From a virus: a stretch of DNA of 64,000 bases. Shown in pieces: positions 1 to 64,000 of the stretch. The stretch's first letter is position 1, and each line of letters opens with the position of its first letter. Made by a program: the position numbers and the translations under genes. The DNA lies in IMG/VR virus record IMGVR_UViG_3300042691_037929, positions 5,899 to 69,898 of that record, one strand, 5' to 3'. The notes under the pieces were generated by a model. It was not told where the DNA came from, did no database searches, and worked only from the letters and a program-made list of their open reading frames with translations.

Positions 1-1
1 A

Positions 2-388
2 AAATTTACTTATGTAAAAGTTCCAACAACAGATGGTGTTTTGGGCGGTTATGAACTTTTTAAAATTCCTCAACCTACTTGGGTTGATGTTGAATATGAA
101 TTAAGATTTGTAACTCATTATATGCAGGATGTTAATATTTCTTATGAAAAAATGTTGGAAGAAGCATTTTCTGACGGTCAAGGTTATATGAAAATTAATG
201 GATATAACATACCAGCTATTTTGGGAGACCCGAGTGAAGATAATACTGTTGATAATATAGATTCAGATAGATATTTTCAATTAGTTTATCCTTTAACTGT
301 GTATTCTAGAATAGTAGACCCTAAGAAATTTGAGCGTGTTCAAACGATTACAAAAATTTCTATAGAAATTAGAGAGGATGAATGTTAG
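2..388 (+). CDS. 5'-truncated virion protein, probable tail terminator/neck (gp15-like)
   Basis: Frame is open from the window start (KFTYVKVPTTDGVLGGYELFKIPQP...). It lies directly upstream of the sheath gene; the P-x-x-V-D-V-x-Y-E motif fits tail completion proteins. Confidence 0.5.
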   Translation, partial: KFTYVKVPTTDGVLGGYELFKIPQPTWVDVEYELRFVTHYMQDVNISYEKMLEEAFSDGQGYMKINGYNIPAILGDPSEDNTVDNIDSDRYFQLVYPLTVYSRIVDPKKFERVQTITKISIEIREDEC

Positions 389-452
389 TTTTGATTTTTT
401 TTATCCTATTTATTGAAAAACTATAAACAAATTAATAAAAAACAATAATCAG

Positions 453-2801
453 ATGGCAACTATATTCGTATCGCCTGGTGTTTACACAAGAGAACAAGAT
501 TTCTCAGTTTTCGCATCAAGAGTAGGTTTAACTAAATTAGGACTTGTAGGTTTAACTGAAAAAGGTCCAGCTTTTGAACCAATCAAAGTAAGAAGTACAG
601 ATGAATTTCTTTTTAGATTTGGTGGAACAAATACTGAATTACAACTTCCTTATGTGGCAAATGCCTTTTTATCACAATCAAATGAATTAACTGTAACTAG
701 AGTTCTTGGTAAAGAAGGTTTCGTTGATTCTAACGCTTGGCTAATTAAAGCTGAAGGTTCTGGCGATAAGAATGGGGCTGTAATTGCAGTACTAAGAAGT
801 AAATCACCAGATGAAGGAACAAGCTTTTATGCTAACAATGAAACTGACATTCAAATAGGTGTAGTAACTGCTGGAGCTCCTTTGTCTAATTTTGTTTTAA
901 GTGCAAGTACTGGTTCTTATTTCTCTGCTTATACTTTGAATGTTACATTAGATGAAAGCAAAGAAAGTTATATAGTAAATGTTTTAGGTAAAAACCCTAA
1001 GAAACTAGACGGAGATTATGGTATATATGTTGAATCTATATATCCTCACTTCTTGAGAGAAGCTGTTTCTAGAGGAGAAATTACTGGAATTACTGCTCAA
1101 TTAGTTTATTCTAACGGTGACACATCATTTACAGAATATGCTAAAGATACAGAATATACAAATCCTTCAACACCTTGGATTGTTTCTAATGTTGTTGGTG
1201 GACAAGTAAGAGATTTGTTTAAGTTTCAATCAATTTCTGATGGTAATTCTGCCAACAGAGAAATAAAAATATCAATTACAAATATTGATACTATAACAAA
1301 AACTTTCGATGTATTAATTAGAGATTTTAACGATACTGATAGTTCTTCTTTCCAAACTGCACTTGAAAGATTTAGAGGCGTGTCAATGGACCCAACTCAA
1401 AGAAATTATATTGCAAGAGTAATTGGTACAACTGATGAAGAATATCCAAGACAATCTTTGTTTGTAACTATTGACATGGCTGAAGGGCATCCTTCAAATG
1501 TTGTTCCTGCTGGTTTTAAAGGATATTCTCAAAGACAGGCTGGATTAAGTGGTGAGACTGCTGCTCCATTCTATTATAAGACTAGTTATTTATCTGGAGA
1601 TTCTGTAAATAAAGTTTTCTTAGGAATTTCTGAATTAGCATATACAGGCTTTACTTCAAATCAAGTTAATTACGCAAATACAATAAATACAGTAGAGGCT
1701 GACATGTTTAAGTATGTTGGTGGACTTGCTAGTGGAATCACAACAATAGATGGTTTCCACCTTGAATCTACTGCTCCTGTTGGCTATATAAAAGGTGATT
1801 ATAATGCACTTAGTGGTTATACTAAAGCTGAAAGAAAATTCACTTTAGCTCCTGCAGGTGGTTTTGATGGATGGAATAAGTTTAGAACTCCAACTTTTAC
1901 AGTTAATTCAAGAGATAATTCAAATAGAGAAGCATTTAAAGAAGCTGTTGACATTTATGTAAACCCTGAAGAAGTTGACATTAACTTATTTGCAACTCCT
2001 GGTATAAACTATTCAGAAAATGAGGAAATAGTTAAATATGCACTTGGAATAATAGAAGATAGAGCAGATACTCTTTACATCATTGATTCTCCAAGGCTCA
2101 CTACTGACCAAGCAAAAGGAACTCCTGAAGAAGCAGTATTGAATATGCAAGATACAGGAATAGATTCTAGTTATGCAGCAACATATTGGCCTTGGGTTCA
2201 AATTGAAGACCAAACAAGTGGCAAATTTGTTTATATTGCTCCAACAGCAGAAGTTGTTAAATCAATTGCTTTAACTGATAATGTAGCATTCCCTTGGTTT
2301 GCGCCTGCAGGTATAAACAGAGGTACTGCTTCTGACATTGTTAGAAAAGCAGATATTAAGTTAAGTCAAGCACAAAGAGATACGTTATACGAAGGAAGAA
2401 TTAATCCAATTGCAACATTTGTTCAAAACGGAGTTGTAATATATGGTCAAAAAACTCTTCAAGTTAGACAGTCTGCTCTTGATAGAATTAATGTTAGAAG
2501 ATTACTGTTACAAATTAGAAGAATTGTTGCAGCTACTTCTCAGACATTATTGTTCGAACAAAACGACCAAACTTTAAGAGACCAGTTCTTATCTAAAGTT
2601 GAACCATTGTTGTTACAAATACAAAACCAAAGAGGTTTAAGTGGATTTAGAGTTGTAATGGATGAGTCTAATAACCCTGCAGAAGTTGTTGACAGAAATA
2701 CATTAGTAGGTAAGATTCAATTGAAACCAACTAGAACTGCTGAATTTATAGACCTTACGTTCCAAGTACTTCCTACTGGTGCTAGGTTTGAGGATTTTTA
2801 A
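453..2801 (+). CDS. Contractile tail sheath protein (T4 gp18-like)
   Basis: N-terminal FVSPGVYTREQD, plus WFAPAGINRG, RINPI, RINVRRLL and C-terminal KPTRTAEFI sheath motifs. Confidence 0.97.
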   Translation: MATIFVSPGVYTREQDFSVFASRVGLTKLGLVGLTEKGPAFEPIKVRSTDEFLFRFGGTNTELQLPYVANAFLSQSNELTVTRVLGKEGFVDSNAWLIKAEGSGDKNGAVIAVLRSKSPDEGTSFYANNETDIQIGVVTAGAPLSNFVLSASTGSYFSAYTLNVTLDESKESYIVNVLGKNPKKLDGDYGIYVESIYPHFLREAVSRGEITGITAQLVYSNGDTSFTEYAKDTEYTNPSTPWIVSNVVGGQVRDLFKFQSISDGNSANREIKISITNIDTITKTFDVLIRDFNDTDSSSFQTALERFRGVSMDPTQRNYIARVIGTTDEEYPRQSLFVTIDMAEGHPSNVVPAGFKGYSQRQAGLSGETAAPFYYKTSYLSGDSVNKVFLGISELAYTGFTSNQVNYANTINTVEADMFKYVGGLASGITTIDGFHLESTAPVGYIKGDYNALSGYTKAERKFTLAPAGGFDGWNKFRTPTFTVNSRDNSNREAFKEAVDIYVNPEEVDINLFATPGINYSENEEIVKYALGIIEDRADTLYIIDSPRLTTDQAKGTPEEAVLNMQDTGIDSSYAATYWPWVQIEDQTSGKFVYIAPTAEVVKSIALTDNVAFPWFAPAGINRGTASDIVRKADIKLSQAQRDTLYEGRINPIATFVQNGVVIYGQKTLQVRQSALDRINVRRLLLQIRRIVAATSQTLLFEQNDQTLRDQFLSKVEPLLLQIQNQRGLSGFRVVMDESNNPAEVVDRNTLVGKIQLKPTRTAEFIDLTFQVLPTGARFEDF

Positions 2802-2823
2802 TTTCTAATTATCAAATAAAATC

Positions 2824-2852
2824 AAAGGGATACAGAAATGTATCCCTTTTTT
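2824..2852 (+). terminator. Intrinsic terminator after sheath
   Basis: AAAGGGATACA-GAAA-TGTATCCCTTT hairpin followed by a T run. Confidence 0.85.
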
Positions 2853-2910
2853 ATTAAAGATTTATTTTTTAAAAAAAATAAAAAAAACAATAAAAATTTT
2901 TTTTGTTTCA

Positions 2911-2918
2911 TATTTATA
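2911..2918 (+). promoter_or_regulatory. Representative putative late promoter TATTTAT(A/T)
   Basis: Recurs shortly before most virion genes; positions are listed in the findings. Confidence 0.7.
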
Positions 2919-2952
2919 ATAGAACATAAGAAACAATTAAAAAAAAATAGAG

Positions 2953-3441
2953 ATGGCTGTAATGTTTAGACCAGTTCCAGTAGAACAGGAACCAAAAAGA
3001 AAAAATAGATTCGTACTTGAATTCCCTTCTGAATTAGGTATTGAATCATTCAATGTACAAACTTCTGGAAAACCTACAATAGAAATCGGTAGTACTGAAA
3101 TCCAATATATGAATACTAGCACATTCGTTGCAGGAAGATATAAGTGGAGCACAATTGATATTGAATTTATTGATGTAATAGGACCTTCTACTACTCAAAA
3201 GGTTATGGAGTGGGTTAGACTTCATGCAGAATCTGCAACTGGTAGAATGGGTTATGCTGTTGGTTACAAAAAGAATTTAGTACTTAAGGCTTTAGACCCA
3301 GTTGGTGTTGAAGTTGAAAAGTGGACTTTAATTGGATGCTTTATAACTAACGCTTCATTTGATAGTTATGATTATGGAGCAGATGATGTTTCTAGAGTAA
3401 AAATTACAGTACAGCCAGATAGATGTTTACTTAACGCATAA
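2953..3441 (+). CDS. Tail tube protein (T4 gp19-like)
   Basis: 162 aa, directly after the sheath; EPKRKNRF, VAGRYKW, LDPVGVEVEKWTLIGCF motifs. Confidence 0.93.
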   Translation: MAVMFRPVPVEQEPKRKNRFVLEFPSELGIESFNVQTSGKPTIEIGSTEIQYMNTSTFVAGRYKWSTIDIEFIDVIGPSTTQKVMEWVRLHAESATGRMGYAVGYKKNLVLKALDPVGVEVEKWTLIGCFITNASFDSYDYGADDVSRVKITVQPDRCLLNA

Positions 3442-3458
3442 AATAATAATAAATATAC

Positions 3459-3498
3459 AAAAAAAGGAGACTAATTTGATGCGGTCTCCTTTTTTTTT
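3459..3498 (+). terminator. Intrinsic terminator after tube
   Basis: A-run/GGAGAC...GTCTCC/T9 hairpin. Confidence 0.8.
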
Positions 3499-3532
3499 AC
3501 TATTTATTTTTAGCTATAAATTTATTTTGCAA

Positions 3533-3889
3533 ATGAGTTATTTAAGGTTATATAGAGATTTTTATTGTATAGAAATTGAAAATTTAAACGAAACATACAT
3601 TCCAATAAATGTCTTTGATGTAAGCGCTAATGTTATAATCAGAAATACAAATCAAACAATAGAAAGTCCAAATGTAATTTTTGAAACTTTAGGTAAATAT
3701 TATGTAGATTTAACGGCTGGACTATATAGTATTGATGAAACATATGAAATAAATTGGTTAGTTAAATATACAGCAGAAAGTCCATTAAAAAAATTAATAA
3801 CAAGATTTAAATTAGTTCCTATAGTAGTTGGTCAAAATGTCGACATTAGATTAGAAACTAATGAAATAAGATTAGAAATTATAAGTTAA
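3533..3889 (+). CDS. Small beta-rich putative virion protein
   Basis: ORF re-started at ATG 3533 because the track's start overlaps the terminator; TATTTATT at 3501. Confidence 0.55.
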   Translation: MSYLRLYRDFYCIEIENLNETYIPINVFDVSANVIIRNTNQTIESPNVIFETLGKYYVDLTAGLYSIDETYEINWLVKYTAESPLKKLITRFKLVPIVVGQNVDIRLETNEIRLEIIS

Positions 3890-3895
3890 TAAATT

Positions 3896-4255
3896 ATGTC
3901 ACAAGGTCAGAAACCATTTATAATAAAAAGAAATGATACAGCACCTGCTTTAATAGCAACTGTTTATGACAAAGGCTGTTTGGGTAACTGGGAAAGATTT
4001 AACCTTACTACAGTTACACAAATTAATTTTTCAATGATTGATGATTGTGGTGTATTAATTATTTCTTCTCAATCCGCTCAAACTATATCTGCTACCAGTG
4101 GAATTATACAATATAATTGGAAAGAAGGAGAAACTTCTATTTCTGGAAATTATGTTGGTGAATTTGAGCTTTTTTTTGCTGATGGAAAAAAAATGTCTTT
4201 ACCAAGAGAGGGTGGTATAAGCATTAAGATAGAAGATGATATAAATGATATGTAA
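3896..4255 (+). CDS. BppU-N-like baseplate/fibre adaptor protein
   Basis: FIIKRNDTAP...GIIQYNW..G.T...GNYVGEFE..FADG pattern typical of BppU N-terminal domains. Confidence 0.65.
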   Translation: MSQGQKPFIIKRNDTAPALIATVYDKGCLGNWERFNLTTVTQINFSMIDDCGVLIISSQSAQTISATSGIIQYNWKEGETSISGNYVGEFELFFADGKKMSLPREGGISIKIEDDINDM

Positions 4256-4265
4256 ATAAATAATT

Positions 4266-4820
4266 GTGTCTGGACAGTATTTTTATAAGATAAATGATAA
4301 TTTTTTACCAATTAGCGGTGGCACCGTTACTGGTGATAGCTACTTTAATGCTAGTTTATCTGCTAATACTTTTTACTCTGGTTCTACAAATCTTGAAGAT
4401 ATATTTTTAACTAGCACAGATATTTCTGGAACAACATTAACTGAAGGTAGTAACATTAATTTAGTACAAAATGGATTAAATTATAAAGTTTCAGTTCAAG
4501 ATTCTCCCAGCTTTAATAATGTAAGTTTTTCAGGCGAAGCTTTTGGAGGAAATATATATGCAGATACAATAACTGGTGAAACTTATTATGTAAACAATAA
4601 AATAGAACCATTAAATGATAATTCGGTTGACATTGGAAGTTCTTCTAAAAGATTTAGAAATATAAACACTGTCAGTGGAGCATCAACATTTTGGACTGCA
4701 TCAACTGAGGTTTATACACAAAATTTAAATCTTGGAAATGATTTACTTGGCAATTCAAGAATTATTACAGCAAATAATTCAGTTATTCAAGATGACACAT
4801 TGTTTGGAGGAACATATTAA
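4266..4820 (+). CDS. Short tail-fibre-like protein
   Basis: FLPISGGTVTG, one YSGSTNL module, C-terminal LFGGTY. Confidence 0.65.
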   Translation: MSGQYFYKINDNFLPISGGTVTGDSYFNASLSANTFYSGSTNLEDIFLTSTDISGTTLTEGSNINLVQNGLNYKVSVQDSPSFNNVSFSGEAFGGNIYADTITGETYYVNNKIEPLNDNSVDIGSSSKRFRNINTVSGASTFWTASTEVYTQNLNLGNDLLGNSRIITANNSVIQDDTLFGGTY

Positions 4821-4885
4821 ATTCAAATAAAAAAAAAATATATATTTATTAATAGTGATAAAAAATAAAAAATAAACAATAAAAA

Positions 4886-6547
4886 ATGGCAACTAGAAGC
4901 ACTACTCATGTATTAAAGAACTCGGATATAGTAAATAGACCGTTACCATCAGTCCTTATAAAAGGTGAACCTATTGTAAATACTGCAGATGGTATTGTTT
5001 TTTTCTCTGGTTTTACAACTTCAACATCTGAATGGACTGCAGCAGGAACTGGTTCTACAGCAAACTTTTTTGAAGTAGGTTCAAATCTTTATGATTTAAG
5101 ATTAAGAAATCAAATAATCGAATATCAAGGTCAAAATGGTGGAGCATTAGTTGGTAAGTTCTTAAGTGGTACAACAAGTGGATTTGTTTTAGGTAATATT
5201 TCGGAAATACAAGGAGTTACAACAAGAGTTCAGCCTGGAGTAAATATATATACTGGAGGAACTGCTGATAACCCAACAGTTAATCTTACAGCATCTCCTT
5301 CAATTGATAACCTTACTTTTTCAGGTACTGCAACTGGTGGAAATGTTTTTGCAACAAACGTAAGTGGTGGAACTATTTATTCTGGTTCAACAAACTTATA
5401 TGATATATTTGTTGACTCTGTAAATGCTGGTTCAAACACTACAATAGGAGGAACGGCTTCTAATCCAATAGTAAATTTAGTTGCATCACCTTCATTTAAT
5501 AATATCACTTATTCAGGAGTTTCAACTGGTGGAAGTTCAATAGCGACAAATGTATCTGCAACAACAGCATTTTACTCAGCAGGAACGTCTCTTGAGACTA
5601 TAATATATAACATTGCCAATTCTACAGAAAGTATTACAAGTGTACAGCCTGGAACAAATATAACAACTGGAGGTACTGCTACAAATCCAATTATAAATCT
5701 TACAGCATCACCTTCAGTTAACAATCTTACTTTTTCAGGTACTGCAACTGGTGGTAATATTTTTGCAACAAACGTAAGTGGTGGAACTATTTATTCTGGT
5801 TCAACAAACTTATATGACATATTTGTTGACTCTGTAAATGCTGGTTCAAATATTACAATAGGAGGAACGGCTTCTAATCCAATAGTTAACGTTTCTTCTT
5901 CGCCTACATTCTCTGGACTTGTATCTGCTACAGGATTTACAGATTCAAGTTTAACTCAAGGAAGAGTTGTTTATGTTGGAACAAGTGGTAGACTTGTTGA
6001 TGAATCTGGATTTGAATACAATGATTCAACAAACTTATTAACAGTTGGAAATATAAATGTAACAAATGCTTCTGGAACAACTGCAACAATTGGACAAGGA
6101 GGTTTAGTTATTGGTAGTGGAGGCTCAATATCAACTCCAGGAATAGGAAATTTAGTTGTTCATGGTGATTTAACTGTTTTCGGTACGGCTACTACAGTTG
6201 CTACAAGTGAGCTTTACGTTGAAGACCCTCAAATTACATTAAATTATAATCCTACAGGTAGTAGCATTGTAACATCAGTAGCTTCTGGTATAAGAATTCA
6301 AGATGGTAGTGGATTGGTTGCATCTTCAGCAGTAACAAACACTGACGTTTATTTGACTGTTGCTCAAATGAATACATTCACTGGTGGTGATGCTTCTGAA
6401 TATACTGGTTCTACTGGATATGTAAATAGAGCTTTCTTGACACAGTTAAATGATATAGTTATAAGAAATACTAATTTTAATAATGGTGCCCCAGATGGCG
6501 TTAGAGTTTTAGCTGAGTTTGATGTTTTAGACGGAGGAACTTATTAA
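4886..6547 (+). CDS. Tail fibre protein with repeated modules
   Basis: G/S/T-rich. N-terminal L-x-x-GE-x-x-x-NTAD fibre-anchor motif, several SPSxNN/GGTIYSGSTNLYDIF modules, C-terminal LDGGTY. Confidence 0.75.
   Translation: MATRSTTHVLKNSDIVNRPLPSVLIKGEPIVNTADGIVFFSGFTTSTSEWTAAGTGSTANFFEVGSNLYDLRLRNQIIEYQGQNGGALVGKFLSGTTSGFVLGNISEIQGVTTRVQPGVNIYTGGTADNPTVNLTASPSIDNLTFSGTATGGNVFATNVSGGTIYSGSTNLYDIFVDSVNAGSNTTIGGTASNPIVNLVASPSFNNITYSGVSTGGSSIATNVSATTAFYSAGTSLETIIYNIANSTESITSVQPGTNITTGGTATNPIINLTASPSVNNLTFSGTATGGNIFATNVSGGTIYSGSTNLYDIFVDSVNAGSNITIGGTASNPIVNVSSSPTFSGLVSATGFTDSSLTQGRVVYVGTSGRLVDESGFEYNDSTNLLTVGNINVTNASGTTATIGQGGLVIGSGGSISTPGIGNLVVHGDLTVFGTATTVATSELYVEDPQITLNYNPTGSSIVTSVASGIRIQDGSGLVASSAVTNTDVYLTVAQMNTFTGGDASEYTGSTGYVNRAFLTQLNDIVIRNTNFNNGAPDGVRVLAEFDVLDGGTY
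5312..5886 (+). repeat. Near-identical ~160 bp direct repeat (5312-5472 and 5726-5886), third diverged copy from ~10206
   Basis: CTTACTTTTTCAGGTACTGCAACTGGTGG...GGAGGAACGGCTTCTAATCCAATAGT occurs twice, 414 bp apart, with only a few substitutions. Confidence 0.9.
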
Positions 6548-6566
6548 TATATTTAAATTTTATTTT

Positions 6567-6597
6567 AAAAAAAGGACGAAAATACGTCCTTTTTTTT
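6567..6597 (+). terminator. Intrinsic (possibly bidirectional) terminator
   Basis: A7-GGACG-AAAATA-CGTCC-T8. Confidence 0.85.
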
Positions 6598-6719
6598 ATT
6601 AAATCATAAATAATGTTATAAAAAGACTAATAAGATTATTTACATTTTATTATTTTATAATATTTATCAAATAGGACTATATAGTCTTTTATATAAACAA
6701 ATTATTATAAGTCATAAAT

Positions 6720-8237
6720 ATGACAAATAGAAATACTACATTCCTAGTAAAAAGGTCAAATGTACCTGGAAAGATACCGTCTCCTGGCGACTTAAAGCTT
6801 GGAGAATTGGCTTTAAATACAGCTGATGCAATATTATATGCATCTGGAACTACTGCAAACGATATTTTACCAATAGGATGGGATAGAATCAATAGAACTG
6901 GAGATACAGTTAATGGTGATTTTGTCTTTAATGGTAGTATAGATGTCAATTCTTTATCTGCATCTACAATCTATTCTGGTTCTACGAACCTTTATGACAT
7001 ATTTTTAACTTCTGGAGACTTATCTGGAACATCGGTATCAGCTGGCTCAAATATTATAGTTCAACAATCAGGTAATGACTATAAGGTTTCAGTTTCTGGC
7101 TCACCAATCTTTAATCAACTTACAACTTCGGGTCTTACAACTATAAATTCAAATTTTATAGTAACAGGAAATACAAATCTTGAGGCAATGTCTGCGTCAA
7201 CAGTTTATGTTGAAGACTATATTCAATTTAATACTGGATATACACCAGGTGTTAGTACGGAAGGTAAGATGTATTGGGATGAACCAAATGGAACCATAAG
7301 TCTTGGTATGCATGGCTCTCAAGTATCGCAACAAATTGGTTTAGAATATTATTACTACGTAAAAAATCAAAGTGGAGCAACAATTGAAAATGGTCGTGTT
7401 GTAAGAGCAGCTGGAACGTTGGGGGCTTCTGGTAGAATTTTAGGTAAGTATATGATTGCAAATGGTACTATACCTGCTAAGTATACACTAGGTGTTGCCA
7501 CTGAAGACATAATAAATGGAGATGATGGTTATGTAACTGAATTTGGATTAGTTAGAGGGATTGATACAACAGGTACTCCTTATGGTGAAACATGGAGTGA
7601 AGGTGATGTATTGTGGGTGTCTCCGACATTTGAGGGTGGATTAACCAATGTTGAGCCAAATTTCCCTAACTTGAAGATAGAAATGGCTATAGTAATTAGA
7701 GCTAATGCCAATGGTTCTATTTTCGTAAGACCACACAGATACCCGTCTACAAATGAAATTCAGGACATAATTTCTTCAGGTAGAACAAATAATTCCATTC
7801 TTCAGTATAATGCTTCGATTAGTGGATATACAAATACGACAACTCCGACTCTGACTTCAGTTAGCGCAACAACAATATCAGGAGGAACAATATACTCAGG
7901 CTCAACTGATTTATCGGCTATTTTTCAGCCGATAAACAAAAGTCCTTATAATACATTTATTTTAACAGCAGGAACAAGTTATAGTTTTTCGGGCACAGTA
8001 AATACTTTGTCGATAAATAAAACAGCTGGGTCAGCCACGCAAGTAAATTTACCTTCAAATCCTAATACAAATGACTTCTTTGTAGTTAAAGATAGAGCAG
8101 GTGTTTCATTTACGTATCCGATAACGATGTCAGGAGGAACAAAGACAATTGATGGAAACACATCATATGTTATAAAACTTAGAAATAATCCATCACTCAC
8201 CTTCCTATATGACGGTGAAGAATATATAGTAATTTAA
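6720..8237 (+). CDS. Tail fibre protein with Mtd-N-like N-terminus
   Basis: KRSNVPGKIPSPGDLKLGELALNTAD N-terminus, YSGSTNL modules, GVATEDI...GYVTEFGLVRGIDT domain, C-terminal TIDG...L..LYDG domain. Confidence 0.75.
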   Translation: MTNRNTTFLVKRSNVPGKIPSPGDLKLGELALNTADAILYASGTTANDILPIGWDRINRTGDTVNGDFVFNGSIDVNSLSASTIYSGSTNLYDIFLTSGDLSGTSVSAGSNIIVQQSGNDYKVSVSGSPIFNQLTTSGLTTINSNFIVTGNTNLEAMSASTVYVEDYIQFNTGYTPGVSTEGKMYWDEPNGTISLGMHGSQVSQQIGLEYYYYVKNQSGATIENGRVVRAAGTLGASGRILGKYMIANGTIPAKYTLGVATEDIINGDDGYVTEFGLVRGIDTTGTPYGETWSEGDVLWVSPTFEGGLTNVEPNFPNLKIEMAIVIRANANGSIFVRPHRYPSTNEIQDIISSGRTNNSILQYNASISGYTNTTTPTLTSVSATTISGGTIYSGSTDLSAIFQPINKSPYNTFILTAGTSYSFSGTVNTLSINKTAGSATQVNLPSNPNTNDFFVVKDRAGVSFTYPITMSGGTKTIDGNTSYVIKLRNNPSLTFLYDGEEYIVI

Positions 8238-8255
8238 TTTGAAATATTTATTAAT

Positions 8256-9509
8256 ATGAGCTTTACACTTAATAATGAAATAAGTTTTTCTGACAGTCCA
8301 AATATAGATGCATTTGGTAGGTTGAGAACTAGTAATCCACAAGCTTTATTTTCATTCAATCAAACGCTTACAAGTGGTGCTACTATTATGGAAACATATA
8401 CAAGTGGTGGTACTGTAACTTTTAATTCAGGTGCATCTGAAACCCAATTCAACGTAACTGCAAATGGGCATAGAGTACTAAGGGAACAACATGGTTATAA
8501 TATTTATCAGCCAGGCAAGTCTCAGTTAATATTTTTAACTGGAGTCTTTGGAACGCCGACAGCAAACGTTACAAAGAGAATGGGATATTACAATGACGAA
8601 AATGGTTTATTCTTTTCTCAAACTGGTGGTACTAACACTTTTGGCGTTGTCTTAAGGTCTGATACAAGCGGTTCGATAGTTGATACATTCATACCACAAA
8701 GTCAATGGAATTTAGACACATTAGATACTGGAAACACTTTAAACCCAAGCGGAATTCATTTGGATGTCACTAAGACAAATATTTTCTTAATAAATTTTCA
8801 ATGGCTAGGAGTTGGTAGAGTTATTTTTGGTTTAGATATAGATGGAGTTATAATTCCTGTACATCAAATTTTAAATGCCAACAATAAAACTTCGGTTTAT
8901 ATGAGAACCCCAAATCTACCAGTTAGATATGAAGTAACTTCTCAAGGCGGAACTGATAATACATTTAAGCAAATATGCTCATCTGTTATTTCAGAGGGAG
9001 GACAAGAACAGTTTGGTTTTACAACAGCAGTTTCTAATGGATTAAATACAAGAACATTTGCTTCTGAACAAGCAGTTATATCTGTTAGGTTGTCTCAACT
9101 TTTTAAAGGTAGAACAAATAGAATTTCAATCATACCATTATCTATTGATTTGTTAACAACTACAACAACTGTAACGGCAGAATGGAAGCTGATATTACAA
9201 AGGGGTTTTGCTGGAGAAAATAATCTAGGTGGCTCTCCAACATGGAATGCTTGGACTGCGACGACTGAAGGAACTCTGTTAGAATATTCAACAAATGGTA
9301 CAATTGTAACTGGAGGAACTGTTTTAGATAGTGGCTATGTATTCACAACAAATCAAGTTGGGTCTAAATCTACCAATTCAATAGTTAGGAGTAAAGATTT
9401 CTTATCATTAGACTTTTCAGGAACAACTTCAGATTGGTTACATTTAGTTGTAAGTCCAAGTGTAAGCTCATCTTGGTCAGGTAAAATTTCATTATTAGCA
9501 CAATATTAA
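8256..9509 (+). CDS. Putative virion/receptor-binding protein
   Basis: DAFGRLRTSNP, YQPGKSQL, FQWLGVG, TPNLPVRYE motifs; beta-rich; inside the fibre cluster. Confidence 0.55.
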   Translation: MSFTLNNEISFSDSPNIDAFGRLRTSNPQALFSFNQTLTSGATIMETYTSGGTVTFNSGASETQFNVTANGHRVLREQHGYNIYQPGKSQLIFLTGVFGTPTANVTKRMGYYNDENGLFFSQTGGTNTFGVVLRSDTSGSIVDTFIPQSQWNLDTLDTGNTLNPSGIHLDVTKTNIFLINFQWLGVGRVIFGLDIDGVIIPVHQILNANNKTSVYMRTPNLPVRYEVTSQGGTDNTFKQICSSVISEGGQEQFGFTTAVSNGLNTRTFASEQAVISVRLSQLFKGRTNRISIIPLSIDLLTTTTTVTAEWKLILQRGFAGENNLGGSPTWNAWTATTEGTLLEYSTNGTIVTGGTVLDSGYVFTTNQVGSKSTNSIVRSKDFLSLDFSGTTSDWLHLVVSPSVSSSWSGKISLLAQY

Positions 9510-9518
9510 TAAACAAAA

Positions 9519-12500
9519 ATGGCTTTTAATTATTCATACAATAAACAAGTAGTTCCGAGTGATTTATTTAATTCGGTAGTTGATGGATTGTCAATTACAC
9601 CAATGTATATTGACTATAATGCTCAAACATTTAATATAGATATTTGGTTTGAACAAGCATTAACTGCACCAGAAGAATCTATCTTAAATGATATTGTTGC
9701 AAATATAATATTTGTAGACAAATCTAATTATGCAACATTTGAAAATGTAACCTCTACAGAGGGTGACATTACTTCGTTAACAGCAAATACTATTGAAAGT
9801 AGTTTTTCGAACATTGGAGATTTAAGTGCGTCCACGATTTATTCGGGCAGCACTAACTTATATGATATTTTCCTAACATCAAGTGATGGAAATGATATAA
9901 CAAGAGTTCAGCCAGGGACAAATATAACAACAGGTGGAACTGCAAATAATCCTACAATAAATCTTGTAGATTCTCCATCAGTAAATAATATTGCATTTTC
10001 AGGAACAGCAACAGGAGGTAATATTTTTGCAACTCAATTAAGTGGTGGAACTATTTATTCGGGAAGTACAAATTTATATTCGATATTTGCACCAATTGGT
10101 TCTTCGGAGGGTGTACAAAATGTTTTGCCTGGCTCAAATATAACAACAGGAGGAACGGCTACAAGCCCAACAATAAATCTTTCAGAATCACCATCAGTCA
10201 ACAATCTTACTTTTTCAGGAACAGCAACGGGAGGTAATGCGTTTGCAACTCAATTAAGTGGTGGAACTATTTATTCTGGTTCAACAAATTTATATGATAT
10301 ATTTGTTGATTCAGTAAAATCGGGTTCAAACGTTACGATAGGCGGAACAAGTTCTAATCCGATAGTCAACATTACTGCATCACCTTCATTTAATAATTTG
10401 ACATTATCAGGAACAGCAACAGGCGGTAATGTGTTTGCAACTCAATTAAGTGGTGGAACTATTTATTCAGGAAGCACTGATTTATATAATATTTTTCTAG
10501 GATTAAATGATGATTATGTTAAAAATGTTGTAAATGTTGGAAAAGGCGGGAATGTAGAATTTTCATCAATAAAAGATGCCGTCGATTCAATTACCGCAGC
10601 AACAACATCAAATCCATACGTGGTTAAGGTTGGTCCAGGCATGTACATTGAAGATACTATTACAATGAAAACAGGTATCTCGATTGTAGCAAATTCACTT
10701 GGAAGTGTTTTAGTTATACCGACAGTAAATACAAACACTATATTTGTTGGTGCAGATGCGTCATCAATTGTTAACTTAGTTTTGACAAACGCTAGCGGTT
10801 CAGGAGGAAAAGCTGTTTACCATAATGGAACTGGCGGAACTGGGTTTTTAATTAAAGATTGTAATTTTAACGATAATGAAACTCAAGTTCATTGTTATGC
10901 CACTTCGGCTTCTTCAATAGTCTATATAGATAGGTGTAGTGTAACTGGAAATAACGCTTATGGGTTTAAGATAGAGAATACTGGCACAACTTTATCTCAG
11001 GTGATATTCACTAATGGTACATACAAAGATACAACATTGCCTGTAACAACCGATTTCTTTACAGTATCAGGAACTGGTTCAACATGTACTATTACAAATT
11101 CTACATTTAGAATTGCTCAATCAACAGGTTCAACATTTTTAAAAGCTCAAGATAGTGCTGACGTTAGAATCATTGGTTCAGTTATTAGAGGTTTTGAGAA
11201 TGGATTATATTCTTTATCAGGAAATGGTGCACCAAACATCATTTGTGATTCCTTAGGAATATCAGAATGTACAAATGATATTTTAATAGAGCATCCTGGA
11301 ACGACAGGTTATTTTAATGGTATCTCAGAGTTTTCTAAAATCTCGATAAATAATGACGCTCCATTTTATTTAACAAATAATGATACTAAAATTATTAAAG
11401 TCGCCAAAAAAGGAGAAGACTTTACATCTATTGCAGATGCTGTTAATTTTATTACAGACGCATCAAGTACTAATAGATATTTAATTAGTGTTGGGGCTGG
11501 AATTTTTTATGAGGATGAAATAGATTTAACAAATAAGCCGTTCATTAGTGTCGTCGGTGCAAGCATTCAATCGACTTTAGTAATTCCAAATACAGGTACT
11601 CAGCACTTGTTTAAGATGGGTAATAATTGTGAGATTTCATTTATGTCACTTAGTGGCGTCGGCAATGGTTATTCAGCTGTATATGTATATGACATTGGAG
11701 ATTTTGCACAAGCTCACAAAATCTCTATTATAGATTGTGATACAAATGTTCACGTAGAGTCTGTAACTCAAGATACAATATTCTATGGGGAATATATGGA
11801 TTTTAATGGTAATTATAGTTATGGAGCAAAAGCAGTTGCAAACAATAATTATCAAGCTTTCATTAATTTAGAAAACTACTATATTTTCCCTTCTGGTGAC
11901 GGAGTTCAAGTTGGTAACTTTGCGACAGGAAGTGGTGCAACTTTCAATATCCTATCTTCTTCTATGGCAGGAATGGGAAACACAGGAGAAACTGCTATTC
12001 ATATAGAGGATGGAGCTTCATTAGATTGTACTTCTGTTGATATAGACTCATTCTATTATGGAATTAGAAATGCGAATGTAGGAAGTGATTGCTCATTTGA
12101 CTTAGATGCTATTAGTATTACAAATTCTGGTCTTTATGATATTTCTATTGAAAATTCAACAACTACTGGAACTATACTTGGTTCAGCATCACATACTCAA
12201 ATTTTTAACGCTAGTAATTCTGTTTCTTGGCTTATATTAGATAGTACTGATGGAGAGTTAGATATCACCAATCAATTATCTGTAACATTTACAGATGGTA
12301 CACATACAGACTTATCAACAATATTGATAAAGGGTGCTACTATGGGGATTATCGAAGGTGGTGTTATAACAGAAGTGAGTGGATTAACTATTAATATAAG
12401 CACAGGTTTTGGGTATTTAGAAAAAGCTCCTAATACTAAGATATTGAAAAGAATTGATTGGGACTCTCAGGATTTGGTCTTACCAAGCAATTCTAATCTT

Positions 12501-15146
12501 TACATTTATTTCAATGAAAACGGAGTTTTATCTACATCTGGTTCTAGACCGAATTCGATAAATAATATAATTTTAGGCAGAGTTGTAACAAATTCATCTA
12601 TTGAGATTATTGATTTGTCTCCATTGAATGCAGAACATACTTCAAATAGATATTCTGATTTATTTACAGAAGCTATCGGACCTATATATGCAGATGGTTC
12701 TATCGTTACAGAAAACACGACGCCTTTCCACCTAGATGCATCATCGGGTAAATATTACTATTCAACAAACGAGTTTAAGCCTACAGGAGGTACTGATATA
12801 ACTTTTGTTCAATATAACAGAACTGGATTAACTGGTTGGACATCTTCAGCAACTACTGTTGTTACGAATTCACTATATGATAATAATGGTTCGCTATCTG
12901 CCTTATCATCATCTTATTATACAAAACACACATTTTATTTGATTGGAGATAGTATTTATGAGCAATATTTATTAGTTTTAGGTCAAAATCAATATGCAAC
13001 ACTTCTTGAAACAGAGGATGCGTTATTACCTACTCCACCAACCTATTTTTCAGATTCATTAGTGCAGATTGCGAATATATATGTTCAAGAGGGTGCTACT
13101 GGAATTACGCAAGTTGAAGATATTAGACCTATTATCGGATTTAAAGCGGGAGGCGTAAATGCTTCCTCAACACATGGTAACTTACTTGGTCTATCTGCTG
13201 ACGACCATACTCAATACTTGCTTGTTGATGGTGGTAGAGCTATGTCTGGAAATCTAGATATGGACTCAAACAACATAGTGAATGCAGGTACAATAAATGG
13301 TGTTTCAGCTCAAACACACTCTACAAGACACTTACCTAATGGAGCAGACCCTTTAAATACAGCAGCGCCTATAAGTATTTCAGATTCAAACTCAGAAGGT
13401 ATTGCAAATTCATTTGCTAGGTCAGACCACCAACATGCTCATGGAGTTCATAGTGGCGGAACAACCCACTCAGTTGCAGATTCTACAACGGCAGGATTTA
13501 TGTCTTCTACTGACAAGAACTACTTGGATTCATTACCAAGTCAGTTGAATACTAAATCTAGCTTGTCAGGAGCTACATTTACAGGGGCAGTTAATGCAAC
13601 ATCACTAAGCGCTACAACACTAAGTGGCGGAACTATACTTTCGGGCTCAACTAATCTTTATTCAATATTTGCGCCTATTGGCACTATTGGGAGTGGTGGT
13701 GTGCAAAGTGTGCGACCAGGCTCGAATATAACGACTGGTGGAACTGCAGAAAGTCCGATAATAAATATTGTAGATTCACCTTCATTTAATGGTTTAAATG
13801 CTTCTGGGAATACAATTTTAAACGCAACAACAGCAATAACTCAATATGTAGAAAGCTATTTAAATATAGGAAATGCGAACCCTGAAACTACAGCAACATT
13901 GCATGTGACTTCTTTATCTGCTCAAAATCAAACTACTGATTTTGAACAATTCGGGTTTGGTTCTAATTTTAGGATTAGAAGAACGAATGGTAGCCCTTCT
14001 TCTAAGTCAACATTGTTGAGTGGTGACGTAATAGGTAATTTAAATTTTGCTGGTTATGATGGGGTTTCAAATTCAGCCTCTCAGTCACGCATAAGAGTTT
14101 TAACAACTGAAGATTGGTCTCCTACAAATCGTGGGACAAAAATGGAGTTTTCAGTAACTCCAATTGGTTCTATAGATAATACAACTTGTTTAATTTTAAA
14201 TTCTGATTGTAGTGCTGTTTTTTCAGATGGTTTATCTGCTAAGACAATTTCTGCAACAACAATATTTTCAGGCTCAACAAATTTATATTCAATATTTGCT
14301 CCTATTGGTACTATTGGTGGAGGTGGCGTTAAGAGTGTTCGACCAGGTTCAAATATAACAACAGGAGGGACTGCGGAGAACCCAATAATAAATCTTGTAG
14401 ATTCACCTTCGGTTAATAATTTGAATATTTCTGGGCTAACGACTTCAACAGATGGAGCAACATTTGTATCCCTTTCAGGAACAAATATATTTTCAGGAAG
14501 TACAAATTTAAATGTTTATTTTGATAGCATTAATGCAAGGCTTGAAACAGAGGCTAATTTATCTGGCGCAACATTTACAGGAACAGTTAATGCTCCAACA
14601 TTAAGTGCGACTACATTCAGCGCCTCAAGTGCTACAGTTTTAAGTTCATTAAGATTCCCTGTATCACCTGTTTCTGGGTATATTTTAACATCAGATGCAA
14701 ATGGTAATGCAGCTTGGCAGGCAAGTCCTGTTGGAACAGGTGCAACGAAGGTAGATTTACAAGGTGTGTCAACTGGTTCAACCGCAACAGCGACATCGGC
14801 ATTTGTAGACGTTCCAGGCATGACGTTTACAACAAAAAACCTTGGTAGTTCGGCAACAACATATGTAGCAAGATTTAATGCTCAAATAAGTAATAATAAC
14901 AATGCAGGTTCTTCTACATTTGCTATATTAAGAAATAATGTTGTACAACCAAGCTCAGTAAGGACAGTATCAAATTCTGGTGCTGCCATGACCAACTCAA
15001 ACAGAAGTATATCAACATCTGCAACTATTACAGGTGTCACAAATGGTGATGTAATTAAAGTGCAGTTTAGTGCAGCAACTGGTACTGTAACTGTTACAAA
15101 CAGAGGTTTTGATATTTTTGGAATTTTAAATGTTAATTTAGTTTAA
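9519..15146 (+). CDS. Long tail fibre/tailspike (1875 aa) with two pectin-lyase-like beta-helix regions
   Basis: Two beta-helix entry motifs (FSSIKDAVDSI...VGPGMY, FTSIADAVNFI...VGAGIF), His motifs (DDHTQY, HSTRH, ARSDHQH) and about six shared fibre modules. Confidence 0.8.
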   Translation: MAFNYSYNKQVVPSDLFNSVVDGLSITPMYIDYNAQTFNIDIWFEQALTAPEESILNDIVANIIFVDKSNYATFENVTSTEGDITSLTANTIESSFSNIGDLSASTIYSGSTNLYDIFLTSSDGNDITRVQPGTNITTGGTANNPTINLVDSPSVNNIAFSGTATGGNIFATQLSGGTIYSGSTNLYSIFAPIGSSEGVQNVLPGSNITTGGTATSPTINLSESPSVNNLTFSGTATGGNAFATQLSGGTIYSGSTNLYDIFVDSVKSGSNVTIGGTSSNPIVNITASPSFNNLTLSGTATGGNVFATQLSGGTIYSGSTDLYNIFLGLNDDYVKNVVNVGKGGNVEFSSIKDAVDSITAATTSNPYVVKVGPGMYIEDTITMKTGISIVANSLGSVLVIPTVNTNTIFVGADASSIVNLVLTNASGSGGKAVYHNGTGGTGFLIKDCNFNDNETQVHCYATSASSIVYIDRCSVTGNNAYGFKIENTGTTLSQVIFTNGTYKDTTLPVTTDFFTVSGTGSTCTITNSTFRIAQSTGSTFLKAQDSADVRIIGSVIRGFENGLYSLSGNGAPNIICDSLGISECTNDILIEHPGTTGYFNGISEFSKISINNDAPFYLTNNDTKIIKVAKKGEDFTSIADAVNFITDASSTNRYLISVGAGIFYEDEIDLTNKPFISVVGASIQSTLVIPNTGTQHLFKMGNNCEISFMSLSGVGNGYSAVYVYDIGDFAQAHKISIIDCDTNVHVESVTQDTIFYGEYMDFNGNYSYGAKAVANNNYQAFINLENYYIFPSGDGVQVGNFATGSGATFNILSSSMAGMGNTGETAIHIEDGASLDCTSVDIDSFYYGIRNANVGSDCSFDLDAISITNSGLYDISIENSTTTGTILGSASHTQIFNASNSVSWLILDSTDGELDITNQLSVTFTDGTHTDLSTILIKGATMGIIEGGVITEVSGLTINISTGFGYLEKAPNTKILKRIDWDSQDLVLPSNSNLYIYFNENGVLSTSGSRPNSINNIILGRVVTNSSIEIIDLSPLNAEHTSNRYSDLFTEAIGPIYADGSIVTENTTPFHLDASSGKYYYSTNEFKPTGGTDITFVQYNRTGLTGWTSSATTVVTNSLYDNNGSLSALSSSYYTKHTFYLIGDSIYEQYLLVLGQNQYATLLETEDALLPTPPTYFSDSLVQIANIYVQEGATGITQVEDIRPIIGFKAGGVNASSTHGNLLGLSADDHTQYLLVDGGRAMSGNLDMDSNNIVNAGTINGVSAQTHSTRHLPNGADPLNTAAPISISDSNSEGIANSFARSDHQHAHGVHSGGTTHSVADSTTAGFMSSTDKNYLDSLPSQLNTKSSLSGATFTGAVNATSLSATTLSGGTILSGSTNLYSIFAPIGTIGSGGVQSVRPGSNITTGGTAESPIINIVDSPSFNGLNASGNTILNATTAITQYVESYLNIGNANPETTATLHVTSLSAQNQTTDFEQFGFGSNFRIRRTNGSPSSKSTLLSGDVIGNLNFAGYDGVSNSASQSRIRVLTTEDWSPTNRGTKMEFSVTPIGSIDNTTCLILNSDCSAVFSDGLSAKTISATTIFSGSTNLYSIFAPIGTIGGGGVKSVRPGSNITTGGTAENPIINLVDSPSVNNLNISGLTTSTDGATFVSLSGTNIFSGSTNLNVYFDSINARLETEANLSGATFTGTVNAPTLSATTFSASSATVLSSLRFPVSPVSGYILTSDANGNAAWQASPVGTGATKVDLQGVSTGSTATATSAFVDVPGMTFTTKNLGSSATTYVARFNAQISNNNNAGSSTFAILRNNVVQPSSVRTVSNSGAAMTNSNRSISTSATITGVTNGDVIKVQFSAATGTVTVTNRGFDIFGILNVNLV

Positions 15147-15148
15147 TT

Positions 15149-15919
15149 ATGAATACTTACAATTATATTATAAATCAATATAACACAGAACAGATACTTG
15201 ATGAGGTAAAATCTTTATTAGGAAAGAAACTTTATGCTTCTTATGATGGAGAGGTTGTTGATGGTGGAATAAGTGTTAATGATAAAGATGTATCATTAAT
15301 ATTTTTTAGTCCATTAAACGCTCAACAAGAGCAAGAATTAAATAATTATATTGCAAACTATAATTATAATTCAAATTATAATAATCTTTTACATTTCAAA
15401 ATTAATGATTCTTTTGATTCTCCTGCAAATTTAGATTATGATATATATGGATTACACAAAAAGAGAACTATTACTTTCGGTGAATTAAGAAGAACGGATT
15501 ATTATAGGAACTATAATACAAATTCTCAAGTTTATTCAGATTTAGTTGTTGAAGAACTTAGAGATTATACAAGAGATGTAAATGGATTAGTTCAGTTTAG
15601 AACTCAAACAACAAATTGGTTTTTGAAGAATGGAGATGTCGGAGCAACAAAAGTAACAACAAAATATTACACACTCCCAGAGGCTATTCATGAAGGCGTT
15701 GAAAGAAGGAGTAATGTTATTGCACAAGCAAAAGCATATACTCTTGCTAATATAGGACAGCTATATTCATTTGATTTACTTACAGGTATAAAAAATGAGA
15801 TACAATTATTTTTAGATGGATATACTCAACCTCTTAGAGATGCTGTTAGCGCAAACACAAAACCATATTTAACTACGCAAGTAAAAGAAGGAATAATTGA
15901 AAATTTAAGAATGAGTTAA
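15149..15919 (+). CDS. Hypothetical fibre-associated protein
   Basis: 256 aa ORF; N-terminus resembles that of the 9519 protein. Confidence 0.5.
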   Translation: MNTYNYIINQYNTEQILDEVKSLLGKKLYASYDGEVVDGGISVNDKDVSLIFFSPLNAQQEQELNNYIANYNYNSNYNNLLHFKINDSFDSPANLDYDIYGLHKKRTITFGELRRTDYYRNYNTNSQVYSDLVVEELRDYTRDVNGLVQFRTQTTNWFLKNGDVGATKVTTKYYTLPEAIHEGVERRSNVIAQAKAYTLANIGQLYSFDLLTGIKNEIQLFLDGYTQPLRDAVSANTKPYLTTQVKEGIIENLRMS

Positions 15920-15920
15920 T

Positions 15921-16313
15921 ATGTATACGAAAGAAGAACAAAATGCTGTAAATGAAATAAAAACAATATTGGAAAATTATGAAAAATTTCAAGGTAAAGT
16001 TTCATATCTTATAGAAGATAGTGAGAGAAAGATTTTATTTTGTAATAAATCATTTTGCAATATGATAGGATTTGATGGTGAACCTGAAAATCTTATTGGT
16101 TATAACTGTGAAAAAGCAGCGGAAGACAACAAGAGCTTGTATATAAATTCTGAAAAGTTTGTGGAAGACATAAATGATATTTTTAAAGATAAAACAAAAA
16201 AACAAACTCACTTAATTGAAATGGTGAACGGTAAAAAATACAAAAGAGATTATGTTCCACTTTTTTTTCAAGATAATTATATAGGACACTCGTGGCAATA
16301 TTATGAAATTTAA
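15921..16313 (+). CDS. Stand-alone PAS-domain protein
   Basis: LIEDSERKILFCNKSFCNMIG...ENLIG...NGKKYKRDYVP...IGHSWQYYEI follows the PAS/PAC pattern. Confidence 0.8.
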   Translation: MYTKEEQNAVNEIKTILENYEKFQGKVSYLIEDSERKILFCNKSFCNMIGFDGEPENLIGYNCEKAAEDNKSLYINSEKFVEDINDIFKDKTKKQTHLIEMVNGKKYKRDYVPLFFQDNYIGHSWQYYEI

Positions 16314-16324
16314 ATGTTAAAATT

Positions 16325-16813
16325 ATGAAAGAATTACTTCAAGGATTATGGGCTTTTATGTGGGCTGTTTTAGTAAGTTTTTTAATGTTTACTATAGGAA
16401 CTCTTTATTCTATTTTGTATGCTTTTTATTTGATGGTTACACTAAAGAGGTGGTATGCACCATTTCAGTTTGCTTGGAAATTGATTGATGGTGCTTGTTT
16501 GGCAATTGGTCACATTCTTTTTGAGGCGGCCTATGGATTAGATATGGGCTGGAATGTGAATGGTGAAATATTAGAGGATATGGTAACTGTTAAAGAAAAT
16601 ACGACGTTTTCAGAAAGAGACTTATCTGTTTCTGCAAGTGTTGGAAAATTAGAAATTGATGGAGATTTAAATGCGTTTGGCAAGAAGTTTAGTAAGCTTT
16701 TAAATTTCTTTTTTGGACAAAAACAACACGCTATTGATGCTTGGAATTATACACAAGCCAGAAAAGAGCTGAGAGAGAAGTATTTTGAAAAAGTAAAGAG
16801 AATAAAAAAATAA
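16325..16813 (+). CDS. Hypothetical membrane protein
   Basis: Hydrophobic N-terminal helices followed by a D-x-x-x-NV...SASVGK...H domain. Confidence 0.6.
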   Translation: MKELLQGLWAFMWAVLVSFLMFTIGTLYSILYAFYLMVTLKRWYAPFQFAWKLIDGACLAIGHILFEAAYGLDMGWNVNGEILEDMVTVKENTTFSERDLSVSASVGKLEIDGDLNAFGKKFSKLLNFFFGQKQHAIDAWNYTQARKELREKYFEKVKRIKK

Positions 16814-16824
16814 AATTGTAAGAA

Positions 16825-17130
16825 ATGAATATAAAAACAGGTCAAACAGTATATGAATTAGTTAGGTCATTTGATATAAATACTAATTCCCCAGTGGTCC
16901 CAGCAAACTTTACTAATACAATATATACAGATGGTTTGATTAATACTGGAGTGACAATAAATGTTGTTTTGTCTAATTCAAACCAAGGAATTTATACAAT
17001 GTATTGGTCAGCCTCTACTTTTGGAATATATCAACTACATGTAGAAAATAATACAACAGAAGTAATATATATATCAGATATATACAATGTAACATCAAAT
17101 GTAACAACGACTGTTTATGTTGGTATATAA
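16825..17130 (+). CDS. Small beta-rich hypothetical (putative virion) protein
   Basis: 101 aa, T/N/V-rich ORF closing the fibre cluster. Confidence 0.5.
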   Translation: MNIKTGQTVYELVRSFDINTNSPVVPANFTNTIYTDGLINTGVTINVVLSNSNQGIYTMYWSASTFGIYQLHVENNTTEVIYISDIYNVTSNVTTTVYVGI

Positions 17131-17137
17131 AGATATG

Positions 17138-17165
17138 TTTACTTTTTTAAGCTATAATTTATATT
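17138..17165 (+). promoter_or_regulatory. TTTACT-N16-TATATT promoter (early/middle class)
   Basis: Same motif and spacing recur at 19973, 33466, 39248, 46412 and 62427. Confidence 0.6.
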
Positions 17166-17171
17166 TATTTT

Positions 17172-17696
17172 ATGAATTTAAATTTTCTTCCAAATAGAAG
17201 TGAAGTCTTTAGGAAAAGAAAGTTTTTATCTGAAAAATTAGATAAAAATGCAGATTCTATGTGGGAAGGGTTTTTTATTCTGGACTTTAAACCTTATTCA
17301 AAGAAAAATAAAACAGAACTTTTGGTATCATCAATAAACAATTCTTTTCCAATAGACTTGTTGAATTGGGGTGATAAAGAATATTGTTCTTTTGAAATTA
17401 AGATAATAGACAATGTTGGTGAAACAAATGGAAAAGAGTTTATAGAATGGATAGAATCTTTTTATGATTACAAAAACAAGTATTACAGATTTAATATTTA
17501 TGATTTAGACGCAAAAGATTTGGACTTATATGTAATAAATAAAAAGATGGAAAAATTAGTAAAGTTTAATTTAACATCTACAGTAATAAAGTCTCCAATA
17601 TTTTTTGAATCAAAAAAATCTGATTATTATAATCCTCAAATTATATTGACTCTTTGTACAAAACAATCTGTTGTTGTAAATAAAATACAGTTTTAA
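17172..17696 (+). CDS. Diverged tail-tube paralogue 1
   Basis: LPNRSEVFRKRKFL vs tube VPVEQEPKRKNRFV; FEIKIIDNVGETNGKEFIEWIE vs IDIEFIDVIGPSTTQKVMEWVR; KDLDLYVI...VKFNL vs KNLVLKAL...EKWTL. Confidence 0.75.
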   Translation: MNLNFLPNRSEVFRKRKFLSEKLDKNADSMWEGFFILDFKPYSKKNKTELLVSSINNSFPIDLLNWGDKEYCSFEIKIIDNVGETNGKEFIEWIESFYDYKNKYYRFNIYDLDAKDLDLYVINKKMEKLVKFNLTSTVIKSPIFFESKKSDYYNPQIILTLCTKQSVVVNKIQF

Positions 17697-17698
17697 AT

Positions 17699-17730
17699 AT
17701 TGTTTTTATTAATTAAAAGTTTTATTTTTG
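17699..17730 (+). promoter_or_regulatory. Bacteroidota-type primary sigma promoter
   Basis: ATTG-N20-TATTTTTG upstream of ATG 17745. Confidence 0.5.
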
Positions 17731-17744
17731 ATTAAAACAATATT

Positions 17745-18251
17745 ATGTCACCTTGTTCTCTTCCAATTTTTACATTAGAAAAATCTAAAAGAATAGAAAG
17801 TAAAAAGTTTTTAAAAAAAGTATTAATTGAAAAAAAAAATAATTTTTTTTATGAAGACTTTTCTTTTTTTAAAACGGAAAATTTTGAATCAATTTGTTTT
17901 TTAGATGAAATGCCATCGCTTGAGCTTGATTATGAAGCCATTTATGGCAATAGAATGGTTGGAAGAACAAAGTGTAGGGATATAACTTTATACTTTCATA
18001 ACTCAAATAAAAATAATTTTTATATTACAAATATAGTTAATGGTGTGATTGACAACTATATGTTTAATCATAAATTTAATTTTAAAATAGATTGCTATTC
18101 AAAACAATTTAAAATAAGTTCTATAAAAATTTATGGAGCTTTAATTAATAGTTATTCAATTGGCGATTTTTCTATAAATAATAAAAACTTTGACGAAGAA
18201 ATGCTGCAAGCAAGTTTTTCTATTGATTCATTTACTATAGATTTTTCATAA
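17745..18251 (+). CDS. Diverged tail-tube paralogue 2
   Basis: MPSLEL...MVGRTKCRDITLYF vs tube KPTIEI...VAGRYKWSTIDIEF; IKIYGALINSYSIGDFS vs WTLIGCFITNASFDSYD. Confidence 0.65.
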   Translation: MSPCSLPIFTLEKSKRIESKKFLKKVLIEKKNNFFYEDFSFFKTENFESICFLDEMPSLELDYEAIYGNRMVGRTKCRDITLYFHNSNKNNFYITNIVNGVIDNYMFNHKFNFKIDCYSKQFKISSIKIYGALINSYSIGDFSINNKNFDEEMLQASFSIDSFTIDFS

Positions 18252-18300
18252 TCCTTTTTTTTAATTTTAATCATATTTATAAAGATACAATGTTATCTTT

Positions 18301-19968
18301 ATGAATAACGATTTAATTCAAGAATATATAAATTGCGCACAAGACCCAGTTTATTTTGCTAATAACTATGGATATGTTTTTGATATGAAAAAACAACAAG
18401 TATCAAAAATGAGTTGTTTTCCTTATCAAGAAGATTGTTTAAGAACTTTTAATGATAATCAAAATTCTATAGTATTAAAATCAAGACAAATGGGTTTATC
18501 AGTCATTTCTGCAATGTATGTTGCTTGGAGGCTTGTTTTTTGTTTTGATGAAAGAATTTTAGTTGTTGCCGATAATGGAAATGGAGCTGTAAGATTCTTA
18601 AATACTGTAAGGCAAGTTTTGGATAAATTGCCAGATTGGATGTTGCCAGATGAAAGACTTATAAATAATACAAAACAAATTTCTTTTTCTAATGGTTCTT
18701 GGGTAAAGGCTGTTGCAAGTAGCAAACAGGCAGGTCGTGGAGAATCTTTGACTTGCTTAATACTTGATGAGACTGCATTTATTGAACATGCACAAGATAT
18801 TTGGATGGGTGCTGGATTAGCTTTGGCCGCAACTCAAGGTAAATGTATTATGATTTCAACACCAAAAGGTACTGGTAATTTATATCACCAGACATGGGTT
18901 CAAGCAAGTAAGGGTCACGGAAGTTTTGTGCCAATAAAATTACACTGGTCTATACATCCAATTTTATCTGAAGGATTAGAACATAGAAAAGATGTAGATG
19001 GAAAAGAATATCCTTGGAGTCCTTGGTATGGTAAGGAATGTGATAGATTACACCACGATAAAGTTAAAATATCTCAAGAATTAGACTTATCTTTTGAAGG
19101 CTCTAGTGCTGTTGTTATTGATAATTCAATAATAATGAAATACAGAAGGGATATTGGCGATAAAAAACCAATATGTTATTTTGACTTTAAAAAAGATGGT
19201 GGAAGTTTTGTTGATTATGAAACAACTTTTCATATATGGCAAATGCCAAAAGAAGATGGAAACTACATAATAGGAGGAGACGTTGGTCGTGGAGATAGTA
19301 AAGACTACTCTACATTACAAATAATTGATGCAGACTCTTTAGAACAAGTTGGGGAATATCAAGGAAAAATAGTTCCAGATACATTTGCTGAACTTATATA
19401 TATAATCGGATTAAAATATAATACTGCATTTTTAGCTATAGAATGTAACAGCTTTGGTTTAGCTACTACATTAATGTTAAAAAATCAATTAAAATATCCT
19501 AATGATAGGATGTATATTTCTAAGTCTGCAGTAAAACTTTTCAATAGGTCTCATAATTATGTAGTAGAAAAAGACACAGATGTGCCAGGATTTCAGACAA
19601 CAGTTAAAACTAGACCGCTTTTAGTTAGTGCTATAGTTAAATATATGCGTGATATGCAGATTAAAATTAATTCTGACAGATTACTTATGGAGTTTGAAAC
19701 ATTTATTTACAATGGCGACAAAGTAGAGCATGCACCAGGATTTAATGATGACCTTATTTTTGCATTTGCAATCGCTCTTTTGATTAGAGATACTGAATTT
19801 GAATCTGTATTTTGGAATAAACAAAAAACTATGCAAATGTTAGATTTGATTAGTCATAGTAAAAATGACATTAATTCATTAGGTTTAGATGGCAAAGACA
19901 AAGAATCTTGGGAAGATGATGATGACTGGAATGATACTAATTGGTTATTTGGTCCAATAAAAGGATAA
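18301..19968 (+). CDS. terL: Terminase large subunit (T4 gp17-like)
   Basis: DPVYF, PYQ, Walker A KSRQMGLS, Walker B LILDE, ISTPKG, nuclease GGDVGRG...DYS and NDDL motifs. Confidence 0.96.
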   Translation: MNNDLIQEYINCAQDPVYFANNYGYVFDMKKQQVSKMSCFPYQEDCLRTFNDNQNSIVLKSRQMGLSVISAMYVAWRLVFCFDERILVVADNGNGAVRFLNTVRQVLDKLPDWMLPDERLINNTKQISFSNGSWVKAVASSKQAGRGESLTCLILDETAFIEHAQDIWMGAGLALAATQGKCIMISTPKGTGNLYHQTWVQASKGHGSFVPIKLHWSIHPILSEGLEHRKDVDGKEYPWSPWYGKECDRLHHDKVKISQELDLSFEGSSAVVIDNSIIMKYRRDIGDKKPICYFDFKKDGGSFVDYETTFHIWQMPKEDGNYIIGGDVGRGDSKDYSTLQIIDADSLEQVGEYQGKIVPDTFAELIYIIGLKYNTAFLAIECNSFGLATTLMLKNQLKYPNDRMYISKSAVKLFNRSHNYVVEKDTDVPGFQTTVKTRPLLVSAIVKYMRDMQIKINSDRLLMEFETFIYNGDKVEHAPGFNDDLIFAFAIALLIRDTEFESVFWNKQKTMQMLDLISHSKNDINSLGLDGKDKESWEDDDDWNDTNWLFGPIKG

Positions 19969-19972
19969 TCTA

Positions 19973-20000
19973 TTTACTTTTTTTTAAAAAAAACTATAAT
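19973..20000 (+). promoter_or_regulatory. TTTACT-N16-TATAAT promoter
   Basis: Lies 7 nt upstream of the ATG of the terminase paralogue. Confidence 0.65.
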
Positions 20001-20007
20001 ATGGTTT

Positions 20008-20658
20008 ATGGAGAACCTGTATGAAACATATTATAAAAATAATTTTTATCTTCCTGTTCTAAATTATTTGCCATTAGAAAAAGAAATTTCGAAGATTAGA
20101 GATTATCAATTAGATTTATTGAGAATTTTTCATAAATATAATAATGTTTCTGTTGTAAAGACAAGACAAATAGGTGCATCAACTATTTTAGCTTACTATA
20201 TTTCTTGTTTGATTTTATTAAATGATAGTTGTGAATATAAAAAAATTGTAATATTTACTCCAAACAAAGAGCTTTTTATGAATAAACTTTCTTATTTTTT
20301 GAGAAATAAAGAAGTTGAAGCCGCATATTATAACAAACACCGTTTAATTTATAATAATGTTGAAGTACATATAGTTAATCATATAGACCAACTTAGAGGT
20401 AATAACCCAGATATTTTTATAGCAGAAGAAATTACAGGTTTAGAAGAGGATAAATGTAACTTAATTCTTAGATGTTCACTATTTTTTAAAAAAAGCATAA
20501 TTGTTTCTTCTCTTGGCGGAAAAAGTGATAAAATCTTTAAAAAATGGCATTCAAATATAGTGAGCAAAACAAAAACATTTAAAAAAAGAATAATTTTAGA
20601 AAAAAAGAACAACATACTAAATGATGATTATATGTATTTTAATGCTTCATTTAATTAA
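20008..20658 (+). CDS. Truncated, diverged terminase ATPase-domain paralogue
   Basis: DYQ...VKTRQIGAS vs PYQ...LKSRQMGLS; LRGNNPDIFIAEE vs GRGESLTCLILDE; IIVSS vs IMIST; no nuclease domain. Confidence 0.85.
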   Translation: MENLYETYYKNNFYLPVLNYLPLEKEISKIRDYQLDLLRIFHKYNNVSVVKTRQIGASTILAYYISCLILLNDSCEYKKIVIFTPNKELFMNKLSYFLRNKEVEAAYYNKHRLIYNNVEVHIVNHIDQLRGNNPDIFIAEEITGLEEDKCNLILRCSLFFKKSIIVSSLGGKSDKIFKKWHSNIVSKTKTFKKRIILEKKNNILNDDYMYFNASFN

Positions 20659-20660
20659 AA

Positions 20661-20678
20661 AAAGCTCTTATGGGCTTT
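20661..20678 (+). terminator. Weak hairpin after terminase paralogue
   Basis: AAAGCTC-TTAT-GGGCTTT. Confidence 0.4.
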
Positions 20679-20716
20679 AGAAAAAGAAAATTTATATATT
20701 TATTAAAAAAGAAAAT

Positions 20717-22600
20717 ATGTCAGAAGAAAGTGTATTTATATCATTATTAGATAGATTAAAAAGAGGAAGGACTTCCAGAACATTACCAAGTGAAAGAGGT
20801 GTTTTAACAGGAAATGTTGCAGCACCAACATCTAATACTATGCAGCAAAAGCAACAAGACTTTTTAGATGTTCAATCTCAAAAAATAGCTCAAGATATAT
20901 ACTCAAGAAGTAATTATTATGACACTGATAGGCTTGGTGCATATAACGATTTTAGAGCCATGGATATGTCGCCAGAAGTTTCTGCTGCACTTGATATTAT
21001 TACTGATGAGTGTGTCACAAGAAATGAGAGAGGAGAAATACTTTCTATATACTCTGATAATCAAAGAATAAAAACTGTTTTAAAAGACCTTTTTAAAAAC
21101 AGGTTAAATATGGAATATAATTTAACTTTTTTAATTAGGGAAATGATAAAGTTTGGTGATACTTTCTGGAAACTTGAAATAGACCAAAATGAAGGAATCT
21201 ATGATTCTAGAGCTTTACCAGTTGCAGAGATTCACAGAGAAGAAGCGTTTGATGGAAATGTAAATTCATCAAGATTTAAGTGGGACGTAAACGGTATGTA
21301 TTTTGAAGAATTTCAAATTGCACATTTTAGATTAGTTTCTGATGGAACTAAATTGCCTTATGGTAGAAGTGTTTTAGACCCAGCAAGAAAGCTTTGGAAG
21401 CAATTACAGTTAGCAGAAGATGCTATGCTTGTTTATAGAATAATAAGAGCTCCTGAAAGAAGAGTTCATTATATAGAAGTAGGAAATCTTGAAGCTGGCG
21501 ATGTTCATCAATATGTTGAGAGAATAAAAAGAGAATTAAAGAAGTCTTCTATTGTTGACCAAAAAAGTGGTCAAATGAATTTGAAATATAATCCAATGAC
21601 AATGGAAGAAGATTATTTCATTCCTATTAGGGGTGATAAGTCTTCAAGAATAGAAACACTTCCTGGCGCTTCTAACCTTGGAGAAATTCAAGATGTCGAG
21701 TATTTGCAAAATAAATTATTTGCTGCATTAAAGGTTCCTAAACCATATTTGAATTATGCAGAATCAATGCCAGGAGGTTCAGCTTTATCTCAAGCAGATT
21801 TAAGATTTAGTAGAACCATAAATAGAATTCAAGAAAATGTAGTTATAGAATTGAGAAGAATTGCCAACATTCATCTTTTCCTTTTAGGATTTGAGGATGA
21901 TATGGACAATTTTGACTTAAAATTAACCAATCCTTCTACTCAGCAAGAATTGTTAAAGCTGGAAACAATGAAGGCAAGACTTGAGGTTTTTAAGGAAATT
22001 TATACTGGCGAAGCAACTTCTCCAGTTTCTTATACTTGGGCCATGGAATATATTATGGGATTCTCAAAGTCTGAAATTAAACAAATATTAAGACAGAAAA
22101 AAGTTGAAAAGAAAATGTTTTCTGAAATTGATATGGCTGCTGAAGAATATATGGAGACTGGTTTATTTGCTGATATTGATAGCAAATTTAAAGTTTCTTC
22201 AGGTCCAGCTGGAGAAGTTCAGGCTGGAGAAGCTATGCCTGGTGCATCTCCAGAAGCTGCTGCAGGAGGTCTTCCTGGCGCAGAAGACTTTGGTGGTGGA
22301 GCTGAAATGGGTGGAGGGCTAGAAGAGCCAGCTGCTGCTCCTGAAGCTGGAGGAGGAGAACCTACAGAATTAGCAGAATCAATTCTTTTTGAAGAAGTTA
22401 ATGTAAATAAAAAAGATAATTTAATAATTAAAGAACAAAGTGATGAAGAGCTTTTTGATAAAATTGAATTGAAAAACAAAAATTTAAATACAAAAACAAA
22501 AAGAATAATAGATGTAATAACAGATAGATTGAATAAAATAAATGAAGAAACTGGTTTGGATGAAAACGGTAATGATTTATTAAATAATGGAACAAATTAA
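20717..22600 (+). CDS. Portal protein (T4 gp20-like)
   Basis: PEVSAALDII, EDAMLVYRIIRAPERRVHYIEVGNL, EDYFIP, IETLPG, ALKVP motifs; G/A/E/P-rich tail. Confidence 0.96.
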   Translation: MSEESVFISLLDRLKRGRTSRTLPSERGVLTGNVAAPTSNTMQQKQQDFLDVQSQKIAQDIYSRSNYYDTDRLGAYNDFRAMDMSPEVSAALDIITDECVTRNERGEILSIYSDNQRIKTVLKDLFKNRLNMEYNLTFLIREMIKFGDTFWKLEIDQNEGIYDSRALPVAEIHREEAFDGNVNSSRFKWDVNGMYFEEFQIAHFRLVSDGTKLPYGRSVLDPARKLWKQLQLAEDAMLVYRIIRAPERRVHYIEVGNLEAGDVHQYVERIKRELKKSSIVDQKSGQMNLKYNPMTMEEDYFIPIRGDKSSRIETLPGASNLGEIQDVEYLQNKLFAALKVPKPYLNYAESMPGGSALSQADLRFSRTINRIQENVVIELRRIANIHLFLLGFEDDMDNFDLKLTNPSTQQELLKLETMKARLEVFKEIYTGEATSPVSYTWAMEYIMGFSKSEIKQILRQKKVEKKMFSEIDMAAEEYMETGLFADIDSKFKVSSGPAGEVQAGEAMPGASPEAAAGGLPGAEDFGGGAEMGGGLEEPAAAPEAGGGEPTELAESILFEEVNVNKKDNLIIKEQSDEELFDKIELKNKNLNTKTKRIIDVITDRLNKINEETGLDENGNDLLNNGTN

Positions 22601-22610
22601 TATTTAAAAT

Positions 22611-22895
22611 ATGAGTTACGAAAATTTAAGAAAACAAATAACAGAAAAAAGATTAGGCAAATCTAAAATAGAACAAAACAATATAGAAGAAGATGAACAC
22701 GGTATAGATGAGAAGTGGCAAAAAATTAAGCGACTTATAGATAAGACTGAGCCTAGATTGTATAAATTTATGTTTAAAGAAACTCATGACGCTTCTATTG
22801 ATGCAAGAAATAATTTAAATGAAATAAGAAAGCTTTGCGTAGAGCTTAGAGATAGTATATTAAAGCAAAGACAAGATAATGAAAGCAAATATTAA
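22611..22895 (+). CDS. Small helical protein, possibly Hc1/histone-H1-like family
   Basis: ASIDARNNLNEIRKLCVELR resembles the AG-x-RAR-x-x-L-x-EI-x-K...LR motif of that family, recalled from memory. Confidence 0.4.
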   Translation: MSYENLRKQITEKRLGKSKIEQNNIEEDEHGIDEKWQKIKRLIDKTEPRLYKFMFKETHDASIDARNNLNEIRKLCVELRDSILKQRQDNESKY

Positions 22896-23546
22896 TTAAA
22901 CATTTTTAAATTGCTCTGATATAATATTTCTAATTGTTTTTCTTAATTTTTGTTCTTGTAAATTAAAAAACTTTTCCTTTTGTTTTTCATAATAAGATAG
23001 TGCTGGCTTTGAAAAATTTTCAAGTTGTTCTTTAGTAAAATCGTTTGCGCCATTTGAAAAAATAACAGTATCTATTAAATTTTTTAAATTTTGTAGTTTT
23101 AAATATTTAATTTCATGTGGATACATATCAGAAGTTTTAATCAACTTTTTATTGGCATAATATCTTTTTTCATCATCAGAAAGTTTATCAAACCTATCTT
23201 TATTTAAAAAGTACCCAGATAAAACATTTACAGCCATCAAAACGTTTTTCCTCCATTCTTTATCCATGGAATCAAACAGCTCTTGTGTAAACCAACTCCT
23301 GTTCATGTTATAGCTATACAATTCTTTTTGAGTTTCATCAGATTGTTTCCATTCTTCTGGTGTTATCCAAGCTAGCTTTTGAAATCTTTTGTTTGTATAT
23401 TTTTCAAGCTGTTTTTTATTAAGAAATTGAACTTCTTTTCTTGATAAATTTATATCAAAATTAATTAATTTATCTAAAAGCTCTTCTCTTTCTTTTTTTG
23501 AAAGAGAATCAATTTCATTTCTTTTATGTAATAGAGTTATATCCAT
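22896..23546 (-). CDS. Hypothetical helical-repeat protein, putative head-packaged
   Basis: Start placed at MDITLL (23546), below a TATTTATA at 23565-23558. Repeated F/W-x-x-L-S/D-x-E-x-K units; C-terminal LRKTIRNIISE. Confidence 0.55.
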   Translation of the reverse strand: MDITLLHKRNEIDSLSKKEREELLDKLINFDINLSRKEVQFLNKKQLEKYTNKRFQKLAWITPEEWKQSDETQKELYSYNMNRSWFTQELFDSMDKEWRKNVLMAVNVLSGYFLNKDRFDKLSDDEKRYYANKKLIKTSDMYPHEIKYLKLQNLKNLIDTVIFSNGANDFTKEQLENFSKPALSYYEKQKEKFFNLQEQKLRKTIRNIISEQFKNV

Positions 23547-23574
23547 ATTTAATATATTATAAATATTCATTAAT

Positions 23575-23606
23575 TTTGATTATTTGTTGCTTTTTGCTTA
23601 TATTTG
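23575..23606 (+). promoter_or_regulatory. Bacteroidota-type primary sigma promoter for dnaE
   Basis: Exact TTTG-N20-TATATTTG. Confidence 0.75.
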
Positions 23607-23627
23607 TAAATTGAAATAAAAAAAAAT

Positions 23628-26600
23628 ATGTTTATAGTATTTGATACAGAAACTACAGGCCTACCAGAAGATTTTAGCGCACCAATAACTGACTTTGATA
23701 ATTGGCCAAGAATAGTTCAATTAGCATGGAAAGTTTATGATGTAAATGGAAATGTTATAAGTACTTACAATAGAATTGTTAAGCCAGAAGGCTTTACCAT
23801 ACCGCCAGAGTCAATAAAGGTTCACAGAATTACAAATGAAAGGGCAAACTCAGAAGGATTACCTTTACTTGAAGTGTTAAACGAGTTTGTTCAATGTATT
23901 AAAGAATCAAAATTTTTAGTGGCTCACAATATTAGTTTTGATAATAAAATTACTGGTTGTGAGTTTTTGCGAATGGGAATGCATAATTATATGAATGATA
24001 TAATTCATGTTTGTACTATGAATTCAACAATTGATTATTGCAGAATACAAGGAGGTATGGGCTTAAAGCCGCCAACCTTAACAGAACTTCATAGTAAACT
24101 TTTCGGAAAAGGATTTGAAGATGCTCACGATGCATTAATTGACGTAGAGGCATTGGCTAAATGTTTTTTTAAATTAAAAGAAATAGGTGTTTTAGGTTTT
24201 GACGAAAATTGTATTCAATATTTAGATTCAAAATTTAGTGAGAAAAATATTTATGATAAATGGTCACAAAAAAATGGAGAACCAATAAGTCCAGTTAAAT
24301 TGGTAAACTTTGGGGTTCATACATATAACTCTATATTAGAAGGTGCCGCATCGGCTAGTGATTACATAAAAAAAGCAAAAGAATTTAATCATGATACTAT
24401 CGTTTTAACAGATAAAGGAAATATGTCTGGCTCTTTTGCTTTTTATCAAAAGTGTAAAAATGAAAAGATAAAACCAGTAATTGGTTGCGAGTTTTATTTG
24501 AATGATAGCATAGGAGGTGAATATGAAGAAAAAATACAAGACACAAATGTATTACAGAAAATAATAGTAAAAAACAAAGATGGATATGTAAATATTAACA
24601 GATTAAATTACCTATCTTTTACAGAAGGTTATTATAGAGTTCCAAGAATCAAAACTGATTGGGTTTCAGAAAATAAAGAAGGTTTAATTTTAACAACATC
24701 CTCTAAAGGTGGAATGGTTTCAAAATATGTTCAAAGAGGAAAATATGATTTGGCTGAAAATTACATAAAAAAAATGATTGAAATTTTCGGAAAACAATCA
24801 TATATAGCTGAAATATCATTAGAAGACAATCAAATACAGAGACAATATAACAAGTTTATTATCAACATGGCATCAAAATATGGAATGGCATTAATTGTTG
24901 CCAATGATGTATATTATGCCAAAGAAGAAGATTCTGTTCTTCAAGATGTTTTGAGTTCTATCGACCAAAAGAAGTCTATAAAAAAATCTAGAACAAAAGA
25001 AAATAGAAATATGAATTATGTTTCTGAGGACATTTTGTTAAACATGAATAAAGAGTTTGGCTACAATTATGATGAAAACTTTTTGAAAATGTGCATGATT
25101 ACATCTAATAGAGTAGCTTCTATTTGTGATTTTGAATTTGAAGTTGATATAGAAAAATACCCAGAATATAAACCTACTCAAGATGTAATTGAATATTTTG
25201 GAACAGATGATACTGAAGAAATAATAAAAAAATTATCTCATGCTAAATTAAATCAAAAATTAAAAATTTACGAAAAACAAGGTCCAATAGCAATAGATGA
25301 AGAAAAAGTAAAAGAGTATAGAAATAGACTTGATTATGAGATAGAAGTAATTAAGGAGAAGAAAATGGTTGATTACTTTTTAGTTGTATGGGAGCTTATT
25401 AGATATTGTGGAGAAAATAATATCGAAGTTGGTCCTGGGAGAGGTTCTGCGGCTGGCTCTTTATTATCTTGGTGTTTAGATATAACAAAAATAGACCCAT
25501 TAAGGTTTAAGTTGTATTTTGAAAGATTTTTGAACCCGACAAGAAAGGGTCCACCAGATATTGATATTGACTTTGAAACTGGTTCAGACGTTAAAACAGA
25601 TGAGTTTCTTTATAAAAAATATGGCAAAGAATGCGTATTCCCAGTTATTACATTTTCAACTTTTAACGAAAAAGGATGTTTAAAAGATGTTTCTAAGGCT
25701 TTTGGTCAAGATGGAGGCTTTGAATCTGATGTTTTTGCTGTTACGAAAGAAATGCCTAAAATGTTCATGAAATATGACGGCGGACTGAAAGAGTGGATTG
25801 AGGACTGGAAATATAATCAAGAAGCTTCTGAAAGAGTTAAAGACTGGTTAAATGACTCTAAAAATAAAAAAATTATAGATACAACTTTAACTCTACAAGG
25901 TCAAATAAGGAATTTAGGTAAACATGCTGCTGGAATAGTTATTACTCCTGGTCCAGTTTGGGACTATATGCCAATTAATGTAGTTAAGGGAGTTAGAGTA
26001 TCTGGCTTTCAAGAATCTGGTAGTGGAAAGGATTTATCAACATTAGGAATTCTTAAATTAGATAGACTTAATTTAACAACATTAAACATATTAAAAGAAT
26101 CTATAAGACTTGTAAAAGAGAGAAAAGGTATTGACATTACTGAACAGGTAAAATATGTTGATTTAGATAATAAAGAATTGTTTGAAGAATTAAGACTAGG
26201 AAACAATCAAGGTATATTTCAGTTTGAATCTGATGGTATGTCTAAATTAATTAAAGACATGCACATAGAAAGTTTTGAAGAAATGGTTGCCGCAAATGCA
26301 TTATATAGACCAGGGCCAATGGGTGTTGGGGCTCACGAAGAATATATAAGAAATAAAAAAGACCCAGAATCCATAAATCCAGTACACCCATCTCTTGAGC
26401 CTTTATTGAGAGAAACAAATGGTGTTCTTATTTTTCAAGAGCAACTTATGTTTATAGCTCATGAATTGGCAGGAATGAGCTTAGGTGAAGGTGACAATTT
26501 GAGAAAAGTTATGGATAAGGCTTCTAAAATAATTAAAAAAAGTTTATCAGGGGAAGAATTAGAAGATAAAGAAATAAATGACAAAAGTTACAAAGAATAT

Positions 26601-27611
26601 TCAAAGCTTTGGCAACAATTTAAGGAGGGTTGTAAAAAGAATGGCTTAGATGAAAATGCCATAAAGGATATAGAGGAATGGTTAATTAAGTATTTGGGAT
26701 ATTCTTTTAATAGAAGTCACAGTGTTAGTTATTCGTATGTTGCCATGCAAACTCTTTTTATGAAGAAATATTATCCTGCTGAATTTTATACTGCTTTATT
26801 GAATCACGCAAAAGATGACGAACAGTGGTTATCAGCAGCTATAATGGCTGCTTTTACAAAAGGCATAAAGATATTGCCACCAAGTAGAAAATCTAAGTGG
26901 GAATGGACAATGTTAGACAATGAAAATATTTTAATGGGATTTTCTAGTATTAATGGTATGGGAGAAATTGCTTATAATGAACTTCAGGAAGCCGATATAG
27001 AAAATATTAAAAAAGACGAATTTTTTATGCGTCAATTTTCCAAATTTAATAAAGCAAATTTTGAAGCGTGTTTGTGTGCTGGCGTTTTCGATGATTGGTC
27101 TGAATCAAGAGAGGAACTTCTTGAATTTAGAAAATTTAAAATTAAAAGAAACACTATGCAAATGGATTTATTTGGACAAAATAATTTTGATATAATGGAA
27201 GAAAGTTTGTATGGTAAGTTTGAGCCTACTCCAAAAGAAGAAAAATATAAACAATTTATTAAAGTTTGTAGTATTGATTTAGATATTTTTCATAAAATAT
27301 CACAATTAAAAGAGAACTTTAGAAATCAATATAATATAAGTGTTCATTCTGTTATAGAATTCGACAATCCAGACAAATATTATTATTTTGTTTTAAGAGA
27401 TTTTGTGCCAAAAATTTCAAAAAATGGAAAAAAGTTTTGGACTTTAGAGTTGAGTGATGGCGGAGCATCTGTTAAAGTTATCTTATGGGAAGATGGTTAT
27501 GATAGAGTAAAGGATTTATTAGAAAAAGGAGGAATTTATTTAACGAAATTTTCAAAAGATAAAAATTGGTTAAATTTTCAGGACGGATGTCAGTTTAGAA
27601 GGGTTTTTTAA
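23628..27611 (+). CDS. dnaE: DNA polymerase III alpha with fused N-terminal DEDDh 3'-5' exonuclease
   Basis: FDTETTG...AHNISFD...AHDALID exonuclease; PHP region; GRGSAAGS, PDIDIDF, KHAAG, GYSFNRSH; C-terminal OB fold. Confidence 0.96.
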   Translation: MFIVFDTETTGLPEDFSAPITDFDNWPRIVQLAWKVYDVNGNVISTYNRIVKPEGFTIPPESIKVHRITNERANSEGLPLLEVLNEFVQCIKESKFLVAHNISFDNKITGCEFLRMGMHNYMNDIIHVCTMNSTIDYCRIQGGMGLKPPTLTELHSKLFGKGFEDAHDALIDVEALAKCFFKLKEIGVLGFDENCIQYLDSKFSEKNIYDKWSQKNGEPISPVKLVNFGVHTYNSILEGAASASDYIKKAKEFNHDTIVLTDKGNMSGSFAFYQKCKNEKIKPVIGCEFYLNDSIGGEYEEKIQDTNVLQKIIVKNKDGYVNINRLNYLSFTEGYYRVPRIKTDWVSENKEGLILTTSSKGGMVSKYVQRGKYDLAENYIKKMIEIFGKQSYIAEISLEDNQIQRQYNKFIINMASKYGMALIVANDVYYAKEEDSVLQDVLSSIDQKKSIKKSRTKENRNMNYVSEDILLNMNKEFGYNYDENFLKMCMITSNRVASICDFEFEVDIEKYPEYKPTQDVIEYFGTDDTEEIIKKLSHAKLNQKLKIYEKQGPIAIDEEKVKEYRNRLDYEIEVIKEKKMVDYFLVVWELIRYCGENNIEVGPGRGSAAGSLLSWCLDITKIDPLRFKLYFERFLNPTRKGPPDIDIDFETGSDVKTDEFLYKKYGKECVFPVITFSTFNEKGCLKDVSKAFGQDGGFESDVFAVTKEMPKMFMKYDGGLKEWIEDWKYNQEASERVKDWLNDSKNKKIIDTTLTLQGQIRNLGKHAAGIVITPGPVWDYMPINVVKGVRVSGFQESGSGKDLSTLGILKLDRLNLTTLNILKESIRLVKERKGIDITEQVKYVDLDNKELFEELRLGNNQGIFQFESDGMSKLIKDMHIESFEEMVAANALYRPGPMGVGAHEEYIRNKKDPESINPVHPSLEPLLRETNGVLIFQEQLMFIAHELAGMSLGEGDNLRKVMDKASKIIKKSLSGEELEDKEINDKSYKEYSKLWQQFKEGCKKNGLDENAIKDIEEWLIKYLGYSFNRSHSVSYSYVAMQTLFMKKYYPAEFYTALLNHAKDDEQWLSAAIMAAFTKGIKILPPSRKSKWEWTMLDNENILMGFSSINGMGEIAYNELQEADIENIKKDEFFMRQFSKFNKANFEACLCAGVFDDWSESREELLEFRKFKIKRNTMQMDLFGQNNFDIMEESLYGKFEPTPKEEKYKQFIKVCSIDLDIFHKISQLKENFRNQYNISVHSVIEFDNPDKYYYFVLRDFVPKISKNGKKFWTLELSDGGASVKVILWEDGYDRVKDLLEKGGIYLTKFSKDKNWLNFQDGCQFRRVF

Positions 27612-28087
27612 TCCTTTTTGTTTAACTTTTCTTTTATCTTGTCTTTTATGTCATAAAGAAGACCTTTTGGAAGATATCCTAATTGAGCAAGATTTTCGTA
27701 TATTGACACTATTAATGTACCAATAAGTCCACCATATACCATGCCTGGAAGCCATACGAATAAAGAAGAGTATATTGCAGCATTCCAACTAATAGCTAAC
27801 ATTAAAACGTATATTGTTGATATAACAAATATTCTTGGCAATCTACTACTACTAAAAGTTTTATATACATAAGCTTTCCAGATTCCAGTTAAAGCGTCAA
27901 TTCCAATTAAAAACAGCATAAAATAAACGGCTTGAACATCATTCCAAATATAATGTGTTATAAATGAAGTGAACATTGTTACTAAGGCTACTGTACCGTT
28001 AAATACCAAACTTTTGATTCCTACTAGGCATTCAAAGAATTCTCTTAAACTACTAAAACCTAATATTAATTTATTTTCTTGTATCAC
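27608..28087 (-). CDS. Holin (phage holin 4-like)
   Basis: 3-4 hydrophobic segments, IDALTGIWKA and SIYENL motifs, basic C-terminus. Confidence 0.8.
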   Translation of the reverse strand: MIQENKLILGFSSLREFFECLVGIKSLVFNGTVALVTMFTSFITHYIWNDVQAVYFMLFLIGIDALTGIWKAYVYKTFSSSRLPRIFVISTIYVLMLAISWNAAIYSSLFVWLPGMVYGGLIGTLIVSIYENLAQLGYLPKGLLYDIKDKIKEKLNKKD

Positions 28088-28109
28088 AATCTTTTTTTTT
28101 GTATATTTG
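28078..28109 (+). promoter_or_regulatory. Bacteroidota-type promoter for the 28144-33002 run
   Basis: CTTG-N20-TATATTTG. Confidence 0.65.
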
Positions 28110-28143
28110 CTGTTTAGAAATAAATATTAAATAATATATTAAA

Positions 28144-28488
28144 ATGGCCGAATTTATTAAGAAAATAACATTTAAATATAAGAAAAAAGATGGTGAGGAA
28201 ACTGTAAGAAACATTCTTGCACCAAAATTTTTAAAAGAATCTTTTAATTCTTTTAAAGAATTAGAAAAAGAACAGGTAAATTATATCTCTGGATATGAAA
28301 TAGAATCAGAAGGTATGGATGAAGATGAAATAAAAGAATATGAAGAATCAATTTGTGATTATTTTACTTTAGCATTACCTACAATGGAAGAGTATTTAAA
28401 GGATTTAGGATTAAATCCAGACAAAGTAAAACAGAAATCTTTTAAAAAAGATGGAGTTTTAAATTATAAAATAATAAAAGATGAGTGA
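28144..28488 (+). CDS. Hypothetical protein with WYL/SH3-like N-terminus
   Basis: ITFKYKKKDGEETVRNI matches the start of WYL-like folds. Confidence 0.5.
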   Translation: MAEFIKKITFKYKKKDGEETVRNILAPKFLKESFNSFKELEKEQVNYISGYEIESEGMDEDEIKEYEESICDYFTLALPTMEEYLKDLGLNPDKVKQKSFKKDGVLNYKIIKDE

Positions 28489-28822
28489 CAAAAAAGAAAA
28501 TAAGGTTGAAGATAGCTTTTGGGATTTAAAAGGCAAAAAAAATGTCAACACATTTTTTGGTGATGAAAATGCTTTTGGTGGAAAAAGGTTTTTAATTTTA
28601 GAAAAGATGAATTGCTCTAGATATGAAGTAATTAAAAAGTCTATGATTATAGGTAATTTATCAAAAAAAATAAAGTTTATATCAGAAAAAATTTCAGAAG
28701 CTGGTAGACAGCCTTCAGCCAATTATTTTATTGTTGGTAGTAATTTCTTATTAAATAAAGTTGAAGAGTCCGAAAACGGCTCAATAGATAATTTGGATTT
28801 TTTAGATGATTTATACAATTAA
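28481..28822 (+). CDS. Small protein with a major-capsid (gp23)-like segment
   Basis: LSKKIKFISEKISEAGRQPSANYFIVG resembles T4 gp23 LLFQIDKEAVEIARQTGRGEGNFIIAS (recalled). Confidence 0.5.
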   Translation: MSDKKENKVEDSFWDLKGKKNVNTFFGDENAFGGKRFLILEKMNCSRYEVIKKSMIIGNLSKKIKFISEKISEAGRQPSANYFIVGSNFLLNKVEESENGSIDNLDFLDDLYN

Positions 28823-28823
28823 T

Positions 28824-29909
28824 ATGGGTATTAAATTAAAGATAAAATCTATTAAAGATAGAGTAGAAAATGGAAACTTGTTAATTTATGTTCCTTTTGA
28901 TATTGATTTAAAAAAAAATATTAATAATTATCTGTTTTTTGATTGGATTAAAAGTTGGGGTTTTAGATACAAGTACAACAACAAATTAAATGAAACTCAT
29001 TTTATAATTCCTAAGAACTTTGATTTAAAAGAAGTTTTTTATAAAAGAGAACAATTTGAGTATTGTTTAGGGTTCAACAAAACAAGAGGTAAAAGCATGA
29101 GTGAAAGTGATTTTTTAGAGTTTGTTTATATGAAGTTTTTAAAGTCTATGGGTATTACAAAAAAAACAACATCTTTTGCAAGAGGTATTCAAGGTCACAA
29201 AAAAACAAAACTAACTGAAATGATGTATTATCATTTTGTGTGCAATAAATATGATAATAAAATAGATGACATTTTATATTTAGATGAAATTGATTTAAAT
29301 GAAAAGTCTTATCAATATTTGAAAAATTCATTACTAAAAACAGCAGACAATAAAGCTCTTATTTTATATAAAAATAGAGAAGAATTGCCAGACTTGGATA
29401 ATTTAAAATCTTATTTGAGGTTAAAAAAGATTAATAATTTACAAGTTAAATCCTCTAAAGGAGATAAAATAAAAGATTTTATGATTGGCTTTGAGGATAA
29501 ATTTTCCAATCACAAAATGGCATATAATGCACTTTTTGGAATAATGTTTTCAAATGAGTCTGGTTCAATAAAAATAGATTTTTCAAATAAAGAAGACTTT
29601 GAAAAATCAAATGGTGTTTATTTAACAAATACTCTAACTAAACTTAAAGAACTTGGAATTTTATTTGAAAGAACTGAAGATTTTCATTCAAACTTATTAC
29701 AATTTTATTATATTAAATCATTTCAAACAACTAATCCTTATTTTTTACTTAATGCACTTGTAGAGCATTGTAAAAAAATAAACGAAATATATGATAATAA
29801 AGATTATGATTTATTAAAAGATGATAATGTAAAAATATTTTTGACAAGTATGATGGAAGATTTAATTTTGGGTATGAAAAGTCTTGGATTATTTTTGGTC
29901 GAAGAATAA
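28824..29909 (+). CDS. Hypothetical protein
   Basis: Long K/N/F-rich ORF; start placed at MGIKLK after the upstream stop. Confidence 0.6.
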   Translation: MGIKLKIKSIKDRVENGNLLIYVPFDIDLKKNINNYLFFDWIKSWGFRYKYNNKLNETHFIIPKNFDLKEVFYKREQFEYCLGFNKTRGKSMSESDFLEFVYMKFLKSMGITKKTTSFARGIQGHKKTKLTEMMYYHFVCNKYDNKIDDILYLDEIDLNEKSYQYLKNSLLKTADNKALILYKNREELPDLDNLKSYLRLKKINNLQVKSSKGDKIKDFMIGFEDKFSNHKMAYNALFGIMFSNESGSIKIDFSNKEDFEKSNGVYLTNTLTKLKELGILFERTEDFHSNLLQFYYIKSFQTTNPYFLLNALVEHCKKINEIYDNKDYDLLKDDNVKIFLTSMMEDLILGMKSLGLFLVEE

Positions 29910-29917
29910 AATAATAA

Positions 29918-30688
29918 ATGATAAGTTTTAGAAAAGAAATATTGTTAGAGAAAAGAAATTTTAATTTTTCAAAATATGAAGAATTATATAATTTATTAAT
30001 TCTTTTACCTAGTTTTTTAGAAAGATTTTCACCTTTTCAATATGAAGAGTCAATTTTACCTTCTTCAAAAATTAATTTTAGTTTTTACACTAGAACTAAA
30101 TTAAGTACTGATTTTATACAAGACTTGTGCGGCTCTAATTTTAATGTTGAAATGGAGTTGGCAAGCATTGTTTCTGAGAGCATTTGTTCAGAAAGTGTTG
30201 TTAATTTTTTAAATTGTAACTATTATAATATAAAAAAAAGTATTATTATAGAAAAAAGAATTAGTTCAGATAAAAATAAGATAAAGAATTTTTTTAAAAT
30301 TATGAATCTTATTTATAAAGACTATAATAAATATAATGATTTAATTGTTATTTCTAATGAATTTTATGAAGTTTTACTTTGTAATAAAGAAAAGACAGAG
30401 CTTGAACATATCCTTAAACTCAATGATGATTTAGATAATTATGCAATGGGGATGGCAATCGTTTTTTTATATAAAAAAAATGTTCCAATTTATATGAACA
30501 ATTATGTTAAAAATGATAGTCTTTTTTTTGTAAAAAATATCAAAAAAGTAAAATTTAATTTAGAATTTATCTGTAATAAAAATTTTAAACCAAATTATGA
30601 CCCTAATACATTTGCTCCTTTTTTTGGTTTATTTAAGGTTAATGTTTTATATCCAAAAAATCTAATTACTTCACATTATAAAATATAA
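29918..30688 (+). CDS. Diverged, truncated major capsid protein (gp23-like) paralogue
   Basis: STDFIQDL...NVEMELASIVSESICSE vs gp23 SIELAQDL...DADAELSGILATEIMLE; DLIVIS vs NFIIAS; YDPNTFAPFFG vs DPKNFQPVMG (gp23 motifs recalled). Confidence 0.7.
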   Translation: MISFRKEILLEKRNFNFSKYEELYNLLILLPSFLERFSPFQYEESILPSSKINFSFYTRTKLSTDFIQDLCGSNFNVEMELASIVSESICSESVVNFLNCNYYNIKKSIIIEKRISSDKNKIKNFFKIMNLIYKDYNKYNDLIVISNEFYEVLLCNKEKTELEHILKLNDDLDNYAMGMAIVFLYKKNVPIYMNNYVKNDSLFFVKNIKKVKFNLEFICNKNFKPNYDPNTFAPFFGLFKVNVLYPKNLITSHYKI

Positions 30689-30692
30689 AAAT

Positions 30693-33002
30693 ATGGAAAA
30701 TAAAGAAAGCAAAACAGTTATAACTGGAGTAATTAAAAGAGTTAAATTCCACAATCCAGCCAATGGATATGGAATTTTAAGTGTTGAGTTAATTGAAAAT
30801 CAAGATGTAAAAGACAACGTTACAGTTACTGTTAATCAACCAAAATTATACGAAGGTGTTACTATGAGTTTTACTGGAGATTGGATAAAACATCCTAAGT
30901 TCGGTAAACAATTTCAGGCAGAATCTTGCTATGAATTGCCGCCAGCCACAAAAGAGGCTGTAGTAAGATATTTAAGTTCTGGATTCTTTCCTGGTATTGG
31001 TCCAGCAACAGCCAGAAAAATTGTTAGTTATTTTGGCGATGATGCACTGGAGGTTTTCAGAAAAAATATTGATAGACTTTCTGAAGTTAAAGGTATCAAC
31101 AAAAAGAAACTTGATAGTTTAAAGGAGAATTGGAGACAAAATCAAGAAATGAATAATATTATGCTTTTTTTGCAAGAGCATATGGTTAACACTATTTTTT
31201 CTGTAAAAATCTATAAAGAATACGGTATAAACTCTATCCCAGTAATAAAAAAGAATCCTTATAAATTATCAACAGATATTCATGGTGTAGGCTTTGCTAT
31301 GTCAGATAAATTGGCAATGAGTTTAGGCTTTGATGAAAGAGGTGAAGAAAGAATAAATGCCGCTATACATCACATTTTAAGTCATAACCAAACTGACGGT
31401 CATTGTTATTTAACTGAAAGACAAATTAAGGGAAGAGTTAAAAGTCTTTTAGGTATAGATGTTTCAGGGCAAATTGAAGAAATACTGGAGAAGCAACAAT
31501 TAGAAGAGAAAATAGTATGTATAAATTTCTCTAAAGATAACGGAAGAGAAGAAAGAAGATATTATTCAAGAGATATATATTATGACGAAAGATATGTTGC
31601 AGAAAAGGTTATAAGGCTTGCCAAAAAGAAATATGTAAGCGATACAAGAGAGTTAAGGAATAGGCTTGTAGATATGCTTAGTAAATCTGAAATTAAATTA
31701 AGTGATGAACAGTTTGATGCTTGTATAGGCGTACTTTCAAACGGTCTTTCAGTTTTAACTGGAGGTCCTGGTGTTGGTAAGTCAACAACTGTAAAGTTTA
31801 TTTATGAAATATTGAGAAGCATCAATAAAGATGTTGTTTTGGCTGCACCAACTGGACGAGCCGCTCAAAGATTGATGGATATAATTGGAGAGGAAGCTAA
31901 AACAATACATAGACTTTTGAAGTGGGATGTTGCAAATAATAGGTTTAGAAAGTGTGAAAAGGATTTGCTGGAAGCTGATTTTATCATATTAGATGAATCT
32001 TCTATGATTGATATTAGATTGGCCGCATCTTTTTTGAGAGCAATATCTCCAGGGACTCAAGTGTTGATAGTTGGCGATAAAGACCAGTTACCTTCTGTTG
32101 GGCCTGGGAATCTTATGGCTGATTTTATTAAGAGCGAATGTATACCAATTTATAGCTTAACTAAAGTTTTCAGACAGGCTGAGCAATCGAAGATAATTAG
32201 TTATGCCCACACAATGAATAAAGGAGTCACACCAGATGTACAAACTCCTTTTGAAAAGCCAGAAATATGGCAAAATGGTACTGATTGTATGTTTATAGAC
32301 ACATCAATGAATCCAGAAAAAATCACAGAACCTTTTAGCACTTTAAAGTATGGAATGGATGCTCTGGATACTATTGTTAAATTGTACAAAGAAATAATAC
32401 CTAAATATATGGGTAAAGAAACTGAAATACAGATTTTAGCTCCAATGAACAAAGGTTCTATAGGAACTAAAGAAATTAACAAAAGAGTACAAGAAGCAAT
32501 AAATCCTAAGGCAGAAGGCAAAAATGAGTTAATAATAGGAGAAAGAGTTTTTAGAGAAGGAGATAGAGTTATACAAACTGCAAACAATTACGACCTAAAC
32601 GTTTTTAACGGAGATATTGGTTATATTAGGAGAATTAATACAGGAGACTCTAGTTTTATTGTAGACTATGGAAATAGCAAATTTTCTAAATTGATTCATT
32701 ATGAAAGGTCTAATTTAATTGAAATAGAATTAGCTTATGCAATCACAATACATAAGTCTCAAGGTAGTGAATTTAAATGTGTTATTATACCAATTTTAAA
32801 TCAACATTATATAATGCTTTATAGAAATTTGATTTATACTGGATTGACTAGAGCTAAAGCTATGGGAATACTTCTTGGGGAAAGAGAAGCATTTGAAAGG
32901 TCAATAAAAAATATTGACCCTAATATTAGACAAACTTCTTTGAAAAGATTTTTAAGAGAACACTATGAACAAATAGAAGCAGAATTAGAATTTTTAAATT
33001 GA
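30693..33002 (+). CDS. recD2: RecD2-like SF1B DNA helicase
   Basis: N-terminal OB/HhH (GIGPATA), TGGPGVGKST, APTGRAA, DESSM, GDKDQLPSVG, YAITIHKSQGSE. Confidence 0.95.
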   Translation: MENKESKTVITGVIKRVKFHNPANGYGILSVELIENQDVKDNVTVTVNQPKLYEGVTMSFTGDWIKHPKFGKQFQAESCYELPPATKEAVVRYLSSGFFPGIGPATARKIVSYFGDDALEVFRKNIDRLSEVKGINKKKLDSLKENWRQNQEMNNIMLFLQEHMVNTIFSVKIYKEYGINSIPVIKKNPYKLSTDIHGVGFAMSDKLAMSLGFDERGEERINAAIHHILSHNQTDGHCYLTERQIKGRVKSLLGIDVSGQIEEILEKQQLEEKIVCINFSKDNGREERRYYSRDIYYDERYVAEKVIRLAKKKYVSDTRELRNRLVDMLSKSEIKLSDEQFDACIGVLSNGLSVLTGGPGVGKSTTVKFIYEILRSINKDVVLAAPTGRAAQRLMDIIGEEAKTIHRLLKWDVANNRFRKCEKDLLEADFIILDESSMIDIRLAASFLRAISPGTQVLIVGDKDQLPSVGPGNLMADFIKSECIPIYSLTKVFRQAEQSKIISYAHTMNKGVTPDVQTPFEKPEIWQNGTDCMFIDTSMNPEKITEPFSTLKYGMDALDTIVKLYKEIIPKYMGKETEIQILAPMNKGSIGTKEINKRVQEAINPKAEGKNELIIGERVFREGDRVIQTANNYDLNVFNGDIGYIRRINTGDSSFIVDYGNSKFSKLIHYERSNLIEIELAYAITIHKSQGSEFKCVIIPILNQHYIMLYRNLIYTGLTRAKAMGILLGEREAFERSIKNIDPNIRQTSLKRFLREHYEQIEAELEFLN

Positions 33003-33449
33003 TAGAATTTCTTTTTTAATTCTTTCTATAACTGCGTTTCTATCTTTTTTTAGTTCTGATTCCCATACACGAAAGATATTGTAGCCCATTCCTTTTGCTA
33101 TAATATCTTTCCATTTATCGTTTTTTACACTTCTTTTCTGCATTTCATTTAATGTGGTATATTTTTCTGGGTTTGCATGAAAATAATCGCCATCTACTTC
33201 ACAAATAGTCTTTGTTGAGGGAATATAATAATCAAATATTTTTCCTTTTAATATTTTTTGAGATTCATATTCAATATTAAGTTCTTTTAATATTGATTCA
33301 AATTCTCTTTCTGGCCAAGTTTTATTTTTGTCCATTTTATAGGACTGTGCATTCAAATATTTAATTTTCTTTATTGGATTATTTGTTAAAGATTTTTTTT
33401 GTCTTCTCAGTATACTAGCTACTTTTTTCTTTTTTTCATATTCATTCAT
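32994..33449 (-). CDS. DUF559/Vsr-like endonuclease
   Basis: E..F...L, DYYIP, EVDGDYFH, D..K, RVWE motifs. Confidence 0.85.
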   Translation of the reverse strand: MNEYEKKKKVASILRRQKKSLTNNPIKKIKYLNAQSYKMDKNKTWPEREFESILKELNIEYESQKILKGKIFDYYIPSTKTICEVDGDYFHANPEKYTTLNEMQKRSVKNDKWKDIIAKGMGYNIFRVWESELKKDRNAVIERIKKEILSI

Positions 33450-33465
33450 AATATATAAATAATGC

Positions 33466-33493
33466 TTTACTTTTAAAAACTAAATATTATAAT
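33466..33493 (+). promoter_or_regulatory. TTTACT-N16-TATAAT promoter (late motif TATTTATA follows at 33514)
   Basis: Motif and spacing shared with five other sites. Confidence 0.6.
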
Positions 33494-33541
33494 TATAAAA
33501 AATTAGAAGCAACTATTTATAATTAAATAAAATATTAAAAT

Positions 33542-34426
33542 ATGTCAGAAGAAATTAATTTAGGAGGAACAAGACCTCAACAACAAGCAAGCAGCAATCC
33601 TTTAGAGCCTCAAGTTACTACAAGAAATCAAGAAATCGCTCAAAAACATGATATACCAGAGCAGTTCATAGATACTGAATTTATGGTTCCTACTGATTTT
33701 GTTGATTTACCTTCAAAGGGAATATTTTATGCAAATAAAAAGAGTTCAGTAGAAGTTAAATATTTGACTGCAGAAGATGAAAACATTCTTACTAGTGGTG
33801 ATTTAATTAAGAGTGGAAAAGTTTTAGACGTTTTATTGGATAATGCAATAGTTGATAGAGAAATAAATTCTGAAGATTTATTGACTGGAGACAGAAATGC
33901 AATACTAATAAACCTTAGAATTACTGGTTATGGTGATGAATATGAAACAAAAACTAATTGCCCTAGTTGTGGACATACAAATAAGAGAGAAATACTTCTT
34001 TCAAGTTTAAGCTCAAAAGAAGTTCCATTTAAGCCAGATTCTGATGGAATGTTTACTGTTCAGCTACCTAAATGTAAAGCTAATATTAGATTTAGACTTT
34101 TAACTGGGAGGGATGAGCAAAGACTTAGAAAAGTTGCTGAACTTGGCAAGAAAACAATAGGTAAAAATGTAAAAGTTGAAACTATATTGACAGAAAAGTA
34201 TCTTTTGCAAATTATGGATGTAAATGGTAATACTGACAAAACCTATATTAAAAAATTCATATCAGTAATGCCTATTGCAGACAGCTTATTTTTTAGAGAA
34301 TATTTGTCACAAGTTGAACCAGGAATAGATTTAAATCATGATTTCGAATGTGAAAATTGTGGTAAAAATTATGAACAAGAAGTTCCAATTACTGCAAAAT
34401 TATTTTGGCCAAACGCTAATGTATAA
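33542..34426 (+). CDS. Baseplate hub/tail assembly chaperone (T4 gp26-like)
   Basis: LPSKGIFY, YLTAEDENIL, DRNAIL..LR...YG, CPSC and CENC; ends LFWP. Confidence 0.75.
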   Translation: MSEEINLGGTRPQQQASSNPLEPQVTTRNQEIAQKHDIPEQFIDTEFMVPTDFVDLPSKGIFYANKKSSVEVKYLTAEDENILTSGDLIKSGKVLDVLLDNAIVDREINSEDLLTGDRNAILINLRITGYGDEYETKTNCPSCGHTNKREILLSSLSSKEVPFKPDSDGMFTVQLPKCKANIRFRLLTGRDEQRLRKVAELGKKTIGKNVKVETILTEKYLLQIMDVNGNTDKTYIKKFISVMPIADSLFFREYLSQVEPGIDLNHDFECENCGKNYEQEVPITAKLFWPNANV

Positions 34427-35409
34427 TGTCTTATAGAGATATAGTCATAAATAATAATGTGCCCTTTGATGAGATTTTGATTCCATCTAAGGGCATTTTT
34501 TATGAAAACAAAAAAGATAGTTTTCTTGTTAAATATTTAACTGGGAAAGAGGAAAATATCTTGACATCACCTACATTAATTGATTCAGGAAAAGCTGTTG
34601 AAATGGTAATGAGCTCATGTATATTAGATTGGGAGGGTGATGTTAAGGATGTTTTGGTTGGAGACATAAATGCTGTAATCATATATTTACGTTCAACGTC
34701 TTATGGGGATAATATAAAATATGAACACCAATGCCCAAAATGTAAAACAAATTCAGAAAATACTTTAACTCTTTCTTCTTTAGAAATGAAAGATGTTACA
34801 GAACTCCCAGATGAAAATGGTTTATTTACTTTTGTTTTACCAAAGATGAAAATAAAAGGAGAAAATGTTGTTATAAAATTTAAGCCCAAAACTTTAGGTG
34901 ATGAAATTAAAATACTTAAAGAAATTGAAGTAAACAAAAAAGTTTTAGGAGATGTTATATTTGACAAAAAAGTAGAGATAACTTACAGAAATCAAATAGT
35001 TAGCATAAATGATATAGACGATGACTCTTTTAAGTTAAAAATAATTAAAAGTATGCCTTTGGGAGATTCTTTAAAATTTAGAGAATTTATTGATAGTGTT
35101 GAACCTGGAATTGACAATACAATTAATAGCGAATGCTATTCTTGTGGATTTGTTCAAAAAAATAAAATTCCAATTGATTATAATTTTATAAGATTAGGAA
35201 CAGAATATAGGGAAAATATGATGGAAGAAATATTTCTTATTTCATATTACGGAAAAGGTGGATTTACCAGAAATGATGTTTTTAATATACCTGTAAATGA
35301 AAGAAGGTGGATTTTACAGAGAATACAAGAAGAGGTTGACAAAAGGAATCAAGCAGAAAGAGAAGCTGTAAATAAAGCAAAAAGTCAATCAAACTCAAGA
35401 AGACTATAA
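34426..35409 (+). CDS. gp26-like paralogue with gp51/T-like C-terminal extension
   Basis: IPSKGIFY, YLTGKEENILTS, CPKC, CYSC, then EEIFLISYYGKGGFTRNDVFNIPVNERRW. Confidence 0.75.
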   Translation: MSYRDIVINNNVPFDEILIPSKGIFYENKKDSFLVKYLTGKEENILTSPTLIDSGKAVEMVMSSCILDWEGDVKDVLVGDINAVIIYLRSTSYGDNIKYEHQCPKCKTNSENTLTLSSLEMKDVTELPDENGLFTFVLPKMKIKGENVVIKFKPKTLGDEIKILKEIEVNKKVLGDVIFDKKVEITYRNQIVSINDIDDDSFKLKIIKSMPLGDSLKFREFIDSVEPGIDNTINSECYSCGFVQKNKIPIDYNFIRLGTEYRENMMEEIFLISYYGKGGFTRNDVFNIPVNERRWILQRIQEEVDKRNQAEREAVNKAKSQSNSRRL

Positions 35410-35542
35410 GTAATATTGCAAAAACAATTTTTATTTCTTATTATTGCATAAACTAAAAAAAATTAGTAAAAAGTAGCGTTATTAACCATAATTTGGCATA
35501 TTGCGTTACGAAAAACAAAAAAAACATTTAAAAAATAAAAAT

Positions 35543-35920
35543 ATGAAAAATTTAAAATTAGAAAAAACAGATTTAATAGTATTGTGGACTAAAAATTGTA
35601 AAAATACAAGAGATGTTAATTCTTTTTTAATACAAGGCTCAGAAGAAAGTCCATATTATTTGCTTGAAGTAAATGATAAAGTTTCTTTATATATTTCCGC
35701 AAATAATACAAACAAAGGTGACAATGGATATTCTTATAAAATAGGTGTTATATTTGAAAAATTTGTTGAATATATAAATTTTGATATTGACAAATCTGAA
35801 TTTGATTCTTTGGTTAATTTGTTTATAGAACAAAAAGAAAAATCTATGAATGAAATGGTAAAAGACATAATTTTTAAAGGTGAAAATATTCTTAAGACTA
35901 TGATTAATGATATTGAATAA
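35543..35920 (+). CDS. Hypothetical protein
   Basis: ORF from MKNLKLEK; ATTG-N20-TATTATTG promoter variant at 35415-35446. Confidence 0.55.
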   Translation: MKNLKLEKTDLIVLWTKNCKNTRDVNSFLIQGSEESPYYLLEVNDKVSLYISANNTNKGDNGYSYKIGVIFEKFVEYINFDIDKSEFDSLVNLFIEQKEKSMNEMVKDIIFKGENILKTMINDIE

Positions 35921-35922
35921 TA

Positions 35923-36531
35923 ATGTATTGGAATACGTTTAAAGAGTTTGAGGAATATCTTTTCGATAAAGGTCTAGGTCCTTTTGATGAAAATATTCCT
36001 CCTTATAGCACAGATATTGATATTGAAAATTCATTTTTAATTAATAGCTATTATAGCTTATATTTGAAAATGAAGAATGAATTTAAATTTCAACAAACAC
36101 AAATAAATCAAAAGACGATTAAGGAATATGTTGAAATTGTATTGCCTCAAGTTAATGAATTAATTAAAAACAATTCTTATTTTTATACTTTCGCCAGAAC
36201 TCCAGCAAGTTCTTTTTCTTATATTGAAGATAATATAATTTATAATAAAGCATTTGCAGTTAGTGCTTATAGAACTTATTATGATTATAAAACAATGTCT
36301 ACAAATAGAAGAAAAATATTATCCGAATCTATAAAATTAAATTATGACAATTTTGCATTTAATACTATATTATCAAAAAGAGACTTAAAAAAAGCAAGTA
36401 GTTTAAATAGCGACATTTTACTTATCCCTTATTGTTTAGACGCTCAATATTTAGACAAAATTAATAATGTATTTTTTTTTAATTTAAGAATTTCAAAAAT
36501 TTTAATCTCTAAAGATGTTAAATTGCTTTAG
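35923..36531 (+). CDS. Hypothetical protein, possible very diverged capsid derivative
   Basis: IVLPQV, ILSESIKLNYD, ILLIPY occur in the order of gp23-family motifs; weak. Confidence 0.4.
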   Translation: MYWNTFKEFEEYLFDKGLGPFDENIPPYSTDIDIENSFLINSYYSLYLKMKNEFKFQQTQINQKTIKEYVEIVLPQVNELIKNNSYFYTFARTPASSFSYIEDNIIYNKAFAVSAYRTYYDYKTMSTNRRKILSESIKLNYDNFAFNTILSKRDLKKASSLNSDILLIPYCLDAQYLDKINNVFFFNLRISKILISKDVKLL

Positions 36532-36572
36532 TAAATATAAAAAATACACTATTTATTATTAGTATATTTTTT

Positions 36573-37040
36573 ATGAAAGATTTAAATTTTATAAGACAAA
36601 TTATTAGAGAAGCTTTATCCGAAAGGGTTGAGTCTGGCAAAACTGGTATTCAAAGACTTAAGCAACAAGGATATTTGGGTGATGAAGAAAATATGCCAAT
36701 AGAGTCTTCTGATTATTATGTAAAGCTTAAGGGACATCCTTTGTTTTCGTTTTCATTTAATGATTTGGAAAATAAAAGAAGTTTTATTTCAAATAAAATA
36801 AAAGGAAAAATTGGCGTTTCTGGCAATGTATACGAAGCATTTAAAATTTTAGATAAAAAATTTGAAAAAATTGCATCAAATATTAAATCGGCCTTTTCTA
36901 AAAAAGTAAATCCAGCTACTCCAGATATTAAAGACTTTTCCAACGTTTCAATGGAAATAAAAGAATTTTTAAAAAACAATTCTTCTTCATTGTTAAATGA
37001 TAAAGATATTATATCTTGGTACAGATTAGATTCTATATAA
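36573..37040 (+). CDS. Hypothetical late protein, putative head-packaged
   Basis: TATTTATT at 36550; N-terminal FIRQIIREALSE. Confidence 0.55.
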   Translation: MKDLNFIRQIIREALSERVESGKTGIQRLKQQGYLGDEENMPIESSDYYVKLKGHPLFSFSFNDLENKRSFISNKIKGKIGVSGNVYEAFKILDKKFEKIASNIKSAFSKKVNPATPDIKDFSNVSMEIKEFLKNNSSSLLNDKDIISWYRLDSI

Positions 37041-37044
37041 TAAA

Positions 37045-38550
37045 ATGGACTACGAAAAGAAAATAAAAGAATTAGAAATTCAAACTGAAAGCATACTTGG
37101 CGGACTAGGAAGAGCGTTGAGAGGATTGGGTATGGGAATAAGAGGAGAGCGTTTTACTGATTCTGATGTTGAAGTTCAAAAAAAAGGTAAAAAAGCTCAA
37201 TATTCTGATGCGGTTAGGATGTCAGACCCAAATTATGACCCAGTTGGTGAGGCTGAATTATACTTAATAGGAGATGGTTCTGCAGAAGTGGTAGACAAAG
37301 AAATATCTTCCATCTTATTTTTTGAATATAATCCAATTGAAAGTAAAATAAGAGGCTCTTTTGTTAAAGTGGCCAATAAAGAAAAAGCTTTAAAGTATAA
37401 TCCGCAATTAGAATGGTTATTTAAAGGTAATTATGAAGCTACTGAAATCGGATTAACTAAACTTCCGTTTACTAGTTCTGGTGGAGTTAAGGGAAAAACT
37501 GTAAGGTTTGAAGGTATTTGGCATAGTGGAACATTTAGCGGAGTAATGAGGGGCGACTCAGAAATAAATGGCGGACAAATTATAGATGGACATTACATAT
37601 CTGGTGCTGAAGGATTTAAGATAGACCCTTGGGATTTAAAAAGTGGTGGATACTCTGTTTCGCAAGGTTTTGTTTTTGGAAAATATAGATTGGCTAAAGA
37701 AAATACAAAATATAAAAGACTTTCTATAACACAAGCTCCAGTAGACACAGTAATAAAAATTGTTGACAATAACGATGAGGAGTTTATTTTAAAAGTAGAA
37801 AAAGGAATAGATTTTTCTTCTTTGGACATGAAAATAAATGGTCAGGTTGTTTCTTGGGATAATTTTAATAGAAATGCTGCTAATTTTGAAAATACTTTTA
37901 TAAATGTTGGAAAACCTTTCTCTATACCAGGTTTAATAGAAATTAATAAAGGAGTACAATCAATAGAAGTTAAGTCTAAAGAATATGTAGGACAAGCAAC
38001 AGATTCAAATAATCAACAAGCCACAGCTCAATCATCAACAGTTAATGCAGATAAATTTGATATTAAAACAAAAAGACCTGGTTGGACACCTCCTAGCGGT
38101 TACTATTTATTTGATATAGATTTAAATGACTCTAATTTAATTGATGAAATAAGTAAGTTTAAAAACGATATAAATTCAGGTAAATTTTTTAAATATATAG
38201 AAATCTTTAGGCAACTTGTTGATGAAGGAAGAATTGATGGATATGGAAAGTATCCTAATTTAGCATTTATATATCCTAAAAACATAGGCGCTTCATATAA
38301 ATCTGAAGATTCAAAAAGAGATGCTCTGATGAAATATTTTTCTGATTTTAGAGAATATGTAATAGATAATTTTAAATCTGATAATGTTTCTAAATATTAT
38401 TTAAATAAATTAAAAAAAGAGATATTATCTGTAACGCCAACTAAAACAACAACAAAGGCAACACAAACTTCCAGAAGAGCAAAACCTCTAAAAGAGGGTG
38501 ATAATAGCCTTTCAATATTGAGTATATTAAAAAATACTATTAAGTTGTAA
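37045..38550 (+). CDS. Hypothetical protein (501 aa), putative virion
   Basis: Long ORF following 36573; short GxWxxGxF beta-repeat segment. Confidence 0.55.
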   Translation: MDYEKKIKELEIQTESILGGLGRALRGLGMGIRGERFTDSDVEVQKKGKKAQYSDAVRMSDPNYDPVGEAELYLIGDGSAEVVDKEISSILFFEYNPIESKIRGSFVKVANKEKALKYNPQLEWLFKGNYEATEIGLTKLPFTSSGGVKGKTVRFEGIWHSGTFSGVMRGDSEINGGQIIDGHYISGAEGFKIDPWDLKSGGYSVSQGFVFGKYRLAKENTKYKRLSITQAPVDTVIKIVDNNDEEFILKVEKGIDFSSLDMKINGQVVSWDNFNRNAANFENTFINVGKPFSIPGLIEINKGVQSIEVKSKEYVGQATDSNNQQATAQSSTVNADKFDIKTKRPGWTPPSGYYLFDIDLNDSNLIDEISKFKNDINSGKFFKYIEIFRQLVDEGRIDGYGKYPNLAFIYPKNIGASYKSEDSKRDALMKYFSDFREYVIDNFKSDNVSKYYLNKLKKEILSVTPTKTTTKATQTSRRAKPLKEGDNSLSILSILKNTIKL

Positions 38551-38598
38551 TATTTATTTCTTTTGTTCGTTATATCATTATAACATAAAAATTTAATT

Positions 38599-39198
38599 AT
38601 GTCAAAAGAATTTGAAAAAAGATATGGAAGACCAATGGCTGGCTCTAAATCAGTTCAACAAGTAAGTGTAGAAGAAAATAGTGCTCTTGTTAAAGTTCTA
38701 TTATTTCCACTAAAAGCTTTATTGTATGTGTTTAGAATTTTTGTGATTGGCCCAAAACCACATAATTTCATTAAATGGGGTGCAAGTGTTAATCCTGAAA
38801 CTTTATTATCTGGATTTGCCATGACATTTACAAGCTTGTTTATGTTTCTTTATCTAAGCGATATAGGTAAATTTCTAGAACAAAGTGAATTTTTTGGTGA
38901 ATTTTTAGGTATTGCAAAAGGTATAATCATTATTTATTTGCTTATACAATTTGTTAGAGGAATAGCTTTCTTGGGTGGAACAGACATTATACCATTGCAT
39001 GGAACTATAGGTTCACAAGTTAAATTTCATGATGGAATTTATAGAGGAAACGAATATGGTCCTGATGTTGAAGGTGCATTTAAAGGCACTAGAAAAAGTA
39101 ACATGGAAGATTTTATGGGTTACATGGACTCAAAAATGTCTTGGATGAGCAACCCTCAAAAAGAAAAATATTTCAAAGATATGTTCGGCGGTAAATAA
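38599..39198 (+). CDS. Hypothetical membrane protein
   Basis: Three hydrophobic segments. Confidence 0.6.
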   Translation: MSKEFEKRYGRPMAGSKSVQQVSVEENSALVKVLLFPLKALLYVFRIFVIGPKPHNFIKWGASVNPETLLSGFAMTFTSLFMFLYLSDIGKFLEQSEFFGEFLGIAKGIIIIYLLIQFVRGIAFLGGTDIIPLHGTIGSQVKFHDGIYRGNEYGPDVEGAFKGTRKSNMEDFMGYMDSKMSWMSNPQKEKYFKDMFGGK

Positions 39199-39218
39199 AA
39201 TAAATAACACTTTAAATT

Positions 39219-39246
39219 AAAAGAGGCTTATGGCCTCTTTTTTTTT
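39219..39246 (+). terminator. Intrinsic terminator
   Basis: AAAAGAGGC-TTATG-GCCTC-T9. Confidence 0.85.
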
Positions 39247-39312
39247 GTTTACTTTAAAAAAAAAATCAATAAAATTATTGTAAGATATTTATTAATAAAT
39301 TACATTAATTTT

Positions 39313-42300
39313 ATGGATACTAGAGGACTTAGTGGAGAAGCATTAAAAAGAGCTCAAGCTTATAATGTTGCCATGGAAAAAGCTGAAAAAGCTTTAGAGA
39401 GACAGCAGGGTTTGGCCGATAAGTTGTCTGGTACTGTATTTGGAATTTCTGGCTCTGAATGGTTTAGAAGTTTGACTGCTGGAGAAATGAATGCAAGAAT
39501 GCAAGAGTTGACCAAAGAACAAGAAAAACTACAGGAAAGAGTTGAACAAACAAGTAATGTATTAAATGATAATTTTTCAGAAATTGCTAAAGGTTTAAAA
39601 TTCTCTAAAACTAACGTTTCTGAAATACAAGAAAAACTTGGAATAAGTAGCGAAAGCGCAAAGTTGATTGCAGACTCATTTGATGATACTGGAAAATTTG
39701 TTGGAAACATGGCTTCAATAATGGCAAAGATGGGTCCAGAAGCAGATAAGTTAGTTAAAAATTTAGAAAAAAATAAAGATATAAGTAAGGATTTTTTAAA
39801 AAACTTTAAAGATTCTAAAAATGAACTGGAAGTTTTAGGTGTAGATGCTGAAGAACTTGAAAGTCAAATGAGAAATGTAAATGAAAGAGTTTTTGATTTA
39901 AAGAAAGGATTTCAAGCTGTAGGTCAAACAATACAAAAAAGTCTTCTTACTGGATTGTTAGATTTTGACAAACAAATAAAGGCAGCACAGATAAGTACTG
40001 GTATTAATTTTACAGAGAATACTACTCAAATGGCCATGTTAACTTCTGAAACCGCAAAAGTTGGTCTTGGGGTACAAGAAACAACTGAGTTAATGGGTGC
40101 ATTAGGAAGTGAATTGCGTACAACAAATTTTGATGTATTATCTAAAGGCGCACAAGATTTGGCTGCTATGCAAAAAGCTACAGGATTAGCAGCAGCTGAT
40201 ACTGCAAAATTAGCGAAAGAATTTGCTATGTTTGGTAGAAGTACTGAAGATACTGCTAAGTTTGCAGAAGAAACAATGAGACAAGCTTCTCTTTATGGTG
40301 TTAATGGTAAAGAGATTATGGAGGACATGGCAAAAAACATGTCAAAAATGCGTCAAATGGGATTCACTGGTGGAGAACAATCTTTAAGAAAAATGGCTCT
40401 TGAAGCCAAAAGGTTGGGTATGAATGTTGATGAAATATTCGATACAGCCAAAAAAGCCAGAAGTATAGAGGGCGCAATGGAAATGGCTGCTGAATTACAA
40501 TTGGCTGGAGGTTCTTTTGCCGCAATTGACCCTATGCAATTACTTTCTGCAGCAAGAAAAGGTCCAGAAGAACTTCAGCAAATATTAGGTAAGATGGGTT
40601 CAGATATAGGGTCATGGAATGAAAAGACAGGAGAGTTTCAGTTTGACCCAGTTGATGTTGACCGTTTACAAATGGTTGCAGATACTACTGGACAATCTTT
40701 AGATAGTTTGCAAAACATGATTGCAAAAAATGCTGAAGATGTTAAAAAGGCAGATTTGTTTGGAGGGATTGGCGCAAGTATAGACGGATTATCAGATGAA
40801 GAAAAAGCATTCATTATGAATGCAACTAAAATTGGCAAAGATGGAAAACTTGAATTATCATCTGAACTGGAAGGTATAGACGATTTGAGTCAAGTGAACC
40901 AAGACACAATAAAGGCAGCAATGGAAGCTGAAGCTAAAAAGAAAGAAAGTCTTGAACAGCAAGCTCAACAAAATATGGGCCTTACGGAATCCTTTGAAGC
41001 TTTAAAGAATTCATTCATAAATGCTTTTGCAGTCTTTCAGCCAGTATTAGAATGGTTAGGAGATGCTGTTCAGGCCCTTAACAATTCTATGGGTGGATTT
41101 GGTAAAATATTAACTGTTGGTATATTTGCTTTAGGTGGAGCTATGTTTAGTGCTGCCAAGTGGTTCATGCAAGGTATTGCTTTATCTAAAGGATTTACTG
41201 CAGGAGTTCAAGGCGGAGGATTTTTCTCAAAAATAAAAGGAGCTGCTGGAGCTTTGTTTAGTAAAGGTGGAGGTGCAGGAACAGAAGCTTTAACTCAAAC
41301 TGCTGCAGATGGAGGAAAAGCTGGTGGGGCTTCGGCTGGAGCTGGAGTTGGTTTGAAAGGATTGGCTCAAGGGTTAAAGTCTATGGGTGATGCAAAAGTT
41401 TTTAAAGGAATACTTGCAATGGCCTTGTTAGGTCCTGCCTTAATTGTATTCTTGCCAGCTATACCAGGACTTATTGCTATAACACTTTTAGGCGCAGCAG
41501 CACCTCTTTTGATTGCAGGATTTCAAGCGTTGGCACAAGGTTTTGGTATGTTAGGTAAACAATTTAGTCAAATTATGAAAGGCTCTCTTGCTATGGCTGT
41601 TATGGGAATCGCTTTAATCCCGTTTGCATTTGCGGCACAAATGATGTCAGAAGTTGATTGGTTAAACGTACTAGCTGGAGTTGGTATAATGGCCTTAGTT
41701 GTATTAGGACTAATAGGCTTAGGTATGTTATTAACTGTTGCATTACCTTTTTTATTAATTGGAGCAGGAGGTCTTATAATAGCAGCTGGTTCTATGTTAA
41801 TAGCAGGATTAATGTTAGGTTTAGCAGGAGACCAATTAACTAAGCTAATAGAACCTTTACAGGCCATATCAAATATGGATTGGAGTGGTTTATTTGTGTT
41901 TTCTGGAGCTATTGCTATGTTTGGTATAGCTTTATTAGCCTCTTCTATTGGACTTGTAGTTGGAGCTGCAGCATTGTATTTGGCAGTCCCTATGTTATCT
42001 GCAATAGTGCAACCATTTTTAGCTATAGCACAACAAGACTGGAGTGGATTAGCAACATTTGCAACGTCATTATTTGCTCTTGGACCAGCAATGTTAGCAT
42101 TTGCTTTGTCTGGATTAATGATGTTTAATCCTGCAATGCTTTTAGGTATGACAATGATGTTAGGTTCAATAACAGTTTTAACTAGTTTAATGTCAACATT
42201 AGGACCAAACCTTCAAATGGGAGCTGATGGAATTGAAAGAATGGCAGAAGGAGTTGTGAAACTTGAAGAAGCTGTAAGTAAATTGAATATGGAAAAATTA

Positions 42301-42483
42301 GAACAGCTTAAAAATATAATGGCTGAAGGTGGTAAAGGAATGGGTGAATTTATAGCAGCAATTAATCAAGGAGGCGGCGGAAAAGGCGGCGGAGGCGGAG
42401 AAACAAGACATGTAGTAGAACTTCAATTAAATGGTAGAAAACTTCAAGAAATTATAATTAAAGACAATAAACATACTACTTAA
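39313..42483 (+). CDS. Tape measure protein
   Basis: 1056 aa, A/G/L/M-rich, coiled-coil N-half and hydrophobic helical repeats; lies between chaperone and baseplate genes. Confidence 0.88.
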   Translation: MDTRGLSGEALKRAQAYNVAMEKAEKALERQQGLADKLSGTVFGISGSEWFRSLTAGEMNARMQELTKEQEKLQERVEQTSNVLNDNFSEIAKGLKFSKTNVSEIQEKLGISSESAKLIADSFDDTGKFVGNMASIMAKMGPEADKLVKNLEKNKDISKDFLKNFKDSKNELEVLGVDAEELESQMRNVNERVFDLKKGFQAVGQTIQKSLLTGLLDFDKQIKAAQISTGINFTENTTQMAMLTSETAKVGLGVQETTELMGALGSELRTTNFDVLSKGAQDLAAMQKATGLAAADTAKLAKEFAMFGRSTEDTAKFAEETMRQASLYGVNGKEIMEDMAKNMSKMRQMGFTGGEQSLRKMALEAKRLGMNVDEIFDTAKKARSIEGAMEMAAELQLAGGSFAAIDPMQLLSAARKGPEELQQILGKMGSDIGSWNEKTGEFQFDPVDVDRLQMVADTTGQSLDSLQNMIAKNAEDVKKADLFGGIGASIDGLSDEEKAFIMNATKIGKDGKLELSSELEGIDDLSQVNQDTIKAAMEAEAKKKESLEQQAQQNMGLTESFEALKNSFINAFAVFQPVLEWLGDAVQALNNSMGGFGKILTVGIFALGGAMFSAAKWFMQGIALSKGFTAGVQGGGFFSKIKGAAGALFSKGGGAGTEALTQTAADGGKAGGASAGAGVGLKGLAQGLKSMGDAKVFKGILAMALLGPALIVFLPAIPGLIAITLLGAAAPLLIAGFQALAQGFGMLGKQFSQIMKGSLAMAVMGIALIPFAFAAQMMSEVDWLNVLAGVGIMALVVLGLIGLGMLLTVALPFLLIGAGGLIIAAGSMLIAGLMLGLAGDQLTKLIEPLQAISNMDWSGLFVFSGAIAMFGIALLASSIGLVVGAAALYLAVPMLSAIVQPFLAIAQQDWSGLATFATSLFALGPAMLAFALSGLMMFNPAMLLGMTMMLGSITVLTSLMSTLGPNLQMGADGIERMAEGVVKLEEAVSKLNMEKLEQLKNIMAEGGKGMGEFIAAINQGGGGKGGGGGETRHVVELQLNGRKLQEIIIKDNKHTT

Positions 42484-42525
42484 TTATTATTTACAAATAT
42501 TTATTAAAACAATATTATCTTATAT

Positions 42526-45500
42526 ATGGAAGCTCCTTACGATGAAACATTTGAAGAATTTGAAAGAAGAACAGGTCTTGACAATTTCTTTGGCAATTAT
42601 TCAACAGAAATAAGGGGTAAATTATTGACAAAAAATTTAGAAAAGCCAACAGATGTTTATGATGTTCTTTATCCTAGAACAAGACAAGATTTGATGGCTA
42701 AAAATGTTCCAATTAAAACAGATTTAGATAAAGCTTCTCAAGAAATAAGGGATTCTCTTTTAGCAAAATTTATTGATAATCAAATAAGTTTAGAAGAATC
42801 TGGTAATGTTACTAGAAATCAGTTATTAGCAAAAAATAAACTAGTTTCTTCTGCTGTAAGTTTAGAAGATTTAGGTGAGGAATCAAGAAAAAAAGCTATC
42901 TCTAGAAATATAGCAATTCAACAAAGCTTAGATTTAATATCAGACGTAGCTAGAAAACAAAATTTATCAAACAATACTTCTAAAGATAATGATTTATTAG
43001 ATTTTTCAAAAGAAGATAGAAATTCTGCTTTAGCAAAAAATATAGTTAAAGATAATGACCCATTTAATAAAGCCAGAAGTGTAAATGACGACATTTATTT
43101 ACGAGATAATTTAGCTAAAAATAAAAGTAAAAATATTAATTTAGAAGATTATTCTAATGTTTTCAGAAGTGAAAATGAGTCAAAAAATTTAAGCTCAGAT
43201 AGTGACTTGATTTTAGATTCAGAATCACAAAGAAATGGATTGATTCACAAAAATGAACCAAAAAATTCAGATTTAGAATTAGATTCTAAAAAATATAGAT
43301 TACAAAGTCAAACAAAAAATGAAACAAATCCAAAAGATATAGACGACTTTGCACAATCAGCAAGAGAAGAAAATGTTAAAAAAAATATAGAAAAAGATTC
43401 TGATTTAGACTTGTCTTCAAATCAGTTTAGAGGAGATAATTTAAATAAAAATAATTCTAATTTACAAAATCTAGATGAATTAAGTGTTGAATCTAGAAAT
43501 TATAATTTAATTAAAAATGATGGCAAAGTTAATGATTTAGAAGAATTAGCTAAAAATTATAGAAATGAATCTTTAAGTAAAAATAATTCTAACTTAAACA
43601 GCTTAGAATCAGATTCTTCAATATACAGAGCTGATGCATTGTCCAAAAATAAAAACACACAAGAAATTTTGGATGATAAATCTGATTCTTATAGAGAAAA
43701 CAGTTTATCTAAAAATATTAAAACAGTTACTAATTTAGATGAAATTTCTTCTGATTTTAGACAAGATGATTTAAAGAATAATAGTCCTAAAAATACAGAT
43801 TTAGAAAATTTATCAACTCCTTTTAGAGAAGATGATTTGTCTAATAACAATCCTATAATAACTGATTTAGAAAGTATATCTGGTGTCTTTAGACAAGATG
43901 ACCTATCTTTTAATACTCCTATATTTTCTAATTTAGAGACTGATTCACAACCGTATTTAAGTAATAATTTATCTAATAATCAACCGAACACTTCTGATTT
44001 AGAAAGTGACTCACAATCTTTTTTAAGTAACAATTTATCTAGTAACATTGATATTGATTCTGATTTACAGTTTGATTCTGTTCAAATAAGAAATAATAAT
44101 CTTTCAAGTAATGTTCCTACAAATTCTGATTTAGAAACAGATTCTATTCCAATAAGAAACAATAATCTATCAAATAATGAAGATATAAATTCTGATTTAG
44201 CAATTGATAGCTTACCTTATTTAGGAACAAATATAAATGCTAATGTTCCAAATTATACAAATTTGGAGGTTGATAGTTTGCCTTATTTAGGCATAAATAT
44301 AAATGCTAATGTTTCAAATCCTTTTGATTTGGGAGCAGAATCAATATTATTTAGAAATAATAACTTAAATTCTAATGTTTTAAATTCAACAGATTTGTTC
44401 GATTTATCTCAAGGAGAAAGAAATGAACAAATATCTTACAACGTTTCAAATAGTAGTGATTTAGGTAATCTATCTAATATATTTAGAAATGAACAATTAT
44501 CAAAGAATGAAAGTAGGTTTACTTTAGGTGCAAATGTTATTTTGGCTGGAACTAGTACATTTATAGGAGTGTCCAACTTAGAAATACAAGGTGCAGTATT
44601 TAGAGAGGCAAATAAGATTTTAAATAGAGATAAAGACGGCTTAGAATCTGTATTTGATGACCAAGAATCTATTAATTTCTTTAATGAAATAGCAGCTAAT
44701 GCAACTATACCTGGTGGTTTTGACTTATTAATGGCTAGAAACTCTCCAAATAGTCTTCCTACAATAGAAGGAATTGGAAATATAGTTGATGTTTATGGTG
44801 TAAGGTTAAGTGATAATACTATTGGAACAGACGATGGTTTAAAAGAATTTTCAAGTCCAAGTAGCGTTGGTTATATAACAAATTTAATATCATTACATAA
44901 CATACAACAAAACACATTCCAGTCTAGACCTGGTTTAACTTTTGAGCCAGGAGCTCAAAATGCAATAGAAGATTTACGTTCTTTTGGTTCTCCTTCTTTT
45001 CAGGAATTAATAAGTAAAACTGGAATACAAAAAAGATTACAGAGAAGAACTAATAGCACTCCAGAAAACGTAATTGATTCAAACAATGGTACTTATTTAT
45101 CTGATTCTGCAGAAAAGATAATTAGAACAATACAGCCAGACGAAGAGTTGGGAACTGGAGTTTCTATGGCCTCTCAAACAGACACATCAGATTCTATTGG
45201 TATAGATTTTGAAAAGAACGGTAAAAGAAGTAGAGGAGTTAGACACGTAATAGATACAATAAAAGAAGATAAAAGAATATCTTTTGCACAGAACTTTAAC
45301 GTTCAAGGCGAAAAAGATTCTTCTAGTGTTTTTATAATAGGAAAAGATAGTGATGGTAAATATAAAAAATCCTATAATAGATTTAGCATAAAAAATCCAT
45401 ATGCACCAGAAGGTGCTCAGCATTTAAAGTTTACTCTTACTAACTATTCAATGAAAGGTGCCAGTAGAGTAATGGCTTTTCCTGCTTATATAAAGAGTTT

Positions 45501-46407
45501 TCAAAATAGTGATAGTGCTTCTTGGAATTCAACTACTTTTCTTGGAAGACCAGAACCTATTTATACTTATGGAAACTCAAGTAGAGAAGGCTCTGTTTCA
45601 TTTTATGTTTTGACAGATTTTGCATCAACTGTAGACATTGGATATTCTTTCAATCCAGATACAGGTGAAGTTTTAAAAATGCCAGAAGATTTTACTGGAG
45701 TTAGTTTTGCTCAAAGAAAAGCAGTTTCTTCAGATAAATCAAAAGATTTAAGTGCTGAAATTAAAGCTGTAGAAGACAGACTTCAATCAGAAGATTTAAC
45801 AGAAGAAGAAACTTTAGCTGTTAGACAGGAACTTGATAAGTTAAGACAACAATCTGAAAATTCAAAAAAATCTACTTTAAGTAACTTGCAAAATGAATAT
45901 TATGAAGAAAATGATTCTCAAGGAGTTAATGTTTATAAGATTTCAGAAGGATATCAAGAAAATGTTATAGAAGAAGGTTATTACGAATCAAAAGCTGAAG
46001 ATACAGCAAAAAAATTGGCAGAAATGAAAAGTAGATTGTTGTTTCAGCCAAGTTATTTTTCTGGAAGTAAGGCAGATTTTCTTCAAAGGATGGAGTTTAT
46101 AGCAAAATTAACAAGACCAGCAAGAAATAGTGTGTCAGAAAAAATTGGTTCTGGATTTTCTTTTTCAAAAGCACCAGTTTGTCATTTACATCTTGGTGAT
46201 TGGTTTAATCATGATATTATAATTAATTCAGTATCTTATGATTACTCTGACTCTCCTTGGACTTTAGACGGCGGTAAACAACAACCTATGTGGTGTAATG
46301 TTACAATTAGCTTTAATATAATAGGAAGCTTTGGTGCATTAGGTGGAGAGGATGCTCCATTATCTACTGACAGAGGAGGATTCTTTAGCTGGAGAACCAG
46401 TAAATAA
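42526..46407 (+). CDS. Baseplate/tube-initiator protein with long 22-aa repeat arm
   Basis: About 28 repeats of DLxxxSxxxRxxxLxKN/NN; C-terminal FPAYIKSF..S.SASW....LGRPEPIYTY...SR domain. Confidence 0.7.
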   Translation: MEAPYDETFEEFERRTGLDNFFGNYSTEIRGKLLTKNLEKPTDVYDVLYPRTRQDLMAKNVPIKTDLDKASQEIRDSLLAKFIDNQISLEESGNVTRNQLLAKNKLVSSAVSLEDLGEESRKKAISRNIAIQQSLDLISDVARKQNLSNNTSKDNDLLDFSKEDRNSALAKNIVKDNDPFNKARSVNDDIYLRDNLAKNKSKNINLEDYSNVFRSENESKNLSSDSDLILDSESQRNGLIHKNEPKNSDLELDSKKYRLQSQTKNETNPKDIDDFAQSAREENVKKNIEKDSDLDLSSNQFRGDNLNKNNSNLQNLDELSVESRNYNLIKNDGKVNDLEELAKNYRNESLSKNNSNLNSLESDSSIYRADALSKNKNTQEILDDKSDSYRENSLSKNIKTVTNLDEISSDFRQDDLKNNSPKNTDLENLSTPFREDDLSNNNPIITDLESISGVFRQDDLSFNTPIFSNLETDSQPYLSNNLSNNQPNTSDLESDSQSFLSNNLSSNIDIDSDLQFDSVQIRNNNLSSNVPTNSDLETDSIPIRNNNLSNNEDINSDLAIDSLPYLGTNINANVPNYTNLEVDSLPYLGININANVSNPFDLGAESILFRNNNLNSNVLNSTDLFDLSQGERNEQISYNVSNSSDLGNLSNIFRNEQLSKNESRFTLGANVILAGTSTFIGVSNLEIQGAVFREANKILNRDKDGLESVFDDQESINFFNEIAANATIPGGFDLLMARNSPNSLPTIEGIGNIVDVYGVRLSDNTIGTDDGLKEFSSPSSVGYITNLISLHNIQQNTFQSRPGLTFEPGAQNAIEDLRSFGSPSFQELISKTGIQKRLQRRTNSTPENVIDSNNGTYLSDSAEKIIRTIQPDEELGTGVSMASQTDTSDSIGIDFEKNGKRSRGVRHVIDTIKEDKRISFAQNFNVQGEKDSSSVFIIGKDSDGKYKKSYNRFSIKNPYAPEGAQHLKFTLTNYSMKGASRVMAFPAYIKSFQNSDSASWNSTTFLGRPEPIYTYGNSSREGSVSFYVLTDFASTVDIGYSFNPDTGEVLKMPEDFTGVSFAQRKAVSSDKSKDLSAEIKAVEDRLQSEDLTEEETLAVRQELDKLRQQSENSKKSTLSNLQNEYYEENDSQGVNVYKISEGYQENVIEEGYYESKAEDTAKKLAEMKSRLLFQPSYFSGSKADFLQRMEFIAKLTRPARNSVSEKIGSGFSFSKAPVCHLHLGDWFNHDIIINSVSYDYSDSPWTLDGGKQQPMWCNVTISFNIIGSFGALGGEDAPLSTDRGGFFSWRTSK
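42590..44510 (+). repeat. Degenerate 66-bp (22-aa) tandem coding repeat
   Basis: For example NLDEISSDFRQDDLKNN/DLENLSTPFREDDLSNN/DLESISGVFRQDDLSFN at exact 22-residue spacing; boundaries approximate. Confidence 0.85.
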
Positions 46408-46478
46408 AATGTTTACTTTTATTCTTTTTAATTTATATTAAATAAAAAATACCCATTAATATTTATTAATAAAAAGTT

Positions 46479-46790
46479 ATGGGAACAGATAGATATAAAT
46501 ATTTAAGAAACTCTAATAATTCTGGAATAAAAATTATGCCATATATAAAAATAGACAAAAGGTCAACTGATGTTTATAGGCTTTATAATTCAGAAAAAAC
46601 AAGATTAGATAGAATATCTTACGAAGTTTATGAAGATGACACTTATGGATGGTTGATTTTATTAGCCAATCCAGAATATGCAATGGAGTTTGATATACCT
46701 AGAAATACGGTTTTGAGAATACCATTTCCACTAAGAGAGGTTATAACAGAATTCGAAGGCAAATTAATAAAAAACAGAGACATAAAGTAA
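46479..46790 (+). CDS. Baseplate wedge LysM-like protein (gp53/tail X-like)
   Basis: RLDRISYEVY....GWLILLANP...LRIP. Confidence 0.8.
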   Translation: MGTDRYKYLRNSNNSGIKIMPYIKIDKRSTDVYRLYNSEKTRLDRISYEVYEDDTYGWLILLANPEYAMEFDIPRNTVLRIPFPLREVITEFEGKLIKNRDIK

Positions 46791-46793
46791 ATC

Positions 46794-49700
46794 ATGCCAA
46801 TAATACCAAATAATATTTCAGAATTACAGTTTAATGAAAGAGATTTATATCTTGACGTTAGACTTACAACTATACCGCTAGGGGCAAATGTTAACGTTGA
46901 CAGAAATACTGGTGCAATAACTAATTTAGCAAACTTTGGAGATTTTACTGGTAAACCTACTTTTGTAGCAAGATTCTTTAGAGAGTCTACTGGATTTGGA
47001 ATTACAAACATAAAAGTAGAAACAAACGCATCTTTACAGCCAATAATAGATATAGAATTTAAAGACTTATATGGTAAGACAGTTTTTGGTGAATTAGACA
47101 ATTCTGATACTGGAGGAGTTGATTATTCCGCTCTTTTCCAATGGCCACCTCCAAAATTTGTTTTTACATTTAAAGGTTATTTAGGAGCTCCAGTTACTTG
47201 GTTATTAAATATGAAAACTACATCAACTCAGTATAATTCTGATGATGGAAGTTATACAATAAAAGCATCTTTCGTCCCAAATCAATGGGGATTTTTTTCT
47301 GATATACCTTTTTTATATTTATATGCAGCAAAAAAATTAAGAGCTGATAGTTCTGGCATTAAAAAAGAAGATAATCCAACTGCTTTTCAGAAAGCTACTG
47401 AAAGTATAATAGATTTAATGTATACTGGTAAAAAGGTTCAAAAAAAGACTCAAAAAGTAACAAAAGAGTACGATGGCATAAAGGATAAGTTGGAACTTTT
47501 AAAGTCTGACCCAATAACTGGTTTAATTAATGGAACTTTTTCTTTTGAAGAGCCAGACAATAAAATAACTAGCGAAGTGCCAGGTAGAGGACCGCTGGCT
47601 GACTTTAAGGATATCACAATAAAAAAGCCAATATCTAATAAAAAATCTGTATACGATATTCCAGATGATTATATTTCTGGTTTTAAAAATTTAAATGCTA
47701 ATCAAAGGCGTGATGAAAATTTAAAAATAAAAGCAGCAGCTTTTGGTGGAGTTAATGTATCCAATTTAAATTTTGGAGAAGATTTAGGTTCATCTAGGGT
47801 AGCAATAGAAAGTGCTGCAAAAAAACTAACTTCCAGAATTAAAGAAAATATTGATGTTATAGACAATGCTATTAAAGCTGGTATATATCAAGAAAATAAG
47901 ACAGAACTTGAAAAATTAACTATTTCTGAAGTTTTTTCTAGAATTGCTAGAGATGCAGCATTTATAATGGGTTATATACTTGATGCTGGAGAGCAAGGGT
48001 ATTTAAATAATATAGACGAAAGAGAAGATGCTCTTAAAAAAAATACAATAGGAAGATACTATCCTATGAAGTTTGAGCCTACAAATTCTAATTCTGAAAA
48101 TGGAGATTTAAGTAAACAAGTTCCAGTTGACGGTTTAGGGGTTGATGATTTTGAGAAAAAATTCGTAAGAGAATTTATAACCGCAATAAGTTCAGGTATT
48201 GCTGAAAATAAGGCTTTACAGGCACAAGTTGGTGAAGATTCAAAAAATATTAAACACAGAATTAATAATTTAGAAGTAATATCAGAGAATCCTTTTGCTG
48301 AGATATTAGATTGGAAAGTTATAGCTTCAATAATAATGAAACGTGCTTCTATAGTTGGATTTTTAACTGGGAGTTATGACCCAAATCTTCCAGGTAATAT
48401 GGAAGATGACGGAGAAACAACTACAGTATTAATAGATAATTATAAAAAAATTGATGCAGAAGATATCAGAAAAATGGCTGATAATGATTTGCAAAATATA
48501 GATGATGCAGTTTTAAATAATTTAGATAAACAAGATTTAGAAGAATTAAAAAAGTTTTGTATTTTTTGGTCTTCAGTTATACAAGACCCAGATGGTTTTT
48601 ATCATATATTAAATGATGATTCAGAAGAAGAGTTTCTTACACAAGTTTATTGGGAAGGCTCTAAAGGCGGTTCTATACCAAGTAATAATATAGCAAAAAA
48701 AGTAGTTGTGATAACTCCAGGAATACCAAGCTTGGCACAGGGTACAGCTAAAAGTATAATTGAAACAATTAGAGGTATTTGGGATAAGGACAAAAGGGTA
48801 TTTGATATGTCAAAAAATGATATAATATTAAATGCGTTTAAAAAAGGTGGTTTATATAATTCGGCAAAAAACACAATAAATTACAATAGTTCTATTGGGT
48901 CAGAATTAAAAAGAGCAGGCTTTGAAGCTTATACTATTGAACAATATTTAGAAAAATTCATTGGCCCAAATTATTTTTTCTATGGTAGAAGTAGAAGTCA
49001 GGCTTTAGATGGTGAAGAAGCTATAAAGCCAAGCTTAAGTGCAAGTTACAGTTTCTGGAGTACTGATGCATATTATTCTAATTATAATGGAATAACTTTT
49101 ATGCATATAGCACACAATTTACAAGCAAGTTTAAATTCTTCCTTAAATCAGTCTATTCTTGACCAAACAAGAACTGATGTAAGTATGGATAATTTATCTG
49201 AATATGTAATATTTAATGAAGCAAAAGATGTTGAAGCCATAGGAGAATCAATAAGTCCAGCTTCAGCACAAACTGATACTGCAACAAATGATGATGAAGC
49301 AACACAAAGTCAATCAGAAGAAGTGGACGAAGAAATAGCTGGTATACATATACTTTCATCAGGTGATGTAAAGGAAGACCCAGAAGACCCAGCTTCTGCC
49401 GACAAAACAAATGAACATCTTAAATTTCTAAATGAAAAAGTAATAAAAAGTAAAAGAGCTATAAATTATAGTTGGGTAAAAAGTCAAACAGGATTTCCAG
49501 GAAGAACAAGAGGGATAAATACAAATTTATCTCAAGTACAAGATGCTGGCGGTAAAAATGTTTTAAATGTTTTTCCTGAATTTTTAGATTTTTCAGGTGC
49601 ATTATTTACTGAAAGTTTAGGACCAGGAGTAGATGGAGAATATGCAAATCCAGATATTAATGTTAACAATCAACCTATAGCTTTTAGTGCATATGGTCAA

Positions 49701-51638
49701 GCTGGTGATGGTGGCTCGTATTTTTTTGATTATCCATTATGTGGCTCTTTATTTACTAGTATTAGTTTAGGCAATGAAAAAACTGAAGAATATTATTTGG
49801 CTGCTGCAGCAAGAGCGTTTTTAAGGCAATTCGCTAAACAATTACTTGGTAAAATAGAAAAGGTACAAGAAGAAACAAGTAAAATATTCGGTCAAATATT
49901 AGGTAGAGCAGGTGAACATGAAGACTTAATCTATCAACAAATGCACACTTTGTATCATCAATGGCAAATATTAGGAGGTAAATTTGGTGGCGAAAGAATA
50001 AATGAACCAAGTAATCCTGCAACACTTACTCCTAATATTGCAAAAGTTTTAGAAGAAGTCTACGGAACAACTCTAAGAGGAGATGGCACTCCAAGTGCAA
50101 GTGAAAGAAATGATGGTTCTGTCGCTGGAGGAGGATTTAGGTATGACTATCCATTACAAGCAATTGGTGCAAATGATATAAATGTAGCAGACGCATTAAT
50201 TAATATAGACCCTTTATATGAAGCAAAAGCAAATACAACAGTTTTAAATGTATTGCAACAATTGTGTTCAAAAAATAATTTTACTTTTATTCCTATAGCT
50301 GGAAATGCTAGATATAATAAAATTGAAGATATATTTAGTCCACAAGATTTTTTTGAACCTAAAATAGGAAATTTTTTCCAAGTAATGTTCATGCCTACTC
50401 CTGAAAGTAGGAATTTAGCAGATAAATCAAACAATTCATTAAGTTCATCAAAAGATTTAGAAAACTTTAAAGTAGAGGCATTCCCAGTATCATTTGGAGA
50501 CCCAACAAATAAAATTATAAAGAATGTAACTGTTGGAACTGATGAAAACAAAGTAACTGCTGAAAGTATTGTTAATTTACAAAGAATAGTTGATAATGAA
50601 AACAAAAATAGAACAGTAACAACAGACTGTAGTTTATTGTCGGTATTTGAAGGAAGAAGTTATAAGGCAAATTTGGAAACTTTAGGAAATGCACAAATAT
50701 CTCCTATGCAGTTTTTCTATTTAAGAAACCATACTATTTTTACTGGTCTTTATCAAATAATAAAAGTGTCTCATAATATTACGCCAAATGATATGACCAC
50801 TAATTTTGAAGGAATAAAAATGAGATATGGCGGTAATACATATGGAGGTATACCACCTATTACATTAGATGATTATAGAGAAGCAGCTAAAGCTTCTAAA
50901 GATGCACCATTAGAGGAAACTTCAGGAGGTCAAGTACAGTCAAGCGCAAACTCTTCTGGATTTACAACTCAAGCAGTTGGAAGTCAAAGCGCTAATTTAG
51001 TTAGTGATTCGGAAGTTGTTTCTGATTCTGTTCCAGTTGGAGAGCAGGTTTCAACAACTAAAATAGAAATACCTAAAGAAGTAGCAGGTTATTTTGTTAG
51101 TACAAGCAAGTTTGCTCCAACAATTCCTACAAAAAATCAATTACCTCCAAGTACACTCGTTAAACATATGAATGAGTTTTTGGTTGATAGATGGAGAAAT
51201 TTTGCAATATTCTTAGACAAAAACTATCCTCAATGGAAGAAAAAAATAACTATAAACTCAACAATTAGGCCTGGTACAGGTGGTTCTCAACACAATAGAG
51301 GAGAAGCTGTAGATTTTGGTTTCTCTGGAGATAAACTTAAAAAATTAAATGATACATATGAGTTGTTTAACGCATTAATGCAGTTTTTAAGAATTAATAA
51401 TTATGAATGGGACCAAATATTGTTTGAAACAAGAGACCCTCAATCTGTTTGGATACATTGGTCTTATTCTAGAGGACATAGATTGGGTATTCATCAAAAT
51501 ATATTAAGATTCCATAATGATGTTACAGTTGTCGGAGTACCAATGAACAATAATAGAAACAAGAAAAGTGTTGAATCTGCTGCAAAAAGTTATACAAAAT
51601 CAGAGGTAGGAGCAAACTCTTTTAATGGTAGGTCTTAA
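46794..51638 (+). CDS. Large baseplate hub protein with C-terminal peptidase M15 domain
   Basis: FGITNI, GNAQISP, GLYQIIKVSHNI hub motifs; C-terminal NSTIR...SQHNRGEAVDF...DQILFE...WIHWSY. Confidence 0.8.
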   Translation: MPIIPNNISELQFNERDLYLDVRLTTIPLGANVNVDRNTGAITNLANFGDFTGKPTFVARFFRESTGFGITNIKVETNASLQPIIDIEFKDLYGKTVFGELDNSDTGGVDYSALFQWPPPKFVFTFKGYLGAPVTWLLNMKTTSTQYNSDDGSYTIKASFVPNQWGFFSDIPFLYLYAAKKLRADSSGIKKEDNPTAFQKATESIIDLMYTGKKVQKKTQKVTKEYDGIKDKLELLKSDPITGLINGTFSFEEPDNKITSEVPGRGPLADFKDITIKKPISNKKSVYDIPDDYISGFKNLNANQRRDENLKIKAAAFGGVNVSNLNFGEDLGSSRVAIESAAKKLTSRIKENIDVIDNAIKAGIYQENKTELEKLTISEVFSRIARDAAFIMGYILDAGEQGYLNNIDEREDALKKNTIGRYYPMKFEPTNSNSENGDLSKQVPVDGLGVDDFEKKFVREFITAISSGIAENKALQAQVGEDSKNIKHRINNLEVISENPFAEILDWKVIASIIMKRASIVGFLTGSYDPNLPGNMEDDGETTTVLIDNYKKIDAEDIRKMADNDLQNIDDAVLNNLDKQDLEELKKFCIFWSSVIQDPDGFYHILNDDSEEEFLTQVYWEGSKGGSIPSNNIAKKVVVITPGIPSLAQGTAKSIIETIRGIWDKDKRVFDMSKNDIILNAFKKGGLYNSAKNTINYNSSIGSELKRAGFEAYTIEQYLEKFIGPNYFFYGRSRSQALDGEEAIKPSLSASYSFWSTDAYYSNYNGITFMHIAHNLQASLNSSLNQSILDQTRTDVSMDNLSEYVIFNEAKDVEAIGESISPASAQTDTATNDDEATQSQSEEVDEEIAGIHILSSGDVKEDPEDPASADKTNEHLKFLNEKVIKSKRAINYSWVKSQTGFPGRTRGINTNLSQVQDAGGKNVLNVFPEFLDFSGALFTESLGPGVDGEYANPDINVNNQPIAFSAYGQAGDGGSYFFDYPLCGSLFTSISLGNEKTEEYYLAAAARAFLRQFAKQLLGKIEKVQEETSKIFGQILGRAGEHEDLIYQQMHTLYHQWQILGGKFGGERINEPSNPATLTPNIAKVLEEVYGTTLRGDGTPSASERNDGSVAGGGFRYDYPLQAIGANDINVADALINIDPLYEAKANTTVLNVLQQLCSKNNFTFIPIAGNARYNKIEDIFSPQDFFEPKIGNFFQVMFMPTPESRNLADKSNNSLSSSKDLENFKVEAFPVSFGDPTNKIIKNVTVGTDENKVTAESIVNLQRIVDNENKNRTVTTDCSLLSVFEGRSYKANLETLGNAQISPMQFFYLRNHTIFTGLYQIIKVSHNITPNDMTTNFEGIKMRYGGNTYGGIPPITLDDYREAAKASKDAPLEETSGGQVQSSANSSGFTTQAVGSQSANLVSDSEVVSDSVPVGEQVSTTKIEIPKEVAGYFVSTSKFAPTIPTKNQLPPSTLVKHMNEFLVDRWRNFAIFLDKNYPQWKKKITINSTIRPGTGGSQHNRGEAVDFGFSGDKLKKLNDTYELFNALMQFLRINNYEWDQILFETRDPQSVWIHWSYSRGHRLGIHQNILRFHNDVTVVGVPMNNNRNKKSVESAAKSYTKSEVGANSFNGRS

Positions 51639-51640
51639 AA

Positions 51641-51672
51641 TTTGTTTTATTTAACTTTTTGATTTACATTTG
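51641..51672 (+). promoter_or_regulatory. Bacteroidota-type promoter for polA-like gene
   Basis: Exact TTTG-N20-TACATTTG, ATG at 51677. Confidence 0.7.
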
Positions 51673-51676
51673 CAAT

Positions 51677-53305
51677 ATGCTTAATAGTCTAATTAAGATT
51701 TGCAAAATAGTTCCATATACTTCTGAAGATTTAGAGTATATTAATTCTAATTATAGAGACTTTTCTGTAGATATAATTTTAAAAGAAGATTTTAAAGATG
51801 AAATAAATATTCCAACTTTAATTGTTGGATGGAATTATGTTAAAGAAAAGTTTCCCAATCAAAACATTTCCAGTTCAAAAATAGATGATAACTTGTTTTG
51901 GACATATAGCATAACTGAAAACAAGGAAAAAAGTCAAAATGATATAAAATCTTTTTTTGAATATTCTATAAAAAAATTTTTCAATAAAAATATAATTTCT
52001 TACGATTTTATATTGGATGGTGAATTTAAGGATTTTTTATCGAAAAGCATAGATAGAACACAAAGGTCTTTTATTTATTTTCATAAAAATGTTTGTTATC
52101 TTTATAATAACAAAAATACTTATGCAATAAGTTTGCCTAGTTTAGAGTTTGTTGAAAAGGATGTTAAATTTTTAATGACAGAAATAATTAATAGACTTGA
52201 ATGTACAATATTTAGTTATTACAATTTATCTAAATATACAAATTTAGAAAACATAAGAGATGTTATGACCATAGAAAACATATTTTGGTCTAAGTACAAT
52301 ATTTATATAGAACCTAAAGATTTTAATTCTATTTTTTTAAATAAAGATATGCATAAGCATATACCTTTGTTAATGAAAATAATATCAGAAAACAATCAGA
52401 TAACAAAAGATGAATTAAACTCATGTAAAAGACAAGCAAAAAAGGATAAAATAACTTCTTGGCTTTCTGAAAACAAAATATTTTTTGATAAAAGTTTTAA
52501 TGCTTCAGAAAAAATAAGTTTTACATGGGAAGGAGACAGGAAATATTTGAAGCTTAGATATTCTGATAAAAGAACAATTACAGGCCGTATAAATTGTACA
52601 GATTCATTTAACCCTCAAATGATTCCAAAAGAAAGCTCTATAAGAAAATCAATAGTTTCCAGATATAAAGATGGAAAAATAGCGTTATTTGATTACAAAT
52701 CTTTTGAAACAAGGCTTTCAATGTATCTAACAAGAAATGAAGAATTTATAATAAAAAATATGAATTCTGATTTACACTACAATACAGCAAAGGCAATTTT
52801 TAAAACAGATTCCATAACAAATGAACAAAGAAACATTGCTAAAAATATAAATCACACAATATTATATGGTGGAGGTGATAAATTAATATCTGAAATATTG
52901 TCAAAAGATAAATCAATAAATGTAGAAGAGGCTATAAAAGATGTAAAAGCTTTTTTGAATCCAATATTAAACACTTCTGAATATATAAATAGTGTTTATA
53001 AAGAGTTGGGATATATAATAAATCCTTTTGGCATTTTAATTAAACCTAATAAATCTTATGCGGCTTTTAATAATTACGTTCAATCAACTGCTGCCGATAT
53101 AGTTGTGGACAAAATTAATGAGATAAAAGAATGGTTAAAAAATAAAAAATCATCTTTTATGTTTCAAGTTCACGATTCTTTTGTTTTAGATATTTCTCCA
53201 GAAGATGAAGGGGCTGTTGAAGAAATAAAAAATATATTATCAAGATATAATGATATGATATTTGATGTTGAAGTTTCTTGTGGTAAAAATTATTCAGAAT
53301 GTTAA
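51677..53305 (+). CDS. polA: Family A DNA polymerase (diverged)
   Basis: TITGRI, motif A DYKSFETR, motif B RNIAKNINHTILYG, NNYVQSTAAD, motif C QVHDS. Confidence 0.88.
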   Translation: MLNSLIKICKIVPYTSEDLEYINSNYRDFSVDIILKEDFKDEINIPTLIVGWNYVKEKFPNQNISSSKIDDNLFWTYSITENKEKSQNDIKSFFEYSIKKFFNKNIISYDFILDGEFKDFLSKSIDRTQRSFIYFHKNVCYLYNNKNTYAISLPSLEFVEKDVKFLMTEIINRLECTIFSYYNLSKYTNLENIRDVMTIENIFWSKYNIYIEPKDFNSIFLNKDMHKHIPLLMKIISENNQITKDELNSCKRQAKKDKITSWLSENKIFFDKSFNASEKISFTWEGDRKYLKLRYSDKRTITGRINCTDSFNPQMIPKESSIRKSIVSRYKDGKIALFDYKSFETRLSMYLTRNEEFIIKNMNSDLHYNTAKAIFKTDSITNEQRNIAKNINHTILYGGGDKLISEILSKDKSINVEEAIKDVKAFLNPILNTSEYINSVYKELGYIINPFGILIKPNKSYAAFNNYVQSTAADIVVDKINEIKEWLKNKKSSFMFQVHDSFVLDISPEDEGAVEEIKNILSRYNDMIFDVEVSCGKNYSEC

Positions 53306-53670
53306 GAGAATTCGAAAAAGTTTATGTAAAAATTCCTGAAAAAAAATTTTTTTTAGAAGGAATTTATTTGTTTAATTATAAACATGATAAAGATTATTAT
53401 TTTATTCTTTATAATAATAATGATGAATGGTTTATATCTGTTATAAATAAAAAATATATATTAAATTATAGTGGTAAATTTTTATTTATAGAAAAGAAAG
53501 AAGGGTTAAATTTAAATGGTTATATATTTAGTAAAAAAACATTAAAAGATTTATTATACATTTATAGTGCTAGTCAATATATATCTTTTTTATTATACAA
53601 ACTTGAGCCTACTAAAAAAGAAAAGATAAAATATTTTTTTAAAAAAATCATAAAACAACTTGCATTTTAG
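53299..53670 (+). CDS. Hypothetical protein
   Basis: 123 aa ORF overlapping the polA stop. Confidence 0.45.
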   Translation: MLREFEKVYVKIPEKKFFLEGIYLFNYKHDKDYYFILYNNNDEWFISVINKKYILNYSGKFLFIEKKEGLNLNGYIFSKKTLKDLLYIYSASQYISFLLYKLEPTKKEKIKYFFKKIIKQLAF

Positions 53671-53809
53671 GTATTTTTTTCTTTGATTTGTATTAAGAAA
53701 TTAAAATTAATTTCTATTTATAATAAAGACTCTGTTGAGGGTTTATTATACGGTCATATGGCTTTTTATAGCTGGTTAGACTGATTAAAACAAATTAAAA
53801 GAGAAAAAA

Positions 53810-54583
53810 ATGAATGAAGGAGAAATGAGCATTTCCCCACAGTTTGGTGGTGGAATGGGTTCATCTCAACAAACTCAAAGTTCTTCTACTGGAATGGACA
53901 TCAATGAGTTTTTGAGTGACGTAGAAAAAGCAAACCAAGAAGGTTTCAAAAACAACAAAAAGAAAGTAGACTTAAAAGAAGCTACTTACAATCCAAAACC
54001 TGGAAAAGTTCCCCAAGGAGAAGAAATTAGAGTTGTACCACCAATTTTAGGTAAGGCCTATCAGAAAATGGATTTCCATTGGAATATTGGTGCATCTAAA
54101 ATGGTAGTTTGTCCTACTCAGTATGGACGACCATGTCCTATTTGTGAGCATTTAAATACTCAACCAGATAGTGATGACAAAAAGAAGAAAGAGTCAAAAA
54201 CAAGACACTTTTTACCTATTATTGTAAGAGGTAAAGAACATGAAGGTGTAAGATGGTGGGGTTTTCCAAAAACAGTTTTAAATGTAATAGCTGGTCTTGC
54301 AAAAAATAAATATTATGGAGATATAGCTGATATTTATCAAGGAAATGATTTGCAAGTAGAATTTCCTTCTGATGCTGACAGCGTTTCAATTATGCCAGCC
54401 CCAATGAAAACGCCTTTAATTTCTTTAAGTAATGGACAGCCTGATGAAGAAAAAATAAGTATTTTAAGAAATTCAGTTAATCAATTAAATGAAGTTTTTA
54501 TAGAATTACCTTATGATGCTATAAAGAAAATTTTAAATAAATCATTAGGAATTGTTGATGAAAATCCAAATCAAAACGCTTAA
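53810..54583 (+). CDS. Single-stranded DNA-binding protein (T4 gp32-like)
   Basis: IRVVP, FHW, CP....PCPICE, IIVRG.E.EGVRWWGF, YGDI.D...GND; upstream of the recombinase. Confidence 0.8.
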   Translation: MNEGEMSISPQFGGGMGSSQQTQSSSTGMDINEFLSDVEKANQEGFKNNKKKVDLKEATYNPKPGKVPQGEEIRVVPPILGKAYQKMDFHWNIGASKMVVCPTQYGRPCPICEHLNTQPDSDDKKKKESKTRHFLPIIVRGKEHEGVRWWGFPKTVLNVIAGLAKNKYYGDIADIYQGNDLQVEFPSDADSVSIMPAPMKTPLISLSNGQPDEEKISILRNSVNQLNEVFIELPYDAIKKILNKSLGIVDENPNQNA

Positions 54584-54611
54584 GGCGAAAAAACAATTAA
54601 TATTTTAAAAA

Positions 54612-55613
54612 ATGGCTAGAACAAAAAAAGAAGAAAGTGAAGTTGAAAACTTAGAAGCTTCAAAGGTAAAAACACCAAAAATTAAAGAAAAGAAAGTTTT
54701 TTCAATAAATGATTATAGAAAAAATTTAGATTTGGAAGAAGTCATTTACAAAGAAGATGAATGGATTCCGATGAGCAGAGCTTTTCAAGATACCACTCAG
54801 TTGCCTGGCGTACCAATGTATGGTATAACAATGGTTTATGGACATCCAGATTCAGGTAAATCAACATTTGCTTTAGAAGCCGCAAAGGGCGCTATAGAAA
54901 ATGATATATTACCAATTTTCATTAATACTGAAAAGAAGTTTAATTGGTCACATGCTCTTGAAATGGGAATATCTCAAGAAGATATGTTATATATTGATTC
55001 AATTGAAGAAGTTGAGGATATAATGAAATTTGTTCGAGAAAGACTAAAGGACCAAAGAGAAGGTAATTTACCAACCGATATTTTAGTTATTGTAGATTCA
55101 ATTGGTAACGTTGTGAGTAAGGCAGAAAGAGCAGCTATTGAAAAAGATGAAGATGGCGCAATTATGAAAACTGCAAAAGTTCTTACTCAACAAATACATA
55201 GGGTTATAGAAAAACAAATTTCAGCTACAAAAAGAGCAGACTTTCCTTATAGTGCTACAATGCTTATCGTTAATCACGCATATGAGGGTACAAACGCAAA
55301 CATGTTAATACCTTATGGTGGTAAAGGAATTTCAAAGGCTGCCAGTCTTGTTGTAAGAATGGGAGGTATAATTTCTAACTCAACAAAAGTGTATGCAACA
55401 AAAGATGGTATTGATGTGGCATTCGCAATCAAAACTGCTATTGTAGTAGAAAAAAATCACATAACAAATATATCTGTTAAAGGTAAGATTTTGTGTACTG
55501 CTCACGGGTTTGTTAAAGATACTACTGCCGATTTAAATAATTACAAGAAAGAGCACAGAGGAGATTGGGAGTTGAGATATGATGACGATTGGAGTAAATA
55601 TAGTGGTAAGTAA
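54612..55613 (+). CDS. RecA/UvsX-like recombinase
   Basis: Walker A GHPDSGKST, NTEKK, VIVDSIG, PYGGK. Confidence 0.88.
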   Translation: MARTKKEESEVENLEASKVKTPKIKEKKVFSINDYRKNLDLEEVIYKEDEWIPMSRAFQDTTQLPGVPMYGITMVYGHPDSGKSTFALEAAKGAIENDILPIFINTEKKFNWSHALEMGISQEDMLYIDSIEEVEDIMKFVRERLKDQREGNLPTDILVIVDSIGNVVSKAERAAIEKDEDGAIMKTAKVLTQQIHRVIEKQISATKRADFPYSATMLIVNHAYEGTNANMLIPYGGKGISKAASLVVRMGGIISNSTKVYATKDGIDVAFAIKTAIVVEKNHITNISVKGKILCTAHGFVKDTTADLNNYKKEHRGDWELRYDDDWSKYSGK

Positions 55614-56653
55614 TGAAAGAACTTTTAATTGACGGAGAGTGGAATCTCAAACGAAACTTTATGAAAAGGCAAGACCTTTTTTCTAAAGGAGAACATTGTG
55701 GAGGTTCATATGGCTTTTTGGATAGTTTACGTTCTATAGTTGATAAAACAATGCCAGACAGAGTTGTCGTTTTTTGGGACGGCATTATGTCTGGCGTTTT
55801 TAGAAAAGAAATCTATCCAATGTATAAAGGCAATAGAGAAAATAAATCATGGGATGAAGAATCTTATTATTTTACAGAAGAAGAGATTGATGAAGAAAAG
55901 GCCAGAAAATACAGTAGATTAAAACAAAAAATAAAAGTTAAAAACTATCTTGAAGAACTTTGCATTAGGCAAGTTGAAGTGGAATATGTTGAGGCTGATG
56001 ACTTATTGGGTTTATATGTAAAAAATAGAAGCAAAGACTCCCAGATTCTAATTTATAGTAGTGATAAAGATTTTCATCAATTAATAGACGAAAACGTTTC
56101 AGTTATAAGACCTTCTGACGGTAAGTTGATAACTATACAAAATTTTAAAGATGTATTTGGCTATACTCATAAAAATGCATTATTTTTCAAATGTTTTGAA
56201 GGTGATGATTCTGATAATATCGATGGAGTAAAAGGTGTTGGTCTTAAAAATTTAAAAACATATTTTCCAAGATTTTTTGACGAAAAATATAATTTAGATA
56301 TGCTTATCAAAGAAGCAGAAGAGAAGAAAAAAGAAAAGAATCTAAAAATATATGATAAAATAATAGAAGGTAGAAGGGTTCTGGAACTAAACAGAGAATT
56401 GATGAATTTAAAAAAGCCTATGGTAAACCAAAAGGCAATCGATGAAATAGATGAAATATTAAGCTGTATGATAATTATGCCAGATGCAGAACAAGACAGA
56501 GGCATACAAAATGCTATGAGAATGGTTGCGCAAGACGGTTTTAATATGCACATGTTCAATCATGATATATCATTATTTTTTAGACCTTTTTACAGGCTAA
56601 TTTCTAAAGAAAAAGAATATTCTTCAAAAGTTTTAGAAAAAGTAAAAAGATAA
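55613..56653 (+). CDS. 5'-3' exonuclease/flap endonuclease (T4 RNase H-like)
   Basis: LLIDG, FWDG, YKGNR, EADD, SSDKDFHQL, GDDSDNIDGVKGVG. Confidence 0.93.
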   Translation: MKELLIDGEWNLKRNFMKRQDLFSKGEHCGGSYGFLDSLRSIVDKTMPDRVVVFWDGIMSGVFRKEIYPMYKGNRENKSWDEESYYFTEEEIDEEKARKYSRLKQKIKVKNYLEELCIRQVEVEYVEADDLLGLYVKNRSKDSQILIYSSDKDFHQLIDENVSVIRPSDGKLITIQNFKDVFGYTHKNALFFKCFEGDDSDNIDGVKGVGLKNLKTYFPRFFDEKYNLDMLIKEAEEKKKEKNLKIYDKIIEGRRVLELNRELMNLKKPMVNQKAIDEIDEILSCMIIMPDAEQDRGIQNAMRMVAQDGFNMHMFNHDISLFFRPFYRLISKEKEYSSKVLEKVKR

Positions 56654-56819
56654 CTTTTTCACAAAAAAAACGACCTGCTGACCTTGTGGAAGTTATGGTT
56701 AAAAAGTACACAAAAGTTAAATGGGCTTTATTCAAAATAAAGCTTATTTATTAAAACCCTGTAAAAAAAAAATATTAAAAAAATAGGTTATAATTTTTTA
56801 TTAAAACTTAATTTATAAC

Positions 56820-56827
56820 TATATTTG
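56820..56827 (+). promoter_or_regulatory. Bacteroidota -7 element upstream of nrdB
   Basis: TATATTTG about 30 nt before the ATG; upstream element is TTTA rather than TTTG. Confidence 0.55.
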
Positions 56828-56856
56828 CAGACAATTAAAATTAAAGAATAATAATT

Positions 56857-57858
56857 ATGAATAACAATTTAGAAAACAAAACATTTATTGAACCAATTTT
56901 AAAGACTAATCCAAATAGATTTGTTATTTTTCCAATACAATATGCAGATATATGGGATTTTTACAAAAAAGCAGAAGCTAGTTTTTGGACTGCAGAAGAA
57001 ATAGATTTACAGCAAGATTTAACTGATTGGGAAAAGCTTAACGATAATGAAAAATATTTTATTAAAAATATTTTAGCTTTTTTTGCTGCATCAGATGGAA
57101 TTGTTAATGAAAATTTGGCTGAAAATTTTGTTAGTGAAGTTCAATATCCAGAAGCAAAGTTTTTTTATGGCTTTCAAATAGCAATGGAAAATATTCATTC
57201 TGAAACTTATTCATTACTTATTGATACATATGTTAAAAATAAAGAAGAAAAAGATAAGTTGTTCAATGCTTTAGAGACAATACCAGCCGTACAGAAGAAA
57301 GCAGAATGGGCTCTAAAATGGATTGAATCAGAAAGTTTTGCTGAAAGATTGATAGCTTTTGCAGCAGTAGAAGGCATTTTCTTTTCTGGTTCTTTTTGCT
57401 CTATTTTTTGGCTTAAAAGCAGAGGTCTTATGCCTGGATTAAGCTTTTCAAACGAATTAATTTCAAGAGATGAAGGTTTGCATTGTGATTTTGCAATTCA
57501 TCTACATAATAAACATTTAATTAACAAAGTTTCAGAAGAAAGAATCAGAGAAATTTTAAGTTCTGCTCTTGAAATTGAGAAAGAATTTATAACAGAGTCA
57601 TTACCTGTTAGTTTGATTGGTATGAATGCTGAGTTAATGAAAAAATATTTAGAATATGTTACAGACAATTTATTGATTGATTTGGGTTGTAAACCTATGT
57701 ACAATTCTAAGAACCCTTTTGATTTCATGGCAAATATTGCTCTTGAAAATAAAACTAATTTCTTCGAAAAAAGAGTTGCCGATTACGCAAAGTCTGGAGT
57801 TGGCGTAAAGGTTGAGGAAAACGTAATTAGTTTTGATGGAAATGATGATGATTTTTAA
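56857..57858 (+). CDS. nrdB: Ribonucleotide reductase class Ia beta subunit
   Basis: [47 protein letters not shown]. Confidence 0.98.
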
Positions 57859-57878
57859 TATAATAATACAAAAATAAA

Positions 57879-60431
57879 ATGAGAATAATAAAAAGAGACG
57901 GTACAGAAGAAACAGTAAAATTTGATAAAATTTCTTCAAGAATTAAAAAACAAACTTATGATTTAGACTCTGAGTATGTTGACTATTTAGAGGTAGCACA
58001 AAAAGTTATTTCAGGAGTTTATGATGGTGTAACTTCAAAAGAGTTGGATAAACTTGCAGCGGAAACTGCGGCAGCAATGACAAGAATACATCCAGACTAT
58101 TCCATTCTAGCTTCAAGAATAGCAATAAGCGCATTAAAGAAAGATACAAAAAAGAGCTTCAAAGAAACTATTGAAGATTTGTATCATTATATTGACCCAA
58201 ATACTAACTTAAGTGCTGGGATGATTTCAGATGAAGTTTATGAGGTAGTAAAAAAGTATCATAATAAAATTGAATCAATGATAATTCACGATAGAGATTT
58301 CGATTTTGAATATTTTGGATTCAAAACATTAGAAAGAGCTTATTTATTAAAAATAAATGGTAATGTTGCTGAAACTCCTCAGCATATGTATATGAGAGTT
58401 GCTATTGGTATTTGGGGCGATAATCTAAAAGAAGTGCAAAAAACTTATGATTTATTGTCACAAGGATTTTTTACTCATGCTACACCTACATTATTTAATG
58501 CTGGAACAAGAAAACCACAAATGTCAAGTTGTTTCTTGTTGGATGTAGAGTCAGATTCTATTAAAGGAATTTATAAAACTCTTTCTGATTGTGCTTTAAT
58601 TTCTCAAACTGCTGGTGGTATTGGTTTAAATATACATAAAATCAGAAGTAAAGGTTCTTATATTAAAGGTACAAATGGAATTTCAAACGGTATTGTACCA
58701 ATGTTGAAAGTTTTTAATGAGACTGCAAGATATGTAGACCAAGGTGGAGGAAAAAGAAAAGGTTCTATTGCAGTATATTTAGAGCCTTGGCATGCTGATA
58801 TTGAAGAGTTTATCGACCTAAAAAAGAATCACGGAAAAGAAGAGTTAAGAGCAAGAGACTTGTTTTTGGCACTTTGGACTCCAGATTTATTCATGAAGAG
58901 AGTTGAAGAAGACGGTAGCTGGACTTTGTTTGACCCTGCTAAAGTTCCTGGACTTATAGATGCTTATGATTCTGATGATAAAAAAGCTTTTACAGAACTT
59001 TATGAAAAATACGAACTAGAAGGTAAGGGCGAAAAAACTATTAAAGCAAGAGAGTTGTGGGCAAAAATTTTAGAAAACCAAATAGAAACTGGTGTTCCAT
59101 ATATGTTATATAAAGATGCTGCAAACAATAAATCTAATCAAAAGAATTTAGGCACTATTAAATCTTCAAATTTATGTACAGAAATTATTGAATATACAGA
59201 TGATAAAGAAACTGCAGTTTGTAATTTAGCTTCTATTGCTTTACCTAAGTTTGTCGTTATACCAGCTGGAAAATCAAAATCAAAAGATAAATCACTTAGA
59301 ACATTTGACTTTGAAAAATTGTATGAAGTTTCATATCAAACAGCAGTAAATTTAAATCAGGTAATAGATAAGAACTATTATCCAACACCAGAGACTGAAA
59401 GGTCAAATATGAGACATAGACCAATAGGAATTGGCGTTCAAGGTCTTGCAGATTTATTTGCAATCTTAGGTTATCCATTTGAATCAGAAGAGGCAAAACA
59501 ATTAAATAAAGATGTTTTTGAAACTATATACTTTGCAGCAATGACTGCATCAAATGATATGGCCAAAAAAGATTATAAGAATTTAGATAACTTTGAAGAC
59601 AGACCTACTACAGATGGTGCTTATGAAACTTTTGTTGGTTCTCCTCTGTCTGAAGGTAAATTCCAATTTAATTTATGGGGCTTAAAAGATGAAGAGCTTT
59701 CTGGGAGATGGGATTGGAATAAGCTAAGAAAAATGGTAATGAAATATGGAGTTAAAAACTCATTACTTTTAGCACCTATGCCAACTGCTTCTACGGCTCA
59801 AATCTTAGGAAACAATGAGTGCTTTGAGCCTTTTACTTCAAATATTTATAGAAGAAATGTACTTTCAGGTGAATTTGTTGTTGTAAACAAACATTTAGTT
59901 TTGGATTTGATAGATTTAGGTTTATGGAATGATTCTGTTAGAATTAATATGATTAAAGAAAATGGGTCTGTTCAAAATATACCAAACATCCCAGAACAAA
60001 TTAAAGAAGTTTATAAGACAGCATGGGAAATGAAGCTTTCAAATCTAATCGATATGTCTGCTGATAGAGGTGTATTTATTTGTCAATCTCAGTCACTTAA
60101 TTTATTTATGAGAGATGCAAATGTTGCTAAATTAAATAAAGCATTGTTTTATGGTTGGAAAAAGGGACTTAAAACTGGAATGTATTATTTAAGAAGTAAT
60201 GCTAAGACTGAAGCAAAAAAATCTCTTGGAGAAAATGTAAATAGTATAGAAGTAGCCGAAGAAGTTGTTGAAACAAAAGTTGAAACATTAAACGTAACTT
60301 CTAATTTTGTTGAAGAAAACAAAGTTGAATTAAGTGTATCAAAAGACATTTCAAATGAAGAGGCTGATGCAATGTCTCAATTGACCTGTTCGTTAGATTC
60401 TCCCGAAAATTGCATATCATGCGGCTCGTAA
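57879..60431 (+). CDS. nrdA: Ribonucleotide reductase class Ia alpha subunit
   Basis: ATP cone (IIKRDG), [38 protein letters not shown]-terminal CISCGS. Confidence 0.98.
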
Positions 60432-60434
60432 ACT

Positions 60435-60578
60435 ATGAATTATAGCCATAAGTCTAATTACAGAAATAGATGTAGAGATTTAGACAATAAAATGCCAAAG
60501 TCTCCAGAAGGAGCATTTAAAAGACATAATTGGGAAGGCTGGGATGATTATAGAGAATTTTTTAAAAACTTATCTTGA
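60435..60578 (+). CDS. 47-aa ORF resembling one phage integrase-repeat unit
   Basis: Hand translation: MNYSHKSNYRNRCRDLDNKMPKSPEGAFKRHNWEGWDDYREFFKNLS; PxxP...WxGWxD motif. Confidence 0.45.
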   Translation: MNYSHKSNYRNRCRDLDNKMPKSPEGAFKRHNWEGWDDYREFFKNLS

Positions 60579-60592
60579 AAATTTTTAATTAT

Positions 60593-60627
60593 AAAATGAG
60601 TTACATATTGTGACTCATTTTTTTTTT
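60593..60627 (+). terminator. Intrinsic terminator
   Basis: AAAATGAGTTAC-ATATT-GTGACTCATTTT plus T run. Confidence 0.8.
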
Positions 60628-60664
60628 ATATATTTATATTATATTAGATAAAATATTATTTAAA

Positions 60665-62419
60665 ATGGACAAAAAAGATTTAAAAAAACTTATAAGAGAG
60701 GCAATACAGAAAGAGTTGGCTAAAAAGAAAATGGCTGAAAGTGAAGTAAACGCACCAGAAAAAACTGAAACAGAAAAAGGTACTGATAAAGGTGAAAAAC
60801 CAAAAGGAATTCCCAAAAGAGACCCAAACATTCATGAGAAACCTAAGACAAAAGCTGTAAAAAAAGGTAAAAATCCAGTAGTTGCAAAAATTCAAAAAGA
60901 ATCTTATAAGTTAGATAATAGATATGATTTAGAAAGGAAATTTAAAGCGTTAGACGAATATAATAAATATAGAAGACTAATAAATGAAGCTCCTATGAGA
61001 CCAGAAGATGAAGCTTCAGCAAATAGGTATATTAATCCAAATATAAAGTCAGGATTTTCAGGTGAAGAAGAATCTGAATATACTCCATTTAAACATATGG
61101 AAATTTTTCAAAGAGGAGAGCCTGATTTTAAAACCATTTCAAGATTAGCTACAGAGGAATTTAATGAAGTTTTGAGAAATGCAAGAGAAGCTGGTATATT
61201 AAATGGAATGAATTTAATGCAAACAGCTATGATGGCAAGTATGTTAGAGCAAAGACATAGAGATGCTCTAGAAAGATTAGCTTTAGATACTGTACAAAGA
61301 ACTTTTGGTGTAGAAGATAGAATCATGGAAAAAATTGAAGCTTCTTTAAAGCCTATGGGACAAGGTGGAATGGATGTAGAAGATGATTCTGGGATGGATT
61401 TACAACAACAGTTAGAGCAGACTTTAGAAGATGATTTTACACCAGAAGAACAAGAGTTAATCAAAAAGCATGTAGACAAAAGAGTTATGCAAAACTTATT
61501 GTCAATGGGTGCTGGATATAGAAGTCACAAGACTATTCAAGATATAAGAGCTGAAGTTCAGGCGATAAATCCAGAACTTTATGAATTATATATGAGAATT
61601 ATGCCAACTGCTGAACTTATGGTTTGGTCTTTTGACCCTACTCAAACTGGCATGAGAACTAATATGGGTAAATCTGAATTGAAGTTTGAAGAAGAAGAGC
61701 AGGAGCCAGAAGAAGAGCAGGGACAAGAACAAGAACAAGAGCAAGAAGAAGAAGCTCCTATGAGACAAGTTACTGGAGCTGAGGCATCAGCTTATTTGTT
61801 TCCAATATTATTGCATGAAGTTGCTAAGTCTGTAGTTGAATATATATTTGCTTATAGTTTAGAACAAATGACTGCAAGAGTTCAGAAAGCAGTATTGAAA
61901 AGAGCTGACTCATATCAAGAAGAACATTGGATGAAACTTCTTGGACCAAGAGTTTGGAAAAAAATGCATGATGCAATTGATTATATAGTTCATGATAGAG
62001 GGGATGATTATACTATAGTATCTCATTTATTGTATGAATTAGGAATGTTGCCACCAGATGAATTTTTAAGTATAATGGATGACATACTTCATAATGGTCC
62101 TAGAGCAATCGAAAGGCTTGAAGCTATGTTAGATGAACTGGAAGAAGATATTAATGATTATGTGGAAGAAAATAATGGTGAACAGCCAGCTCCAGAAGAT
62201 TATATAGAAGGAGCCCCTAATGCACAAGATATTTTAGACGCTATAAATAATGAAGACCCAAGATTGCAAGTCCCTGAAGCTGGTGAAGATAACAATTTAG
62301 GAAATGTTAATTTTGCTCAAATGAATATAGATGAACTTAATGACGCTCTTGGTAATGCTTTAGAAAATGAAGATTATGAAGCTGCTGCTAAAATTCGTGA
62401 TGAAATAAATAAAAGATAA
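60665..62419 (+). CDS. Acidic late protein with C-terminal UVR (UvrB/C) domain
   Basis: TATTTATA at 60631; N-terminal LKKLIREAI; [10 protein letters not shown]; C-terminal [17 protein letters not shown]. Confidence 0.7.
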
Positions 62420-62475
62420 TTTTTTATTTACTTTATCAAAAAAAATTATATATTGCTATTATAAAAATATAAATT

Positions 62476-62658
62476 ATGAAAAAGCCAAAAAATACAGCAA
62501 TTACAAAGAGGAGAGCAGTTAAGAAAGGTAAAAAAAGATTAGAAAGAAAAAAAATTGCCAAAAAACACCTCGAACAGAAAAAAGAACTTAAAGAGGCCAT
62601 AAAAAGAAAAGAAGAAAAAATCTGGAATGATTATTATAATAGTTTAATGGGTCAATAA
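62476..62658 (+). CDS. Small highly basic protein
   Basis: 60 aa, K/R-rich; own TTTACT-N16-TATATT promoter (62427-62454) and terminator. Confidence 0.6.
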   Translation: MKKPKNTAITKRRAVKKGKKRLERKKIAKKHLEQKKELKEAIKRKEEKIWNDYYNSLMGQ

Positions 62659-62668
62659 AATCAATAAT

Positions 62669-62697
62669 AAAAAAGAGCGCTATAAGTGCTCTTTTTT
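62669..62697 (+). terminator. Intrinsic terminator
   Basis: A6-GAGCGC-TATAA-GTGCTC-T6. Confidence 0.85.
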
Positions 62698-62742
62698 GTT
62701 TTATTTAACTATTTATATTTATAATATTACTAAACATCTTTT

Positions 62743-63411
62743 ATGTTAAGCAAGAATCAAATAGACAAATTTATTTTGAATGAAGCTCTTAAGTATCTTA
62801 AGGAAGAAGATAAAGAATTTTCTTTTGAAGATTCTATTAAACAGGCTGAAGATAATCTGACAAATACAAAAGATAAAATAAAAACAATCACAACTAAGTT
62901 ACAAGCAAAAAAACAAGTTCAAACTGCAATAAAAGACCCAGAAGAAAAAAAATTGGCAGACCAAGACGTTAAAGTTACACAATCAGATTTGGAAGATGAA
63001 AAAAAACAATTAAAGGCTTCTGAGGAACAATTAAAAAATCTTGAAACTCAACAAAAAGATTTTGAAAAAAATAAATCAAAAACTTCAACCGTAATACCAG
63101 AGGCTTTACAGATAAATCCTATACAAAAGGTTCAGCAAACAAAAAAGGTTGTACCAGTTCAACAAAGTTCAGTTCAACAAAAACCTGCTTTACAAAAAAA
63201 GAAAGAATTGATTGTTAGATTTGATGCTAATACAGCAAGTCCTTTTACTGTTAAATTTACAAATAGAGGGTTTTTAATTGGCGATACAAGATTGAGTTTT
63301 GAACTTTTAGATAAGGCAATTTCTAAAAATTTCTCCATTACATTAGAAAACGGTTTTATATTAACTCCAATTAAAATGCAAAAAATTCTAAAATATAAAG
63401 ATAGAGTTTAA
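62743..63411 (+). CDS. Coiled-coil late protein
   Basis: Tandem TATTTATA at 62710 and 62716; N-terminal ILNEALKYLKEE; coiled coil. Confidence 0.6.
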   Translation: MLSKNQIDKFILNEALKYLKEEDKEFSFEDSIKQAEDNLTNTKDKIKTITTKLQAKKQVQTAIKDPEEKKLADQDVKVTQSDLEDEKKQLKASEEQLKNLETQQKDFEKNKSKTSTVIPEALQINPIQKVQQTKKVVPVQQSSVQQKPALQKKKELIVRFDANTASPFTVKFTNRGFLIGDTRLSFELLDKAISKNFSITLENGFILTPIKMQKILKYKDRV

Positions 63412-63414
63412 TGT

Positions 63415-63843
63415 ATGAGAAAAGGAAGAAAAAGAAAGTTAATATTAGAAACAAACAAATATGAACAGCCAATAAAGGGTTCATATAATAATATTATAGA
63501 ATTTCAATCACTTTCCTTTGAACCATTAATTAAAAATAGATTTTTGGTTCAACTAGAAAACGACAATGAAGACACATTTATAGATTCGTCAAAAATCAAA
63601 TCTATACAAATTAAATCTAATAAAAATAATTCTTTTATTGTTTTAGAGCCGTTTTTGCATATACATGAATGGGTTGAGAATTATAAAAAAATGAATATTT
63701 GTAAAATATTCTTTCTTGACCCAACAGGACTCGTCATTAAAAGTTTTGATTATGACATTTCATATTTTGGTTATGAATATGAGTTAAACTATTCTGATTC
63801 AGACATTTTTGCGCCAAAAATTTTTTATAATTTCTATGAATAA
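63415..63843 (+). CDS. Diverged tail-tube paralogue 3
   Basis: FEPLIKNRFLVQL vs tube QEPKRKNRFVLEF; FLDPTGLVIK vs ALDPVGVEVE; LNYSDSD vs YDYGADD. Confidence 0.75.
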   Translation: MRKGRKRKLILETNKYEQPIKGSYNNIIEFQSLSFEPLIKNRFLVQLENDNEDTFIDSSKIKSIQIKSNKNNSFIVLEPFLHIHEWVENYKKMNICKIFFLDPTGLVIKSFDYDISYFGYEYELNYSDSDIFAPKIFYNFYE

Positions 63844-63949
63844 TTTTTTTTTGTAGAAAAAATATCAAAAATTTTTTTTTATACAATTAAAAGTGCTACA
63901 TTTGTATTGTAATTAATTTATTTATTAACAAAAAAAACAAAAAAGTAGT

Positions 63950-64000
63950 ATGGAGTTTTTAGGACACACTTCTAGTAGAATTCAAAAAAACACAAAAACA
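63950..64000 (+). CDS. 3'-truncated ORF
   Basis: ATG after TACATTTG (63897-63904); open to the window end (MEFLGHTSSRIQKNTKT). Confidence 0.4.
   Translation, partial: MEFLGHTSSRIQKNTKT

Follow-up and report, generated by a model that had tools for sequence, protein, structure and literature searches.

What is a stand-alone copy of the ATPase core of the large terminase (TerL) doing between the genes for full-length TerL and the portal protein of a phage? The question is raised by an open reading frame, here called orfX, in a 64,000-nt stretch of viral DNA (the window) that comes from a 69.9-kb IMG/VR viral record (IMGVR_UViG_3300042691_037929) with a completeness estimate of 24%. The DNA is that of a large AT-rich myovirus (29.9% GC) that encodes tail sheath and tube, baseplate proteins, a DnaE-type polymerase, and ribonucleotide reductase. 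The first-pass annotation had proposed an ATPase-only terminase gene between terL and portal, and an intact ORF is indeed found at that place. The features of the locus are as follows.

18301 to 19968, plus strand: TerL, the full-length large terminase (555 aa), of the type from which orfX derives.
19969 to 20007, plus strand: spacer from the terL stop to the orfX start, with a sigma-70-like match (19973 to 20000) and a conserved element, TCTATTTACTTTTT, that relatives lacking orfX have as well.
20008 to 20658, plus strand: orfX, a stand-alone TerL-type ATPase core of 216 aa, intact ORF.
20661 to 20678, plus strand: weak 7-bp hairpin (-7.9 kcal/mol) downstream of the orfX stop codon, in the portal-proximal part of the spacer.
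20696 to 20704, plus strand: ATATTTATT motif, a likely late-promoter element, 21 nt before the portal start.
20717 to 22600, plus strand: portal protein, T4-type, 627 aa (PF07230, E = 3.6e-77).

Elsewhere in the window, the DnaE-type polymerase (23628 to 27611, plus strand, 1,327 aa) carries its exonuclease part at the N terminus (phrog_405 and phrog_192), and a separate 548-aa ORF (51659 to 53305, plus strand) matches the DNA polymerase family phrog_17 with its C-terminal half (E = 3.3e-31). Two paralogues of the baseplate hub family phrog_150 are found in tandem at 33542 to 34426 and 34426 to 35409 on the plus strand (E = 5.9e-18 and 2.1e-14, respectively). The 1,875-aa product of 9519 to 15146 (plus strand) has no PHROG match; it contains many 'SGGTI(Y/F)SGSTNLY'-type repeat segments and a middle part that appears pectate-lyase-like by eye, and is probably a fibre or spike. 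Running opposite to its neighbors, a helicase/exonuclease V-like gene and the baseplate hub genes, is a 151-aa HNH/homing-endonuclease-like ORF (32994 to 33449, minus strand; phrog_559, E = 3.1e-14) that has the look of a free-standing mobile nuclease.

BLASTP aligns orfX with the TerL of its own phage (E = 5e-7, 32% over 65 aa), and its residues 19 to 185 match the PHROG family phrog_2, 'terminase large subunit' (E = 1.9e-6). When the profile of the orfX family, built on a 13-sequence alignment, is compared with the clade TerL alignment, hhalign matches orfX positions 6 to 187 to TerL positions 16 to 206 with a probability of 99.1% and an E value of 5.1e-19. A hmmsearch of PDB sequences with the same profile retrieves gp17 chains over positions 8 to 176 (E = 3.4e-17 to 2.6e-16). 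The AF2 model of orfX (pLDDT 73.4, pTM 0.77) consists of a single ATPase domain with the TerL ATPase fold; its fold match to 8dgc indicates nothing beyond that common TerL fold. Pfam returns no family for the window orfX at E <= 1, and the Terminase_6N model (PF03237) gives weak matches to 6 of the 13 family members (best E = 3.4e-4) that stay below its gathering threshold; the TerL kinship of orfX rests on profile and fold, not on this model.

The Q motif, P-loop, Walker B, and C-motif that define the N-terminal ASCE ATPase domain of TerL are all found in orfX. The RNase H-like nuclease domain is absent, as the alignment ends at about residue 206 of the 555 residues of TerL, and searches of Pfam and PHROGs detect no nuclease family in orfX. 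Profile, hhalign, and fold thus agree with the structural side of the earlier proposal, a TerL copy reduced to its ATPase, including the loss of the nuclease domain. A small terminase (TerS) was considered as a candidate identity and rejected: the fold of orfX is that of an ATPase core, and the gene is missing in one lineage of relatives as well as in the phages Mel-JY01 and immuto.

The family HMM gives 87 to 97 bits with the TerLs of its own clade, 84.6 bits with that of the Microcystis phage Mel-JY01, 77.7 bits with that of the Flavobacterium immuto phage, 63 to 66 bits with gp17, and 1.9 bits with the TerL of phage 186. Because the TerLs of its own clade score highest, orfX most likely descends from the TerL lineage of these same phages. 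A lysine-first P-loop (K-x-R-Q-x-G-hydrophobic-S/T) is common to orfX and the clade TerLs, whereas gp17 has G-K-T at this place. The N-terminal ATPase domain of T4 gp17 (PDB entries 2o0h, 2o0j, and 3cpe; Pfam Terminase_6N) is the closest known structure type. Unlike gp17, orfX is a stand-alone protein of 216 aa that lacks the nuclease domain and is accessory and exchanged rather than part of the core gene set; the A-E-E Walker B of the window allele is a further difference from gp17.

The family is small. An exhaustive HMMER pass through 1.84 billion cluster representatives (E <= 1e-3) retrieved 10 proteins, all of 151 to 239 aa, in clusters of 1 to 4 members each. The family comprises 14 distinct sequences, 7 from the window and related loci and 7 from the HMMER pass; 13 of these are full-length, and the remaining one, P0005, was left out. 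P0005 is a 151-aa protein, encoded on a 723-bp contig, of which only the first ~93 residues align, perhaps as a result of a frameshift or misassembly. Contigs that carry family members reach 298 kb (P0002) and 411 kb (P0010), lengths that mark the carriers as jumbo phages. Searches with single sequences returned little: with the window orfX alone, no relatives were found among the viral contigs, a k-mer protein search returned only orfX itself, and the cultured phages yielded only a TerL fragment match. Single-protein scans of the viral contigs with P0008, P0002, and P0010 and of the metagenome contigs with P0008 and P0013 likewise found none. PADLOC assigns the window orfX to no family; one of the 13 members matches mad2 (E = 8.1e-6) and one matches PDC-M38B. 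The ESM Atlas contains many clusters of Terminase_6N-only proteins of 190 to 275 aa, which are not countable as stand-alone genes since several are labelled fragments. The cluster of P0006 and P0012 is named 'ribonuclease HI' in one source despite the missing nuclease part, probably by mis-transfer from full-length TerL.

The motifs quoted by the first-pass annotation (DYQ, KTRQIGAS, LRG, FIAEE, and IIVSS) are all present in the translation of orfX, where they correspond to Q34, the Walker A residues K51-x-R53-Q54-x-G56-x-S58, L-R130-G131, a Walker B variant A-E140-E141, and the C-motif S167-S168. The TerL of the same phage has the Walker A sequence KSRQMGLS and a canonical Walker B, LILDE. 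Five residues (Q34, R53, G56, S167, and E198) are invariant in all 13 full-length members. The Walker A Lys is kept in 12 of 13 (Met in P0009), the Walker B Asp in 10 of 13 (replaced by Glu in P0006, P0009, and the window orfX), the catalytic Glu in 11 of 13 (Asp in P0007 and Asn in P0009), and the putative trans-acting Arg of the L-R-G motif in 10 of 13, being lost in the other 3.

These counts divide the proposal of a catalytically impaired protein in two. Impairment may hold for the window allele, in which the Walker B Asp is replaced by Glu, but fails as a trait of the family, most members of which have the canonical Asp and Glu; the altered Walker B is a feature of the allele and not a hallmark of the family. 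The window allele keeps the catalytic Glu, the Walker A Lys, Arg, and Gly, and the Q motif. In T4, gp17 Walker B changes of the E-D type abolish hydrolysis. By analogy with gp17, the window allele is likely to bind ATP without hydrolyzing it efficiently. The gp17 crystal entries 2o0h and 2o0j have E-D at the Walker B spot, and their titles describe mutant proteins bound to ATP or ADP, which fits Walker B changes that spare nucleotide binding. The drift of a minority of members at catalytic positions would suit selection for fold and binding over turnover, and the retention of every catalytic residue in most members would fit a working ATPase equally well as a mimic.

Less remains of the claim that orfX sits in a promoter-hairpin cassette of its own. 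The TTTACT-N16-TATAAT element at 19973 to 20000 is one of 44 sigma-70-like sites between 17000 and 23700, compared with 40.2 +/- 6.8 in shuffled sequences. No terminator-like site was called downstream of orfX; the hairpin at 20661 to 20678 has a z score of -1.59, 21 of 200 shuffles fold equally well, and a U-tract is absent. In the five relatives without orfX, terL and portal are separated by a 97-bp spacer that has the TTTACT element too, with a small hairpin at the corresponding place, so both belong to the terL-portal spacer. A sigma-70 promoter and an intrinsic terminator as cassette-specific signals are rejected in view of the shuffles and these relatives.

The ATATTTATT motif stands out from the background, with 17 matches against 6.7 +/- 2.6 expected, a number reached in 0 of 100 shuffles. 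Eight of its nine plus-strand copies sit 11 to 49 nt upstream of gene starts, that of portal included, and the genes downstream are mostly structural or unassigned (further sites are found, e.g., at 4842, 8244, 17161, 38550, 39285, 42497, and 46459). It is likely to be a late-promoter element of this phage clade. The motif is absent before orfX, which may be read through from terL. At loci L006, L007, L013, L015, and L016, the 3' end of the orfX homologue runs into the conserved element upstream of portal, and the last residues of these five proteins (...KEKLNIY) are encoded by the spacer that contains ATATTTATT, which is why the C terminus is conserved while the body diverges.

Presence of orfX was compared across 13 viral contigs whose TerL and portal proteins are ~80% and ~77% identical, respectively, to those of the window. 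An intact homologue is found at the same terL-portal site in 8 of them, as 6 distinct sequences of 215 to 241 aa with 25 to 37% identity to the window orfX. The other 5 contigs, which lack it, represent one near-identical lineage in five records; in a 232.5-kb, 88%-complete record of this type, the family profile matches TerL only. In the nearest cultured phages, Mel-JY01 and immuto, terL is directly followed by portal. The gene is thus dispensable, one lineage having no copy at all. The terL-portal position is based on nine loci of one clade, a set that does not include P0002 and P0006 to P0010.

Frequent frameshifts among the homologues would have spoken against a functional gene, and this is not the picture seen: all 8 homologues on viral contigs are intact. 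The window allele also occurs in contig pieces from 4 further runs of four studies, none of them marked as a possible source, with 0 differences and 0 indels. No RNA run was among the 24 runs listed. Exceptions to the intact picture are P0005 and the homologue at L016 (L016:3076-3720), which has a 17-aa in-frame deletion relative to those at L006 and L015.

The history of orfX differs from that of its neighbors. Between L006 and L007, dS is 0.21 in terL, 0.21 in portal, and 0.90 in orfX, and amino acid identity is 99%, 97%, and 65%, respectively. The values for terL, portal, and orfX are 1.19, 1.31, and 0.053 between L006 and L015; 1.56, 1.14, and 0.21 between L006 and L016; and 1.45, 1.57, and 0.225 between L015 and L016. 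Sliding-window identity between L006 and L007 drops from ~96% to 52 to 77% inside orfX (one window, 90%), and the drop extends from ~20 nt past the start codon to ~18 nt before the stop. Between L006 and L015, identity climbs from 78 to 92% to ~97% within orfX, with a sharp edge on the portal side. The GC content of orfX, 22.9% against 31.2% for terL and 32.6% for portal, is foreign-like. Hence, orfX moves between related phages as a discrete cassette at a fixed terL-portal site, independently of its flanks. This cassette-like exchange of an ATPase-only TerL paralogue is new and is the most solid result of the analysis. The discordant dS values are evidence of recombination and not of its reason, as a position between two highly conserved genes makes any gene easy to exchange.

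Selection on the exchanged gene is weaker than on its surroundings but evident. The dN/dS ratio of orfX is 0.24 to 0.55 in the six pairs compared, against 0.025 to 0.043 for terL and 0.046 to 0.085 for portal. The gene is under purifying selection, with a constraint roughly ten times looser than that on terL and portal; direct signs of positive selection were not found, the ratio being below 1 in all six pairs.

Free-standing homing-endonuclease cassettes sit between conserved genes of T4-like phages. The orfX cassette resembles them in being optional, AT-rich, and precisely inserted between two conserved essential genes, in its sporadic occurrence (8 of 13 contigs against 5 of 13), in its transfer independent of the flanks, and in its sharp edges. 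However, homing-endonuclease cassettes encode a nuclease (GIY-YIG, HNH, LAGLIDADG, etc.), and no such family is detected in orfX by Pfam or PHROGs.

A closer parallel in architecture is found in coliphage 186, the record of which lists a 248-aa 'W protein, similar to Orf12' (AAC34147.1) between the terminase and portal genes. W aligns with residues 125 to 371 of the phage 186 TerL (37% identity over 248 aa, E = 3e-44) and, like orfX, is an ATPase-only TerL paralogue located between terL and portal. The two show no specific kinship: hhalign of W with the orfX family gives a probability of 17% over 16 Walker A columns, and the family HMM scores W at 4.9 bits. W also keeps the D-E Walker B, unlike the A-E-E of the window orfX. 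As W and orfX each derive from the TerL of their own phage, they are convergent, and the sequence comparisons indicate that the ATPase-only TerL architecture arose independently at least twice, in the orfX clade and in coliphage 186. No function for W was found in the freely readable part of the literature on this protein.

A third comparison comes from bacterial defense. Ksap2, a small phage protein with a TerL-ATPase-like fold, activates KpAvs2; the accessible part of the report describes it as weakly similar in structure to a single phage TerL, that of D6E, and as lacking significant homology to other phage TerLs (PMC11564622). Unlike Ksap2, orfX has clear sequence homology to TerL, and whereas Ksap2 is a defense trigger, such a role is not established for orfX.

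We tentatively prefer, at somewhat less than even odds, the reading that orfX is an accessory mimic of the TerL ATPase that serves in a conflict, either with a sensor of the host or with the packaging motor of a rival, the Avs case included. The protein would resemble the TerL N-domain in its nucleotide pocket and overall surface, and would neither cut DNA nor serve as a complete packaging subunit; with pocket and surface kept and cutting and packaging lost, it would occupy or titrate a partner of the TerL ATPase domain. Since TerL and portal of the same phage hardly vary, in contrast to the replaced and diversified orfX alleles, that partner is more likely to be variable and external, candidates being a host TerL sensor (an Avs-like STAND protein) or a packaging motor that belongs to a competitor, be it another phage or a satellite. 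A gene that is optional, allele-swapped, and fast-evolving yet selected would fit the idea of a mimic or decoy. Given the activation of Avs2 by Ksap2 in the accessible part of that report, a TerL-ATPase-like protein could also be a liability rather than a shield.

The main rival, of lower probability, places orfX in the packaging motor of its own phage, as an auxiliary or regulatory subunit: bound to the TerL ring or the portal, or built into the ring, it would use ATP binding as a switch with which to adjust initiation, ATPase firing, or termination. The same-strand location next to both motor genes, terL and portal, possible cotranscription with terL in the absence of a late-type motif of its own, the conservation of ATP-site residues in most members, and the independent paralogue W at the equivalent place in coliphage 186 are all consistent with such a subunit. 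However, a widespread lineage does without it (5 contigs, with no second copy in the 88%-complete record), as do the nearest cultured relatives, and 3 of the 13 full-length members have lost the putative trans-acting Arg. Moreover, TerL and portal are 79 to 99% identical across lineages, whereas orfX is 25 to 93% identical and swapped independently, which is unexpected for a partner of invariant proteins.

The narrower version of the mimic, in which orfX is a decoy for TerL-sensing Avs/STAND receptors and occupies them but leaves them inactive, is doubtful when taken alone. Avs proteins bind TerL, the ATPase domain included: the contact between KpAvs2 and the SECphi18 TerL was predicted and co-immunoprecipitated, with the predicted contact on the ATPase domain, according to the accessible part of the report (PMC11564622). 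The accessory, exchanged, and diversifying pattern of orfX is also typical of counter-defense genes. On the other hand, the anti-Avs proteins named in the accessible part of a second report are not TerL mimics, ORF55 being described as a DNA ligase and ORF83 as DprA/Smf-like with a predicted Rossmann fold (bioRxiv 10.1101/2025.06.06.658234), and the one small TerL-ATPase-like protein reported in the accessible part of the first is a trigger of Avs2 and not a blocker (PMC11564622). The 8dgc match does not help, since it reflects only the common fold, and no description of a TerL-like decoy was found in the literature searched on Avs/terminase decoys, anti-Avs proteins, and truncated TerL paralogues.

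Equally doubtful is a passenger, selfish or neutral: part of a duplicated TerL would persist and spread only through the long homology arms of its conserved flanks and bring the phage no benefit. Such a passenger would account for the presence/absence polymorphism with discordant dS, the low GC content, the relaxed constraint (0.24 to 0.55 against 0.025 to 0.085 in the flanks), the deletion at L016, and the truncated 151-aa P0005. Ratios below 1 in every pair, ORFs intact at 8 of 8 loci, and ATP-site residues that stay invariant at 25 to 40% identity argue against it, as does a protein that has no nuclease or other drive mechanism and is modelled as an ATPase fold throughout. The idea that orfX is what remains of a duplicated terL on its way to a pseudogene, to which the Walker B change and the missing Pfam match of the window copy might point, is largely refuted and very improbable in view of the intact frames of all 8 homologues, the purifying selection, the identical allele in 4 additional runs, and the confident model (pTM 0.77). 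Both the passenger and the decaying duplicate suit the selection data less well.

Few phage proteins are as conserved as TerL, which is also one of the main targets of pattern-recognition immunity in bacteria. The boldest extension of the preferred mimic reading, and a long shot, is that orfX and the W protein of phage 186 would be the first phage 'pattern mimics', nuclease-less TerL ATPase copies that sequester or jam TerL-sensing STAND/Avs proteins or a rival motor and are maintained beside terL as swappable alleles under frequency-dependent selection. For annotation, orfX-like ORFs should be neither named 'terminase large subunit' nor dismissed as fragments. An optional, traded TerL ATP-binding core that arose twice, in a clade of freshwater jumbo myoviruses and in coliphage 186, suggests recurrent use, and phage 186 would offer a tractable system in which that use, be it packaging modulation, sabotage of competitors, or blunting of TerL-sensing immunity, may be approached.
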